NCBI GenBank assembly: GCA_965153355.1
Contig: OZ231126.1
Coordinates: 20,088,001 to 20,152,000, forward strand
Reading direction: 5' to 3'
Source: Flaccisagitta enflata
Lineage: Eukaryota
Length of the DNA: 64,000 nucleotides
The notes below the pieces were generated by a model. That model was not told the DNA's origin, searched no databases, and saw only the letters and a list, made by a program, of their open reading frames with translations. This document shows positions 1 through 64,000 of the stretch, piece after piece. A program made the translations under genes and the position numbers. Positions within the stretch are counted from its first letter, which is position 1; the number at the start of each line of letters is the position of its first letter.

Positions 1-34
1 CGTTTGAATTTTTTCGCCCATTTTGGTCTTGAAG

Positions 35-889
35 ATGCCGAGAGATGGCTTTTATAACGACAAGGAAGAGGAAGATACCGAACCTTACGCTTACGCGGAT
101 GACTTTGATCAGGAGGAGGAGGAGGAGGAGAGAACCGTCCGCTTTGAGCGCGAACGCTCTCGCTCTCCCTCTCGAGAGTAGAGCCGAGCGCGTCACGGGC
201 AAAGGCAAAACCGCTCTCGTGGTAGAACCGGACCCCGTGACAATGACGATGGTGAAGGCGGCGTGCGCTCAAGTCCGACTCGTTCTCGGCCACTTTCATT
301 TGTCGGCCATTCTTTTCTCATGAGCGACGAAAACAACACCGCAACATCGTCAGCCGAAATTCCCGCCGACTTAGAAGAAAGAGTCGCGCTTCGCGTTTCC
401 GAAACTGTAACAAACAGTCTACGAGAACAGCTACTTGGCGTCCTCAAAGAGAAAGAGGAGAAGTCCAATGGCTTTGCTAAAGAGGTGGAAGCACTCCAGG
501 CAGCCCAGCGTCATGCATCTTTGCTCTCCGAGGCAACCGAGCTTCAGAGCGAGAGCGCTCAAAGGCAGTTTATCGCGTTTGCGAAAGTCAAATCAGGAGT
601 CATCAACGCGAAACGGCTGATGCTGGCCGGTGACGTCTCCGGCACTGAATCAGAGTTGGCGGCGGTGGAGAAGATCGCCGATTTTTGCATCGACATGATT
701 CGTCGAGCCGACAGCATGCCTGGTGGCTGGGCCGCCGCGAACCTCTACGAGAGAAAAGCTTCTGGTCAGGCGGATCAGAAAAATGACAAAATGTGGCGGT
801 CCGCGGTAGAAGAATCAAGTGACGCCCGCAAAATGAAGGGTAGAACCAAAGGGAAAACTTATTCTGGGCAGTCAAACCAGCCCTTCAAG
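35..889 (+). pseudogene. DIRS ORF1 (gag-like), 5' part
   Basis: ATG at 35 is in frame with ORF 263..985, with one in-frame TAG at 179-181. Helical core ends ...SNQPFK at a candidate donor AAG|GTAACC (890). Confidence 0.7.
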
Positions 890-980
890 GTAACCCGCAC
901 GTTAATGTCTGTCAATGTTGGTGACGCAAAGTCGACTCCGACTGGCTCTCGGCAGTTTTCTATTTCCGTCATGACTCATG

Positions 981-1137
<157 letters not shown>

Positions 1138-1398
1138 GTTTTGCGTACATTTTCTTGGGGTTGGGACTGCTCTCACTCGTCCGCTCTGTTGGTCTTTGTG
1201 GTAGTTATGCCATTACACGCTTCCCACTTGTTTCACGATTTCCGAGTATTCATATTGGGGAAAGGGAGATTTTCCGCAGAGCGGAAAATTGTAGTTTCCC
1301 CAATGGATACGAGGGAAGAGTGAAACTATGATCACGTTATGACGTTTCACTTTTTCGTTGCTTAGTTACTGGGATACAAAAACATTGAGTTCAGTTAA

Positions 1399-3747
1399 GT
1401 GTCGTCTTATCTCCCAACCCACCCAACCCTTGTTCAGCGGGCACGCCTTCAAAGCCGCGATGGACGTGCTATTCGTGCGGCGCCCACACTCACATCGCCT
1501 TGGACCCAGCCTGTCCAAAAAGATCTCAGCAGCAGACGTATGGCCACGACCAACGCCGTGCAAATTATAACAGACAAGGAGGCCCCGTCCTCCATGGAGG
1601 CCCCGTCCTCCCGCAATATGGTGCCGGTTCGAGCCTCGCCTCACCGAGAACAAACTAATGGTAAGAGTGATCCTGTGGAGAATACTAGGGCCTCCAAGGT
1701 TTCTTTGGTAAAAGAAAAGTTTAGAGACGTCTTCAATGTAAGTAATGAGTGTAAGTTGGTGGACAGATCGGTCCTTGAGAATTTTTCTGATGACATAAGC
1801 GTTGCTGGTAGGTTAAGTAGACCTGCCTCAATAGAATTTTTTCGTGAGATAGGGGCTTCGGAGTTTTTGCTAAAAATCCTCAAAGTCGGTCATCATCCAG
1901 ACCTTATATCAGAAGTACCTCAAATGGAGTGCAAAAACAATGGCTCTTTTTATAAACATCACGATTTTGCCATATCAGAAGTAAAAAAGTTATTGGCTTC
2001 TGATAGAGTTGAATTGGTAAACCAAAGACCTCATTGTGTTTTACCTTTGCATGTTGTGGTGCAACCAAAGAAAAACCGCCTAATTTTGGATTGCACAAGA
2101 CTAAATAAGTTTATAAATGTGCCTAAAATCAAGTTTGACGATTACAAATGCGCTTTGAGTTACTTTCACTCCAAAGGCTATCTGATATGTTTTGATTTTA
2201 AGGATGGTTACTATCACATCCAAATTCACCCGAGTTTTCGTAAGTATCTCGGGTTTAGCGTTGTGTTGGATGGTAAAAAGGTCTATGCACATTTTAAAGT
2301 TGGGTTTTTGGGACTCTGTGATTTACCATGGCTCTTTACCAAAATATTTCGGGTACTTGTTAAACATTGGAGGTCTCACGGCATGTTGATGTGCTTGTAT
2401 TTGGATGATGGCTGGTGCTTCAATGAGAGCAAAGAGCGTCTGTTAAGTCAAAGCTACCATATTCGAAGTGATTTGTACAGAGCCGGTGTGGTGTGGAGTG
2501 TGAAAAAGTGCTTTTGGACTCCTTCCACTCAAATTGAGTGGTTAGGTATGGTTTGGGATGCAAATTCAATCACCTTAAGCATCTGTGATAGACGTATTGA
2601 GAAGTTGAAGGCACTCATCAGTCAACTCATTCATGGAAAGCAGTGCTCTGCAAGGGTGCTAGCAGGCTGTGTCGGTCAAATCATCTCACTAGGCCCCGTT
2701 GTGGGCGACGCTTCCAGTCTATTTTCACGCTTCATGCAAATGGCCATTGCGAATAGTCCCAGCTATGAGTCTAACATCGTCCTCAATGCTCACATCCTGA
2801 CTGAACTGACTTTTTGGCGCGACAATATAGATCGTTTGAATTCACGTGCTTGTAAAGTTGACAAACCGCCATTGGAAGTTGTGCTAAGTGGAGATGCATC
2901 AGCCACAGGTTGTGGCAGTTTCATCAAAGGTACGAATCTGGTCCCTGCTCGTTCATTTAATCCTGAGGAAAGACTAGCTCATTCCACCTGGCGGGAACTT
3001 GAGAACATCCACTTCTCTTTGAAAGCTTTTCAACCTTACCTCTCAAGTAGAACCGTCAGGTTCCGTGTAGATAATCAAGCTACTGTAAGTATCGTCTCAA
3101 AGGGCAGCATGAGGCCCTCCTGCCATCAGTTTGCGATTGAGATTTTTGAATTTTGTCAGCGAAATGCAACTAACCTCTCTATTCAGTGGGTACCAAGAGA
3201 ACTGAACAAACATGCGGACACAATCTCTCCCCTTCCAGAGGTACTGGACACAGATGACTGGGGTCTGACGAAAGAATTCTTTTGCCTCCTCAATCAGCGT
3301 TGGGGCCCTTTCACAGTTGACTGCTTCTCTAACTGCTACAACGCGAAATGCTCTAAGTTCTACTCTCTGTTCCTAGTACCCGGCTCATCTGGAATAGATG
3401 CATTCAGTTTTGACTGGGGAAATGAGTTCTGCCTTTTGGTTCCTCCTATCGCTGTTGTCGGTCGTTGTTTAGACCACTTGGTCAATTGCAAAGCCCAAGG
3501 TGTCCTTGTGGTTCCTTTATGGAAATCATCTCACTACTGGCCGCTTTTAACAACAGTGTACTCCAGTTACATAGTAGACTCACTAGAAGTCAAGGGGAGA
3601 AATGTGCTTTGTCTAGGTCACAACAAAAATAGCCTCTTGGGCTCGGATCAATTCGAATCTAATGTCATTGCAATTTTTCTTAATTGCTCAGGTGATAGAG
3701 GGTCAGAAGTATTGGCCACTTCATCCAAACTTGAACCGATTGCTTGA
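1399..3747 (+). CDS. DIRS pol: reverse transcriptase, RNase H and adenine-methyltransferase-like C-terminal domain
   Basis: RT: FDFKDGYYHIQIH, CLYLDDG. RNase H: SGDASATG, WRELE, VDNQAT, WVPRELNKHADTIS. MT-like: VDCFSN...GIDAFSFDW...VPP...LVVPLW. Confidence 0.93.
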   Translation: MSSYLPTHPTLVQRARLQSRDGRAIRAAPTLTSPWTQPVQKDLSSRRMATTNAVQIITDKEAPSSMEAPSSRNMVPVRASPHREQTNGKSDPVENTRASKVSLVKEKFRDVFNVSNECKLVDRSVLENFSDDISVAGRLSRPASIEFFREIGASEFLLKILKVGHHPDLISEVPQMECKNNGSFYKHHDFAISEVKKLLASDRVELVNQRPHCVLPLHVVVQPKKNRLILDCTRLNKFINVPKIKFDDYKCALSYFHSKGYLICFDFKDGYYHIQIHPSFRKYLGFSVVLDGKKVYAHFKVGFLGLCDLPWLFTKIFRVLVKHWRSHGMLMCLYLDDGWCFNESKERLLSQSYHIRSDLYRAGVVWSVKKCFWTPSTQIEWLGMVWDANSITLSICDRRIEKLKALISQLIHGKQCSARVLAGCVGQIISLGPVVGDASSLFSRFMQMAIANSPSYESNIVLNAHILTELTFWRDNIDRLNSRACKVDKPPLEVVLSGDASATGCGSFIKGTNLVPARSFNPEERLAHSTWRELENIHFSLKAFQPYLSSRTVRFRVDNQATVSIVSKGSMRPSCHQFAIEIFEFCQRNATNLSIQWVPRELNKHADTISPLPEVLDTDDWGLTKEFFCLLNQRWGPFTVDCFSNCYNAKCSKFYSLFLVPGSSGIDAFSFDWGNEFCLLVPPIAVVGRCLDHLVNCKAQGVLVVPLWKSSHYWPLLTTVYSSYIVDSLEVKGRNVLCLGHNKNSLLGSDQFESNVIAIFLNCSGDRGSEVLATSSKLEPIA
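1440..1658 (+). pseudogene. DIRS gag C-terminal segment with zinc knuckle, overlapping pol in another frame
   Basis: Frame +3 reads GTPSKPRWTCYSCGAHTHIALDPACPKRSQQQ...SPRTN*, a C-x2-C-x4-H-x6-C knuckle. Not in the ORF track. Confidence 0.7.
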
Positions 3748-4662
3748 AGACATTTGGTGTGCGGGTCAACCAGCGACTGTTCAGTCTTATTGTTACAGTA
3801 TACGGAAGTTTTTTGCATTCTGTACATTATTTGGTTATGAATTGAAACTGCCTGTCAGCTCATCACTGGCCGCAAATTTTATTTCATTTACGCGACATAA
3901 TTCTTGCACCAGAGGCGCTATCTCCACAGCTATAAATGCCTTGAAGTGGCTACACAATTTTGTTCCCGGTATCAATCAGACTAACGATCCTTTGAATGAG
4001 AAAATATTAAAGATGGTGGTTGATAGTGCCCTAAGAAACTTACCAAAACGCGCAAATTTGAAAATGCCCTTGTCTCACGATTTCATAGTCAGAGTTTTAA
4101 CCAATTCAGAAAGTAAATCCTCTCTCGTTGACATAAGAGACAGTCTCATCCTGTCATTGTCTTACACCTTGCTTTTTCGCCACGACAAAATAGCCTTTAT
4201 TTCTTGCGCCCATTTATTTCATGTTGACGGAGGTTTGAAGATTTTTATTCCATCGTCCAAGACCGATGTTTACAAAAATGGCAACACAGCGTTGCTTGCT
4301 AAGAGCCGAGTTTTGGCTTTGCTTGAGAGGTATCTTGTCTGGCGCGTCTATCTGTGGGCGACCATCATTTTCTCTTTGGACCAATTATTAGGCAGGGAGG
4401 AAGAGACTGCATTGATAACTGCAAACTTTCGTATAATTCATACCGAAAAATTTTACGGTCAACTCTCATGTCCTACAATCTCAACCCCGATCTCTATGGG
4501 TTTCATAGTTGTCACAAAGGCGGAGCCACGACTCTCGCTAAGAGTGCAACCAATTACGAGTTGCTTAGCGCGGGCAGATGGAGAAGTGCTCGCTCGTTGT
4601 CACATTATGTGAAAATATCCGATAAGAGGAAATTGCAGTTCTCCCGTACACTCGCTGGCTAA
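3662..4662 (+). pseudogene. DIRS tyrosine recombinase, frameshifted near 4340
   Basis: RDSLILSLSYTLLFR and SSKTD in ORF 3662..4612. YGFHSCHKGGAT (H-x-x-R with R changed to H) and GRWRS..HY in ORF 4354..4662. Confidence 0.9.
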
Positions 4663-5471
4663 TAATTGGTTAGGTTAGTATCGGTGGTAACTAAGGTAGT
4701 AATCAATAGGGTCAGTATAACCTACTACTTGACTTTGGTTTTATATTAATCAATTAACATTAATAACATTCATTTCAAGTTACAGGTTTTTCAATTTCAG
4801 GTTACTTATAACATCTTTCCGTTACAGATTTGCAAGTCTATTAGTACAGTGTTACTCCTCATTCTTATAATCTATTTTCTCCCCCCCCCCCTTCCTCTCC
4901 CTCCCCCCAGCTTGCCCAATTTCAGTTCAATGACCTTTCCGATCGTTCATCGATGTTTGTGGTTCATCAAAGATCCAAGTTTCCTGTTCGTCTCAAGACT
5001 CCATTCTCCATTCTCAAAAGACCTTTATTGTTCTGTAGTTAGGGGGATATACAGCTCACAGCTCACAGTTAGGCAGTCTTTTAGCAGTAAAACCGTTCTT
5101 TAGACAGTTGGATCATAGGCTGTTTTGTCATGAACATGAAATGAAATATGACATGTCCTACGCGACAACCTCTTACCCGTCATTACACGCTTCCCACTTG
5201 TCTCACGATTTCCGAGTATTCATATTGGAGAAAGGGAGATTTTCCGCAGAGCGGAAAATCAATGTTAGTAATCTTACTCCTTTCCCTAGATGGAACGATC
5301 TTGGATTTTTCAGAGGACGCAAAATCGTCAAAGTTCAGATTTCATCCCCTCCATCACAGCAAGTGGTCATTTCTGGTTTTACAGATGTTTTGAAGGTTTG
5401 AATGAAACCACGTAAGTGTAAGCGACAATGAATTGAGTTTGATAGTGGTGGATTGATGGATTCATACACAC

Positions 5472-6700
5472 GCACGTTGAATACAACGTGAAGATCATGG
5501 AAAAGGTACCCCCCCCCCCCTTGCAGCTCATGTCCCCATAGGCACACGGTATACGGTATCATTCAACAGTAGCTTGTACCGAAATGACATTAAACAATAA
5601 AATCAGAATTATACAAGTAGTTCTTATTGTGGGGCTGTCTTGGGCTTCCAATGACATCAATTTGACATCAGTTTGAACAAATTGCATCTTGCTGGCCGCG
5701 CCTTACCTTAAATTTTCCTTCAGCCTATGGGAAACCAAAAATTTCAAAGTGCTTAAATCTCTGTTTTGACTGCAGATTTGAAATCTGCAGAAAAAACTGT
5801 TAATTGAAAGTGCTTTCCTTTTTTCAATATTCCAACTAGAAGGTGCTTAAAATAAGCGTCAAAATTTGCAAAACTTACCTTTCTCTTTTATTTATATATA
5901 AAATCGCCAAACTTACCTTTTTTTATATCTTTAAGATGAATTTTGACTATGATCCCAAAGGAATATTGAAAAAAGGAAAGCACTTTCAATTAAGAGTTTT
6001 TTCTGCAGATTTCAAATCTGCAGTCAAAACAGATGTAAGCACTTTGAAATTTTCAGTTTCCCATAGGTTGAAGGAAAATTCAAGGTAAGGCGCGGCCAGC
6101 AAGATGCAAATTTTTAGTCGCGTGCTACGCGACTCTACACCCCGCTTTGTCGGTCTGTTGGTCCGTCCGTCTGTCGGTCCGTCAATCCGTCTGTCACACT
6201 TTACTTTGGGGCTTTTTTAGGTTTTTGCTGCCCAAATCTGCTCAGGTGCCTCAAATACGGACCCCCATGCCGGGCCAGCCGATGCCTTGTTCAGACTAAA
6301 ATTGATGTCATTAGAAGCCCAAGACAGCCCCACAACGAGAACTACTTGTAGAATTCGGATTTTATTGCTTTTAGTCATTTAGGTACAAGCTATTCAACAG
6401 GTTATCCCAATACAATTTACGCCACTGAGGCGAATTTTGAATTTCGCCTCCATTCAAGAGATATTCACTCCAAAAGGCAGATTTTTTGACCTTCAAGGGG
6501 GTGTCCGCCGCCAATGTTTGGGGTAGAATTTCTCAAGAACGGAGGCGAATTTAAAAAATCGCCTCGGTGGCGTAAATTGTACTGTGACAAGCTACAGAAT
6601 AATACCTCATATGATCCTGTGGAAGTTTTGTCATAAGCTGTAGGTAGGGGTGCTAACCTTTTTTTACGGTTTTTCTAATCTTCACGTTGTATTACGCGTG
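5472..6700. mobile_element. old palindromic (MITE/foldback-like) element hosting a younger foldback insertion
   Basis: Inverted blocks AATACAACGTGAAGAT (~5480 and ~6690), GGTATCATTC/GAATAATACC and TACAATTTACGCCAC/GTGGCGTAAATTGTA. Confidence 0.6.
5570..6392. mobile_element. foldback MITE with ~260-bp TIRs and 8-bp TSD
   Basis: Termini TAGCTTGTACC...GGTACAAGCTA. TSD TTCAACAG at 5562-5569 and 6393-6400. Right arm interrupted by a HINE at ~6111-6291. Confidence 0.88.
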
Positions 6701-6719
6701 GAAGTGTAGATGGATAGAT

Positions 6720-7525
6720 AAACAAGGCCAGATACACGGCCAATACCAGTTGCGGACGGGTGGGCAGGGGCGGAAATGTGCGTTTTCACATTTTTTGACT
6801 CATGTTCACGGACGGACGGACCGTCCAACGGACAGACCAACGGACAAAGGCTCTCATAGAGTTGCGTGTCCGCAACTAAAAAGACAGATACATAGATAGA
6901 CAGATGAATAGAAAAGGTTGAGAGGCGGGAAATGAGAGATAAGAAGGCCGTATACACTCCTCCCAGTCGCGAACGGGTGGGCAGGAGCGGAATAACAAAT
7001 AGACACTCACATTTTGTTCTGATTACCGACCAATAAACCGACCGACCGACTGACACAGCAAGTTCTTCAGTGACAGGTCCGTGACTAAAATGTATTCGCT
7101 TCAATTGTAAGCAAATATAGATAAACACTAAGCCAGATACGCAGCTACCCGAGTCGCGTCCCGGTGGGCAGGGGTAGTAATGAGATAGCTCACTTAAATC
7201 TATGAGTAGTAACATTGACATTAAATTCAAGTGACGGGGTCACCAAATCGTTGCGGATGGGTGGGTAGGGGCATTTAACCTCCATCCAAAACCCAATTCC
7301 CACCCCCCACACACAGACATACACAAAACTATCTATAACGCTCGTTTTTCCACTTTTCGACTCTATCACCACAGACTGACGGACCGACAGATGGATGGCG
7401 TGCGGACAAATCCTCTTATAGATAGATAGATCTTATAGATAGATAGATCTTATAGATCTTATAGATAGATAGATCTTATAGATAGATCCTCTTATAAATA
7501 GAGTTGCGTGTCCGCAACTAGAAAA
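6720..7525 (-). mobile_element. cluster of HINE/DINE-1-like non-autonomous elements
   Basis: Read on -: T-run, AGTTGCG-loop-CGCAACT hairpin, (GTCC/GTCG)n, CCTGCCCACCC block, terminal GGCCGTGTATCTGGCC hairpin. Confidence 0.7.
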
Positions 7526-8170
7526 AAGTGTTACCAACTAATGGACCGACTGACAGTAAATCTTATTTGTGAGTTTCTAATCCTTATTTCCAAATAGGCG
7601 GTCTATGCAGTGGCAAAAAGATGGTGGAACTGCAGGACCTCGCTTTGTTTTTGGACTTGGTCGCTGTTCGTAGCTGTGGTCGTGGAATTTGGATGATCAA
7701 GCAAGCAGGCTGATATTCAAGCTGATATTCAGGCTGATATTCAGGCACAGGTTGGGCTCAGAAATTACACAGACGCACAGAGAGAGACCGAGATGGTGTA
7801 CGCTTTTTATTTTTTGTAAGAACGTCATTTTTTGGCCGAAGCCTTCAAAAGAGATAGAGTTAGATACTAATGAAATAACTATGATGTTCTTAATTTTGAG
7901 GCAATTTCAAGCCTTGATGTTCTTATAAATTAGGTTCTTATAAAAAAAAAGTGTAGTGTCGAAAATGGTGATGTGACATTCCACTTCTGGAAGGATATAT
8001 ATCTTTAACAATCTTTACTTTTGCTAAAAAAACGGAAGATCAATGAAATTTGAAAAGAAAAACACTAAAAGTCTTAGATTTCTTTTTTTTTACTCTCCCT
8101 GATGTTGATGATCTGATCAAAAATACTTTTGCTTTTGATACACCCGAGTGCATCATGTTACGCCACTATG

Positions 8171-8216
<46 letters not shown>

Positions 8217-9376
8217 ACACAGACACAGACAGACTGACAGACTAAGAGACAGACAGAAAAAGATATCTTGCATTGCAGAAAAGAAAGCGTACTGGCTAGG
8301 CTCAAAGACCTAATATTTCCATCTTTTCCAACTTCAGACGAGGAATTAAAGATCGTTTAGGATTACCGCGCCTGACGCTTTTCCTCAGGAAGAGCGCGTT
8401 CAAACATGTTCGAGCGTGTTCGCACCAAATTGATTGATTGACGATACAGAGGATATGGAATTAGAATACTGAACTGAGCTGTAACTATATCACTCAGCGA
8501 CAAAATCGTCCTGACATTTTCTTATAAACTGCGTGTTTATTCTCCTTTTTTTATTTATTGTCAATGCGGTTAACCTATTCCTTGTGACGAGAATTGTATG
8601 CAGTGTTCCTACATCCCGCACTGGACGCTGAATTTGACCTCTATAGTCTCGTTTTTACGGACCGATACTATTTTAGTATATTCTGAAATGAAATCATGTT
8701 TTTTTAACAGTTTGAACAATAAAAATTGATTTCTGCAGCTGTTATTGAGTGAAACGGACAAACCCTGAAAAATTTCTTCATATCTAACTTTTTCAGTCAG
8801 AACACGGTATGAGCAAAAACGCGCTAAGCTAGTTTTTCGTTTGTTTACTTTTAGCCAGGAAAAAAGCGCGGACGGTTTCTGAGATGCATTTTGACCTAAC
8901 TTGAGCCAAAAAAATTAGAAACGGTTTTTTGTGTTAAAAACAGCTATTTTTCTTCAAAGAATGGTGTAAAATGAAACATTCTAGACTTTTTTTTTTCAGA
9001 AACTTAAAATACCAAAAGCAATTGATAATTGAGTGAACCTAGAATGATTTTGAATAGGTCTGCGAGGTTCAAAATTGCATTGGAATCTTCAAAAATGAAA
9101 AAATGACCCAAAATCAAAAAATTCTAAAAACTGATGTTTTTGAACAGTTTCTAAGGATAAGATATGCTATCAGTATGAATTCCATTGATGTACTCAAAAA
9201 AACATGGATGTTATATGCGAAAAATGCGAAACCGCAATATGCAAATGAGACAAGTGCAAACTTTCAAAAATAGCAAAAATCATGTAGACACAACAAAAAT
9301 TGAATCAGCACAGTGCAAATGATCAACATAGATCAATATCAGTCAGAATTAACCAAAAAATATAGAAGAAATATGT

Positions 9377-11341
9377 TTTTTAGTCGCGTGCACGCGACTC
9401 TACAACCCGCTCCGTCGGTCCGTCGGTCGGTCCGTCGGTCGGTCGGTCCGTCGGTCGGTCGGTAACACTTAGCTTTTTTGTGTCTTTTTGGGTAGTCTGG
9501 AGTTATTTTGAGTCATTTTTTTGTTATTATTGGCAATTATTGGTTGCTTTTAGTCATTTTTGGTCATTTTTGGTCATTTTTGGTCATTTTGGTCATTTTG
9601 GTCATTTTTGTCATTTTTGGTCATTTTTGATCAATTTTGATCAATTTTGATCATTTTTTATCAGTTTTTGTCTTTTTTGGTCATTTTTGGTCATTTTTGG
9701 TCATTTTTGGTCATTTTTGGTCATTTTTGGTCATTTTGGTCATTTTGGTCATTTTGGTCATTTTGGTCATTTTTGGCCATTTTTGATCATTTTTGATCAT
9801 TTTTGATCATTGTTGATCACTTTTTGTCATTTTGGTCATTTTTGGTCACTTTTGGTCATTTTTGGTCATTTCTGATCATTTTGGTCATTTTTGATCATTT
9901 TTGATCATTTTTGGTCATTGTTGGTCATTGTTGATCAGTGTTGGTCATTTCTGGTCATTTTTGGTCATTTTGGTCATTTTTGGTCATTTTGGTCATTTTT
10001 GGTCATTTTTGGTCATTTTTGGTCATTTTGATCATTTTTGATCATTTTTGGTCATTGTTGGTCATTTTTGATCATTTTTGGTCATTTTTGATCATTTTTG
10101 GTCATTTTGGTCATTTTTGGTCATTTTTGGTCATTTTGGTCATTTTTGATCATTTTTGATCATTTTTGGTCATTTTTGGTCTTTGTTAGTCATTGTTGGT
10201 CATTTTTGTCATTTCTGGTCATTTTTGATCATCTTTGATCATTTTTGTTCATTTTTGGTCATTTTTGTTCATTTTGGTCATTTTTGGTCATTTTTGGTCA
10301 TTTTGGTCATTTTTGATCATTTCGGTCATTTTTGGTCATTTTTGGTCATTTTTGGTCATTTTTGGTTAAGGTCTGCTGGTTAAAGTCTGCTGGTTTAGAT
10401 CTGCTGGTTTAAATCTGCTGGTTTAAGTCTGCTGGTTTAAATCCAGTGGGTTAAGTCTGCTGGTTAAAGTCTGCTGGTTAAAAATGCTGGTTTTAGTCTG
10501 CTGGTTTAAGTCTGCTGGTTTAAATCTAATGTTTTAAGTCTGCTGGTCTAATGGTTTAAGTCTGCTGGTTTAAGTCTGCTGGTTAAAATGATATTAAAGA
10601 TAAGTATGGTTTAAGTCTGGTTTAAGTCTGGTTTAAGTGTGGTTTAAGTTTGGTTTAAGTATGGTTTAATTCTGGTTAAAGTCTGGTTTACGTCTGGTTT
10701 ACGTCTGGTTTAAGTCTGGTTTAAGAATGGTTCATGTCTGATTTATGTCTGGTTTAGGTCTGGGTTAGGTCTGGTTTAGGTCTGGTTTAGGTCTGGTCTA
10801 TGTCTGGTTTTTGTCTGGTTTATGTTTGATTTAGGTCTGATTTAGGTCTGGTTTTGGTCTGGTTTTGGTCTGGTTTGTGTCTGGTTTGAGTCTGGTTTGA
10901 GTCTGGTTTGAGTCTAGTTTGAGTCTGGTTTGATTCTGGTTTGATTCTGGTTTGAGCCTGGTTTGAGCCTGGTTTGAGCCTGGTTTCGGTCTGGTTAAAG
11001 TCTGGTTTGAGTCTGGTTTGAGTCTGGTTTGAGTCTGGTTTGAGTCTGGTTTGAGTCTGGTTTGAGTATGGTTTGAGTCTGGTTTGAGTCTGGTTTGAGT
11101 CTGGTTTGAGTCTGGCTTAAATCTGGTTTATGTCTGGTTTATGTCTGGTTTATGTCTGATTTAGGTCTGGTTTTGGTCTGGTTTAATTCTGGTTTGAGTC
11201 TCATTTGAGTCTGGTATGAGCCTGGTTTGGGTCTGTTGTGGGTTGCATTTAAGTTTGATTTTCGATAAAAAGATACAATAAGGAGTCAGGTCAGTTCAGT
11301 TATTTTTGTCCTGCACGCGACTTATAGGTGTTGGCCTTGTT
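9377..11341 (+). mobile_element. HINE-type element with three consecutive internal tandem arrays
   Basis: 5' TAGTCGCGTGCACGCGACTCTA + (GTCG)n; 3' CACGCGACT...GGCCTTGTT. Arrays: TTTTTGGTCA (~9550-10365), GTCTGCTGGTTTAA (~10370-10590), GTCTGGTTTR (~10615-11230). Confidence 0.8.
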
Positions 11342-11771
11342 ATAGTAAAAAACACAATTTTTTTACGTAAAAAAACGTTTCTAATTTTTTTGGCTAAAGT
11401 TAGGTCAAAATGAATATCCAAATCGTGTTCTTCAGCCTTTTTGGGTCCCCTGTGCAAAAAACTGTGATGTGTCCATCTTTTTTTTTTCAAAATCCTTAAA
11501 ATTGAGATTTTCTCTCAACAGAATCCTGACCGTAAATTTCCATTTCTAAAAATATGGCCCTATTTTAAATCCATGTAATAAAAAGGCCGTGTTCTTAGAA
11601 ATGCAAATTTTTGCATTCTAAGATAGATTAAGAATTTCACGCGAAATAACTTTCCAAATTTGCTGCTCGTGTGCACCACGACTTAATTTGAACCGACTGC
11701 CATCAAGATCCTTGATGACTTCCGGATTCACTAAATACCGACATTGAGCAAATTGCTTTACAAAGTACAAA

Positions 11772-14262
11772 ATGACAAATTTGCAGAGAATCGTATCTCT
11801 CTGGGATTGGATGTGTGTATTTTGCCTGTTACAGAGTAAGTAACTTTGAATATATAGCTATGTGCTCTCAGTTAGTGCTAAGCGGAATCCTGTGCGAGCG
11901 ATTACACCGAGTTGTGGAGCTTTTTGGTACATTACATTACATTACAGTTACATCCCACTTATACGGACCCAAAACAACGGAAATTAGCCTAGTGCGGAAA
12001 TCTTGGTCGCTTCATGTAATTTTAATGATAGCCATGGTGGAATCTCTCCTACAACAGATTAAATTTGTTGTCACTTGATCTTTTATTTTCTCTCTCTCTC
12101 TCCCGTAATGACTTTTTTCCCACGACGAGGGGCGCCTTTATCGTTAATGTCCTGTATTTAGTTGAGGACACGCATCCCTATAGGAGGCTTTGTCCGTCCG
12201 TCCGTTACACTGTAGTTGAAAAGTGCGTCCCTGATGGGTACTAATGAACAAGCATCTGTGATCCTTTGTTTTTAAGACTTTTTAAGCGGTTTTTTAAATT
12301 AGGGTTAGGGTTGGGTTTAGGGTTAGGGTAAGGGTTGGGGATAGTTTTAGGGTTAGGGTTAGGGACAGGTTTAGCTTTAGGGCTAAGGGTTGGCTGGGTT
12401 TTATGCATTACGGCCCGAAGCTATTCGAATTAAATTCGCTCTGGCGGAGGATTCGGAAAGTAAAACAAAATCGTTCGGGGACTCATTCATTTTGTCCTTA
12501 TGATGCTGCAGTTGAGGTTGTGAGTGTGTGTAAGTGTGTGTGTTTATACGCCCCGGCCCACCCGTTCGCAACAATATTGTAACCCCGGCTGAGCCGGATC
12601 ACCCATTCACCCCCCTCTGGATAGCCCCCCAAAGAAAAACCAAAAAACCCATTCTGGGGACCCCAAGATTTATCATCTAAGATGTCTTGGCTACACAAAA
12701 CAACATCAGACTAAATCATTTGAAGGCAAAATTTGGGAAAAAGTCACTTTTTATGCAAAAATCAAGCATTTTTTGCCATATTTGGCACTTTCATAGTTAA
12801 TACAGCTTCCAAAATTTTTTAAAAAATCTAAAAAGTGTAAGATTAGCTAATTTGTAACTAGTTTTACCTTTTCAAGCTAGTTTTGATGGATATTTCAAAG
12901 ATTAGAGCAAAAAAAATCACTTAAAACCAGAAAATCGAGTTTTTATCTGCATTCTTTTGCCTAAAATCATTCCAGCTACATCAATAAGCCTGTAAACTAT
13001 AAAAAGTGTGTGGGAACAGTTGAAACTCATATGGTTTTACCATTTTAAGTTAGTTTGAAGAAATATTTAATTTTTAAAAGCTAAAAAAAATGACTTAAAA
13101 ACAGTAAATTTAAGCTTTTTTTAGTATTTTTAAACTGAAATGATATCAATACTTCCAAACTATTTCATGCAAGTAAAATATATATATTACATACAGTAAA
13201 GTACATAAACATACATCTCACCATTACATATGACTTGGAGCAAGTAAAGGGAAAAAAGTTCATTCAGTCACTTCTTGATCAATTTTTCGCATCAAAATAT
13301 TTACTATGAACCAAAAAAATGTTTTCTCAAGCCTCATAGAATCATATAGCACACCCCCCCAAAAAATAGGCCCGCCGTTAGCCGTTTTATAGCAAAGGGA
13401 GCAGTATATACAATGAGGAACGCCAGGTAATTTTAGATTGTGTGTAAGAATTATTTTAAAAGACCGTTTTTCTGTCGCTGTCAGCGATACGATTTTGGGG
13501 ATTTGATCCATTTTTTCCCCGAAATGTGTTAATTGTGTTAATAGTTGCCTGAGATAATTTTCTCCACCTTAATATATGCAATTTTGTCACCTTACTAAAA
13601 AAAACCCTGAAGGAGGTCAAGTTACAAATGAAAATCATAAAATCGTAGTGTTCAACTTATTATTTTTGTTTACAATACTTCCCGTCAGAGTTAAGCTATG
13701 AAATTTTAAATGGTGTTAAGGAACATGCTAAACTACTTGCGTGTCAATTTTCATGATCCTAGGCAAATTTTAAGTATCGCTTTTTCTCCTTTGATTCCAA
13801 AATCCATGCTAAAAAGGAGTTTTTGAAAAAAAGATTTTTCATCTTGAAAATAACAAATCTGTAAAACAGTCAAACTTTTTGCATTTTTAAAAACATACGA
13901 CGCGAGATATACTAATTTTTAAGCGTCGTATGTTTTTGTTTTTTTCATTTTTGCGTTTTCTATGCAAATTTGTTATTTTCAGTGAGCATGAGTTGGAGTG
14001 ATTTTTTGCTCCTTCTAGAAAGCGAGCTGCTGGTGAAATGGTTTGTGTGGTGGAGGGATATCTGATGGATGTTGAGCCTCAATTTTCATAATCAAGCTGT
14101 GTGTTGTCAGCATAAATGCAAATCTATTATTTTTGCTTGTTCGAATACATGCTTGCTTGCTTGTTTCTGTGCTTACATGCTTGTAAACAACTGTAAGAAA
14201 TGACCAAAAAGGAAGCGAAAAAGAAAGAAAAAAACGGAGGTACAAAATAGTGAAAGAAATGG

Positions 14263-14313
<51 letters not shown>

Positions 14314-14591
14314 ATGAAAGATATTAGACAAAAAGAAAAAGAGAAAGAATGAAAGGATAAAAACAAGTAATGGGTGGTTACAACAATGGCGGGTGGGCAA
14401 AGTCGTCCAACCTCTATTCACATCCCCCCTCCCCACACAAATGCAAGCATCAGATCACTTTTTGACGCGCGTCCACAGACTAACGGTATAAACGATGGAC
14501 AGACTAACGGACAGACAGACGGACAAAGCTTCTTGTAGAGTCGCGGGTCCGCAACTAAAAAAGAAAGACAGATAGAAATGAAAAAAAGGGA

Positions 14592-14635
<44 letters not shown>

Positions 14636-14676
14636 AAAAGAAAGAAAAAAATAATGAAAAGAAAAAGAAAAGAAAA

Positions 14677-14708
<32 letters not shown>

Positions 14709-17700
14709 AACAAGAGAGGAAGAAAGAAAAAAAAAGAAATGTTAACTGAAATGTTGAGAAAAACACTTGTTATCGCTCGTTAAGGAGAGAGAGACAGAGA
14801 GACAGAGAGACAGACAGACAGACAGAGACAGAGAGACAGAGAGACAGAGAGACAGAGAGTCGGAGAGAGATATGAGTAAGGAATAAACAAGACCGGATAC
14901 ACGGCCACCAGTTGTGGATGGGTGGGCAGGGGTGGATATGCGCGTTTTCCCACTTTTCGACTCATGCTGATGGACCAACGGACCGATGGACTGACGGAGC
15001 GACGGACTGACGGACCGACGGATGGACAAAGCCTCTTATAGAGTTGCGTGCCCGCATCTAAAAAAGAAAAAAGTTGCAAAAGCATTAGATGGTCAGCGGT
15101 ACCTGTGCCCTGCTTAAGTAGGTTGTGGTTGAAGTTGAGGGGGGAATTTTCTCCTCCTACATCTTCTTCTCCTCCGCCCCCCAGCCTCCAGGCCTGTATC
15201 TCAGCCTCAAGGCCCATATCCCAGGCTTGAGGCCCAAATCCCAGTGTTAAGGCCCAAATCCCTTGAGACAGGAATTTTGGCCTTGAAGTAGGGATTTGGG
15301 ACTCAAGTCTGGGATTTGGGCTTCCAGGGCTTCCAGGGCAAGTACGAAGGAGGAGGAAAAGAGGAGAAGAAGGAGGAGCAAATTATGTGTGGAAGGATAG
15401 GTCATCGACCCCTTTGGGGCCGCTGCCCAAAAAGGAACGCGAGAGGAAAAAAAAAGAAAGAATGATAAGAAAGGAAGAAAAAATGGTAGAACAAAAAAGT
15501 TCGACATACAGACACAGACAGATAGACAGAAAGACACACAGACACACAGAAGAGAGATTGCATGATTTATAACACACACACAAAAAAAGGCCAAGGATGG
15601 ACCAGACGCACTGAGGGACCGATGTGCGGACCGACAGATGGACAAAGCCTCTGACACGAATGCAAGGGCACATCTAACATGCCCAAGTAGGCCAATAAGG
15701 TTCGTCGTGTGAATCGTTGAACGAATGTGTAACTGACCAACAGACCGACTGACCAACTAACTGACGGACACAGCCAATTATAGAGGTGCTTTGGCGCACC
15801 TAAAAAGCATATCATATGAATGATTGTGATTGCAAACGTTTCCATGGAAAAGTAAAATACAACTTTGCTAAAAAAAAGACGCACCTGCTTATCAATTCAT
15901 AAAAAAGATGCAATAGATAAATTGAACCATTTTCATTTAGGACATTTAAAAAGATTTTCAAACAAATCTATCTAGACCAATCCAAGGTCTGTATCTCAAA
16001 TGATTTAGATGCCAGAGCCGTGCAGAGAGAAGCACTAATTTGCAAAAATGCAATTTTAGAATTTAGAGATTGTCAAACTAAAATGGGTAAAGATTTTACT
16101 CAAACTATTGCCCTTTTTAACAAAAAAAGATAGGATTACAAGATTGGCGCAAAATGAAAGTGATTTTGAAAGGCATTCAAAAGATTTTAATGAGTTTCAC
16201 AAAGATTCATAGGTAAAATTAACCATTTAAAAGTCTTTTTTTTTATCCGTGTGGTACCTACAAATGATTACAAGAAAAGGAACATCGCTGTCAGTCCCAA
16301 CTTGTTAATGTGTGAATGTGATGACGATGATAAAGGAGGATGAAGGAACAAATGCATTGATAAATGAATGAACCCCACTGAGGGCGTGTTTCTAGTGAAG
16401 ATGAAAAACGCAATAGTTCCCGTTGAACACGTTGACAGTATGAACACATATTAATGAATTTTAACTGTCCCACGAGGGAGTGAGTGAAGTGAATGAGCAA
16501 GCCTTTGAACAGAATGAGCGGTGCGAGTGAACGAACATAGTGAGCGACCGAGTGGCCCGTTAAAAACGCGATTGTCTTTGACTAGAAACGCCACCTGATA
16601 CTGGTAGGCCAAATGATAGTTGGAAAAAAGTCAAATTTTGCAATTCGGCTTTTTAGATGCGTCCTTGCATCTCTATAAGGTGCATCTCTCTAAGGTGTTT
16701 CCCTCCCTCCTTAGGTCAGTCCGTAACCCGTTTTCTCAAAATTAGTCTATGCACTCCAAAACTCGCAGAAACCACCCCTAACTATTATTAGATGCGTCCT
16801 CGCATTTCTATAAATGTCCGTCCTTCCCGAAGTCTCATGTACTCAGAAACCACCCTTGACTATTATGAGAATGTATGAACGAATGAATAAATGAACAAAT
16901 GAAGGAATGAACGAACAAACAAAAAATAGTTGGATGAAAGAATGAATGAATGAATGAATGAAAGAATGAATGAATGAATGTATTAAAGAATGAATGAATG
17001 ATGAGTTAAACAAATCTGTAATGAAATGAAAGCATGCAACAACCACGGAGATTTATATCTTCAAAATTAAAACAGTTGAATGAAATTATGAAATAATGAA
17101 TGAATGAATGAAATAATGAAATAATGAATGAATGAATGAATGAATGAATAAATGAATTGATGAACAAAGGAAAGACTAAATGAATGAATAAATGAATGAA
17201 TGAATGAATGATGGGTTGAACAAATCATAAACAAAAAAAACGAGGAGAAAAGAGGAGAAAAACAGAATATATGAATGAATGAATGAATAAATGTGAAAGA
17301 ATGAATGAATTAATGAAGGAATATATAAATGACCAAATGAATGAATACACAAATCATCAAAAGTCTTGATTATCAAAGGAATGTAAGATTGCTTAACCGG
17401 AAAATTTGAGTAATCATAACACAAATCTGTATTATGACATGTTGAAAGATATGCTGAAAATAGCTATTTATGCATGTTTTATTTTAGATATTCTTTAAAT
17501 CTTACATTAAAAATATCAAAAAATATTAATTCATATAAAATTTACTAATTTTCTGCAGTTCTTTGAAAATTTTAAAAGATTTTTTTAGTAAATCAATATA
17601 TCATATTCATGAAACTAAAATAAACTATGTTAATTCACTTTAAATATGAAATAATGAATATTCAGCTGATACAAATGGATTTTGCATTAATTTTTTTTAT

Positions 17701-18883
17701 TTTGCAATCAAAAGATAATATATTTAACAAAAATTCTGAAAAAAATGATTATATTAAAACTTAGTTTTTTAGCCTTAGTGAATGCCAAATTCTACGCAAT
17801 CTTGCTCCATGTCATATATTCTTATGTATATGTCACTATTCTGTATTTTTAAATATTATTTGTATTTTTAAATTATATTTGAAATCAGATTAAATCTTCA
17901 AAATACTAAAATATTTTATTTCATTAGGGTTTTTTTTTCATTTTTAAATTTTTTAGTGATGTCTCTTTTAAACATTTTACCCTCCTGAAGAGCCGAAAAA
18001 AATTCTTGTTTTTACTTTTGGGGCCATGCAGAGAGGGGTGTAGGGATGACCGACATAGTAGCATACCTAGGTGCGCACAGGCAATCAAACGCCTCTGCGT
18101 TGATGTAAGCTGAAACCACCGATGAATTTTGATATCGTACTATACTCTAAGAAAGAATGTGTAATTTACAACATCAGTGTTTCGCCCAAGATCAACTAAG
18201 ACGCCTGATTTCCACAGATTTTTTTTTCACTTATAAAGTAACAAAGGTTTTCAATTCAAAATTTGAGAAGCATTCAAACGAAAAATTTCATCAATACAAA
18301 AATATATTTTATCAAATTCTATGAAAAATATAGATTAATGAAAGATTTTTTTTTCTTCAAACTAACTTAAAATGATAAAACCATATGTATTTCAACTGTT
18401 CCCACACACTTTTTATAGTTTACAGGCTTATTGATGTAGCTTGAATGATTTCAAGCAAAAGAATGCTGAAAAAAGCTCGATTTTCTAGTTTGAAGTGATT
18501 TTTTTTGCTCTAATCTTTGAAATATCTATCCAAACTAGCTTGAAAAGGTAAAACCAGTTACACATTAGCTATTCTTACACTTTTTAGATATTTTCTATAG
18601 TTTTGGAAGCTGTATGAACCGTGAAAGTGCCAAATGCTTGATTTTTGCATAAAAAGTGACTTTTTCCCAAATTTTGCCTTCAAATGATTTAGTCTGATGT
18701 TGTTTTGTATAGCCAAGACATCCTAGATGATAGTTTTTGGGGTCCCCAGAATGGGTTTTTTGGTTTTTCTTTGGGGGGCTATCCAGAGGGGGGTGCATTA
18801 GGCTTATAAGCAGCCTAAGGCCCCAAGTGAGGGAGCCTGAGAGCAGCGAAATTAAAAAAGGGAAAGAAAAAGAAAAAAAGGAA

Positions 18884-18923
<40 letters not shown>

Positions 18924-21900
18924 AGAAAGAAAGAAAAAAGAAAGAAAGAAGAAAGAAAGAAAAGAAAGAAAAAAGAAAGAAAGAAAAAAAAGAAAGAAAG
19001 ATAAAAAAACAACTTTTTTTCTGTTTTTATCTTGATTTTCTATCAAAAAAACTTTCATAAAACATATGATCTTTTTTTCAATTAGGTTCATCAGCTTAGA
19101 AAGATAAAAGCCTTTCTAGTTTATATCCACTTGAAAGGGAGTGACAGCAAGCCGGGGGGGGAGGAAGTGAAGGGAAGGGGGCTAATGGGGCCCCGCGGTG
19201 GCCCTTAAGCCTTAGGCCCCGCGGTAGCTTTATCCGGCTCAGAACCCCGGAATAGAGAGTATATCGTATGCATGTGTGATGGAAGCAACCAGTTAAAAGT
19301 GGCCAAATAAACAAATACTCCGGTGGTTAAACAGTGCGTCCAAGTCTTGCGTATATCGTCGACTGGAAAAAAGTCACAGACCTGGGATTTCTCTCAAAAA
19401 TATGCTCTTTTTTCTTAATTTGGCTGAAATCCGTCATTGTAGATTATGTACATGATTTCCTTTTTCAGGCGCAAGGTGCTGGGAGAGAAAATTCTCTGTA
19501 ACTTTATCCGGAAGATATTGCGAAAAAGGAACGCATTGCGGATTTGATAAAAATAAGTAAATGATAAATCGTCGCATTATTCTGTTTAGTCTGTATGGTT
19601 GTAAGTTTGATGGTTTTTTTTTCCTTTTGAAAAAGCAAAGCTTTTTGTACCAGGCACTCACATTTTATCATTCAGCAGGTGCACAAATCTATTTTGTAAT
19701 TATGTATTTTTTGTTCTTGTTAGATGCGTCCATCAGGAATTGATCTCTAAAAGAGGGTCTGTCCATCCGTCCGTTAGTTCATCTGTTCGCCCATCTTTCT
19801 CTCCAGATATTTCACGTGATTAGCACCAAATTCAATACACACAAAGACACAGTCCGGACGCATCGTTGCCTAGTCGGGATGATTTATGGTTTCAACTTTC
19901 AACTTTCATGTATTTAACCTTTCAGACAGTATCAGTGGTGTTGGGTTGATGAAGCAAATAACGATTGGGACTATTGTTGCTTTCCGGGATCCACAATCAG
20001 CCGTGATGGGAAAAAAGGGTAGAGATGGCATATGAAAAAAATTTGATATTTTGTCATTTTTCACTCATGCTAATGCCATTAGTTCCAAATGTTTAAAAAA
20101 AATTCCTTCGAATTTATTACTAGTATAAATATACTAAATAATTGCGTTTTTAATTAGTACACAAGTCAATGGGGGTCATAAAAGTGGCAGGATCATCTAG
20201 GATCCGCGCCGTTTGACTTTCCCACACAAACTGCTTTATTCATCTCATGTTTGCGGATTTTACCTTGATGCGCGCGCAATCGGAAATGAATCTCAGCTGA
20301 GAATCAGCCTCATTTCTAATTACTCAATTATACAAATTAGCTTATGACTAGTGTCACGCTAAGCCGACCGTGGACGGGATGAAATTCGTCAATTTCACAT
20401 GTTTGAAAATTGAACAAAACCATATGTCATCATGTAGCTCACCTATTCTTACATATGAATCCATACTTGGATTTTCTTAAGTAAGCTCATTTTTCATGCA
20501 AATTAGGCTTAAATAGATATTGTTGGCAGTTTTATTACTAGAAAATTTAGCTAAATACAATCACGAAATCAATATGACAGTGAAATTCTTATTGATAACG
20601 TTCAAGCAAACATGTGTGATCATGTTTCTGAAATTTTTTTGAATTTTTTTAGTTTTTTAAAAAAAATCTCTATAAGTAGCATTTCTGGCTGGGTGGGCTG
20701 TTGGAAGAAAAAAAAATTTCCCCATGCTCTTTTTTATGCCAGTGACGAGGAATCTTTAAAGGAAGCTTCATGCAAAATTTCAACCAGATCGGTCAATTAT
20801 TTTAGAAGTTATGCCATTTTTTCATTTTTTTATCTGGTGGGCTGGTTGGTCTGGTTGGACTGCTCAACATTCTCTAGGTCGCATAAGAATTTAGGCAAAG
20901 GAGTCTCTTGATCTAGATACCAACCATGCAAAATTTCATTGGGCTAACTCAAATAGTTCCTGAGATATGCAAATTTGAATTTTGTGAAATTTTACCAAAA
21001 TAAAACTTAAAAGCATCATGCATTTGTGTGAGAAGCGCTGTGTGGAAACAAAGAATTAACTACGAAGCTGGTCGGCAGCGTTACAATTCAATTCTTTTTT
21101 TTGTAGTGATCATCTTTGAAATTTCACTGTGACCAAACGATTTGGAGTTAAGTTGAAATTTTGGTGCAAGTACAGAATTGATTTTCTTCCCATCATGAAG
21201 ATGAATTTTTCGTCTTATGTTACTATGCCGTGGCATAGTATGAATCATAGTGTGACACAAGTGTGACAGCTACAACAAGGAGCACCTCTGAATTGTAACG
21301 CTCCAGGAAAATGCTTATTTCTTTTGAATAGAATGGAAAAATCCTTGAAAATCGGAGGAAAGGTCCTCCAACTAGTCCTTAATACAATGGAAAAGAAAAA
21401 AAAAATGCTTAATGTTTGAGTAAAGATAGGCCTACGAAAAAAACTTTCTACCTAACTCATTTTTAGAAAAAAATGAAAGAAAAATAAAGGGGAAGAGTGT
21501 CATAATTCAAATTCATTTTTTGTCATCTTACAGTTGAAATATTAAATTCAAACTTTCTACACATATCAATGGATTGATAGTGATTGCTTACAAGCTATTG
21601 GATGACCCCCATTGACATTTTTTGATTGGTTAAACTTGCGTTTTGCTTGCAGGGACAGAATCGGGACAGGCCCTAATAGACCCTTCTACCCCTGTTTTGG
21701 ACCCCATAGGGGCAGTCGGTGTGGCAAATTTTGGTTTAGTATGGCACACCAGATAGTTAGGTATGTCACCCAACCTTTGTGACCTTATGCAATTCAGCAG
21801 AAGAAGCGATGACACTTCTACAATGGCGGAGAGTCAGGGTTTCTCGCGCGCATGACGAAACTCGGAATCAGCCTTATGATCGATTTGTCATTCTATTATC

Positions 21901-23623
21901 ATTCCAAAGTTCTACTTTGTTAGATATTAAGTTTCATCATCCAGGGACCTTTCATGAAGTTATGAAAGGTGTTTTTAGTGATAATGGTAACACAAATGGA
22001 AATTCCTACACATTTTTCTTTCATTATGACAGAAACAACAATAGAAAAACTGACCCTTTGGTTTTTCTCAATTCTCCTAGCGGAAGCGAGTTGCTCTAGA
22101 GCTGTCCAAGAGTTGTCTGAGAGTTGTCTTTGAGTTATCTCAGAGTTGTCCTAGTGCTGTCCTAGTATTGTCCTAGACGTGCCCTAGACTTGTCCTTATT
22201 GTCCTAGAGTTGTTCTGAAGTTGCCTAAGAGTTGTCTAAGATGTCAACCATTTATTTTTTAAAGTGTCTTGGAATTGTTCTAAAGTTGTCTGAGAGTTGT
22301 CCTATGTTGTCCCAGATTTGTCCTAAAGATATCCTAGGCTTATCCTGGACTTGTCCCAATTGTCCTTCAGTTGTTTTAGGGTTGTTTGGTCGTTTCTTAA
22401 ATTGTCCTGGAGTTGCTTTGAAGGGGTCCTAGAATTACTATTGTTTTGAGATTGAAAGTTGTCCTAGAGTTTCTAAATTGTCCTAGTTGTTCAAATGTTG
22501 TCCTACAAACATCCTTGTTGTCGTAGAGTTGTCCTGGTGTCATTCCAGTATTGTCCTAATGTTGTCTTGAAGTCCTAGATTTGTTCTCAGGGTTGTCCTG
22601 GATTTGTCCTTGAGTTGTCGTCAGGTTGACTGGAGATATCTTGTGTTAGTTTACAACAACAAATTTGAAATGACTTTATTTAAAAGGCAGCTATTATTGT
22701 AGTTGCAGACACAAAACAATATGAGAGGCTATGTCCAACATTCTTTTGATCCATCTGCCTGTTAGTCTGTCCATAACACATGAGCAAACAAGTGACGCTG
22801 GGTCACAATATTTTTGTGGCTAGGTGGGCAGGGGCACCCAACCCCAATTCTCACCAAACCCACCTACAACATTCAAACATACACAAAAGTATCTAAACAC
22901 TCATTCTCACATTTTTCAACTTAATGACCAATGGACCGACAGATGGACAGATGGACAAAGCCTCTCATAAAGTTGCATATCTGCAACTAAAAAGGGGAAA
23001 ACGAAGTATTTGAGATGCTTTTTGGGTATCGTTGTTAGTTATGGAGGGAGCATGAACTGTGAATGTAGATTCAATGCCCCTGCCCACCCTTCCGCAACAA
23101 TTATTGTGACTACCCATCACTTGTTACTGGTTGCATATTGCAGACTCTCCTTACGGGCAACAACCTTTTCATGTCTTGTTACATTATGATGCCTGAAATA
23201 AAAGAAGTTTATAATTGAGGTTAATGAGCAGACATCCCTGGCAACATGCTTCATTAACACTTGCTTCAAAATGTTTTACATTTTTGGTAATTCATGAAGG
23301 AATAATTGATAAGGTTTATGTGAGAGAACTTGTCAATAACAAAATTTGGAGGTGGGTGGGGAGGTGGTTTAGAGTATGCTTAGGTAGACTTGGACTGTGT
23401 AGGTGGGTTGAGTGGGATAAAGAGGCGTTAGGTGATTTTTTCCCATCAGGGTGGGATTTGATGGACTGTGTAGGTGGGTTGAGTGGGATAAAGAGGCGTT
23501 AGGTGGTTTTTTCCCATCAGGGTGGGATTTGATGGACTGTGGGATCTTCATGCAGAATGAGACGGGAAATAATGAGTGGATATTACTATCATTCCTGCGG
23601 TGCTTGTAAACTTGAGAAAAAAA
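11772..23623 (+). CDS. Cys-rich extracellular protein, 5' part (signal-like N-terminus + module 1); exon 5 split by a transposon
   Basis: Phase-compatible exons 11772-11835, 11872-11926, 19335-19372, 19469-19556 and 19926-19991 + 23547-23623 give MTNLQRIVSLWDWMCVFCLLQISAK...SCGAFCASKSCVYRRLEKSARCWERKFSVTLSGRYCEKGTHCGFDKNKQYQWCWVDEANNDWDYCCFPGSSCRMRRE... The Cys pattern matches the exon at 53667. The donor at 19373 (GTCACA) is weak. Confidence 0.72.
12297..12400 (+). repeat. degenerate interstitial (TTAGGG)n tract
   Basis: Repeated TTAGGG and variant hexamers, lying within a HINE copy. Confidence 0.85.
12608..18795. mobile_element. Chapaev/CMC-like non-autonomous DNA transposon with ~450-bp TIRs
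   Basis: Termini CACCCCCCTCTGGATAGCC/GGCTATCCAGAGGGGGGTG. 4-bp TSD CATT at 12604-12607 and 18796-18799. Superfamily inferred from CAC ends plus 4-bp TSD only. Confidence 0.8.
16381..16596. mobile_element. small MITE
   Basis: Imperfect TIR GGCGTGTTTCTAGT/ACTAGAAACGCC with internal GAGTGA/GAGCGA repeats. Confidence 0.5.
22095..22640. repeat. degenerate ~11-bp tandem array (AGTTGTCCTAG)
   Basis: Recurrent GTTGTCCTAG variants. Confidence 0.75.
23400..23541. repeat. 71-bp tandem duplication of the transposon right end
   Basis: 23400-23470 and 23471-23541 differ at one position. Confidence 0.95.
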
Positions 23624-24607
23624 GTAAGAATGCAGGAGCGAAATCATCTTGCGAAGTCAGATACAGTAATTGAACTTGTCATCCAAGGATCGCACATGGT
23701 CAGCGATATAGTAATTGAAGAAAGACAACAAATCTTTTAATTTTGGGTAGCTGCCCCAAAGGGTTATGTCATGTTGAACACAGGGGCGAATTCCTCTATC
23801 TCAGCATGTATATGCGTACGTGCATTCCCCCCCCCCCCGGTCTTCTGAGGCCTGAAATCAGCCCTCTCAAGTCTGAAATCAGCCCTCTCAGGCTAGAAAT
23901 CAGCCCTCTCTAGTAATCAGCCTTCTCAAGCCTTAAATGTAAAACATTTCTTTGAGGCCTAAATTCATCCCTCTCAGACATGAGATCACCCCTCAGGCCT
24001 GATCACCATTCCCAAACCTCAAATAGCCCTCTCAAGCTAAAATTCTTTTATTTGCTTGGTTAAGGCGAGCTCCAGGCGTTCCCGGGGTCGAAAACGGCTG
24101 GAGGTCGCCTTGGCCAAGCGATTCCCTTTCAGATCAGAATTGGAAAAAATTGAATCGTGCTTCCCTTGGCATTGCAAAACACTGCAAAGCAAACTCAAAC
24201 AAAAAACAAGACGAAAGAAAAGCAGTGAAAGTAAACTCATTTGAAAAACTCGATCATAAGCAGAAGTGACGACGACGCGGTAAAGAGACAGTGACGCCAT
24301 CGACGCGGGGACGCCATCGACGCGGTGACGCCATCGACGCGGTGACGCCAACGACGCGGTGACGCCAACGACGCGGTGACGCCGACGACGCGGCGACGCC
24401 AACAACGCGGTGAAGCCAACGACGCGGTGGCGCCAACGACGCGGTGACGCCAACGACGCGACGACGCCAACGACGCGGTAACGCCAACAACGCGGTAACG
24501 CCAACAACGCAGTAACGCCAACGACGCGGTGCCGCTGACAAAGCAGCGACGCTGACAACGCGGTATCGCCGGTGACGCAGTGACGCTGAAAACAAGAGCC
24601 AACGGAG

Positions 24608-25585
24608 ATGCCAAATCGAGACAAGAAGCCACTATGTGGCCATTGCAAGGCGGACACAAAAAAACAACAGGCGACGGCGATACCATGCACTGTCTGTACC
24701 ACATGGTACCACATCAGTTGCTTGACGGGGATGTCAGACAAATTCGTCGACAACTGCGACAAAAGCAACAGACTGAAGGGAGATTCAAATTTCTTCTGTC
24801 CCAACTGTCGCAACTTCATTCCAAACATGAACGGAAGCATCCACGATCTCCTTGAGAAATTCATCGCGTTGGAAGCGCGGGTCAACGCCACGGAGGCGCG
24901 TGCTAATGCGGCAGAGGCGCGAGCTAACGCCGCAGAGCTCGAGCTGCAACAACTGAGAGCGGAGGTTGAAAGGATGACGAACGGAACGGATCAGGTGAAG
25001 GAGAAAATCGTGGTCATGGAGAAAGAGATAGAAAACGGGACGGAACAAGCAAAGAAGGAAGTGAAGGAGGAGATGACGGTGGAAATGCGGGCCAGAGAGG
25101 AAAAGGCTGCCAACATCGTCGTCTATGGAGCAAAAGAGTCTGGCAAGGAAAGCGCCGCCGAACGAGTCGACGATGACGTGCAGTTTGTCAAGGAATTGGC
25201 GGAAAAACTCGAAATCGAGATCGTCGGAGAGGTCGAGGCAAAATTCCGAGCCGGAAAGAAACCGGAAGGAGCGGAAGCGGGAAGACCAAGACCGCTCATC
25301 GTGAAAATCAGCGACGACCAAACATGAGAGAAAATTATACAGAAAGCCAGATTTCTTGGACGAAGTGACGACAACTGGAAAAACGTGTATGTGGGACTCG
25401 ACCTGACAAAAAAGGATAGAGAGGAAGCGAGGAGCAAAGAGGAAAAGATGAAGGAGGAAGCAAAGAAAAAAACGGAGGATGAATTAAAAAACGGATCGCG
25501 GAAGGGAGGAAGATACGTGGTAGCGGGAATGAGAGGAAGAGAACGATGGCTGGCATGGAGGGAGGATCGACAAAGTCAGAGATAA
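24608..25585 (+). pseudogene. LINE ORF1 with PHD finger and coiled coil; one in-frame stop at 25325
   Basis: CGHC...CTVCTTWYHISC...CPNC, then ANIVVYG and RPRPLIVKI. Continues in frame as VYVGLDLT. Confidence 0.85.
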
Positions 25586-27507
25586 AAATCGCATTTGCGA
25601 ACGTGCAGAGTGTAGGAAATAAGATGAATGAAATGCGCGCGATGGTGGCTATGATGAAACCAGAAATCATGGCAATAACGGAGACTTGGACACATGAAGG
25701 TATCGGAAACGAGGTGTTAAACATCGATGGCTATGAAATTGTGGCGCGGCATGATCGCAATGACACAGACAGAGGAAGAGGAGGAGGCATAGTAATATAT
25801 GCGAGGAACACTGTGAATATATCAGTATTAGAAAAAAACACTGATTTTAACCAGTGCGCATCGGTGGAAATGAAGCTCGGATGCGAGACGATGAAACTTC
25901 ATGTAATATACAGATCCCCCAACTCGAAAAAAACGAACGACGAAGATCTGTGCAGCTGGGTGAAAGGAATGAAAGGGGCAAATGTGTTGATCGGAGACTT
26001 GAACTTTCCAGACATCGATTGGCAGAATGGAAGAGCGGGGCCGAAAGGACGTGATTTTTATGATGCAACGGCGGAAGTATTTATGGATCAACACGTGAAA
26101 TTCCCAACACATGACAGCGGGAATGTATTGGATCTTGTCTTATGTAATCGGGAAGGCAAAATCCAGGAAGTCAAAGCAGAAGGAAGGATCGGCAAAAGCG
26201 ATCACGACATCATAACGTTCGAAATATGCGTCGGGGGAAGAAAAGAAATGAAAAAACGAGTAACATACAACTACCGGAAAGCAGATTTCGCAATGATGCG
26301 AAAATCACTATCGGAGACAAACTGGACACGTGAATGGGAAGGACGAGATGTCAACGGAATGTGGGACGACCTAAAAAAACGGGTAAAAGAGTTGATGACG
26401 GCAAACATACCGATGAAAACTATGAAGGAAAGGATGCAGCCCCCGTGGATGGACAAAGAAGTCCAGAAGGCGATTGAGAAGAAAAGGCAGGCATGGAAGC
26501 TATGGAAAGAAACGGGATCGAGAAAAAACAAAGAAGAATACAAGAAGAAAGAAACGGAAGTAAAGAAAAAGATACGAAATAAGAAGAATGCGCTGGAAAG
26601 AAGAGTAGCAAAATGCCGGAAAGACAATGCTAAAATGTACTACGCCTTCCTAAACAGGTCTCGGAAAACAAAAAGCAAAATCGGTCCTCTGACAAATGAA
26701 GACAAAGAAAAAATCACGGACCCGCAAGAACAAGCAGAGATGCTAAATAAGTATTTGGCGTCAGTCTTCACTGTAAGTGGGCAAGATCTACCAGAAGCAG
26801 AACAATATAACGGGGAAGCAAATTTAACTGACGTGGATATACGAGAAGAAATGGTAAAACAAACAATCGACGATTTGAAAGAACATTCAGCCTGTGGGCC
26901 GGATGGAATCACGACTCGCGTGATTAAAGAACTGCGAGATGAGTTGTCAAAACCGTTGACAATACTCTTCCGACATTCGATGGAGACAGGGAAAATCCCG
27001 GACGACTGGCGGGAAGCAAATGTGACGCCAATATATAAGTTGAAGGGAAAAAAATCCGAGCCCGGAAACTACCGACCAGTGTCTCTAACGAATGTTGTTT
27101 GCAAAATGATGGAAAGACTGGTGAAAGAAGAAGTGATGAAGCATGTCGAAACGAATAGGCTGCTATGCGACGCACAACATGGATTTAGAGCGAAAAGGTC
27201 TCCGCAGACAAACTTGATAGAGTTTATGAATGAGACAACAAAGTGGCTAGATGAAGGAGCGTCATTCGACATCTTATACCTAGATTTCTCCAAAGCCTTC
27301 GACAAGGTCTGTCATGAAAGATTGATGCTTAAATTGGAAACTATGGGTATCGCCGGAAAAGTGAAAGAATGGCTACGAGACTGGCTGAGAGGGAGGAAGC
27401 AGAGGGTGAGAGTCGAAGACGAACTGTCGGATTGGATAGAGGTGTTAAGTAGCGTCGTCCAAGGGTCGGTCCTTGGTGGCACCCTATTCGACATCTTCAT
27501 TGATGAC
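25546..27507 (+). pseudogene. LINE ORF2, AP endonuclease + RT N-terminal part, interrupted
   Basis: ITETW, GDLNFP, SDHDII, GNYRPVSLT, QHGF, YLDFSKAFDKV, QGSVLG. Confidence 0.95.
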
Positions 27508-29094
27508 CAACCCATTGCATACCGACTTTTGTAGTAACGCGATATGCGGTATTCACCATGGCAACGTAACGCCATCTTGGCGTCTATGTGGCGTTATCTA
27601 AGGCGTTATCAATTGTTGTTATTACTGTCATTTTTTGTCTATCTTTTTTATTTATCATGGAAATATTATGATCATTTGAAAAAAAAATTGAAGAAAAAAA
27701 TGTTTATATTCTATATTTACTATTAATAATGATTTTTTCTAATTTTTTTTTCATTTTTCATTTTTCATCATTTTTCATCTTTCATTTTTCATTTTTCATC
27801 TTTCATTTTTTTATCTTTCATTTTTCATCTTTCATATTTCATCTTTCATCTTTCATCCTTCATCCTTCATCCTTTATCCTCCATCTTTCATTTTTCGCTT
27901 TTCATTTTTTCACTTTTCACTTTTCACTTTTTATGTTTTACTATTTTTTTTTTACCATTCTTTTTTGCATTTTTTTCTTCATGTATTATATTACAATTTC
28001 TACTTTTAATCTTTGATTAAATTTTTCTTTTTTTTTCTCTCTTTTTACAATTGATATTTGATATTTGATAATTAAATTTTGATTTTATATCGTTTGATTT
28101 TCTATCCTTTTTCAGCCTTCAGCACTAATTTATTCTTATAATCAAGAATGTTTTGATAGAAAATAACTTATATATTGAAATGATCAGTTATTTTCACACA
28201 TGAGATTAAATAACGTCGACGCGGTATTAACACTGAAACGAGTCTCTCCATTTTGATCTCAGTCTCACCCTGTATCTCTAGTTCTCTGCCATAAATATAA
28301 ACACAGACAGACAGACATACAGACAGGCAGACAGACAGACAGACAGACAGATGGACAGACAGCGTAAAAAATGGCTAAATAGGCACGGGCAGTCAAGGAG
28401 ATGAAAGTACATTTCGCTCAGAAAATATTTTGCGCCAGTGATTCTTTCTCGATTTTTTTTTTTCTTTTTTTTTTTTTCTTTTTTTGTTTGGGAGGCATGA
28501 TTTCGTTTGAGTGTTATTTGGATTGAATAGCAGATTTTTTTTTTTTTTTTTTTTTCTAGAGTTCATGTTCCGATTTGAATTCGTTTTTTAAATTGGTTTG
28601 ATATGAAAGAAAGAAGAGAATGGAACATGGTTAATTCATGTAGTAGTATCAATAATTTTCTTTTTGATCAATGAATCTGTTCTATATACTACTGACAATG
28701 AGTGTCCCCAGAGTCGACGGGGTCCGTCAGGCTAATGTGCCGTATTTATTGAAATAGGATCTTTGTTAGTCTCCACCTTATGGTAATTCTAAAATCACGA
28801 GAATCGCCTAGGAATAATCTGCCGGATTTTTCTTTCTTAATTTCATATTTGTAAAAATTGATCAAATCCACTTTAGATTGCGTGGTCGTTTGTAAATCTG
28901 CCAGCAATAATCCGGCTCGTAACCGGCTGTCCCAATCATGTAACGCGATAAGAAGAGATACGTGTTACAACATAAACAAGGATATGGGTACTAGAAGCAA
29001 AATGCTGAATCTGCTGCTAAAATCTAAGGAGAGTAAAATGTTCTTCCGGATTGCCAGCAATAATCCGGTGCCGAGTTAAAACAAACGAGATCAT

Positions 29095-29955
29095 GGAGAC
29101 CCGATGGGATATGAGATCAGAGAAAATAACGTCTGGAGACTAGATGAGAAATGAGATCGTTCGAAGACTAGATTAGGGATGAGAACGCATGGAGACTAGA
29201 TTAGAAATGAGATCGTTTGGAGACTAGATTAGAAATGAGATCGTTCGAATACTAGGTTAGGAATGAGATCACTTGGGGACTAGATTAGAAATGAGGTCGC
29301 CCGGAGACTAGATAAGAAACGGGATCGATTGAAGACTAGATTAGGAATGAGAACGCACGGAGACTAGATTAGAAATGAGATCGGTTGGGAGACTAGGTCA
29401 GAAATGAGATCATTTGAAGACTAGACATGAACGAGATCCTTTGGAGACTAGATTTGGTATGAGACCACATGGAGACTAGATTAGAAATGAGATCGCTTGG
29501 AGACTAGATAAGGAACGAGATTGTTTGAGGACTAGATTAGGAACGAGAACGCATGGAGACTAGATTAGAAATGATATTGTTTGGAGACTAGGCCAGAAAT
29601 GAGGTCAATTGCAGACTAGATATGAAACGAGATCGTCCGGAGACTAGATTAGAAATAAGAACGCATGGAGACTAGATCAGAAATATGGCCGTCCGAGGAC
29701 TAGATTAGGAAAGAGAACGCATTGAGACTAGATTAGAAATGAGATCATTTGGAGACTAGATTAGAAACGAGATCGCCCAAGGGCTAATTAGGAATGAGAT
29801 CCCATGGAGACTAGATTAGGAATGAGATGGTCCGGAGACTAGATCAAGAATGAGACCGCCTGAAGACTAGGTTAGGAAAGAGAACGCATGGAGACTAGAT
29901 TAGGAATGAGATCGTCTGGAGACTAGATAGGAAACGAGATCGTTCGAGGACTAGA
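29095..29955. repeat. 28-bp minisatellite, ~30 copies (GGAGACTAGATTAGAAATGAGATCGTTT)
   Basis: Period 28, e.g. 29191 to 29219. Confidence 0.92.
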
Positions 29956-30750
29956 ATGTAAGGTAAACTAGATTGAATGCCGTTAAATATTTCGAGATCG
30001 TAAGGAAAACAAATAGTAAAGACCGCCAATGAATGGAGTAAACCTAAATCAAATGTCACCAAACAGACGTGGACCAGACTAAATAGCCCATGAGACGGAC
30101 CAGACTAGGCAGAGCACGAGACGGACCAGAGTCAACCTCAACCGAGACGGACCAGATCAACCAAAACGCAAGACGGACCAAATCAGACGTTCGTGGAGGC
30201 AGACCAGTCCGACATCATTCAAATTATGTGACCAGAATCAAAGGCGGCCGAATACGAAAATAGTCCAGCGTGAGTTGTAAATCTAGAAAGGAAAAAGACT
30301 ATCTGACCCGACCAGGAACGAGGAGTGTTATATCTGTTTCTGTTTTTGTTCTTGTTTTGACTTTTTGTTTTTTTTGTTTTGTTTTTGTTTTCTTTTTTTG
30401 TTTTGTTTTTTTTTGTTTTTTTTTGTTTTTTTTTTGTTTTTTTTTTTATTTTTTTGTTTTTGTTTTTTTTTGTTTCTTTTTTCTCCTCTTTTTGTTTTAT
30501 CTTGTCTTGTTTTGTTTTCTTTCTCTTTTGAAGTTCCCACCGTATCGGATCAATATACAAAAAAGGATAAACCCTTTCCCCTCTCCTCTTACTTTTACTC
30601 CAGGCGTGTGACTCATGAAAAGGCCAACGACGGAAAAGACCCAAAACTGCAGAGACAGGAAACAAAAGGCCCCCGGGTTCGGCCTCATGTGTGTGTGTGT
30701 TTGTGTGTATGTATGAGTGTGTGTGATTGTGTGTGTATGAGTGTGTGTAT

Positions 30751-30797
<47 letters not shown>

Positions 30798-31082
30798 TGT
30801 GTGTATGTGTGTGGATGTGGGTGAATGCGGGTGTGTGTTTATATTTTGTCCGGTTGTGTTTGGTTTTTGCATGCAAGTGTGCATTTGCATGTGTATGTTG
30901 AGTGTGTGCATGTGTGTGTATTTGGAACAAATATATAAATAAGGCGCGCCCGACTAGAAAATGGGTAAAGTTGCGCGTGACTAGAAAGAATGACCAATAT
31001 TAGGCCGGGCCAAATATACATGAGGAGAGAGTAGGGGGGAAGCAAAGCCAAAAGCAGCAAACCTACTCAAATAAACCCAAAT

Positions 31083-34000
31083 CTACCCAAACAGGTCCCA
31101 CCCTCTATACCCCACCCCATCCAAAATACCACCCCACTCAACCTCTCCTCCTTCCACCATCCTCCCCAACACGCCACCTATCAACACAGACGCCGCAAAA
31201 CACCCAGCCTTCTGTTGCCACATAGCCAGAATCCATTCCTCTTCCAACTGCTTCCTCAGCCTTCCCACAAACAGACTCCACACCCTTTCCACTGCCACTT
31301 CCACACTGCCGAGCACCAACCCCCGCATCGTGTGCACCGCCGACCGGAGCTCAAATCCCAACCTCCTCCAAAGTTGGTCCGCCGCTCTCTCCCCCAACGG
31401 CCCAAATGCCATCTCCCCCTCCACCACCTGCATGTCGACGACGCGGATGAGAGTCGGCTCCAACTTCCGCCACAGACGCCGAACCACCTCACACTCAATC
31501 ACCACATGCCACCTCTCCCTCGCCACTTCTCCGCACAACCTGCACTCCCCGTTACCATCCCTAACCCATGTGGCCATGTGTGGGGTCCAAAAATTCAACC
31601 CCACCTGTTTCCAAATATCGGAGCGAACACGCAAAGAACACGGCGTCGAATGTAGACGCCGCCATATATCGGGCCAATGCCCATCCAGAGACGCGCCGAG
31701 CGCCCGTTCCCACTTCTCCTCATAATGTCGAGAGCCACTGCGTGCCCTTCTACGGAAGGCCACGTAGAGCTCTCTGTAGGAGACCCTTGTGTGGTCCTTT
31801 CCCTCTTCGGATATATCGAAGAGGTAGTGAGGCTCACTCAAGGGCATTTCGGGAGCAATACCACGAAGGCGGGCCACCTCGTCCCACTTGCCACGCCCAC
31901 CCAAACCCAGACCGGACAACATCCACAACGAACGAACAGACGTCACATCCCGAAGAACAAGCCAAGGGACAGAGCGCAGGGGGTGCCCATCAGCACCCAC
32001 TATCTGCACATTATGGAACAACCGACTACTTGCACGCGTACCCCTCTCCGTTACCACCTTTGGTCCTAACTCCCCCCAGGCCTTTAGTGCTTCTCTATAG
32101 AAAGCACTGCCGACCTTTTCCATCACCCTCGCCTCTGCGCCTAACACCTCCAGGCCTCTCCATCCCCATCTCTGGTCGCCTATCATTTCCGCCGCCAAAA
32201 CTCGGGGGAAAGACCCCCGCGGCATTGCCAAAAGGCGACATAACCACGCGACCCTCTGTGCCTTGACCTTATCCTTAACATCAACAAGCTGCGCACCACC
32301 ATACTTGTACGCAGCCTTTAATCGGTCACGGCACACCTCTTGTCTTCCTCTAAACACCCACTCCGCAACCGCCTTCTCCACATTCCCACAGCCACCACCC
32401 AGCATATTGCAAGGTGGGGACCATATCTCAGTCCTATACCACAAGCGCTAATATAGCAACACATTTGCAACCATCACCTTGCCCAGCTCAGATAATGGGC
32501 GCGACTTCCACGCCTTGAGCTTAGCGTGAATGGATGCAAATTGTGCTGTGAAATTGTCACCGGCGCAGGTGGTTTCTCCTATCCACACACCCAGCACCCT
32601 CACCCTGTTGTTTCTCCAAGCAAAACCAAACGGCCTGTCTGTCCTTGCCCTCCAGGGACCTATCCACAAGCCCTCCGTTTTAACTACATTCAACCTCCCC
32701 CCCGAGGCGGCCTCATAGAGGCGCACCTCGCTCATGAACTGCCGCATCGACGCATCAGACGTTAAAAACGCCTGAGTGTCGTCGGCGTACTGGCCGATTT
32801 TCTTCTCTACCCCAGAAACCCTTACCCCTCTTATCCGGGGATTCCCCCTTATCTGACTGGCCAGTACTTCCGCCACCATCACATATATGTGACTGGACGG
32901 AGGGTCACCCTGACGGGTGCCCCTATCTAGCCTTATCTCATCGCTGAAAAACCCATTTATCAAAACCCTGGAGTGCACCCCATTATAGAACACCCTTATC
33001 CACCTCAAAAACCCCGGCCCGTACCCCATCCCACCCATTACCTTAAGCATAAAGCCGTGGTCTACTCGGTCAAAACACTTCTCCTGGTCAAGACAGAGTA
33101 TAGCAGCCGGTGTTTCAGTGTTATCACAATAATCTACAACATCTTGAAGGATATGCAGATTAGTTGTGATACGACGACCTGGAACACACGTCTGATCCTC
33201 ATGAATGAGCTCCGGCATGACCTTCGACATTCTCCGTGCGCTCACCCTACTGATGATCTTGTAGTCGGCGCCAACTAAGGTGACAGGTCGGTAGTTGCCA
33301 ACCTCTAGTTTGTCACCCTTTTTATATAGCAACCGAATCACACCACCACGCATACTGGCAGGCAAGCGACCACTCTCGTATGCGCACTCAGCTACACCCT
33401 TGAAGTCGCTGGAAAGGTCGGCCCAAAAGAACTTCCAGAATTCGGCAGGGAAGCCGTCCTCTCCCGGCGCCTTACCGTTCTGGAGTGTCCTAAGTGCCTC
33501 CCCCAGCTCCTCCACAGTCATCTCTCCCTCACACATTTCGCGGGACTCGCGTGACAGAGTCTTTGTCAGTCGGTCCAGTAACTGGTCCTGCACGTCCGGG
33601 TCTGTCCCTTCGCTTGTAAACAGGTCCGTATAAAATCTGTACGCCACGTCCAACACCCCTTCTGACCCATATTGCACCATCCCCTGCCTGTCTCTCAAGG
33701 CGTAAATCAGGTTCCTGCCTAACCTGCTTTTTTCCATCTTACTGATATACGCCACTCCTGGTTCCCTTTCTGCAAAATTGGGCAACCTTGCCCTTACCCT
33801 GTGCCCCTCCGCCTTCCGTTCCTCCTCCTCCTTCAACAGTCCCACCACTCTTTCCAACTCACTCCTCTCTCTGTCACCCGCCCAACCATACACCACATCC
33901 CATTCCAACCTCTTCCTCTCTTCCTCCAACCTTCGCACATACTCCCTCCTCGCTCCTGCTTTCTCCCTACTGTATTCCACAGTCACAAGACGCCACACCT

Positions 34001-34886
34001 CTTTCGCCCAGTCCCACCACTCTCCATCGTTACCAAAACCCCCCTTCCCTTCTCTGACCTCTCTTATTTTACCCCTTAGAAGTTCAGTGTAAGACCTGTC
34101 TCTCAGCAGGCTCACATTGAACTTCCAATAGCCTACCCCTTGTCTGACCTGGTCCTCTATCTCAACCTCAAAGACCTTGTGCCCGCTACTGACCCCATCT
34201 GCCCAAAAGTAGCGGCACCCTTTCACCCTTCCAGCCGTCACTCCGTCCAAGTACATCCTGTCAATCCTACTCCTGTGTAGCCCCTGCTCGTATGAAAAAA
34301 CAACGTCCGTGTTTCCGTCCACTCTAAAAGCGTCACATAGACCAGTCCCCTCAAGCACACTGGCCATATGACGGCCGCAAGCAGCCTCCCACGTGCTTAC
34401 AGCGCCCCCACACCTATCCAAGCCATCCACCACAAAATTCCAGTCACCCATCATTACCACCGGCATACTGTCATCCACGGCCACCTCCAGGCTCCGAATG
34501 AGCCCCGGAGTACCAGCCGCCCCTGGGTAGCCGTAGACTACCACAAGGTCCATTTCCCACAAAAACACCACACTCCTCACTCTTACCACCATCAGCCTGC
34601 CAGCACTCAACACCCTTTCATTCACGACCTCAAACTCACGCGAAATGACCAAGCAGACACCCGCATACGTATCCCCCTCCGCGTGTCCTGAGTGCAAGAC
34701 ATGGTGAGATAACCGCATGTCTTGCATTGGTTGGCACAACTGCTCGATATCCGAGCAGTGTGTCTCTTGTAGGGCAACGGCCCCAATATCAGACCCCCAC
34801 TGTATATAAGAGAGGACCCAAGAACCCTTGTATCGGGCTCTTGGTCCCCCTCCCAATCCATTGGGGTTATACGTCAGGAAACGCAT
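31083..34886 (-). pseudogene. Tx1-like ORF2 (APE-RT-CCHC) with one in-frame stop at 32448-32450
   Basis: LQETH, GDWN, SRIDR, GKAPGEDGFPAEFW, GNYRPVTL, LDQEKCFDRVDH, RQGDPPS, QYADD, CRLC-x8-H-x4-C. The two listed ORFs are in the same frame. Confidence 0.93.
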
Positions 34887-36126
34887 AATCGGAGGAAAAA
34901 AGAAACACCAGCCGCGCCAACACTACATACCAGGGCCAAAAAAGGCAAAAAACGCGCTCACCACCATTGCTTGCCAAGGCCAACAATTACTCCCATACTA
35001 CCCTTATAGGCAGATGAGAGCACTTATCAACCCCCCCAAGCAACCATGGTAAGCACAAGATAACCAACCAACCTAACCATTGCTACCAAGCCATGACCAG
35101 AGGCGACTCTAGCCTACCCTAGGGCCGGCCAGAATCGACTATAGACACGGCAAAGCAACAATTTTTAGGAAGGGGGGCTAAAAATACACAAAAAAGGCAG
35201 AAAAAAACAAAAACGGAGCCAAAACCGAAAAAGGCCAAAACCACCAACTGTTCCCCCCCCTACTGCCATCCAATGCCAATGGACGATTTCGGCCCACTCT
35301 AAGATAGGCCAAGATCGACCAAGGTCAAAGTAGGGCAGCAATGAGTGGGAATAGAAGGCAGCACAAAAAGGCAGAAAGGCAAAAAAGGGCGCCCCAACAG
35401 TGGCGAGAGAGAAAACAAAGGCCCCCCACACTAACCAAGCATGGCAGGACCCCCTCCCGCTATTGTCCGAGCGGGAAACCCGCGCCAAACCTAAACCAAA
35501 CCAACCGGATTATTAGTGGCGATTCTGATGGCCCAAAACAGCTGTTTGGGTGGCCAGCCAATCAGGTCTCTCAGTCCACATCTACCTAACCAGCGGCCAA
35601 CCAATCAGAGTAAAGTGACCATCCATCTCGCCAGTAATAATCCGCCCGGAGGTTATATAAAGCAAAACGGAACCAGAAAAGCAAACGCGCGAGGCGTAGC
35701 AGCCAAACCAGGCGAGGAAGAAAACGACGAAAAAAGACGAAAAAGGAAAAGGAGAAAAAAAACAGAAAAAGACAAAACGAAAAAGAAGCCGGAACAAAGA
35801 CGAGAAAGGCAACCAAGCAAGCAACCACGGGGAAGAAAACCCAACTCAATTCAAAGGTGAATTGAATCAAGCCCTCTTCCCAAGCAACAACGACGACGAC
35901 AAAAGGCCAAGATGGGGGAAGTATCGACCAAGCAAGCAAGCGACCAAGCGAGCAACCAAGTGACCAAGCTGACCAACCAAGCCAGCCGCCAATCAGGCGA
36001 CCTGGCTCTCAAGTGAGCGGGCGATCAACCTAGCAAGCGAAACGACCAAGCAAGCAGGCCTTCCCCCTACCCATCAACCAAGCAACCAACCGGGCGACCA
36101 AGCGAACGACAACAGGAGGGGGGGGC

Positions 36127-38703
36127 CTAAAGTCCTCCCTTTCCTCCCTTTTGCCCACCTCTGGACTGTGCCCTGCTCTGGCGCTGCTGCTGTTGGCCTG
36201 GCTGTTTTAGCAAAGCAACTAATTCACGCTGGCTAATGCTCGGCACCTCTTTAGCGTCCCTACTGACACTCAAATTCCTCTTCGCGTTACCATTCATCTC
36301 ACCATCGGAGTCAAGAGTTTCATCGCCTCTCGCTCTCTTCAAAGAGGCACTGCGGTGCCTCGCGTCCTTGTTTTGGAGTCGAGGGATGGCCATTTTTGGA
36401 GCCGTCGATCCGGAGTAGGCCGACATGGCTGCGCTGCCAAGGGCCTGCAGTCTCGCCGAGAGATGCTGGAAGGAAGGTTGGGGGGCTGCTGCTGCTGCGC
36501 CCAGCAACTCGGAGGGTGCTGCTGCTGCTGCAGCCGCCGCCGCGACTGGTGCTGGTGTCACGATGACCGCGACATGGCCGGATGAGAGCGACGGTGAGGC
36601 GCCAAGAGCGCCGTCCGCGATGCTGTGGTTGATGCTGATGCTGTTGTTGTTGCTGTTGAGGCTGGAGACGCACGAAATCATCTCCGGTGTCAGGGCGAAT
36701 GAGCCACTTTCGACGGAAGATGGGGGATCGCCGCCTCCTTCCTTTCCGTGTGGGGGGGTCGAAGTCGACGTCGCCACAAAGCTCTGGGAGAGGTTGAGGA
36801 GAGCCGCCTCTGCCATGGCCACACTTTTTGCCACTGCCGCCTCCTCCACTTCAGCTCTAATCGCTGCCGCCAATTCCTCCTCCTCCTTCTCAGAAGCCGT
36901 CAGCTTCTCCAAGGTGGCTGCTGCTCTTGCTGCCTCGTCCTCCTCCTCCTCCACCTGGCTGCCCCAACTGACGTTGCCTTGGAGTGTGTCGTCGCCTTCT
37001 TCAACTGGGACCACCACCTCCGTTGCTTCCGCCACTCTCTTCTTCTTCTTCTTCCTCCTCCTCTGTTCCTTTGGAGCCTGTGAGGATTCAACTATATCCT
37101 CCTCCTCCTCCTCCTCCACGTCCCCTCCTCCTTCTGCAAGACTGGAGAGGGCATCCTGCGTCGATGGCGCTGCTGATGCTGCTGTTGATGAACACGGGGC
37201 TGCCGCTAATGGAGACGATGATTGGCCGGCCACTGGTGGTTGCTGCACTGCTGCTGCTGTCGAAGTCGTTGGTGATGGCGCCGGTGCAAGTAGCGGTGGC
37301 GCTGTTGCTGCTGCAGATGATGATGATGAAGTTGGAGGGAGTGTTGCTGCTGCTGTTGACGAAGTTAATGTAGCAGATGTGGAAGATGCCGAGGCCGTTA
37401 CCACTGCTGCATATGATGGCAACGTCGCCATCGGCGTCGTCGCCACATCTCCCGATGGCGAAGCATAAGGCGGGCATGCAAACTCCTCATGCAATCGGGT
37501 GCATCGCATGCATCCGACCTTGTGATGGCGGTCCGAGCACCCGTCGTACGGATTATCGGCCACCTGGAAAGAAACTATCGCGTCCTTCCCCATCTTATCA
37601 TTAACATCAGTTCTCACCTTCCCCATCACTTTTCGGGTTCCACTGGCGGAGTAGTGGACCCCATCCCTGTCGAGATCATCAAGAGCGAAGACGAGCGTTT
37701 CGAGGTTGATGAAGGTGCAGCCTATCTTTGATGCCGCTCGCTTCGCCTCCGCACGGGTGAAGCGACGGTAGTCGTACTCCGGGCCGTGGCAGATTTCGCC
37801 GACAAATGGGTCCACAATGAAGATGGAGCGATCGCCGTTGTTAAGGGGTGACAGCACCTTACAGAGCTCCTCGAATTGGTGCTCCACCATCTCCTTTGCG
37901 TCGTCAAAATCACGGCCGTTGTTATTACGGCCCACGGACACGATTACAATTTCGCCATGAGGAAGGATGGATGAGTCATTGTTTATGTGGTTCGCCACAT
38001 GCCCAATTTTGGCGCCGGGGATGGCGTCGACACGCATCGAAGCGTCATCCTTCAGCATTCTCATGATGCTATCGCCGAAGAAGAGGATCCTGGGCGGGGT
38101 TGCTGTTGCCGATGCCACCGCCCCATTCCTCCGTCTGCGACTGCCGCCTCCTCCGTTGCTACGCTGCTGCCAACGTGGGCACTGCCCATCCTTGTGCGTG
38201 TCGTCGCACTGCCTGCAATCGAAGGGTTGCTGCCTATACACAATCTTATAGGTGTACTCCACCCCTTCATCCGACGTCCACTTGTTGAAGCGAGGAAGGT
38301 GGCGACTTCCAATCTCCACCAATGCCTCCCTTACACCATTGTAGATGCCAGTCGCCTCCTCATGCTCCTTGCTGACCGTTGGTTGCACGATGACGCATCC
38401 ATAATCTCGCATAAAGGCGTCGAAGTATTCGTCCCCTACCATCACCATTTCTCCTTCATACGTTTGAAAAAACTTCACCCATGTAGCAGGCTTGTTCGAC
38501 TTTCTCCTCCTCATCGGGATCGTCGTCTTCGTCCTTCCTTTCTCCACCTTCAGCTCAAACTTCTCCAACACCGCCGCCGCTTCCTTCGTCCTCGCTGAGA
38601 CGTTAAAAACGCCGCGTTTCCTGAAGGCGTCGGTGATAACGACGTTGTTGAGGATCGTCGATCCATGCTGATCTTTGATCTGCTCCCTGAACGCCTTCGC
38701 CAC
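36127..38703 (-). CDS. LINE ORF1: zinc knuckle, SGNH/GDSL esterase, second knuckle, low-complexity tail
   Basis: CRQCDDTHKDGQC; FFGDSIMR...IPGAKI...VGRNN...DGVHYS; CMRCTRLHEEFAC. Start codon unclear. Confidence 0.82.
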   Translation of the reverse strand: MAKAFREQIKDQHGSTILNNVVITDAFRKRGVFNVSARTKEAAAVLEKFELKVEKGRTKTTIPMRRRKSNKPATWVKFFQTYEGEMVMVGDEYFDAFMRDYGCVIVQPTVSKEHEEATGIYNGVREALVEIGSRHLPRFNKWTSDEGVEYTYKIVYRQQPFDCRQCDDTHKDGQCPRWQQRSNGGGGSRRRRNGAVASATATPPRILFFGDSIMRMLKDDASMRVDAIPGAKIGHVANHINNDSSILPHGEIVIVSVGRNNNGRDFDDAKEMVEHQFEELCKVLSPLNNGDRSIFIVDPFVGEICHGPEYDYRRFTRAEAKRAASKIGCTFINLETLVFALDDLDRDGVHYSASGTRKVMGKVRTDVNDKMGKDAIVSFQVADNPYDGCSDRHHKVGCMRCTRLHEEFACPPYASPSGDVATTPMATLPSYAAVVTASASSTSATLTSSTAAATLPPTSSSSSAAATAPPLLAPAPSPTTSTAAAVQQPPVAGQSSSPLAAAPCSSTAASAAPSTQDALSSLAEGGGDVEEEEEEDIVESSQAPKEQRRRKKKKKRVAEATEVVVPVEEGDDTLQGNVSWGSQVEEEEDEAARAAATLEKLTASEKEEEELAAAIRAEVEEAAVAKSVAMAEAALLNLSQSFVATSTSTPPHGKEGGGDPPSSVESGSFALTPEMISCVSSLNSNNNSISINHSIADGALGASPSLSSGHVAVIVTPAPVAAAAAAAAAPSELLGAAAAAPQPSFQHLSARLQALGSAAMSAYSGSTAPKMAIPRLQNKDARHRSASLKRARGDETLDSDGEMNGNAKRNLSVSRDAKEVPSISQRELVALLKQPGQQQQRQSRAQSRGGQKGGKGGL

Positions 38704-39566
38704 CCACGCCTAACCACTGACGATCCAGGTCTTACAAACTAGATACGATCTACTGCACGATCAAAGTGATTCTCGTCTCCAATAGATACGAGAAGAGATA
38801 GCTATAAATTGATTATTAGATATAACTAGATATCGATTTCCGGTACGATTCATTATTTTTTTCATAGTTACATATTATCAATAAATGTTTACCATTTCCT
38901 AAATAAGGTGTTGTGTGTGTGTGTGTTTGTGTGTGTGCGCTTTTGTGCGTGTGTGTGTGTGTGTTCCTTTTAGAAGTGCTCTTAGGTCGCTTATCATAGT
39001 AAATCCATATTGAACATACAGTAGAGTCGCTTTTCTTGTATTTGTTATCAATTTGGAGAAATCTATTTTTGAAATCGTTTTTATACCAATGGAAAACGAT
39101 CTTAGATAAAAATTGGAAAAATTTCGAATTTGAGACAGGATACTTTACATTTGTAACTGTTTAAAAGAAAACCAGTCGGTATGAAACTGTTTTTTAGTCG
39201 CGTGCTACGCAACTTTACACCCCGCTTTGTTGGTCCGTGGGTCCGTCGGTTCGTCCGTCCGTCACACTTTACTTTTTCGGCGTTTCTGGGGTTTTTGACT
39301 ATACCGCTCCTGCCCAAATGCTCCACTGACCTCAAATATGGCGGCACGCGACTGGGGTACCCGTGTATCCGGCCTTGTTTTAATTTCAGACATGAATAAT
39401 TCGTCCATGGCATGAATGAATATCGAGTGAAAGACATTGCAAACGTAAGAAAGCATGAGCATGAGCCAGTCATTCAACCTCTTTTGTCTGCTCTTTTACT
39501 GTTACCAATTTTGGGTGATTGCCCACCCAAATCTGACTGAAAGAATCGAACCTCTCTCTCTGTCTC

Positions 39567-39698
<132 letters not shown>

Positions 39699-39786
39699 AA
39701 TTCTTACCCCATTCTCCATTCACACTTCCTTTTTTCTCTCCATTGTCTCTACTCGACCTCTCCCTCTCTTCTCCTTACTAATCCCA

Positions 39787-39823
<37 letters not shown>

Positions 39824-40403
39824 CGTCGGTCTGTCTCGGTGTTGCACACCGGATATCGGTTCACGATGCAGGAAGGGGTCTCGGTCAGTCTGTCCGATGC
39901 GGGTCGATTTTTGCGGAGGTTACCCACGCCACGTCGATTCCGAGTTGCGAGGGCACGCCAGAACGTCCCGAGAAGTCGAGGGTGAAGAGGCGTTGAGACG
40001 CCGGCGTCGTGGACGTCGTCGTCGTCATTCTCGTCTTTGCCTTTGCTCCTATAAAAACAATGCACAGTCCACAAAACAAACAATACGCACAGTCCAATAT
40101 ATGGGGATCCTCAACAGTATCTCAATTCAACGTCGCTGTCGTCGTCAGTGGCGCCGAAAATGACGCCGCCGAGCCGGAAGTGTCGCCGCTGAACCGGAAG
40201 TGGCGCCGGAAGCGCAAAGAGCGTCGAAAATCGCCAAAATTCGATACGGGTATCAAATGAAAGCTCGCGCGTTGGTCAAAGCCAAAATTTGAGCCAAAAT
40301 TTGGACAGAATTTGGGCCAGGCGCGCGGGATTGAATAGCAGAATTCTTTCTCGATCATGCTGAGGTTTTTTTCCTCGCATTTTTCCCTGTGTTCTTTTTC
40401 GGG

Positions 40404-40487
<84 letters not shown>

Positions 40488-40566
40488 CAGACAGACAGAC
40501 AAAATTACAGGAAGATTGATTGAAAGACAGACAGACAGACAGACAGATAGTTAGACAAAAAGATAG

Positions 40567-40597
<31 letters not shown>

Positions 40598-41109
40598 AAT
40601 AGATAGATAGACAGACAGATAAGATTAAATAGATCGAAAGAGAAAGAAAAGCTAGTTAAACAGAAGCAGGTCGATTGACCTCCAATCCAAGGGACAAAAA
40701 AGTGAGGGAGCAAAGTGATTGAGTGGGTAAAAGTCGCGCTTCGATGAATGGAGCTACAGAGAAAGAGAGAGAATATGAATTGCCGCGGTGAAGAAAAAAC
40801 AAGCACCCAATACATTTTTAGCGAGTTATGATCAAGATTGACTTCAGAATGCTATTGATAAACTTATCATATCGATTCATTTACCAAACATGACTTGAAA
40901 CGTAAGGATATCATCTTTCTTTGAATCTCAAAGCCTGCTTGATAACTAGATTGAATAATAACTGATTTAAACCAAAATGTTGCGTACACTATAATGTTAC
41001 TCGACTACTGATTTCAAAACACCATTTTATGATGCCCGAACTTGTCTTATGCTTCCATTTTTTTTTTCGAAAAAAACTAACCTTTTCGTGGGAAAAAATC
41101 AGCAATCTT

Positions 41110-41300
41110 TCACACAGCACCGATCCCATCCATGCCATGAATGGACTCAAGCGTGACTTTCCATTCATCAACCACATATTTCGAAAATACTGTGTGATAC
41201 CAGCGACTCAAAATGCGGATGAACGACTCTTCTCTATGGTTGCGCGAAATACTGGTTCTCCGTTCCGTAGTTACAAGATTTCAACCATTGAACCAATGCT
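41110..41300 (+). pseudogene. hAT transposase C-terminal dimerisation domain remnant
   Basis: FPFINHIFRKYCVIPATQNADERLFSMVA matches the hAT IPATSxxxERxFS motif. Confidence 0.75.
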
Positions 41301-41853
41301 TAGATCCTTACCGTCCCTTTCTACTCGTCCTTGTTGCTTGTACAATAAATGTCTTTCATTTCATTTCATTTCAACCATTGAAAAAAGTCGTTGTGGCCAA
41401 TCATGGTTTCCGCTTCCATTTCGATGGTGCAAATACGTCAAGCAGCACTGATGAGCTTGACAGCTTTTGATGTTCTGCCTTGTTTAACTGAGTTCTCCTA
41501 CTAAGCATGGTAACAACCTTACACAACTCGTCACTACTACCACATGAAAATAATAAAATTTGATTTGAATTTGTTTTACTGTATGTTTACTAACTATCTT
41601 TAAAAAGCTTTAAATAGTCATTGAAAAGAACTTTAAATGACATTAAGTAGCTTTAGATAGCTTTACGGAGCTTTGTATACGTTTATATAGCTGTTTATAG
41701 CTTTATGTAGCTTTGTATAGCTTTAAAACGACCGTTTTCTAGGAAACGAAGACGTTATAAGCAATAATCGTAACGGGTGTGTCTTTAATGCTATTGGGGA
41801 CTATCGAAACTTGACAAATAACGGGTGTTCCAAATTTCCCACGCAATGCGTTG

Positions 41854-42362
41854 TTGATGACATCCATAAGGTGGTCATGGATGCCCTGATAAGAATTTTC
41901 GCGGACGATACAAAAGTCGCACTCAAAGTGGAAAACGATGATGATAGAAAAAAGATGCAGAAAATCATCGATAATCTGGTGGAATGGGCGAAGAAATGGG
42001 TGATGGAATTTAATGTGGCAAAGTGCAAAATCCTCCACATTGGTCGTAAAAACCCTAATTACGAGTACTTTATGGATGGAGAAAAAATAAAGGAAGATGA
42101 CGAGGAAAAAGATCTGGGCGTGTAGGTTGACACTTCGATGAAGCCAAACAAACAATGTGCAGCTGCAGCAAAGGCCGCAAATTTTGCATTGGGCCAAATG
42201 CAAAGGGCCTTCCATTACCGAACAAAAAGTACTCTCGTCCCAATTTACAAGACTTTCATCAGGCCCAAGCTTGAATTCGGAGTAGCGGCGTGGAATCCAT
42301 GGCTGGAGACGGATAGAAAGGCCCTCGAAAAAGTGCAAGAGAGGATGATTAGACTTCTATCG
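41854..42362 (+). pseudogene. CR1 ORF2, piece 2
   Basis: Resumes DDIHKVVMDALIRIFADDTK...FNVAKCKILH...EKDLGV...RPKLEFG...LEKVQERMIRLLS. Confidence 0.92.
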
Positions 42363-43306
42363 CACCATGATGTCACCTTGGGGGGGTGAGGCCGAATGAA
42401 TCACCACAGACAGCTTTAATGATGTTGAAACGTAATCCGTTGTCAATTTTTTGATGCGGCTGCTAATATGGCGAAAATCGAATTCTGTTGTTTATAGCTT
42501 TGTCGCTAACTTGTAAAAAATTTTAAGTCGAGAGTTTTTGTAATTCTCAGTAATGTGCTAATTCTAAAGATCTGATTCTAACGCTCAATTCAAGATTCGG
42601 ATTCGGCTTCCATATGAACACGTTTCACAACTAAATACTACTGGGGACTAAAAAGCACTGTAGATGAATGGACAAGGAACAATTTTTTTTTTTTTTTTCA
42701 AAACATAAAAGCCTGAAATTGTGATTGACTCTTCGGTGTTGCTACTATAAGCACCGATCTTCCGCTCAATCAAACCAAAGGGGAAGAAGCCATCTTGGCC
42801 AGAATCGCCAGAATTGTATTTGCTCGTATCGCGAATTTGAGTAAAATAATTTTTTGTGTTGCGATATCATCTTTGGCAAAATCAAAAATCCAGACTGAGC
42901 GATGGTTGCGTTATTGCCACCGCCGCCCCCGCCGCCTCCGGCCACTCCCGCCGTCGAACTAGTTGAGCCGCCAAAAACGCCACCGCTGCCGCCAGAGTTG
43001 GTCACTGAAGCCGCTTTAACCCACGCGCCAATCGTTGGCGCCCGACGCTTCTTCTTTTGTCTTTTCAAATACACGTTATCGGTGGAGCCAACGGCGATAA
43101 TTCCGGATTTCGACGCCGCCGCCGCCGTTCACGCGATTCCATCGCCACTTCCACCTCCCGCTCCTCCACCGCCGACGTGATGACGCCGCCGCGAAGATCC
43201 AGCGCTTTTGTCGGAATCGGAAGCGCCGGTCGTGACTCCGCCGCCGCCGCCATTACCGGTGGCGTTTTTCTTCTTCTCCGTCTCCGATTGTCTTTGTTCG
43301 GCGTTT

Positions 43307-43998
43307 ATTTTTAGTCGCGTGTTACGCGACTCTACACCCCGCTATATCGGTCTGTCGGTCGGTTGGTCCCCTTTTTACTTTTTCGGCGTTTTGCAGCGGC
43401 CCCAAGGCCGATGTCCTGTAGAACACAGGGGGGAATTTCCATACGTCCGTCCGTCCGTCCGTCCGTCCCCCCCCCCCGCCGTTGGCCATCAACACCTCAA
43501 ATTTGCCCTCCAAGCCCTCAATTTAGCCTTTGAGGCCTCAAATCAGCCTTCCAGGCTTCAAACCAGCTCCCCCCGCCTCAAATTTGACCTCCAGACTTCA
43601 GATCTACCCTCCAGACCTTCAATTAGCCCTCCAAGCATCAAATTAGCCCTCCATGGCTCAAATTTGCCCTCCAAACCTCAAATCTGCTCTTTAAGCCTTA
43701 ATTCTGCCCTCCAACCTTCAAATATGCCTTCAGTCGCCTAAATCAGTTATCTAAGACCTAAAATATACCCCCTCAGGACGTATGGAAATTCCCCCCTGTG
43801 TTCTACAGGACATCGGCCCTTTGGGGCCGCTGCCCTGCTCTCACTCCACTACTTCACTGAATTACCCCCAGCAGGGCATCGGGTACCGCTGACCATGTGC
43901 GATCCTTGGATGACTAGTTGAGCATACGGCTTCTGCCCAGATGCCCTAGTGACCTTCTCCAGTATTGCTCCTGCCCACCCGCACGCGACTAGGGTAGC
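43307..43998 (+). mobile_element. HINE-type element containing a nested asymmetric inverted-repeat element (~43393-43920)
   Basis: AGTCGCGTG...CACGCGACT subterminal IR and 3' GCCG-TGTATC-CGGC hairpin. Nested element has arms GATGTCCTGTAGAACACAGGGG/CCCCTGTGTTCTACAGGACATC. Confidence 0.82.
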
Positions 43999-44048
43999 CG
44001 TGTATCCGGCCTTGTTTTTGTAATCGTCAAAATGTCTTCTTCGTCTTC

Positions 44049-44169
44049 TTCCACGTCGTAGCGCCTTAGACGACCAAAGCCAAAGGAGATTCCTCTGTTG
44101 CCTTCGATTGCATCATCAATGCGCATCCAATTGAAGTAGTGAGATGTAAATCTGTCTGCCTGATGTTTC

Positions 44170-44218
<49 letters not shown>

Positions 44219-44645
44219 GGTTCCGCATAAACGTAAAGCTTCATCGATCGGACAAATATCAACTCTCATCCAAAGAAAAACATCGACATCTGATCATCGC
44301 CAATCCATCGACCACCAATCTCCGCAGCGCGCGTCTCACCGTAGAAGCGGCGCCATCTTTCGCTTTTATCATTAAGCTGCCCGTCGTCTCACTGGTACAT
44401 TGGGTGAAGCTTTAACGCTCCCTTTTCATTCTTCTGATACTCCTAGTTTAGAAGTCACGTGGTACAAAAATTGTGTCGCAATCAAAAGACGACAATGACG
44501 AAGTAATCAAAATTACTCGTGATTACAATTTAATACTCCAAGATGTGTCAGAGGCACAGAAGGGCGTTCATCAATGCGTCACTACAAATTGCGCTTCCGT
44601 CCACATGCTCTTTAAAAACTCCTTGCAGTTGCAGATCCTTCATTA
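44049..44645 (+). pseudogene. decayed tandem immunoglobulin I-set domains (cell-adhesion-molecule type)
   Basis: FHVVAP*TTKAKGDSSVAFDCIINAHPIEVVR / WFRINVKLHRSDKYQLSS..HLIIAN..RSARLTVEAAPSF / GEALTLP..VTWYKN / NLILQDVSEAQKGVHQCVTTN. Contains stops, frameshifts and an intron relic at 44146-44218. Confidence 0.78.
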
Positions 44646-44929
44646 GTCCATTTTGTCTCGGAACCACTTTGCTGTGTTTAATCTAGTTGTTGTTGTTGTT
44701 GCTATTGTTGTTAATGTTGTTGTTGTTGTTGTTGTTGTTGTTTTTGTTGCTGTTGTAGAAGTTGTTGTTGTTGTCATTGTTGTTGTTGCTTTGATTAATG
44801 AAAAATATGGTTGCCCCTCTGGGTAAAATCAATTGGTTGCTGTCACCGCGGAGAGTTGATTGGACTAAATAGAAATAAGGAAACCGAACTTAGCTTAAAA
44901 ACCAAAACATAATTTGAAACTCATCATCA

Positions 44930-45110
44930 TCACTGCCTTAACCTTAAGCAGCACTTGTTTCCTCATCTTCACTCTCAAATTCTTCAAAATTTGGCTCTGA
45001 ATCACAATCAAATTCACTTTCACTACAGCTATTGCACTCGCTATCATATTCTTCATCTTCACTGTCGGAACCAAAAGCATTATCGGTTTTGGCTGAATCG
45101 AGTAAGTAAG
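44930..45110 (-). pseudogene. acidic coding relic, possibly a transposase N-terminus (piggyBac-like)
   Basis: LDSAKTDNAFGSDSEDEEYDSECNSCSESEFDCDSEPNFEEFESEDEE. Composition only, no catalytic motif. Confidence 0.3.
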
Positions 45111-45168
45111 CACTTCGGGTAAATGGAGATATTTAGATTCGCATTGACTACGTATAAGAGAAGAACTA

Positions 45169-45587
45169 CACTCTTTATTTTATATAAGGACCAGTAAATT
45201 TTTTCTGAGGCTGGGATGTCCTTAGATTTTAGTAAATTTCAGGCTGAAATGTCCTTAATATTTTGTTATGATTTTCTTATGATTATTTTCTATGTATTGA
45301 AATAATTGATGTTAAGTATCATGAAACACAAGTTAGATATGACAATAATTGCTTTGTAGTTGTTCTTTATAGAACATTATATCATTTAGCAAAGATGAAT
45401 GCTATCATTTCTTTTAAAATTAATTATTTTCTTTAAGAAGCTGCGTAAAGACAATCTAGATTTTGAATCAAAAAAATTTTTTAAACAAATCTGAGGCTGG
45501 GCTTTGTCCTTAAAATGTCCTTAATTTTTGACAAAATTTCAGCCTCGATGTCCTTATAAGCTTTGTCCTTACTCAAAATAAAGAGTG
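45169..45587. mobile_element. Tc1/mariner-type MITE
   Basis: TA|CACTCTTTATTT...AAATAAAGAGTG|TA. Related shorter copies near 7800-7955 and 51516-51630. Confidence 0.8.
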
Positions 45588-45629
45588 TAAATATATCTTC
45601 AATGTTAGCATTGCGAGAACACCCTCTGG

Positions 45630-45985
45630 CGACGATAGGGACCGACTCAACGATAGTGGCCGACTCGACCAGAGGGGCCGACTCGACCATAGGGGCCGAC
45701 TCGACCATAGGGGCCGACTCGACCATAGGGGCCGACTCGACCATAGGGGCTGACTCGACCATAGGGGCCGACTCGACCATAGGGGCCGACTCGACCATAG
45801 GGGCCGACTCGACCATAGGGGCCGACTCGACCATAGGGGCCGACTCGACCATAGGGACCGACTCGATCACAGGGGCCGACTCAACCATAGGGGCCAACTT
45901 GGCGATAGGGGCCAACTCCACCATAGGGGCCGACTCAACCATAGAGGCCAACTTGACAATAGGGGCTGAATTGACAATACGGGCC
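45630..45985. repeat. 18-bp minisatellite GACCATAGGGGCCGACTC
   Basis: Direct periodicity of 18. Confidence 0.95.
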
Positions 45986-46516
45986 ATCTCGATGTTCATG
46001 CACTCAGAGTTAAAGTCCGGGGACATAAAGGTCAACTTCAGCGCAGACAGTTAATATTTCTTTTAATCTATAGTATTTTATATACATTATGGTCAATCTT
46101 TTTTTCAGCGATGTCACTCATTAGGTTGGGAAGATATTTCACTTTTCCTTCTAGATCTACTTCCTTACTCGGATGAAGATGTATGTAAAGGTGATTTTTA
46201 TGGTGCGATTTTTCTTGTCATCATTGCTGTCTTACTATGCTGTAGGGAGTTACGCACTGGCGTTACTTCTTACCTTATCAATTTTTCCATGATACTTAAT
46301 TGCATTACAAAGCCTCATGCATGTAGTCAGATTTACCTTCATTAATGTGATGAACTGTCTGAGCATCTGTGTACCCGTCCCTCCATTTATTTTTTTTTTT
46401 TAGCCAGTTTGTCTCTCTTTCTTATTCGCGTATGGATACATTGGAATGTTAACTCTGACTTTGAGAAAATGTCGGTGGAGATGAGTTTTGAAAAGAAGTC
46501 ATAGAATAAGTGTTAC

Positions 46517-49232
46517 CACCCTGTTAATCCATCTGGTAAAAGATTTACGGCAAAGACACCTCTCACAACCACTTCCTCATGCTCAGTAACTGCGTGGAGA
46601 TTTCCGATAAAATACGGGTAAAAAAATTCGCTTACAAACTTTTCTTCCAACACCCCTTTTGTCATAGGTTGTAAGTACAGGCCACATAATGCAATTTCCA
46701 CTAGATAAGGTAACTTCTAAAGCCTTTATCTCCTAAACGAATTGAGCAAATGACCTCAATTTAGGCTCATTTTAAAGAAGTTTGTCTGCTCTTTAAAATG
46801 AGCCCAAATTGAGGTCATTTGCTCCATTCGTTTAGGAGCAACAGTCTTCCAAAGTTGATGTTATTTTCAGAAAAATGGCAAAGACCCTTGCTAGTTTGAG
46901 AGTTTGTATCTCTGAGACAAATTGAGCAAATGATCTAAACTTGGGCTTTTTTTAAAGAGCTGACAAAGCTTTAGAAAACGAGCTCAAGTACAACTTAAAG
47001 AGCGTGTATCTCTCAAACAAATAGAGCTAAAGACCTCAACTTAAGCATTAAAATGAGTTCAAATTGAGATAATTTGCTCTATTTGTTTAGGAGCAACCAT
47101 CTTTTAAAGTTGATGTCATTTTCAGAAATATGCAATGATGCTCAAAATCATGGAAGCTTTTATTTTCAGTCTGTCTGTCTGTCCATCTCTATGTAAGCCC
47201 CCCCCCCTGATGCCTTTCCAGCCCAAATCTGGCTTTCTGGGCCCCTAAGGGGAGGAAGTCCTGTAGAACACAGGGGGACTTTTGTTTGTCCATTCGTTTG
47301 TTTGTCCATTCGTCCCCCCCTCATAGGACCTCAAATCTGGCCTCGGTGACCTAAAATCTGGCTTCTGTGACCTAAAATCTGGCCTCTCAGGCCTCAAATT
47401 CAGCCTATCAGGCCTCAAATCCAGCCTCTCAGGCCTCAAATCCAGCCTCTCAGGCCTCAAATCCTGCCTCCCAGGCCTCAAATCCAATCTATCAGGCCTC
47501 AAACTTGGCCTCTCAGGCCTCAAATTAGGCTTCTCAGGCCTCAACTTAGGCTTCTCAGGTCTCAAATCCAAATTCTCAGGCCTCAAACCTGGCCTCTCAG
47601 GCCTCAAACTAGGCCTTTAAGGCCTCAAATTAGCCATCTAAGCCTCAATTTATTGCTCTCAGGCTTCAAATCAATCCTCTGACCTTTCAAGCCTAAATCT
47701 AGCTCTCTTCAGCCTCAAGTCGGCCCTCCGAAGCTTTAGATTGGCATTCTCAGGCTTTTGAAGGCCTTCAGTCAGCCCTCTATAGCATCTCATCCACTTC
47801 TTCAGGCAGGATGAACGAAAGTTCCCCTGTGTTCTACAAGACTTCATCTCCTTCGGGGCCGCTGCCTTGCTTCCCCTCACTCAAATTCACAATCACTCAA
47901 AGCAGGGCAACGGGTATTGCTGACCAGTCTTTTGGACTAAAACAAGTGACGCGGGATTATAATCTTGTTGCGGACAGGTGGGCAGCGGCATCCACACCCC
48001 CCATCCACACCCCAAACCCTATCCCACACACACAAACATACACAATTGTATCTAAAACACTTGTTATCCCACTTTTCAACTTGATGACCCCACACCAACG
48101 GACCAACAGACTGACAGACAAAGCCTCAAGATCATAAGGTTGCCTGTCCACAATTAAAAAAAGCCTCCCAAACTTCTTATCAGGCGTTTAAGACCTCATA
48201 TTATTCATTTATGACCTCATATCAGGCTTTGTCAGCCTCATCAATGAGTGGCTAGTTGATGCAATTCGCAAATTTGCCCATCTATCAATTTTCCTTCACG
48301 ACTAACCAACTAACCAATCAAGTGACAAAGTCTCTTTTTGATGTGCGTTGGCGCACATAAAAATCTTTCAAAATTTTTTTGATTGCGTCCATGTGACTAA
48401 CCAACCTGCTTTGTCCATCCATACATCCATCTGTCTATCTATCCATCCATCGATCGGTCAAGCTATACTTTTTTTGTTTCTTTTTGGCGTTTATGGGTGG
48501 TTATTACAATACTGCTGCCACCCACCAGCACGCAACTTAGCATTTTCTGAAAATAACTTTAACATTGAAAGACAGTTGCTCCTAAATGAATTAAGCATAT
48601 GTCCTCAATTTGAGCTAATTTTTAAGAGCACTGTCTGTTCTTTAAAATGAGCCCATGTTGAGGTCTTAAGCTCTGTTTGTTTAAGAGATGCAAGCTCTTT
48701 AAGTTGTAAGGGTCTTAGCCATTTTTCTGAAAATAACGAATTGAGCAAATGACCTAAACTTATTTTACGATTTAAAGAGCTCTGTCTGTTCTTTATAATG
48801 AGCCCAAGTTGAGTTCATTTGCTCATTATGTTGAAGAGATGCCTACTCTCAAAGTAGTATGGGTCTTTGCCATTTTTCTGAAAATTACATCAACTTTGGA
48901 AGACTCTTGCTCCTAGATGAATTGAGCAAATGATCTCAACTTGGGCTCATTTTAAAGAGTTTTGTTTGCTCTTTAAAATGAGCCCAAGTTGAGGTAATTT
49001 GCTCAATTCGTTCAGGAGATATAAGCTTAAGAAGTTACCTTATCTTATGGAAATTGCTTCATGTGGCCTGTACTTACAACCCATAACAAATGGGGCGTTG
49101 GAGGAAAAGTTTGTAAGGGAATTTTTTTGCCCCTATTTTATCGTTAGTCTTCATGCAATAACTGAACACGGGGAAGTGGTTTTGAAAGGTGTCTTTGCCG
49201 CAAATCTTTTACCAGATGGAATTAACAGGGTG
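46517..49232. mobile_element. long-TIR non-autonomous element with CAC ends (Chapaev-like)
   Basis: CACCCTGTTAAT/ATTAACAGGGTG, with arms similar for >350 bp. Flanks TTAC/ATAC match 3 of 4. Confidence 0.7.
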
Positions 49233-49394
49233 ATACCTTTTTCTTCCAATTTTTTAAAGAAAAATGTTTGTGAAACATCATAATGAGTAATGCTGAAGAC
49301 TTGTGAATACCACAGTTTTATTCAGCGCCCTCACTTTAGTCAAATTGCAAAAAATCTTTTTCGAGTGAGCTTTTTTACCCCCGCTGATATCGCC

Positions 49395-50445
49395 GCCTAT
49401 GATAGGGGCCGACTTGTTGATAGGGGCCGACTTGACAATAGGGGTCGACTTGTTGATAGGGGCCGACTTGACAATAGGGGCCGACTTGACGATAGATAGG
49501 GGCCGACTCGTCAATAGGGCCGACTCAATAAGGGCCAACTTGACATAGGGGCCGACTTGACATTAGGGGCCAACTTGACAATAGGGGCCGACTTGACAAT
49601 AGGGGCGACTTGACAATAGGGGCCGACTTGACGATAGGGGCAGACTTGACAATAGGGGCAGACTTGACAATAGGGGCCGACTTGACAATAGGGGCCGACT
49701 TGACAATAGGGGCCTTGACAATTGACAATAGGGGCAACTTGACAATAGGGGCAGACTTGACGATAGGGGCCAACTTGACTATAGGGGCAGACGTGACGAT
49801 AGGGGCAGACTTGACGATATGGGCCGACTTGACGAAAGCGGCCGACTCGACAATAGGTGCCGACTTGACAATAGGCGCCGACTCAACGATAGGGGCCAAC
49901 TGGACAATAGGGTCGACTCTACAATAGGGGTTGACTCGACAATAGGGGCCAACTTGACAATAATGGCTGACTCAATGATAGGGACCAACTCGATGATAAG
50001 GGCCAACTCGACCATAGGGGCCGACTCGCTTATAAGGGCTGACTCAACCATAAGGGGCCAACTTGATGATAGAGGCTGACTCTACAGTAGCGGCCAACTC
50101 GTTGATAGGGGCCAACTTGACAATAGGGGCTGACTTGACCATAGGGGTTGACTGAACAATCGGGGCTGACTTAACAATAGGGGCCGACTTGACAATAGGG
50201 GCCGACTTGAATACAGGGGCCGACTTGATGATAGGGGCTGACTTGACGATAGGGGCCGACTTGACAATAGGGGCCAACTCGATGATAGGGGTCGACTTTA
50301 CAATAGGGGTTGACTCGACAATAGGGGTTGACTCGACGATAGGGGCCAACTCAACACTAGGGGCCGACTTGACAATAGGGCCAACTAGACGATAGGGACG
50401 GATTTTGCAATACGGGCCGACTCCACTAAATGGGCTAACTTGAGC
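49395..50445. repeat. 18-bp minisatellite GACAATAGGGGCCGACTT, same family as 45630-45985
   Basis: Direct periodicity of 18. Confidence 0.95.
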
Positions 50446-51635
50446 GACACGACAACATGGGGCGCCTGTACAGAAAGGGGCGAATATACAAAAAGACCAA
50501 TGGCAGCTTTAATAGGCCAATGGCAGCCTGGATGGGTGGGCCGGAGCGAAGAATCTGAAAAAGTGACTTTGGGATGGACGGCAGGACAGACGGACATACA
50601 CACACAGTTACACACACACACATATACACATACACACATAAAGGCGGAAATGCGACAAGGGAAACCAACATACCAACATTTTCATCCACTTTTTTATCAT
50701 CTTTTTTTTAGCTTATAACTCAGTTGTTTTTCAAAGGATTTGCAGAAAATTGGTGACGGTTAGAAAGATCTTGAAAAGATCTTTAAAATGGGACCAATCT
50801 GGCATTTATAGCTTCATCCGTTTAAAAGATACAAGCAAAACAAGATTGACTGTCTAAAAAATGGGAAAATTCTATGACCTGTACCCCATGAAGGTCAAAC
50901 GCAGTTTTACGCAAAATCTGGCCTCAGGAACATTTGAAAACTGGTGAATTCTCTCTATCATACCAATATGCTATATAAAACTGCAAAACATCTATCAGCA
51001 CTGTTGATATCAACCCCAAATTGGTGAAAACATATGTGTGTGACGATAATTATGAGACAGATGTTAGAGACCTGGGGTTGATCTAGAATGAAAGAAAATT
51101 CAAAAATCTTTAAAATCAGTTGAACAAAAAAAATTTGAATTCCACTCTTCCACTCCGCTTCAATAGGGTGCGGGTTTTTTTTTTATTCGCGTAGTATTTA
51201 CGGCAGCATTAGTCGCAGACGGGTGGGCAGGAGCGGAAAACCTTGAAAAGCAACTGTTTCACGGACGGACCGATTGACCAACCAACCAAACGAACGAAAA
51301 GTGTCTTATAGAGTCGCGTGTGCGCAACTAAAAAAGAAGAAAGAAAGGGAGAAGCAAAAGAAGAAGTATAAATGAAAGAAAAAGAATAAGGCGCAGGCGC
51401 ACATATGTGCACACACACGCGCGCGAGCACACACACACACACACGCACACACACACACACGTGGTCGAGATAACATAACATTAGGGTTGAGTAGTAATGT
51501 TGTCCAACTTTCATATACACTTTATTTTTTATAAGAACCTCACTTTTTTTCTGAAGCCTTCAAAAGAGATAGAGATAGCTACTAGTAAAATAACTACAAC
51601 GTTCTTAATTTTTGAACAATTTCAAGGCTTGATCT

Positions 51636-51734
<99 letters not shown>

Positions 51735-52430
51735 TGTATACCCGTGTAAGTCAGGAAATAGTGTATAAATGTCCGTTTCAACTCATTCAATCAGTTGGTT
51801 GAAATGGGACCCTCACTTTCACACAGCATCAAGGTAGCGATCGACACAGATTTATCTCAGCGTCAGTCAATGATGAAGAGCCTAAAATTGCCAGCGTTTG
51901 GTAAAATTCTCCCAAGAAAATGATTTTTAGACATTCTAGAATTTAACGACGATTAAATCGAGCGAAAACAGGCTGTGAGAAATAAAAAGAAAAACAAAAT
52001 CAGCGTTCAAAAAGTCGGACCTATCCGGGAAATGTCGTCTGAACATTGTACAAAGGATATTAAAGGCTCGTCAACGAAGATGAACGCATCGTCGGCCCGG
52101 ATCGGCTCAGTAGCAGATGGCAACAATTTCAGGAAAAAATACTTCTCGACGTGTTTGAAAAGCAATCAATAGTTCACGATAACAAGCACAAAAAGTAAGC
52201 TATATACCACCAGATTTCGTTGTGAAGCGTGTTCACATTGAGGGATAACGGGATAAGGAAAGTTACGTAAAATCTTAACTTGGGCCTAGTTTGCGGCATA
52301 TATCTCATATAGCCTAATGAGCTCTTGCGTGGTGACTAGGGGTTGTATAACGATACTGAGGATATATCTTTTACATTGCCAAGTACAAAACCGTGGATTC
52401 TGGAGGACCTCCTTTGGTGACATCATAGTG

Positions 52431-53031
52431 TATCGGACGCAAAAGGGAACACGTATGAGGAGAAGTCGAAGGACGTAGGCCTAATGTAGGCCTAACGTAG
52501 GCCTAACGTAGGCCTAACGTAGGCCTAACGTAGGCCTAACGTAGGCCTAACGTAGGCCTAACGGAGAGAAGAGAAAGAGGCGACGCAATAGAGGCATTCA
52601 AGACGCTGAATGGCTTCAATCACGTGGACAAGAATCGATGGTTTGACATAGAGACGGAGGAGAAAAGACCAACAAGACAGAATGTGATGATCACCGAGGA
52701 AGGAGAGAAACGAAAAAACAATGTGCTAAGAGTAGAGACTGCTCGACTAGAAATCAGAAAGAATTTCTTTAATATAAGGGCGGCAAATGTCTGGAATAAA
52801 ATTCCAGACGAAGTGAGAGAAAAGAAGACTGTGAACGGATTCAAAGCGGCGTATGATGGGTGGAAAAGTGGAAATCCAAAAGGAGTATAGTAGCACGGAG
52901 ACAAAAAAAAACTCAAAAAAGATGAGAAGAGAAAAAGCTACTATACACACGGATGAATGCGTCACGAGGCCCCCGCAATGCAAACAGGAGTTCGCCTAGG
53001 GGCGCTAAAGCCTTACCTAACTTACCTTACC
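52431..53031 (+). mobile_element. CR1 piece 3: ORF2 C-terminus, 3'UTR and (CTTAC)n-like tail
   Basis: SDAKGNTYEE...ERRERGDAIEAFKTLNG...RKNFFNIRAANVWNKIP...VNGFK, then tail CCTTACCTAACTTACCTTACC. Confidence 0.9.
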
Positions 53032-53528
53032 AAGTCAAAGCTAAGAGATGCCTCTTCTAATCAAAAGTCCCCTGAGGCCTCTCAGGCCCTAAGCCCTTAA
53101 AGATTCTGAATCAGCCCTCTGAGACCCAAAATCAGCTCTCTACTCTCTTTGGCCAGATAAGTACCCTGTGAGAACTCAAATTTGCCCTTTCAGACCTCAT
53201 CTGCTCTCATCCTTGACCTCAAATAATCTCCCTGAACCATCAAATCAGCCCCTGAATGCCTATTTTCTGGACTCAAGCAATCAAGCCATTGAAGCCCTAA
53301 ATCAGCTCTCAGAGACCTCAAATGTGCCATTTTCCATGTGCCGTTTTAGAACATTTGGCAATTAATCCGTGTTCTATATACAGGATATCGACCCTTTGGA
53401 GCTGCTACCCTACTCCCACTCTAGTTCTTTAGCTGATCATTTCAAGCAAGGCATCGGGTACCGCTTACCATTTGCAATCCTTGGATGACTAGATGTTTTT
53501 GTTGTTGTAGTGTTTGTTTTTTGTTCTA

Positions 53529-53559
<31 letters not shown>

Positions 53560-53666
53560 TTTTTCTTTTTTTCTTTTTTTCTTTTTTTTTTTGTTATTTT
53601 GAGGCTTTGGCTGACAAGACTGAACTTAGTCAAAGTACATTTTCAAACTTAAATGTATTTTTAAAG

Positions 53667-55370
53667 GCTGTGGTGGAAAAGGTTGCACTTGGACTATCTG
53701 CAAGGAACGAAATCACCAATGCAGTAACAAACCTCGCATGAGAACAGTTCACAATTACAAATGCACGAGTCCTTGTCGATCTGATGGTGGTAATGAAAAA
53801 GGCTACAGCTGGTGCTGGGTTAAGCCAAATCAAAAGGCGTGGGATTATTGTTGCTATACGGGTAAGAATAGACATTATGAAATCGGCATTTTTACGGACA
53901 ACTTTATACGATGGATGAAGAATGAGGGAAGAAATGTAACAGATTCATGAAATATTCATATATCCTCTGTTACTCTCCTCTATTTCCACGATTTTTCACC
54001 GTTTTTGAGCAGCGGCCCCAAACGGCCAATGTCCTGTAGGACACAGGGGTGAATTTCCATATATCCATACATCCATCCATCCCCCCCCCCCCGAGCTTCT
54101 CTAGCCTCAAATTCTCATTGAATAACATGGGAAATTGATTAAATGCAAGGTTCTCATTGAATAAAATGGAAAATTGATGAAGAATGAAAAAAATATAAAA
54201 TTCCCATTGAACATGGCAATTGATGAGAAAGTGAAAAAAAATGAAAAACCCCTATTGAATATCATGGAAAATTGCTCCAAAGGCCTCACATATGCCCTCT
54301 CGGGACCTATGAAAATTCACCCGTGTCCTACAGGACATCGGCCCTTTGAGGCCGCTGCCCTGCTCTCACTCTACTTCTTCAGCTATCCAAGCGGGGCATC
54401 GGGTACCGCTGACCATGTGCGATCCTTGGATGACTTTTTTTTTCTACATTTATGAGCCACAATTAATGGGTGCAGACGTCATTAAAACGCCATTTAAACG
54501 TCATTTAAACGTTGCCTCCGCGTATCATTTGATCTGATCATCTACTCTGTTTACCATATTCTTTTTTTAGGTGCGCCTATCCGGTCGTGTCTGTCCGTCA
54601 GTCAGTCAGTCTCGCCGTCACGCGGACATTTGATGATCCGCAAGGCGCACCTACTTGGCCTACTTGGCCTTGTTTTTATATTGGAATGCTCTCAATATTT
54701 TCTGCCTCAGGTGATAAGTGCGGCGTGGTGAGAAAAGCTGACCAAGAAAGCGGAAAAGACATGTGCTACACCAAAGCTGAACAAAAATGGCCGATGCAAT
54801 GCAAAGAGAAAAACGCGGCAGTTCCCTTGCCAGTTGATTATGAATCGCCCTCAGCGCCTTGGGAGAAGGGGACAATTTTTCGTGAGTAATATGAAAATAC
54901 TTTGGGAAGAGGATAAAACTATTGTCCATGACTCTTTAAAATTAAATTCTGTTTCTTTAAAATCCCTAATTTCATTCCTTCATTCATCGATTCATTCATT
55001 AATTCATTTATTTATTCATTCATTCATTTATTCAATCATTTTTTTCTCATTTTTGAGGGTGAGGGGCTTGTCGGAATCTTTTCATCAACTTCTTTTATCC
55101 AATTCCTTTTACTTTTTCCTACTCACATTGTTGCACTTCTGACTTCATTCAGGTTTGAGTCTTGGCCTAGGACTATCCGGTCTCTTCCTTATCATTGTTT
55201 ATTTTGTTGCAAGAAAGGTTGCTTTTGACAAAAGAAAACCAAATGCGGCGTCGAGGCCAAGGCCAAAGGCGAAGCAACAGTCACAGTCAAACTCAAAGCC
55301 AAAGCCAAAGGCAAAGCAACAGTTAAACTCAGAGCCTAAGGCAGAGCCACGAATATCAAGATCCACGTAG
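53667..55370 (+). CDS. Cys-rich membrane protein, 3' part (module 2, TM helix, basic tail)
   Basis: Phase-1 exons 53667-53861, 54711-54881 and 55153-55370 give CGGKGCTWTICKERNHQCSNKPRMRTVHNYKCTSPC...YSWCWVKPNQKAWDYCCYTGDKCG...LSLGLGLSGLFLIIVYFVARK... Confidence 0.82.
54005..54435 (+). mobile_element. asymmetric inverted-repeat element family copy (others at ~15065-15432, 23742-24036 + 53041-53492, 43393-43920, 47263-47935)
   Basis: GCAGCGGCCCC..TGTCCTGTAGGACAC arm, its inverse, then a one-sided tail GGCATCGGGTACCGCTGACCATGTGCGATCCTTGGATGACT. Confidence 0.8.
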
Positions 55371-56358
55371 GGCGAAAAAGTGCTTACAAATCTCAACTAA
55401 TTAGCGTCTTCCTCAAAAGGAGTCTCTGTATTCAAAGTGACTGTTAAACAGAGATGCAGAAGCGGGAGATTTTAAAACCACTCTCGCTTTCGCTTCCATC
55501 ACAGACGATTGAAATGTGATGACTTCTGTTTCCACTTCCGCTTTAAAAGCGTATCTTCTATCTCCGCTTTCGCTTTCGCCAATGCAGAGGGCGAAGCTTC
55601 TGTTTCCGCTGCCGCTTCCACTTTTGCTTCCGCTTTCCCTTCCCTTCAACACTGCTGATTGCGTCATGCGTCACAGACTTACCCTCGTTTCAGCCTATTT
55701 TTTCATCCCAGCAAAAAAAAGGGAAGGGAGGACAGAAAAAAGAGAAGAAAGGAAGAAAGCGGAAAAAGCAATATTATGAGAAATTTTCTTATATACAGAT
55801 TTAATCATTATTAAGGTCCATGATAAACGGTCGGGGCACTCTTTCATACATGATGGGCATAGTTCAAGGTTGAATCATTGAAACTGGTTTTGAATTGTGC
55901 GGAAAACAGTGATGGTTCCTCTCTTTTAAAAACTACAAAAACATCAAAATTCAAAAAGATGGGGCTTATATAGCTCGAGCCCTTTTCGGAAGCTTTCTGC
56001 AGCTAAAGCCTTTGTTTTCATGAGAAAAACAGCACTCGAAATTTGTTTCTTTTTCATTGTACACCGATAAACTTTAAAATAGAAAAGAAGAAATGTCACT
56101 ATGATAGCTTGGTTACATATGATGGGAGCATTCTGACAAGTGTTATCCCGCTGATCATGAGCAATCCATGGATGGATGGTTTATTGATGCTTTTCAAGCG
56201 TTTTTGTTGTGTTTATTTTCGCTGCGCTAACTATGATACATTGATACTATACTTAAAAATTAAATTGTTATGAATGAAATTTTTACTAATAAAGCACTTT
56301 CAAGAAAGAGACAGGGAATAGCTATCAAGAACGACAGTTAGTAATTGTTCCTCCAGAT

Positions 56359-57397
56359 TTAGAGCTGGTAGTCTTGGCCTTCAGGTGCAGGAGGAAGGCA
56401 ACAGCAGCCAACGCCTGTCAAATCTTGCTCCAAGTAAACATGTCGCCATTCAGAGTACCACCTATACAAAGAAGTATGGCGCGGGATTAAATCTCAAGTA
56501 TCATGTGTAGAAATGGATGAGATGGTGCGTGATTCAAACTCAAGCATTATGAGTAGAATTGGATGAGAAGTCCTTCAATTCAAGCCTCAAGAAACAAGGC
56601 CAAGTAGGCCAATAAGGTGCGACGTGTGGATCGTCGAACGAATGCGTTACCCGACCGACCGACAGACCAACGGACACAGCCAATTATAGAGGTGCTCTGT
56701 CGCACCTAAAGATCCATTTGAAAAATTATGAAAGGATGTCTGTACTGCGGTTGTCGTTCGTTGTCATTGTCGTTATCGTTGTCGTCATCGTTGATTTCAT
56801 TACAGTCATTATTGTTGTTTCAACGAGAAAGTGTACTTAAAAACACTGAATAGAATCGCTATTTGCTTATGAGTAATAAGTCGTGACAATTGGTCTGTCG
56901 CCCTGAAGCCCCCCACCGTCCTTATCGACGTTCTAGTGATTTGACCTGTTGAAGAAGAAATCATAGACTTCGACTATTGGAATGGTGGTGCCTTCGTAAG
57001 TGTTAAATCCACCCACGTAGAAGACCCGACCCTCGTGTTCGGCAGATGCCATATCATGACGAGGGACTGCCGAGAGTATGTATCGAGCCATGTGCGTTAT
57101 GTGATTGCCTTCAAATGAGTGCCTGTCTGTGTGTTCTGGCGTTCGTATTACAGCTTGTGAGAGTTTGCCTTTTGTTCGTTAAAGCTTGTGTGATTGCGCG
57201 ATAGCGTGTTAACAAATATCACAAGGATGTGCATGGGTGAGTGTAAACTGTGTAGCCACATCCACGCGTCTTTTCTTTAACTTCCTGTCTAAATTTCTTT
57301 CTTATCTTCTTTCTCTCTTGCTTGCTTGCTTGCTTGCTTGCTTTCTTGCTTGCTTGCTTTCTCCTTTCTTTCTTGCTTGCTTGCTTGCTTGCTTTCT

Positions 57398-57473
<76 letters not shown>

Positions 57474-57477
57474 GTTT

Positions 57478-57556
<79 letters not shown>

Positions 57557-57618
57557 CTCTTTCTTTCGGTCCTTATTTCTTTCCTTCCTTCATTCTTTCT
57601 TTCTTTCTTTCTTTCTTC

Positions 57619-57669
<51 letters not shown>

Positions 57670-57865
57670 TATTACGCAATTCAACCACAAACGCGCAATC
57701 ATGATGGCTACCTATCATGCTGGCTATCCTGATCCAATGTCCGATTGTAGAGTGGTACATGTCCACGTCCGAGGTGGAAACAGGAGTCGGCATTCCGGCG
57801 TCTGAAACTACGCACATCCCACCTGCACAGTAGCAAAGAAGTGTCTCTCTCTCTCTCTCACTCAC

Positions 57866-57950
<85 letters not shown>

Positions 57951-58656
57951 GTTTGTTTACAAACATTCCACGACTCTCAACAGGAATGAGCCCATTTTGA
58001 TGAGGCCAGATGCATAACATACCAGCAAGAATCAGACAATCGTCGATGCATTCGAGAGAAGAGTAACTTCGACAGAATCGGAGATCAACACCTGTCGGTA
58101 ATGAAGGGACTTGATATCAAAACCCCCGTCTTACAAATACAGCACCAACGACAACAACAAACCGAGCAACCTCACAAGAACGACTAGATAGAGCTTACAG
58201 GCTTACAGCAACCTCAACAAAAAAAAAAACAACGACAATAACAACAACGACAATAACAACAACAACAGAAACAAAAAAAGTAACGATTACGGCAAACGTA
58301 ACCAACAAACGAAACCAACGGTACCAACCATTTCTCTTAATCCCACCACCAACCTTTACTCCAAACGTCTTTACATGGGTCGTAGACTTCGACTGTCTTC
58401 ATGTTTTTGCATCCGGAAGCGATTCCTCCCGCTACCACGACGGTGCCTTTACAAGCCGCTGCCGCCGCAGCCGCCCGCCGTTCCCGCATCGCGTGCGTGT
58501 ACAACCAACGATCTTCTGCCGTGCTGTAAATCTCCGCCTCTTTTAAAGGTTGTCCGTCTGGACCGAAACCGCCAACAGCGTAAATGTAACCGTCCAGGTG
58601 ACAGCAAGAAAAGTCTGTGCGCTTGCTTTGGAGGGATTTGAGAATGTAAGACGTTG

Positions 58657-58723
<67 letters not shown>

Positions 58724-60293
58724 GCTCAGACAATTCATAATCTTTTTGTTTGCCGAGAAATATTATTGTTTTTTGCTGTTATTGTTGTTGTTGGTATTGT
58801 TGTTTGTGTTGTTGGTGGTGGTAGCGGGCTGGTCAGACATACAGAATTTGGAATAAGATGAAGTGAGAAGCGCCGATCTCCGGAGGGGCAGAAAAATTGT
58901 CGGAAAATCTTGGAAGAGAAAGACTGGGTGCGAGAGAGACGAGCAAGGCCGTATACACTTCCCTCCCAGTCGCGTTCGCAGTCGCGGTCGCGCGGACAGA
59001 TGGGCAGGAACGGAATGGCGAAAAAACGTTCACAATTAGTCATGGTTACGGACGGAAGGACGGACGAACCAACCTACAGACACAGCAACTTCTAGCCTCG
59101 CGTCTTCTCGACAAAGAATTGGAAAGGATGCCGGATGCAGGACGGGATGAAGAAATTGGATAAATAACAAGTGACGCTGGGTCACAATATTGTTGCGGAC
59201 GGTTGGGCAGGGGTATCCAACCCCCATCCACACCCCATGCCCCCCCCACCAACACACATACCTAAAAAAAAACATCTAAACCGCTCGTTTTTCCTTTTTT
59301 CGACTTGTGGGTTACGGATGGACGGACCGACGGACCGAACGACACGGCAAGGTGTAGAGTCGCGTGTCCGCGACTAAAAATGAAGGGCAGTCAGAAATGA
59401 TCAAAAAGAGCACAAAAAATCAAACGGCTGTGAGTTGGATAGAAATCGAAGCAATATCTGCATCAATAACTTAAATTGCATAATGCAGTTTTAAGATTTG
59501 TTTCTTGAATTGACAAACATTCGAGTTAAAGTCATATGAAAGTGAAGCTTTGTATTGAAAATGTGATGTTTCAGTGATATATAGCGATATTACCAACATT
59601 TAAAAGATGCGAAATACATCACTTATGTTTTATGCACTGTGCAGTCTTTAAAAAAGATGATTGCAAAGCATTTTATAAAAAGAGAAAAAAACATTGCATT
59701 GAGAAATAGTTTGAAGAATTTTGACCCGTCGGCCGTCACCTGCTGCTTAACACCAGTGAAAGTAGCTCGTTAAATCCTGACGTTGAGCTAGGTCAAGTGA
59801 ATCGGGACTTAACGTCATATTGCTGTGAATCATGTCTGGAAATTTGTGCTACTCAGCATAGTAGTTTGAATAATCTGTATGACCGGTGGTGGTTAGACTA
59901 ACGTCACCAAGATTCATTCAAATCCTTACTTCTTCATATTGGCGCAAGAGTGCCAATTTCCGGTGAGCACGTTGAACTTGAAGACTTTGTTGCTGCAGTG
60001 AGATTTAGGATCGCAGGGGTCGACGCCGCCGATGATGTAAATCTCCGTTTCCACGCGAACGACGCAGCAATGATGGCGAGGCTTGGGCAAGTTGGGAGCC
60101 GCCGTCCACTGCTTTAGGCGACCATTGAACGCGTTCATGGAACACGCGAACCAATAATCTTCCGGTCTGTTATGAAGGAATAACACTCATTATCGGAGAA
60201 AAGTGTTTTGGAATCGTTCATTGAAGGCCTCTTGATCTATTTCAATTAACTCGGGACTCGTTCTGAGTTGACAGCAGCGACAACATGGACAGC

Positions 60294-60391
<98 letters not shown>

Positions 60392-61037
60392 CGTCTTACT
60401 TGGACGGTAGATATCCTCCTGCAACAACTAGAAGTGGAAACAGTTCATCCTCGAAGGTTTCGGCGATCGAATCTGGGATGATCCTCGAAGGGGCGTAAGG
60501 AAACACGTGCATGTCACCTTCGCGAAACACTTTGGGAATCTTGGAGTTCTCATCTTGCCCAGCGCCTTCAGACCCTTCAATGGATTGAAAATGTGTGAAT
60601 GTGTGTTATTGTTAATGTTCCTTCTTTCTTTGTGTGTCAGTCTGTCTGTCTTTATGTTTGTCTGGCTGTATACCTGTCTTACTGTCTGTCTGTTTGTGGC
60701 TTGGCAGCAATCATCGAGTCTTCCATTTGAAATATAACTGCGTTTTAGACAGTTTGTCGCCATTGGTTAAATGACGACGCTGAAACCTTGTGGCGCTGCT
60801 GTCGCCGGATTTTCCTCTTGAGGCGCCACTTCCGCTACGGTCGCCGGCGTTTGTTCGAAAGCGCGTTTGGTCTCTTTCGTTTCGTGGAACTCGTTGAGCA
60901 GTTCGGCGAATCTCATCTCCAAAGCGTCCAACCTTTTGTCCGCTTCCGGATATCCCGTGTTGGCGGTCGGCTTGGCAACAAGAAAAGAGTCACATCGGTA
61001 ATATGAAAAGCGGGCATTCAATTCATCATACACTGAC

Positions 61038-61081
<44 letters not shown>

Positions 61082-63048
61082 AGGTTGATTTTATTGATTT
61101 ATCTTAAGTGTCGTTCACGCATCCGTTTATCTACAACTGAGTGAACTCTTTTTTACCGTGTTTAAGTGCATGGACCCGTGATCGCTTCTCGTCCTCCTGG
61201 TTCTAGGAGCGATCATCGGCGACACTTCCTCTTTTCCCGCCGCCGCCGCCGCCGCCGCCGTCGTTATATCCGTCGCGCTTTTACTTCGACGCCGAGGGTT
61301 GAAGGTGACAGCCTTTTCCGCGTCTTCCGCTTTCAAAGAATTTCCGTCACCTGTCGCGCTTCCAGACGACGATGCTCCGCCTGCTGCTCCGCCTGCTGCT
61401 CCGCCTGCTGCTCCTGCTGCTGCTTTTCCGTTAGCCATTTGTTGCTCCAGTGCTTCCAACTTAAGCATAATCAGATTGAATTCAGTTTTGTCCATCGTGG
61501 CGACATCTGAAAACCGGAAAAAAGATTTCTCTTATTTTCAAATCAAATTACTACGATCAAGTTACGATCAAGTTACTACGATATATTTCGAGCATCACGC
61601 ACTTTTTTCAAGGGTTATAGCCTGAGAACAACAAAATTCAATCATTTCAATTTTTTTCCCCTATTTATTTTTACCCCAAGAAAAGAATTTTGATTTTTGT
61701 TCTCCCAATTTAATAACTCCTTTCATTTCGAATATAGTAAAGCCCTTGGCCTTGAACCTTTTGTCGGAGATTTGGCTGTTCTCACTGTCAAAAGGGATTG
61801 ACCACTTTTAGTGCTTTTCCCGCTGTGTTCAGAACCCAACTTCTTCACAGGCGTTATTTTTACATCTGGAAAGACAAACATTGATCAGAAAAAAAATCCA
61901 AGTTTCATGAACACACAAGCGTTATATCCGCTGTTGCCTCACAACCGTTGCTTTAACTGAAAACAACCACAAATTATTTCACCAACCGTAATTCTTTTTA
62001 GTCTTCTGTACGCGACTCTACAACCCGCTTTGTCCGTCCGTCCGTCCGTCCGTCCGTCGGTCAGTCCGTCGGTCGGTCTGTCAAACTTTACTTTTTTCAT
62101 TTTTTCGGCGTTTATCGGTGATTATTGCATTACTGCTCCTGCCCAAATGCATGGATAGCCTTTTTTATCACTGCCCCTGCCCACCAGCACGCGACTAAGG
62201 TAGCCGTGTATCCGGCCTTGTTTCAAAATACGACCTCATTCTAAACCACTGACAACAAGAGAAACAAGGTCATTAGACCTAAGGCGCGTGCGTCGGCATT
62301 TACAAAAAAAGTCAGGCAGACAGACTGACAAACAATTTTTTTCTCAAAAAGACATTTGAAATGGCTGTTTACTCCATAAAGTTTCTTCTCTACCATTCAG
62401 AGACATAAAAAACGCATTAAAAAACCTTTAAAAGTGTTTTGTGACGGACCGACCGATCGACGGACCGACCGAAAAGTGGCTTATAGAGTCGCGTAGCACG
62501 CGACTAAGAAGTAAGATGTTACAGTGCATTGACATTGAATCGTCACCTGGCACTGCCAACGGGGAATCCGCTCTCCTGTAATAAAAAACAAGAATTTGTA
62601 CATTTTGAAATATGATTTTGTCAATTATCTTGCGCATTTGTTTCCAAATATATGTTAATCATCGATGAGAAAACTTACTTCTTCTTTTTCTTCGATTTTG
62701 AATCTTCATCGCCTTCTTACCCAAAATCCTCGTCATTATCTCGATCTTCTTCGTCGTCCTCTGCCTCTTCCTCTTCATCTTCCTCCTCTTCATCATCCTC
62801 TTCCTTTTCGACGACCGTCTTGGGCGTTCCTCTCCACGGCGCCCACCCTTTGTCGGCGCTACCGCCTCCAGTATCCCCATCCTCTTTTGATCGACCATCC
62901 TCAAACCGTTCGTCAGCTTCCGGTTCCAAGTCGACGGGTTCATGCAACGCCTTCGACCCGAGGGCGTTTGTCTCACGCGCTTTTTTATTGAGTTTTGCGA
63001 TTTGATTGCGACGCGTTTGATGCATTTCGCTACGAGACGGCTTGCGTG
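56359..63048 (-). CDS. kelch-repeat protein with long acidic/low-complexity N-terminus; 5' exon(s) not identified
   Basis: Phase-compatible GT-AG exons: 63048-62721, 62575-62547, 61865-61758, 61506-61157, 60970-60787, 60574-60400, 60166-59930, 58625-58354, 58091-58023, 57822-57712, 57066-56946, 56461-56359. Kelch motifs VVAGGY, IYIIGG, IYAVGG, VVAGG, ILAGG, FYVGG. Confidence 0.9.
57315..57670. repeat. (CTTG)n/(CTTT)n microsatellite
   Basis: Directly visible. Similar simple repeats occur throughout the window. Confidence 0.97.
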
Positions 63049-63223
63049 CTGATGAATGAATGGAAGAAAGAGTTGAATTATGTTTGGGAAAAAGAAGATG
63101 ATGAATAATAATGGTAAGACGCGAGCCTTACAAAATTACCAATAAAGGCGACTAATCGCCGTAGGAAAAAAGTCGTAAATGTTGAGAGAAAGAAAGAGAG
63201 AAAGAGAGAAAGAGAGAAAGAGA

Positions 63224-63317
<94 letters not shown>

Positions 63318-64000
63318 CCAATAGTTCATCATTAAAAACTATGAGCAAGCAGAGTAAAATGTGAGTGACTTTAGAGCTAGCGTTATAGAAATCAGAGTAA
63401 ATAAGCATAAAATTAGGATCAATGAAAAATATTGATCTTGGGGAAAAATGTGAAAAAATAAAAAAAATAAAAAAATCATAGCTTGGTACCCTTTTAAAGA
63501 AATAAATCAGCTCTTTCTTAGCTATTAATTTCATGCGTAGTACCATTCATCCCCAAAAATTAACCAACTTCCTCAAACTCTCATGAGTTCCAGGTAAAGT
63601 CAAAACCCAGCAAAATTGAGGGAGGCTCCTGGAGTGACAGATAATCAGTTCTGAAGTGTTTTTGTACTTCGTTTTTCTCAAGAATTTATTCTTTTCTATG
63701 AAAAAGTTATTCACAAAAATAAGGCTGTCAGACTATTCTCTCATTCATCATAGTCGGTATAAACAACAAAGTTAAAGGGTGATTTTTGACTGAGGATCGT
63801 TGTTCTAGTTTAAAGAATTGACACAAATTGACACAAAAGTAACAAAAATGTAACATGAACAGATTTTGACAGATATCTTTTGGGAAAGTTTTTTTTCTTT
63901 CTCTCAATGAACAATGCAATCATCAGCGAATAGTTTTGTGTGATAGTTTTGGTGGCAGCTGTCGTTTGTTTGTTAGCAACCACATATAGTCAGGGCACAC

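Follow-up and report, generated by a model that had tools for sequence, protein, structure and literature searches.

A putative non-autonomous Transib/RAG-like transposon with unequally spaced ends and a tandemly repeated right end in Flaccisagitta enflata

Within a stretch of 64,000 nucleotides of Flaccisagitta enflata DNA (the window), a segment with CAC...GTG tips lies between two copies of GGATC and carries a common block at unequal distances from its two tips. This raises the questions of what kind of element it is, and whether the unequal spacing has a function. Unequal end spacing is central to the debate over which transposons, Transib or RAG-like ones, gave rise to the 12/23 rule of antibody-gene assembly.

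Boundaries of the probable insertion

Direct reading delimited an insert of 3.5 kb with tips CAC...GTG, which opens with CACAATC at 19992 and closes with GACTGTG at 23541. The target-site duplication (TSD) of 5 bp, GGATC, noted in an earlier sequence-only reading of this DNA, was read on both sides (Table 1). That reading had given the range as 19987-23546; both of its boundaries were right, and the range takes in both TSD copies, the element proper being 19992-23541. The 5-bp length is that of Transib duplications, and one complete element, hence one duplication, was seen. A 6-bp TSD of GGGATC, with a right end one base shorter, would strictly still be admissible as another reading of the same letters, and would break the CAC/GTG symmetry. 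With regard to the preference of Transib for GC-rich targets, the rebuilt 35-bp target site, a single site, had a GC content of 0.43, as compared with 0.427 in the window. The empty, pre-insertion site would read ...TTTCCGGGATCTTCATG..., and no contig joint bridging 19991 to 23542 was found among the joints listed, which come from the contigs of four runs, not from reads.

A chance test was carried out for the combined layout, defined as CAC...GTG tips, identical 5-mers directly outside them and, no more than 45 nt from either end, a shared inverted word of 13 nt or longer. One such case was present in the window, the 19992-23541 element, and none in 100 windows simulated with a second-order Markov model. 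When shared words of at least 10 nt were accepted, the same test gave 0.14 occurrences per simulated window.

Table 1. Features of the element and its flanks (positions in the window).
Feature	Positions	Strand	Basis and remarks
Left TSD copy, GGATC	19987-19991	.	Read directly; identical to 23542-23546
Left arm, low-to-moderate-copy family	19992-20347	+	Summed contig depth ~2,000-5,800 vs ~90-175 for the single-copy flank
Left terminal heptamer, CACAATC	19992-19998	+	Read; contig-end distances in runs X1 and X4 appear to agree
Left distal block, CCGTGATGGGAAAAAA	20001-20016	+	2 nt from heptamer; heptamer to A-run 12 nt
Mosaic of very high-copy repeats, probably nested small elements	20348-21915	.	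Depth bins 55,000-1,050,000; many loose ends
11-bp minisatellite, GAGTTGTCCTA and variants	22088-22630	+	
Two inverted SINE-like copies, ~210 bp each, nested	22787-23126	.	Copies at 47940-48160, 59166-59380 and 7228-7420
Right arm interior	23127-23399	+	Finishes with a degenerate unit plus a partial TGGACTGTG at 23391-23399
Inner 71-bp unit	23400-23470	-	Heptamer 23464-23470, 22-nt spacer, block 23436-23451
Outer 71-bp unit, the actual right end	23471-23541	-	Read; end alignment
Outer unit, T-run	23507-23512	-	
Outer unit, block	23507-23522	-	
Outer unit, 22-nt spacer	23513-23534	-	
Outer unit, heptamer GACTGTG	23535-23541	-	
Right TSD copy, GGATC	23542-23546	.	Read directly

The two ends and the tandem 71-bp unit

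At the left end, the heptamer CACAATC is followed by AGCCGTGATGGG (12 nt) and AAAAAAGG, and the right end, read as the reverse complement from 23541, consists of CACAGTC, CATCAAATCCCACCCTGATGGG (22 nt) and AAAAAACC, with GGATC next to it. Both ends share the block CCSTGATGGGAAAAAA, on the plus strand at the left and on the minus strand at the right, where it lies 10 bp further from the heptamer; a third, internal match at 23436-23451 (minus strand) compares with a chance expectation of 0.23 at up to two mismatches. This end layout and its 10-bp offset, proposed from the letters at the outset, were confirmed by reading both ends and by the chance test. In the place of the nonamer-like element of Transib, an A6 run is separated from the heptamer by 12 nt at the left end and by 22 nt at the right end, and the spacers do become 11/21, as had been stated, when registered on the RSS nonamer. 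As compared with Transib termini (CAC...GTG, with a heptamer like CACAATG), CACAATC and CACAGTC match at positions 1-3, and position 7 is C, not G, at both ends. The A-rich TR2 of 9-10 bp that RAGL elements carry beside both heptamers was not found here, the sequences in its place, AGCCGTGATG and CATCAAATCC, being identical at 1/10 positions. The palindromes CAATCA/TGATGG and CCATCA/TGATGG were considered as hairpins at the ends and rejected; their folding as single-stranded DNA was not better than that of shuffled sequences (z = 0.20, -0.91 and -0.76).

We found that the final 71 bp of the element are tandemly duplicated, with one mismatch in 71 between 23400-23470 and 23471-23541 and 2.1 copies in the window. 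Each copy holds its own heptamer, 22-bp spacer and block; since the right end lies inside the tandem unit, the whole right-end signal is repeated with every unit. Head-to-tail monomers containing the terminal repeat are the organization of a TIR-derived tandem array. The tandem nature of the right-end unit is absent from the sequence-only reading. Self-BLAST and short-word BLAST revealed no further copies of the unit or of either arm in the window, giving only chance words of 10-17 nt, and the CACAGTCCA words at 40063 and 40088 proved unrelated to the element.

Element interior and related copies

The longest ORF inside the element has 118 aa. None of the three internal ORFs tested matched a Pfam family, the mosaic at 20348-21915 contained no ORF with a Pfam match, Rfam gave no match, and no Transib/RAG1-core-like DDE transposase was present among the 10 window ORFs scanned. 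The search for RAG1-core/Transib or RAG2-like ORFs between the ends, suggested earlier, thus revealed no transposase in this copy. The convergent RAG1L and RAG2L of RAGL elements are not present between the ends, and a non-autonomous derivative would lack both anyway. Since the element has no coding capacity, it must be moved in trans, which supports the mobilisation in trans assumed beforehand. Some contigs skip 22234-23126, suggesting that other copies of the element are without the nested SINE pair.

In the contigs of the four runs, the depth of the left arm was roughly 10-60 times that of single-copy sequence. A contig end falls at 19991/19992 in two of the four runs (X1 and X4), according to the distance-to-contig-end values at 20042 and 20067. 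The contigs of this moderately repeated family therefore appear to stop at the left CAC, giving indirect support for the short left end, and the 12-type left end appears to be common to a small repeat family of several copies. Between 20042 and 20279, 29 positions are listed at which the present copy departs from the majority contigs, suggesting either an old copy or a member of a minor subfamily. In the window, the left-end 27-mer matched only itself at up to three mismatches. The left-end ORF, used as a probe for other copies, gave three matches, all of them unrelated tandem-repeat proteins, and a further left end was not recovered.

The search with the right-arm ORF yielded 13 proteins among 15 candidates, all of which are spurious ORFs from metagenome contigs of 0.5-1.4 kb. 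The 71-bp unit was present in 13/13, mostly as arrays, with up to two full end stretches per protein and up to three in P0091; P0087, from another contig, matches the right arm interior 23127-23399. An ungapped scan of the 13 proteins gave 24 stretches, and every one of them kept the length from the T-run to the heptamer, which indicates that the long spacing is a feature of the family. As to whether the 12/22 spacing is conserved in other copies, a check proposed with the original description, the 22-type is kept, and the 12-type left end only appears to be shared. The length of the A-run differs between units (FF, FFF or FFFF in translation). The frame reads on past the heptamer in 15 stretches: it enters the next unit in 11, leaves the array directly after the heptamer in three (P0094, P0095 and P0096) and reaches the end of the ORF in one.

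The right-end units were deeper than the left arm by a factor of 100 to 1,000, and their depth exceeded 1,000,000 in the two runs of one organism (A). Most unit arrays therefore do not lie in elements with this left arm, and they could be ordinary satellite arrays. Similar, moderate depths were seen for the left arm, minisatellite core and right arm interior. The bipartite end pattern had no match in public viral contigs or in metagenome contigs, a 21-mer taken from mid-unit had none in metagenome contigs, and a protein atlas search with P0090 gave no usable match. In protein searches bearing on the host, a kelch exon matched only bacterial kelch-kinase proteins; a DIRS-like reverse transcriptase matched metagenome proteins at up to 72% identity and, among named proteins, those of a brittle star (40%) and an oyster (31%).

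Origin of the element and meaning of the unequal spacing

We lean, with moderate confidence, towards reading 19992-23541 as a single copy of a cut-and-paste transposon that is non-autonomous and belongs to the Transib superfamily sensu lato (Transib / RAG-like). Both ends are bipartite, with the CAC heptamer at the place where the transposase would cut and a distal block, CCSTGATGGG followed by the A-run, separated from the heptamer by 2 nt at the left end and by 12 nt at the right end, an offset of about one helical turn. The right end lies inside the 71-bp unit, carried by the family as a short tandem array. Excision and reinsertion would be performed by a transposase encoded elsewhere in the genome, a 5-bp staggered target cut would have produced the GGATC duplication, and the SINE-like and other small repeats would have gathered after insertion. 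We infer that the enzyme would belong to the Transib/RAG-like family, that it would use nick-hairpin chemistry, and that a nonamer-binding-like domain may bind the distal block. Several points count against the Transib assignment: base 7 of the heptamer is C at both ends, no transposase of any kind was linked to the ends, one complete element and no empty site were seen, a further left end was not recovered, the unit arrays are far deeper than the left arm, and this copy departs from the majority contigs.

Tips of CAC together with repeated subterminal binding motifs are typical also of CACTA-like elements, and no transposase is tied to the element family. The insert might then be a TIR transposon of another CAC-tipped superfamily (EnSpm/CACTA, Chapaev or Mirage), or of an undescribed group also making 5-bp TSDs, which we regard as very doubtful. 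TSDs of 2, 3, 4 or 8 bp misfit the flanks (a 3-bp TSD would pair ATC with GGA): EnSpm/CACTA, Chapaev and Mirage make TSDs of 2-4 bp, but the flanks match over 5 bp and shorter readings leave the tips asymmetric, and the 8-bp TSD of hAT would set CCGGGATC against GGATCTTC. In addition, C as the third tip base misfits the usual hAT tip. A 5-bp TSD is reported by Kapitonov and Jurka (2005, PMC1131882) to be unique to Transib, setting it apart from all other eukaryotic DNA transposon superfamilies. The high depth and tandem arrangement of the 71-bp unit, which forms tandem repeats both here and in the majority of the 13 other contigs and is far above the left arm in depth in the two runs of organism A, would also suit a locus with no transposon insertion at all, in which a satellite array ends by chance at GGATC, the left "end" is an inverted, degenerate satellite scrap and the 5-bp repeat is coincidental; satellites from transposon ends are well known, as reviewed in PMC9659126. 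However, the absence of the combined layout from the simulated windows, the three array exits directly after the heptamer in other contigs, the family contigs that appear to end at the left CAC, and the like, moderate depth of the left arm, minisatellite core and right arm interior make this very unlikely.

A different question is whether the unequal spacing matters in a genuine Transib-type element. It is possible, though unlikely, that it is functionless and that the left end arose from the right-end type by deletion (4 + 6 bp); a transposase requiring no more than the terminal ~15 bp would tolerate the asymmetry, and there would be no pairing rule. Indeed, the ends also align with two gaps of 4 and 6 bp in place of one 10-bp gap, an alignment better than the one-gap version and one in which all eight leading left-end bases match, and the A-run is variable in length between units. 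In the accounts of Martin et al. (2020) and Carmona et al. (2016), respectively, invertebrate RAG-like enzymes are expected to depend on the terminal 15-17 bp and to show relatively little sensitivity to asymmetry, and Hztransib ends have little or no nonamer similarity. On the other hand, both ends carry an identical 13-nt core, TGATGGGAAAAAA, amid unrelated flanks, suggestive of selection acting on the distal block; the net offset amounts to exactly 10 bp, and the short left end seems to be fixed in a family of several copies. We consider a true one-turn/two-turn pairing rule in the family quite unlikely; under such a rule, a Transib/RAG-like transposase with a dimeric nonamer-binding-type domain would read the 16-nt block and cut efficiently only a pair of one 12-type and one 22-type end, the tandem 22-type units acting as a bank of alternative partner signals, like recombination-signal arrays.

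The favoured Transib-type reading agrees in several respects with described systems. Kapitonov and Jurka (2005, PMC1131882) report 12/23-like ends in Transib5, Transib2_AG and TransibN1_AG to TransibN3_AG, and the element resembles such families, as described there, in its 5-bp TSD, CAC heptamer, A-rich nonamer-like element and combination of a short-spacer with a long-spacer end, as well as the Transib N families in having no transposase gene. Set against Transib by descriptions, it differs in its heptamers, which end in C whereas the Transib and RSS heptamers of that account end in G, in its distal element of 16 nt instead of 9, in its spacers of 12/22 (or 11/21), and in its tandemly repeated right end; its host is a marine animal, as compared with the insect hosts of those families. 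PflRAGL-A of Ptychodera flava likewise is described with a heptamer and an AT-rich nonamer-like element, a 10-bp asymmetry in end length and 5-bp TSDs (Martin et al. 2023, 10.1101/2023.08.20.553239, PMC10629977); unlike our element, which is without genes and matches at 1/10 in the 10 nt beside the heptamers, it has genes for RAG1L and RAG2L as well as an A-rich TR2 that is conserved beside both heptamers. Two conserved elements per end, unequal spacers (4/13, a 9-bp difference) and 5-bp TSDs are described for AanRAGL of Aureococcus anophagefferens and Subgroup I Transib (Tao et al. 2022, PMC9435367), but AanRAGL is autonomous with experimentally demonstrated activity, and its conserved-element sequences differ. 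The V(D)J 12-RSS/23-RSS pair shares with the element a CAC heptamer (right heptamer 6/7 to CACAGTG), spacers differing by about one helical turn and an A-run at the nonamer position (right GAAAAAACC 7/9 to ACAAAAACC). Unlike RSSs, the element has no flanking gene segments, its left heptamer and left nonamer reach only 5/7 and 5/9, and its "spacer" is partly (CCSTGATGG) conserved between the ends. As for the tandem unit, Tetris TIR-220 of Drosophila virilis and the Xmix MITE and Xstir of Xenopus are reviewed as TIR-derived arrays in which a terminal-repeat monomer is multiplied head to tail to high copy number, in other superfamilies (PMC9659126). A limited literature search found no description of tandem arrays derived from Transib ends.

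Taken together, the element is most likely a non-autonomous Transib-superfamily member of an already known kind, and unequal, 12/23-like ends have already been published for Transib (2005), RAG-like transposons and a protist element. A family with a clean 10-bp offset is an added data point for the debate on the origin of the 12/23 rule, in which a single gene-less copy without a known partner enzyme changes nothing by itself. If the host transposase is found, the family would add a further set of substrates for biochemical work; if the pairing rule were true, it would offer a natural system in an invertebrate, abundant in DNA of marine plankton, in which to test how the 12/23 rule originated. 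More unusual is the long-spacer end in the form of a high-copy tandem unit, the interest of which lies mainly in annotating the repeats of this genome and in the origin of satellites from transposon ends.

End structure and interior of the element

We found that the left end, read from the tip inward, consists of CACAATC, 12 nt and A6, and the right end of CACAGTC, 22 nt and A6. The sequence-only reading had described this layout (12 versus 22 nt, the common block and GGATC), and it was accurate when the sequence was re-read; the range given there, 19987-23546, covers both duplications besides the element. The 16-nt block was matched near both tips and at a third site, as compared with 0.23 matches expected by chance at ≤2 mismatches. 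In an alternative alignment, two gaps (4 and 6 bp) take the place of the single 10-bp gap, and all eight leading left-end bases then equal the right end. The 10 nt adjoining the heptamer are identical between the ends at 1/10 positions, and the sequences past the A-run are unrelated.

Within the element, no stop-to-stop ORF exceeded 118 aa, none of the three internal ORFs tested matched Pfam, and an Rfam search gave no match. The SINE-like repeat, which starts with AACAAGTGACGC, ends with an A-rich tail and shows very high depth in the aligned contigs, is nested here as an inverted pair, with three copies elsewhere in the window. The element is therefore gene-less, with later insertions accumulated.

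Among the other features of the window, the 782-aa ORF of a DIRS-like retroelement matched Pfam reverse transcriptase and RNase H-like domains and, weakly, a Dam-methylase-like domain; the ORF after it, of 331 aa, matched nothing in Pfam. The closest relatives of the DIRS-like reverse transcriptase are metagenome proteins (up to 72% identity), the top named match being a brittle-star protein (40%). A kelch-repeat ORF is among the few candidate host-gene pieces; in a search limited to longer proteins, it matched bacterial kelch-kinase proteins only (26-39% identity).

Features of the element and of the surrounding window
Feature	Position	Remark
Left GGATC duplication	19987-19991	Read directly from sequence
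Left tip	Element start 19992	...TTTCCG GGATC then CACAATC AGCCGTGATGGG AAAAAAGG...; read directly
Block, three matches	20001-20016 (+), 23507-23522 (-), 23436-23451 (-)	CCSTGATGGGAAAAAA
Very high-copy repeats, 1.6 kb	20348-21915	Basis: contig depth
11-bp minisatellite	22088-22630	Inside element
Inverted pair of SINE-like repeat	22787-23126	Inside element
SINE-like repeat, ~210 bp, five window copies	22787-22993, 22989-23126 (-), 47940-48160, 59166-59380, 7228-7420	
Extra sequence ahead of units	23391-23399	TGGACTGTG
Two 71-bp units	23400-23470, 23471-23541	1 mismatch/71
Right tip	Element end 23541	...GGTTTTTT CCCATCAGGGTGGGATTTGATG GACTGTG then GGATC TTC...; read directly
Right GGATC duplication	23542-23546	Read directly from sequence
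21-bp + 17-bp tandem repeat	23852-23927	CTGAAATCAGCCCTCTCAGT; just right of element
DIRS-like retroelement	1399-4612 (+)	
Two LINE-type ORFs	25483-27534 (+), 32448-34922 (-)	Endonuclease and reverse transcriptase domains
860-aa ORF	36127-38709 (-)	Upstream of second LINE ORF; no Pfam match; may be its first ORF
Exon-like ORF, kelch repeats	58337-58642 (-)	

The tandem unit and other copies

The right end carries the 71-bp unit twice in tandem, each unit containing the full right-end signal, a duplication that the sequence-only reading did not mention. The separate tandem repeat just beyond the element varies in copy number over many contigs.

Gene callers were expected to have placed spurious ORFs on other copies, and a large protein collection was therefore probed with the right-arm stop-to-stop ORF, 23215-23502 (+). 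Thirteen proteins among 15 candidates (12/13 at E < 1e-5), all from metagenome-assembly contigs of 0.5-1.4 kb, were the unit translated in two reading frames. An ungapped scan found 24 stretches from T-run to heptamer in 13/13 proteins, 15 of them FFPSGWDLMDC-like and nine FFPIRVGFDGLC-like; the scan is blind to gapped stretches, for which the sole by-eye candidate was the tail of protein P0094 (SGWVDCV), two residues shorter. The fixed length of these stretches indicates that 22-type spacing is the norm for the unit, so that the conservation of spacing which the sequence-only reading had proposed to check in other copies was upheld for the 22-type end. The long spacing is therefore not an insertion private to this copy. 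The T-run length differs among units. Where the frame reads past the heptamer, 11/15 stretches run on into another unit, and tandem arrays are thus a family feature; three exit the array as soon as the heptamer codon is passed, P0096 cleanly, P0095 past an altered heptamer and P0094 into degenerate scrap, and in one (P0098) the ORF stops at the heptamer. For P0087, the match also takes in the arm interior preceding the units. A left-end probe of the same collection gave 3 matches only, all unrelated tandem-repeat proteins, and did not directly reveal a second left end. In P0099, about 70 residues resembling real coding sequence (precomputed Pfam PF25562) run straight into the unit, placing a unit array at or inside a gene in that contig.

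The public sequencing runs with words in common with this stretch were two runs of one organism (X1 and X2) and marine metagenomes, and contigs of four runs were aligned at 80% likeness. Depth was about 175 (X1) and 88 (X2) over the unique flank 19500-19650, about 2,000-5,800 over the left arm (19953-20254), about 560-6,300 over the minisatellite core and about 550-950 over the right arm interior (23124-23274). These depths are consistent with some 5-60 family members, a very rough estimate since summed contig depth does not equal copy number. Contigs joining 22233 to 23127 and 22304 to 23338 indicate that some copies are without the nested SINE pair. In X1, a contig end lies 51 letters from the difference at 20042 and 76 from that at 20067, and in X4 it lies 51 letters from the one at 20042. 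Both runs thus have a contig end at 19991/19992, coinciding with the left CAC; X2 and X3 showed none there. From these two of four runs, we infer a graph branch point where the flanks of copies part; on that reading, other copies would share the short left spacing as well as the boundary of the family.

Affiliation and rival readings

The 5-bp duplication and CAC/GTG tips point to Transib, broadly defined. Among the superfamilies of eukaryotic DNA transposons, Transib is described as the sole one that makes duplications of 5 bp (Kapitonov and Jurka 2005, PMC1131882). The flank sequences fit no duplication of 2-4 or 8 bp, and the element ends lack the A-rich TR2 known from the ends of RAG-like family B and PflRAGL-A, so that they resemble Transib proper more than RAG-like elements. 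The interpretation given in the sequence-only reading is partly supported. We consider the element to be probably a non-autonomous Transib-superfamily member with family-level unequal bipartite ends; its enzyme, its chemistry and whatever the distal block does would be as in that superfamily. An element of another superfamily appears improbable.

Ends in which two conserved elements are spaced unequally, by about one turn, are an already published feature, and the element is set beside published ends by description. The Transib consensus end is given as CACAATG, a 23-bp spacer and AAAAAAATC; several families are reported with 5'/3' ends like 12- and 23-signals, the unequal spacing being in print for Transib5, Transib2_AG and TransibN1-3_AG (PMC1131882) and taken up again by Yakovenko et al. 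2021. PflRAGL-A ends are also described as unequal, with a 10-bp asymmetry (PMC10629977), as are those of AanRAGL, with 4/13 spacing, and asymmetric ends are said to hold for all Subgroup I Transibs (PMC9435367). Non-autonomous RAG-like elements with duplications have also been published, and terminal-repeat-derived tandem arrays are reported from other superfamilies (PMC9659126).

The asymmetry could be real, but tolerated and meaningless. Invertebrate RAG-like enzymes are described as expected to rely on the terminal 15-17 bp (Martin et al. 2020), and little nonamer similarity is reported for Hztransib ends; we regard this explanation as unlikely, though less so than a satellite-array edge with a coincidental 5-bp match, for which we see only a slight chance. 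The very high depth of the unit favors such an edge, but array exits fall at the heptamer, a contig end lies at the left CAC, and the layout was not matched in simulation. In the latter analysis, CAC...GTG pairs 200-10,000 bp apart were scanned for the same 5-mers outside and an inverted common word ≤45 nt from both tips. At a word length of ≥10 nt, the one match in the real window was the element itself, with a 13-nt word, and 100 second-order Markov simulations gave 0.14 matches per window; at ≥13 nt, there were none across the 100 simulated windows.

The unit bin (23426-23576) reached a depth of 1.1-2.4 million in X1 and X2, 100-1,000 times that of the left arm. The 71-bp unit seems to be among the more abundant repeats of the genome, and the many other arrays may sit in elements with other left arms or with 22/22 ends, or may form plain satellite blocks.

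Follow-up and report, generated by a model that had tools for sequence, protein, structure and literature searches.

The window analysed here, a 64-kb stretch of DNA (64,000 nucleotides) from Flaccisagitta enflata, holds a gene one of whose coding exons is interrupted by an element with ends resembling RSS. The initial annotation read this arrangement as a possible natural analogue of the "split receptor gene" proposed as an ancestor of V(D)J loci, or equally as a plain knockout allele, and the question is which of the two the locus represents. The evidence favours the latter: with high probability, the insert is a recent, probably segregating, non-autonomous insertion of the Transib type, which creates a null allele beside working unfilled alleles. 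The features on which this view is based are collected in Table 1.

That an RSS-like element splits a coding exon has been confirmed by its ends, by a duplication of GGATC, and by the exon left without it, and the coordinates given earlier proved exact. Cutting out 19992–23546, i.e., the insert together with one duplicate, yields an exon of 143 nt (19926–23623) with AG/GT borders, and the insert-free frame remains open onward to the exon at 53667. The restored frame indeed parallels the WDYCC sequence of a second module, as was claimed; the parallel runs from 53840, and the module is finished by the exon at 54711. The full insert-free model comprises seven exons with GT-AG borders, matching phases, and an open frame of 261 aa, the last two exons being predictions from frame and hydrophobicity. 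In the part of the gene covered by the window, no lesion besides the insertion was seen, so the other exons are undamaged. A homologue-profile search in six frames of the window gave a single match per exon, at 19469, 19926, 23542, 53667, and 54711; the match at 23542 is weak (E 1.1), yet it is the best after four strong ones. The same search found within the window neither the 5′ third of the gene (homologue residues 1–113) nor any extra 5′ or 3′ segments.

Homologues were obtained with the 64-aa exon at 53669, which in a HMMER search of 1.84 billion representatives matched an intact protein of 328 aa, P0001 (E 6.5e-18); P0001 as a query led to a second cluster of four proteins, P0005–P0008. 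In all of these unnamed proteins, a hydrophobic stretch at the N-terminus precedes three Cys-rich modules of the form W-x-x-CC, and the C-terminus carries an anchor; they are encoded by intact ORFs on short, intron-free contigs. Since they lie whole on contigs of 1.2–1.4 kb, the contigs are probably transcripts. The 261-aa frame is 47% identical to residues 114–328 of P0001 (E 2e-74), the alignment is gap-free across the insertion point, and all 21 cysteines are retained in comparison with P0001 and P0005. The insertion point falls in a CC-x5-C loop whose spacing is constant in both modules of the six sequences compared; as far as this conservation can tell, the site is a loop of fixed length that does not tolerate length change.

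Two further homologue searches returned only the P0001 and P0005 clusters and no names, and a word-indexed search with the 64-aa exon gave no match. Among the weaker HMMER matches, P0002 was rejected as a repeat translation, and P0003 is a protein with numerous short WDYC repeats. Pfam assigned no family and no Ig domain to the host exons; P0001 matched a Syndecan-type membrane anchor below the cut-off, and an Atlas search pointed to fibronectin type II-like clusters at 0.79–0.87, below the reliable range. A single PDB sequence match at E 0.74 was rejected, and the AlphaFold model, with pLDDT 37, was too poor for a fold search. The assignment to the cell surface made in the initial annotation is supported by a hydrophobic 19-mer in the exon 55153–55217 (Kyte–Doolittle mean 2.29) and by the N- and C-terminal hydrophobic segments of the homologues. 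Judging from sequence, the host protein belongs to the type I membrane proteins and is no Ig-family receptor.

Table 1. Exons of the host gene and parts of the inserted element, with positions in the window
Feature	Positions	Strand	Basis
Upstream coding exon; start of the interrupted Cys-rich module	19469–19556	+	AG/GT borders; homologue profile E 1e-4
5′ part of the interrupted exon, up to and including the first GGATC copy (19987–19991)	19926–19991	+	profile E 5e-11
Non-autonomous Transib-type DNA transposon	19992–23541	.	CAC...GTG ends; 5-bp duplication; no Pfam transposase/RAG1 match
Short-spacer end: heptamer CACAATC, 11 nt, GAAAAAAGG (12 nt to the A run)	19992–20018	+	
In-frame TAG ending translation of the filled allele	20020–20022	+	
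High-copy repeat block, probably nested or captured elements	20350–21900 (approximate limits)	.	contig depth
Element-specific 11-bp tandem repeat, degenerate and of low depth	22088–22640	.	
Two opposite-orientation copies of a repeat dispersed in the window	22786–23126	.	blastn to 7228, 47940, 59166, and others
71-bp tandem duplication (70/71 identical), giving a second, internal long-spacer end from 23470	23391–23541	-	
Long-spacer end: heptamer CACAGTC, 21 nt, GAAAAAACC (22 nt to the A run)	23505–23541	-	
Second GGATC copy (target-site duplication)	23542–23546	+	
3′ part of the interrupted exon, up to a GTAAG donor	23547–23623	+	aligns to homologue residues 164–186
Coding exon with most of the second WDYCC module; follows a 30-kb intron	53667–53861	+	profile E 1e-22; phase fits
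Coding exon: end of the second module and Pro-rich stalk	54711–54881	+	profile E 6e-17
Predicted transmembrane exon	55153–55217	+	hydrophobic 19-mer aligned with the homologues' anchor; borders inferred
Predicted final coding exon, with cytoplasmic tail and stop	56385–56510	+	open frame and AG border alone, without homologue support

With the insert in place, translation stops, as the initial annotation stated, at a TAG at position 20020 that is brought by the element itself. The peptide of the filled allele thus lacks both the second module and the membrane anchor, and the allele should be null or, if cryptic splicing intervenes, damaged. Cryptic splice sites in or beside the element might remove it at the RNA level to give an in-frame mRNA, and the allele would then be weak rather than null. 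Of eight bypass splicings tried, two are in frame, one joining a donor at 20019 to an acceptor at 23555 (18 nt gained) and the other joining the upstream exon to the same acceptor (75 nt lost). However, both cost at least one invariant cysteine, the acceptor at 23555 has a poor pyrimidine tract, the remaining six combinations stop or shift the frame, and the RNA data described below contain no reads on the exons. Such a rescue by splicing is considered very unlikely.

Four of 24 listed sequencing runs were compared, namely two DNA runs with the same organism label (X1 and X2), a marine metagenome (X3), and polyA RNA (X24). In X24, 12.2 million reads, or 6% of the run, were covered, and 773 of them fell on the stretch; all mapped to repeats and none to the four exon-bearing bins. 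The junction reads proposed as a check were accordingly absent from this portion of the single RNA run, as were transcripts of either the filled or the unfilled allele, and a rough estimate with assumed parameters places the host exons in this one sample under about 2 transcripts per million.

The element is 3,550 bp long, with 37.6% GC, and is flanked by perfect copies of GGATC, the first of which is directly preceded by CCG. Its two ends share the block TGATGGGAAAAAA, which adjoins an A-rich box, and differ in spacer length: the spacers measure 11/21 or 12/22, according to the nonamer register, hence not a clean 12/23, with an inequality of 10 bp either way. The combination of the heptamer with TGATGGGAAAAAA occurs three times in the window, always at the ends of the element, versus never in 100 shuffles. 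When all 145 heptamer pairs of the form CACA[AG]T...A[CT]TGTG lying 0.2–15 kb apart in the 64-kb window were inspected, identical 5-bp flanks were found for one pair, that of this element, the chance expectation being about 0.2. Taken together, the end motif and the flank duplication are beyond chance. Within 6 mismatches in 27, no further copy of either end is present in the window. An assembly artefact was rejected as the origin of the insert, given the perfect duplication, the ends, and the finding of element pieces in three other runs.

The interior of the element consists largely of repeats (Table 1); over the block at 20350–21900, the summed contig depth in X1/X2 reaches 1e5–1e6, compared with about 90 at the flanks. 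None of the 24 stop-free frames of at least 45 aa in the element matched a transposase or RAG1 family in Pfam. Scans for the end pattern in metagenome and viral collections, which hold little animal DNA, revealed no partner transposase or autonomous element: both metagenome matches and all five viral ones were discarded as chance, having no further likeness.

In X1/X2, contigs of the flanks have a depth of 75–99, and host-intron contigs differ from the window at 5–17 of 124–375 letters (3–8%), which identifies them as other haplotypes. Element-specific contigs reach depths of 113–678 in X1/X2, with about 1–3% divergence, and of 7–15 in X3, with 0.6–3%. Over the three runs, this amounts to 1–8 differences in 163–271 letters (about 0.6–3%) at about 1–8 times the flank depth, where contig depth is not equivalent to copy number and divergence is underestimated by the collapsing of repeat contigs. 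No second genomic locus with its own target duplication was seen among these contigs. The family looks young, with few copies, and less diverged than the host-intron alleles.

One X3 contig (record 24; 187 nt, minus strand, depth 7.9) bears on the state of the site in other individuals. Its first 136 letters align to 23541–23676 with two differences; the remaining 51 fall leftward of 23541 and do not run on into the element. The orientation was taken from record 9 of X2, which reaches beyond the start of the stretch. Were the site unfilled, the alignment would be expected to break exactly at 23541, given that a G stands at both 19986 and 23541 and the letters that come next are different. An unfilled site thus appears to be present on this contig, as judged indirectly from the position of the break. 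The direct joint of 19991 to 23547 is absent among the joints listed (15 of 86). Nor does any excision joint occur among those listed from the compared runs, contigs being assemblies that drop rare variants and in which rare somatic events are invisible.

The latter result concerns the possibility of an unstable, Ds-like allele, from which a Transib or RAGL transposase present in the species would sometimes excise the element in the soma or germ line. Such excision would be incidental and unprogrammed and would leave varied footprints, a few of them restoring the frame. Both CAC ends are intact, the duplication is perfect, and the family looks young, all of which suits an element that can still move. 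The chemistry invoked by the initial annotation, in which hairpinned flanks are repaired imprecisely, is a fair description: Transib cleavage is a nick-hairpin reaction (PMC4840297), and host DNA is rejoined with small deletions after ProtoRAG excision (PMC8289069). In maize, Ds is commonly excised from somatic cells by Ac acting in trans (PMC3260210). A literature search on Hztransib excision was without result. On the other hand, a transposase was found neither in the element nor by the pattern scans, and excision joints are missing among the 15 of 86 listed. Restoration of the loop would require a net loss of 5 nt, and in a toy model with uniform trimming, 21 of 64 simulated footprints are in frame and just 6 of 64 keep the loop length. 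An unstable allele is therefore regarded as unlikely.

The split-receptor analogue demands more: the insertion would have to be fixed or under selection, and its regulated excision in somatic cells would have to put the exon together while diversifying the junction of a recognition protein. The anatomy fits the first step of that model: unequal RSS-like ends lie in deletional orientation within an ectodomain exon of a membrane protein, as postulated (PMC8355894), the remaining exons are undamaged, and the doubled long-spacer end offers two cutting sites. The functional analogy, however, gained no positive support. The element encodes no transposase and retains 3.5 kb of repeat cargo between its ends; the window contains no segment array; the host protein has neither an Ig nor any other Pfam domain; the loop length is fixed at the site, and in relatives the ORFs are intact and lie on short contigs free of introns. 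In addition, an unfilled allele is indirectly indicated in X3, and the covered 6% of X24 placed no reads on the exons. A programmed system of this kind is barely credible here, and a related reading is highly improbable too, namely a still-mobile first step in which an active Transib or RAGL enzyme of one-turn/two-turn specificity excises the element in somatic cells of carriers, the receptor exon is rebuilt with varied junctions, and the doubled long end provides a choice of cut sites.

Under the favoured explanation, a recent Transib-type insertion, a transposase encoded elsewhere would have placed the element in a GC-rich spot of the coding exon in the germ line, duplicating GGATC. The filled allele would be null or, via cryptic splicing, damaged, and unfilled alleles would keep the gene intact in the population. 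The unequal RSS-like ends would then be the normal transposase-binding ends of the family and not a host adaptation. We infer the recent age of the insertion, its segregating state, and the loss of function that it causes. As the evidence stands, the element is an ordinary insertion allele; unequal ends are well documented for Transib, and insertions into exons are commonplace.

The locus nevertheless provides a tidy example of how Transib-type elements with one-turn/two-turn ends reach ectodomain exons through their preference for GC-rich targets, and the landing of such an element in an ectodomain exon is the raw event that the split-receptor model assumes. The open-access literature searched yielded no description of a split-receptor-like arrangement occurring naturally in an invertebrate. 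Should an active partner transposase be demonstrated along with somatic excision, carriers would offer a direct way to test whether a split gene can be both rescued and diversified by imprecise excision, and this in an animal without RAG domestication.

Among known systems, Transib elements are among the closest. According to Kapitonov and Jurka 2005 (PMC1131882), they produce 5-bp duplications, prefer GC-rich targets, and possess a CACAATG-like heptamer with an A-rich nonamer. Their 5′ and 3′ ends resemble RSS12 and RSS23 in several families, of which three are non-autonomous, and unequal short and long ends are described for Transib5, Transib2_AG, and TransibN1–3_AG. The element studied here begins with CAC at both ends, its heptamers CACAATC and CACAGTC are near CACAATG, GGATC is a 5-bp duplication at a GC-rich target, and the A-rich nonamer-like box has A at positions 5 and 6 behind a spacer near 12 or 23. 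It thus shares with TransibN1_AG, N2_AG, and N3_AG (as well as Transib5 and Transib2_AG) the CAC heptamer, the A-rich box, and the short 5′ and long 3′ spacers, and with non-autonomous Transib elements in general the 5-bp duplication at a GC-rich site and the lack of coding capacity. Compared with TransibN1–3_AG as described in the text and legend of that paper, it differs in having 11/21 (12/22) spacers, a length of 3.55 kb with repeat cargo, a tandem-doubled long-spacer end, and a position inside a coding exon.

RAGL elements are also close. In RAGL-A of Ptychodera flava (Martin et al. 2023, PMC10629977), a 10-bp spacer asymmetry goes together with an A-rich TR2 block behind the heptamer, and such a block also follows the heptamer at protostome RAGL ends (PMC7204232). 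The CAC heptamer and the 5-bp GC-rich duplication are shared with RAGL-A and with RAGL-B/ProtoRAG as these are described (PMC7204232, PMC8289069); the 10-bp spacer difference and the AT-rich nonamer-like box are shared with RAGL-A (PMC10629977). In contrast to both, TR2 is missing beside the heptamer here: positions 8–10 read AGC and CAT, differing between the two ends, and the common block adjoins the nonamer instead. Convergent RAG1L-RAG2L genes are likewise missing in all 24 frames, although a non-autonomous derivative would lack them too. Because no A-rich TR2 block follows the heptamer, the element is classed as Transib-type, and its mobilising enzyme would be Transib rather than RAGL.

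The split-receptor model for V(D)J loci postulates an element splitting a receptor exon (PMC8355894), and the locus shares with it unequal RSS-like ends, facing short to long, that split an ectodomain exon of a membrane protein. It departs from the model in that the exon is not an Ig V exon, segment arrays are absent from the window, and the junction lies in a cysteine loop of fixed length. In being a non-autonomous element in a gene that could be excised imprecisely by a transposase acting in trans, it resembles the Ds alleles of maize; Ds differs in being a hAT element with an 8-bp duplication. At maize waxy, footprints left by Ds in exons give rise to protein variants.

The long-spacer end at the right of the Transib-type element has undergone a 71 bp tandem duplication (23391-23541), and a third, partial heptamer is found at ~23392-23399. 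Contigs from X1 and X2, two DNA runs with the same organism label, and from the marine metagenome X3 contain other copies of the element with differing joints at 23391-23541, and thus the subterminal region is variable within the element family.

Over the long-spacer end region (23444-23541), the summed contig depth is huge, with a bin mean of 1.9 million in X1 against ~90 at the flanks. In the same run, 6,993 contigs fit two places, and one joint links 23471 backwards to 23444. This end of the Transib-type element may also occur in a satellite or in some short family of very high abundance, although a search of the 64-kb window for a further copy of the long-spacer end returned none.

The homologues of the host gene (P0001 and P0005-P0008) form an unnamed family of type I membrane proteins of ~330 aa, which bear three Cys-rich W-x-x-CC modules. 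No Pfam family was matched by these proteins, and the only leads, which are weak, are fibronectin type II-like. As to the 5′ part of the host gene, an AG-preceded stretch at 7599-7760 resembles a signal-peptide exon; it includes an in-frame TGA near 7694, ends in the wrong phase, and matches the N-terminus of a homologue only faintly. It is at most a candidate exon of the gene.

A degenerate TTAGGG array of ~15 units (12299-12391) lies in the region upstream of the interrupted exon. At 60460-63050, the minus strand carries a number of short open stretches flanked by splice-like sequences, suggesting that an adjacent gene of opposite orientation has exons there.

The 30-kb intron (23624-53666) harbours two or more retrotransposons of the LINE type.

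Retrotransposon-related open reading frames in the window
Feature	Position	Strand	Location
PHD-finger ORF1 and endonuclease-reverse transcriptase ORF of a LINE-type retrotransposon	24590-27534	+	30-kb intron
ORFs resembling a second LINE-type retrotransposon	31083-38709	-	30-kb intron
Reverse transcriptase/RNase H/Dam-methylase-like ORF, then 331-aa ORF	1399-4609		

The ORF layout in the last row is presumably that of a DIRS-type retrotransposon.

Follow-up and report, generated by a model that had tools for sequence, protein, structure and literature searches.

A probable Pack-type Transib carrying pieces of two host genes in Flaccisagitta enflata

The element and its insertion site

The window analysed here is a 64,000-nucleotide stretch of contig OZ231126.1 (assembly GCA_965153355.1). 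Its segment 42363-52430 is very probably a non-autonomous Transib element of the Pack type (Pack-TIR), with the layout given in Table 1. With up to 2 mismatches allowed, the sequence of the 15-bp terminal inverted repeats (TIRs) matches the window at these two ends and nowhere else, against a mean of 0.20 expected by chance. When the element was removed in silico, the CR1 frame was rejoined as ...ERMIRLLS-DAKGNTYEEK (the hyphen marks the insertion point), and the left flank matches RVT_1 with an E value of 9e-6. The TIRs, the target site duplication (TSD) TATCG and the boundaries fixed by the CR1 frame, as proposed in an earlier sequence-only reading, were thus borne out.

Table 1. Features of the element in the window
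Feature	Position	Strand	Remarks
Left 5-bp TSD TATCG	42358..42362	.	inside CR1 RT frame
Left TIR CACCATGATGTCACC	42363..42377	+	end located 3′ of transposase
Left subterminal region	42378..42854	+	first 330 nt 92% identical to transposase-bearing copy A1
Cargo 1, last-exon piece of CMGC kinase gene	42855..43311	-	resumes 44017-44036; donor G000:C9:48972921-48973888
Nested high-copy short repeats in T-run of kinase piece	43312..44016	.	absent from E19/E20
17-nt filler at kinase-Ig junction	44037..44053	.	common to E01, E02, E06, E12; no source found
Cargo 2, Sidekick-like gene piece, two decayed I-set domains	44054..44609	+	donor G000:C5:19032564-19031785
Parts of the Ig piece	44054-44138; 44139-44219; 44220-44609		exon end; shortened intron; next exon
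76-nt spacer and (GTT)n tract	44610..44789	.	3′ of transposase stop; last 45 nt of spacer common with A1
Transposase 3′ UTR and relic of C-terminal acidic tail	44790..45165	-	with 45590-45631, 87% nt identity to A1
TA-flanked inverted-repeat insertion	45169..45587	.	later; splits transposase relic
Transposase relic ARGCSRNANIEDIF (A1: ARRCSRKANIEDVF)	45590..45631	-	ends at array
18-bp tandem array, family-specific	45630-45985 and 49402-50422 (span 45630..50422)	+
Right subterminal region, conserved, non-coding	51731..52415	-	transposase 5′ side
Right TIR CACTATGATGTCACC	52416..52430	-
Right 5-bp TSD TATCG	52431..52435	.

Inside the ends, the motif GAACACGYTTCAC is found at 42616 in the left subterminal region and recurs in inverted orientation at 52219-52234, so that it lies 241-256 nt inside the left end and 197 nt inside the right one. 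No A-rich nonamer follows the heptamer at a distance of 22-23 nt, only GAAT being found at positions 31-35 of both ends (compare AAAAAAATC). Since the TIRs of Transib elements have been reported to be labile, the nonamer was taken as a supporting and not as a defining criterion. A coding relic had been suggested at 51780-52400. This stretch turned out to belong to the conserved right subterminal region, in which none of six frames is under purifying selection (dN/dS 0.54-1.23, three pairs, 27 copies, E15, G5 and F1 being left out). The right end was therefore rejected as a coding or Ig relic.

Copies of the family

A genome-wide search with the exact TIR gave 57 matches, as compared to 2 for the reversed control. 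Among 20 paired copies, 16 are flanked by a 5-bp TSD, two by a 6-bp TSD and two by none. The TSD consensus is close to CA.TG, with A at position 2 in 14/16 cases and a GC content of 41%. The heptamer resembles the CACAATG of Transib; it reads CACYATG in the E, A and F copies and CACGATG at the left ends of the G copies. Translation of the shared internal segments of the E03, E04 and G groups revealed no obvious coding cargo among those listed.

E02 and E01, the copy with the TSD TATCG, are identical at 9903/9983 positions (99.2%) with different TSDs and flanks, which shows that the loaded 10-kb unit transposed again recently. A 3.4-kb nested insertion splits the 18-bp array in these two copies only. 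The kinase-filler-Ig junction is common to E01, E02, E06 and E12, whose TSDs are TATCG, CATAA, TAACA and CATCC, respectively. Trees of the left and right ends are incongruent (AU p 6e-8, 6e-7 and 0.016; the right-end tree does not include E15, which carries an insertion in that end). Family copies have evidently shuffled their left and right ends.

Transposase-bearing copies

A search with right-end DNA led to two copies of 15-17 kb, A1 and A2, each with a transposase of 719 aa free of internal stops after removal of two predicted GT-AG introns. An acceptor-like site precedes the ATG, and there may be a short exon upstream of it. In the PDB, the three transposase exons match Hztransib (6PQN) only, with E values of 1e-19, 1e-18 and 7e-17; no RAG1 or RAG1L chain is matched at E≤1. 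Exon 1 had no Pfam match, and a homologous-protein search with it returned no relatives. A search of representatives returned 1010 relatives, which were taken only as proof of a large family. In one polyA RNA run, of which 6% was searched, the number of reads on transposase exons was 0, the reads falling on intronic repeats only. A profile search of the genome with PF12940 missed both copies and detected two other RAG1/Transib-like loci, which were rejected as members because neither has the family ends.

With respect to E01, A1 and A2 are 75-76% identical at the right end and 92% at the left end. The TSD of A1 is imperfect and 6 bp long, and A2 has lost the first 6 bases of its TIR. The two are, to judge from these ends, not the exact parents of E01.

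The window element had been thought to contain no transposase. In fact, it retains both ends and the last ~70 codons of the transposase, the relic of Table 1 being identical to the A1 protein at 41/51 residues. These alignments show the window element to be a deletion or recombination derivative of a Transib whose transposase is whole in A1 and A2.

The Ig-domain and kinase cargo

Two pieces of host DNA lie in the window element. The Ig piece, convergent to the transposase, is ~81% identical to its donor on another chromosome (C5). Taken alone, the two decayed I-set domains of the sequence-only reading are weak (E 0.03); they hold up because they align to one host gene, with 27/41 residues identical. 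The piece is present in 6/30 copies and has one non-element match among the 18 in the genome. At 14/27 variable sites the copies share a base that the donor lacks, which shows that the piece was captured once and then inherited by later copies. The kinase piece likewise has one non-element match, on a third chromosome (C9), in a gene that is presumably MOK-like. Its nine carriers all have the same non-donor base at 19/113 sites, which again points clearly to a single capture passed to later copies. Overall, the cargo is shown by these alignments to consist of genomic, intron-containing pieces from C9 and C5, placed in the interval that separates the 3′ end of the transposase from the left end.

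The Ig piece could have been brought by another mobile element, such as a Helitron/Helentron or a LINE by transduction, the Transib being only the landing pad. Indeed, nested insertions are abundant in the element, fillers for which no source was found flank the Ig piece, and 40 nt to its left lies a repeat that we take to be Helentron-like. However, this repeat sits within the kinase piece, which continues beyond it, and E19 and E20, which lack the nested repeats, still retain the Ig DNA. The Ig piece is bounded by neither a TIR nor a hairpin, a TSD or poly(A), and its intron is kept. Among the 18 matches there is no free copy outside family members and the donor, and none lies in a Helitron. 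Such a carrier is thus very unlikely. The condition that would have refuted the sequence-only reading did not hold, as the Ig DNA lacks termini of its own and occurs in sister copies. No clear microhomology was seen at the Ig junctions, the original ones being blurred by fillers and later deletions, and inspection by eye for cryptic CAC heptamers at the cargo junctions gave nothing convincing. No donor was found for the 67-nt filler of E19 and E20. Tracts of (GTT)n occur everywhere in the genome.

Could the cargo be selected and functional, as a chimeric protein or as a decoy or regulatory RNA? Fixed differences to the donor favour third codon positions (13/10/26 for Ig and 1/5/13 for kinase, by codon position), and a 287-aa kinase-tail frame is still open in E20. 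Yet synonymous substitutions in the donor, which is under constraint, would by themselves produce this third-position excess. Among copies, the differences are spread as 13/6/12 (Ig) and 30/24/40 (kinase), the Ig piece of E01 carries frameshifts, stops and in-exon deletions, and 3/9 kinase carriers have lost both the Ig piece and the transposase tail. A function of the cargo therefore seems very unlikely indeed, and the captured pieces are decaying.

Other copies carry other DNA. Just 3′ of the transposase, A1 contains DNA 82-88% identical to a C4 donor, and the corresponding site of A2 contains DNA from C1 (87-91%) and C6 (78-79%). The transposase-bearing copies also hold a candidate spliced six-exon host piece, whose donor lies at C7:77409624-77420486. 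At least six donor loci are therefore involved: the sequences of C5 and C9 were examined, and the C4, C1, C6 and C7 donors were located by coordinates. The family has repeatedly captured unrelated host-gene pieces and moved them. With the TIR family, a donor gene and a transposase-bearing partner all found, the idea of a Pack-type Transib was supported. The description of an element moving IgSF exons is overstated: the Ig piece is one frameshifted capture among at least six donors, from a neural-adhesion-type I-set/FN3 gene. The link to Ig looks incidental.

Relation to ProtoRAG and to other elements

As the sequence-only reading had proposed a RAG-like affinity, we also considered that the element might be of the ProtoRAG/RAGL type, or that a recombinase-like system might specifically handle Ig exons. 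The CACTATG heptamer and the 5-bp TSD agree with such a reading, CACTATG appears in the available text of papers on ProtoRAG TIRs, and the genome has two RAG1-family (PF12940) matches. However, both end features also belong to Transib (available text of Martin et al. 2020, PMC7204232), the PF12940 loci lack the family ends, and the transposase affinity is with Hztransib. No kelch, PHD or RING domain was found in 45 frames of A1 and A2. The genome has no RAG2 (PF03089) match, which weighs little since the control was silent too. The Ig gene is only one of at least six donors and of I-set/FN3 type, and its captured piece is frameshifted. Because neither RAG2L nor the RAG1 N-terminal domain was found, the element is not assigned to ProtoRAG/RAGL; this reading is extremely improbable and already largely refuted.

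Judged against the available text of the same paper, the family shares with ProtoRAG/RAGL the CAC(T)ATG-type ends, the 5-bp TSD and a convergent sequence of host origin in the interval from the 3′ end of the transposase to the TIR, which is the place of RAG2L. It differs in having a Transib-type transposase, no RAG2L and no RAG1 N-terminal region, and cargo that is partial, variable and decaying (PMC7204232).

Likenesses to Transib elements (Hztransib, PDB 6PQN; Kapitonov & Jurka 2005, PMC1131882, available text) are the DDE transposase of ~700 aa, the CAC heptamer, the 5-bp TSD, a target preference like CASTG/CAWTG/CARTG, and few transposase copies with many non-autonomous ones. In contrast to the autonomous elements of 3-4 kb described there, A1 and A2 have 15-17 kb, two predicted introns and host cargo; the family has the internal motif in place of an A-tract nonamer, and its TSDs are not GC-rich. 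Nozomi/Kodama derivatives are, in the available text, plain 1.4-kb deletions (bioRxiv 10.64898/2026.08.26.747230).

Animal Pack-TIRs, Ssk-FB4 included, are likewise TIR elements with host DNA, and their FoSTeST class is similarly multicopy, distal from its donors and flanked by distinct TSDs (Tan et al. 2021, PMC8277862, available text). In the main text and the 370-row Pack-TIR table of that paper, as available, the word "Transib" is absent. The present family differs from those elements in having chimeras of several genes, carriers that bear a transposase, a single recurrent site, a candidate spliced piece and older captures (~76-91% identity) (PMC8277862).

Capture and its significance

The captures could be due to template switches while a gap or a stalled fork within the element was being repaired, in most cases at a single site beside the (GTT)n tract that follows the transposase stop. 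Such repair would also copy other family members and so shuffle left and right halves. Transib transposases bind CAC-heptamer ends, move DNA by cut-and-paste with a 5-bp TSD and mobilise non-autonomous copies in trans; here, the mobilising enzyme would be the A1-type transposase. Transib elements also gave rise to the antibody-gene recombinase. In the standard model, the origin of the RAG transposon lies in the gain of a RAG2-like gene from the host by a Transib (PMC7204232, available text). The present family parallels that gain by analogy and not by descent. It indicates that host-gene capture by Transib occurs, more than once, in transposase-encoding copies and at the site equivalent to that of RAG2L. 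No description of such capture was found in the literature outside Repbase reports and subscription journals.

We tentatively suggest that the lineage may be a recurrent capture vehicle, in which transposase-bearing copies would acquire host DNA at a hot spot in the interval from the 3′ end of the transposase to the TIR. This is where RAG2L lies in RAGL transposons, and the Ig piece has the convergent orientation of RAG2L as well. Spliced sequence derived from mRNA would likewise be acquired and would then transpose with the element. If so, it would be a living model, with an intact 719-aa transposase, of the missing step in which a Transib acquires RAG2. The Ig cargo is a single decayed piece captured from a gene for cell adhesion and is uninformative on V(D)J origins.

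The family extends animal Pack-TIRs to another superfamily, with multi-gene chimeras. Plant Pack-MULEs and Pack-CACTA contain pieces of multiple genes located on different chromosomes, which keep their introns and are mostly decaying, as in the family described here. As compared to them (PMC5861414, available text), the transposase superfamily is another, the host is an animal and the copies are far fewer.

Ends and copies of the family

The window copy (E01; 10,068 bp) ends in CACCATGATGTCACC and CACTATGATGTCACC, the sole two matches within the window at ≤2 mismatches (chance mean 0.20). TATCG borders it on either side and its excision rejoins the CR1 frame ERMIRLLS to DAKGNTYEEK, in agreement with the boundaries proposed in the sequence-only reading. 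To the right of the element, this host frame is broken by an 11-bp tandem array (8.3 copies) standing in place of coding sequence near DAGLT.

The window corresponds to C1:20088001-20152000, and related DNA occurs in sequencing runs with a marine label. Across the genome (794 Mb, nine contigs), the exact family TIR gave 57 matches, versus two with a reversed control. All 20 inward-facing exact-TIR pairs were retrieved (5.1–13.3 kb). Sixteen have 5-bp TSDs, two have 6-bp TSDs and two have none; position 2 of the TSD is A in 14/16, the consensus being near CA.TG with a GC content of 41%. A DNA search with the right end (5′ side of the transposase; the left end is 3′ of it) gave 42 matches and ten extra copies whose TIRs are variant or damaged (A1, A2, E21, F1-2, G1-5), bringing the collection to 30 copies.

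An 18-bp array of constant orientation is present in 18 of the 30 copies, with 14–99 units each; G3 has two stray units and the other 11 copies none. Of 45 further loci, 3 contain it, each with a family end; in the window it is confined to the element. A second motif, GAACACGYTTCA, is present in each of the six copies inspected, 197 nt in from the right end and 241–256 nt in from the left, inverted between the ends in the window copy; in the G subfamily, both ends show altered 3′ bases of the motif. It is a candidate distant site for the transposase or a host factor. The A-tract nonamer, as defined in section 9 of PMC1131882, is absent. Left ends lie tail to tail at L068/L069, an additional right end lies by F1 (L103/L104), and G2 and G4 (L112/L114) have a common right flank; these are signs of rearrangement or segmental duplication at element ends.

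Positions of the features described (window positions unless a contig, C1–C9 of assembly G000, or an extracted locus, L, is named)
Feature	Position	Donor
Window copy	42363-52430	
Subterminal motif, window copy	42616-42644 and 52219-52234	
Transposase relic, window copy	44790-45165 and 45590-45631	
Ig cargo		C5:19032564-19031785
Kinase cargo		C9:48972921-48973888
Nested repeat	43312-44016	
A1	C1:90288712-90303994	
A1 cargo		C4:60527362-60528595
A2	C2, about 82515355-82532027	
A2 cargo, 1.5-kb part		C1:19499532-19500902
C7-derived six-exon piece	L109:2929-3670 (A1) and L110 (A2)	G000:C7:77409624-77420486
Doubled 3′ exons of C5 donor	C5:19012640-19014100 and 19025370-19026778	
L068/L069	C8:6767547, 6772454	
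Transib-like frames	C1:73316384, C3:32868232, others	
RAG1-family frame	L071:1480-2622 (C6:12746544-12747683)	
Second PF12940 locus	C4:79499998	
11-bp array	52473-52563	
Other CAC-ended element	12608-18795	
DIRS-like frames	182-4609	
CR1-like frames	24590-27531	
Other LINE frames	31086-38709	
Kelch exon	58340-58762	

The transposase is of the Transib type

A1 and A2 are candidates for the autonomous partner that had been sought. Each encodes 719 residues with 0 internal stops after removal of two predicted GT-AG introns, with motifs GGDG at 276, VDGK at 390 and TEGSQE at 596. A1 has an imperfect 6-bp TSD and A2 has lost six TIR bases. The frame of a 52% relative is continuous across intron 1 and broken at intron 2; intron 1, which this relative lacks, may therefore be a gain of the A lineage. 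The transposase exons had no reads in the 6% read of one polyA run.

Against the PDB, the three exons matched Hztransib (6PQN; E 1e-19, 1e-18 and 7e-17), with no matches at E ≤ 1 to chains of RAG1 or RAG1L, which tells against the RAG-like identity suggested earlier. Kelch, PHD and RING domains were absent from the 45 frames scanned. PF03089 gave 0 matches in the genome, its control also being silent. By the criteria in PMC7204232, these features place the family in Transib and not in RAGL. The window copy, described as having no transposase, keeps the 3′ end of the gene (87% nucleotide identity; 41/51 amino acids identical), divided by a TA-flanked insertion and stopping at the 18-bp array.

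The genome holds at least 12 further Transib-like frames, several of them intronless (717–771 aa, 25–28% identity). An open 380-aa RAG1-family frame on C6 (PF12940, E 1.6e-12), with a C-terminal zinc knuckle and an acidic tail and no family TIRs nearby, may represent a single exon of a RAG1L/Transib gene, either domesticated or separate. The second PF12940 locus is broken.

Origin of the Ig and kinase cargo

The donor of the Ig segment could be located on C5, its sole match outside the family copies. The donor gene has a 1723-codon exon with I-set and FN3 domains (3 I-set and 12 fn3 in 1647 aa scanned), followed by another FN3 and a transmembrane stretch. Its protein matches Sidekick-1 at E 1e-35, contactin-2 scoring higher; from this match and its domain architecture we take it to be Sidekick-like. 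Its 3′ exons are doubled 12.7 kb apart with identical frames, reflecting a recent tandem duplication or an assembly artefact.

The cargo consists of an exon end, an intron and the next exon of this gene; since the intron is retained, it was copied from DNA. Identity to the donor is about 81–83% (76 mismatches/391 nt in E01). Of the 30 copies, six carry it: E01, E02, E06 and E12 have a long stretch of it, E20 just 98 nt and E19 just 39 nt. At 14/27 variable sites of the shared part, all copies have the same non-donor base; the piece was thus captured once. By codon position, differences among E01, E06 and E12 number 13/6/12 and fixed differences 13/10/26, as would be expected of neutral cargo and a constrained donor. 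The alternative that the segment is bounded by ends of its own was not borne out, as neither a TIR nor a hairpin or TSD delimits it. The Ig content of the family is incidental.

Left of the Ig cargo lies last-exon DNA from a CMGC kinase gene, presumably MOK. This kinase cargo is present in 9/30 copies (81–86% over aligned columns), 19/113 variable sites having a non-donor base common to all nine carriers. It is split by a nested repeat missing in E19 and E20, which rules the repeat out as bringer of the Ig DNA. E13, E16 and E21 have neither Ig cargo nor transposase tail, best read as later deletion. Because E02, 306 kb from the window copy, is 99.2% identical to it over 9983 columns with a different TSD and flanks, the loaded element has transposed recently as one unit.

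Cargo of the transposase-bearing copies

The cargo site of A1 and A2 matches that of the window copy, between a (GTT)n tract past the transposase stop and the left end. A1 carries ~1 kb from C4 (82–88% identity), A2 1.5 kb from C1 (87–91%) fused to 0.4 kb from C6 (78–79%). On the opposite side of the transposase gene, both have a 740-nt stretch that aligns with six collinear C7 blocks (82–97% identity), with donor gaps of 0.27–4.9 kb removed; a 198-codon frame remains open in A2. This piece is probably PSME4/PA200, a lead (PDB E 0.035; atlas 0.96, low recognition). Its structure points to spliced, RNA-derived host cargo that travelled with a DNA transposon; an origin as a LINE-made retrocopy inserted into the element is equally possible. 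No poly(A) was found at its end. The C4, C1, C6 and C7 donors were placed solely by the coordinates of their matches. Overall, captured host DNA comes from six or more donor loci, spread over five contigs.

Shuffling of the ends

Trees of the left (30 rows) and right (29 rows) ends conflict. A1 and A2 group with the E01 lineage at the left end (92%) and are separate at the right end (75–76%); F copies have G-type left and E-type right ends, and in E07/E08 the combination is reversed. The cross-groupings were rejected in AU tests (p 6e-8, 0.016 and 6e-7). The window copy is thus a mosaic of an A-type left half and an array-plus-right-end module, joined within the last transposase exon.

Relation to known systems

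End binding, cut-and-paste, 5-bp TSDs and trans-mobilisation are established for Transib (PMC1131882). Structure, donors, single captures, re-transposition, decay and mosaic ends are documented here for a Transib family that behaves like a multicopy Pack-TIR or Pack-MULE. 'Transib' occurs 0 times in the main text and in the table of 370 Pack-TIRs of Tan et al. (PMC8277862). We found no papers under the name 'Pack-Transib' and no description of host-gene capture by Transib, in a search whose scope excluded Repbase and most subscription journals. The draw of the family would lie in its analogy to a Transib gaining RAG2L. Its captures, in transposase-bearing copies, are at the site equivalent to that of RAG2L in RAGL; Ig cargo is convergent to the transposase, whereas kinase cargo is co-directional.

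Other elements in the window

Another CAC-ended element, with inverted arms of ~450 bp and CATT as its 4-bp TSD, is presumably Chapaev-like and is probably the 'first' CAC element implied by the sequence-only reading. The window also holds frames like those of a DIRS-type retroelement (gag, RT and tyrosine recombinase, labelled by eye), CR1-like and other LINE frames, and a kelch exon.
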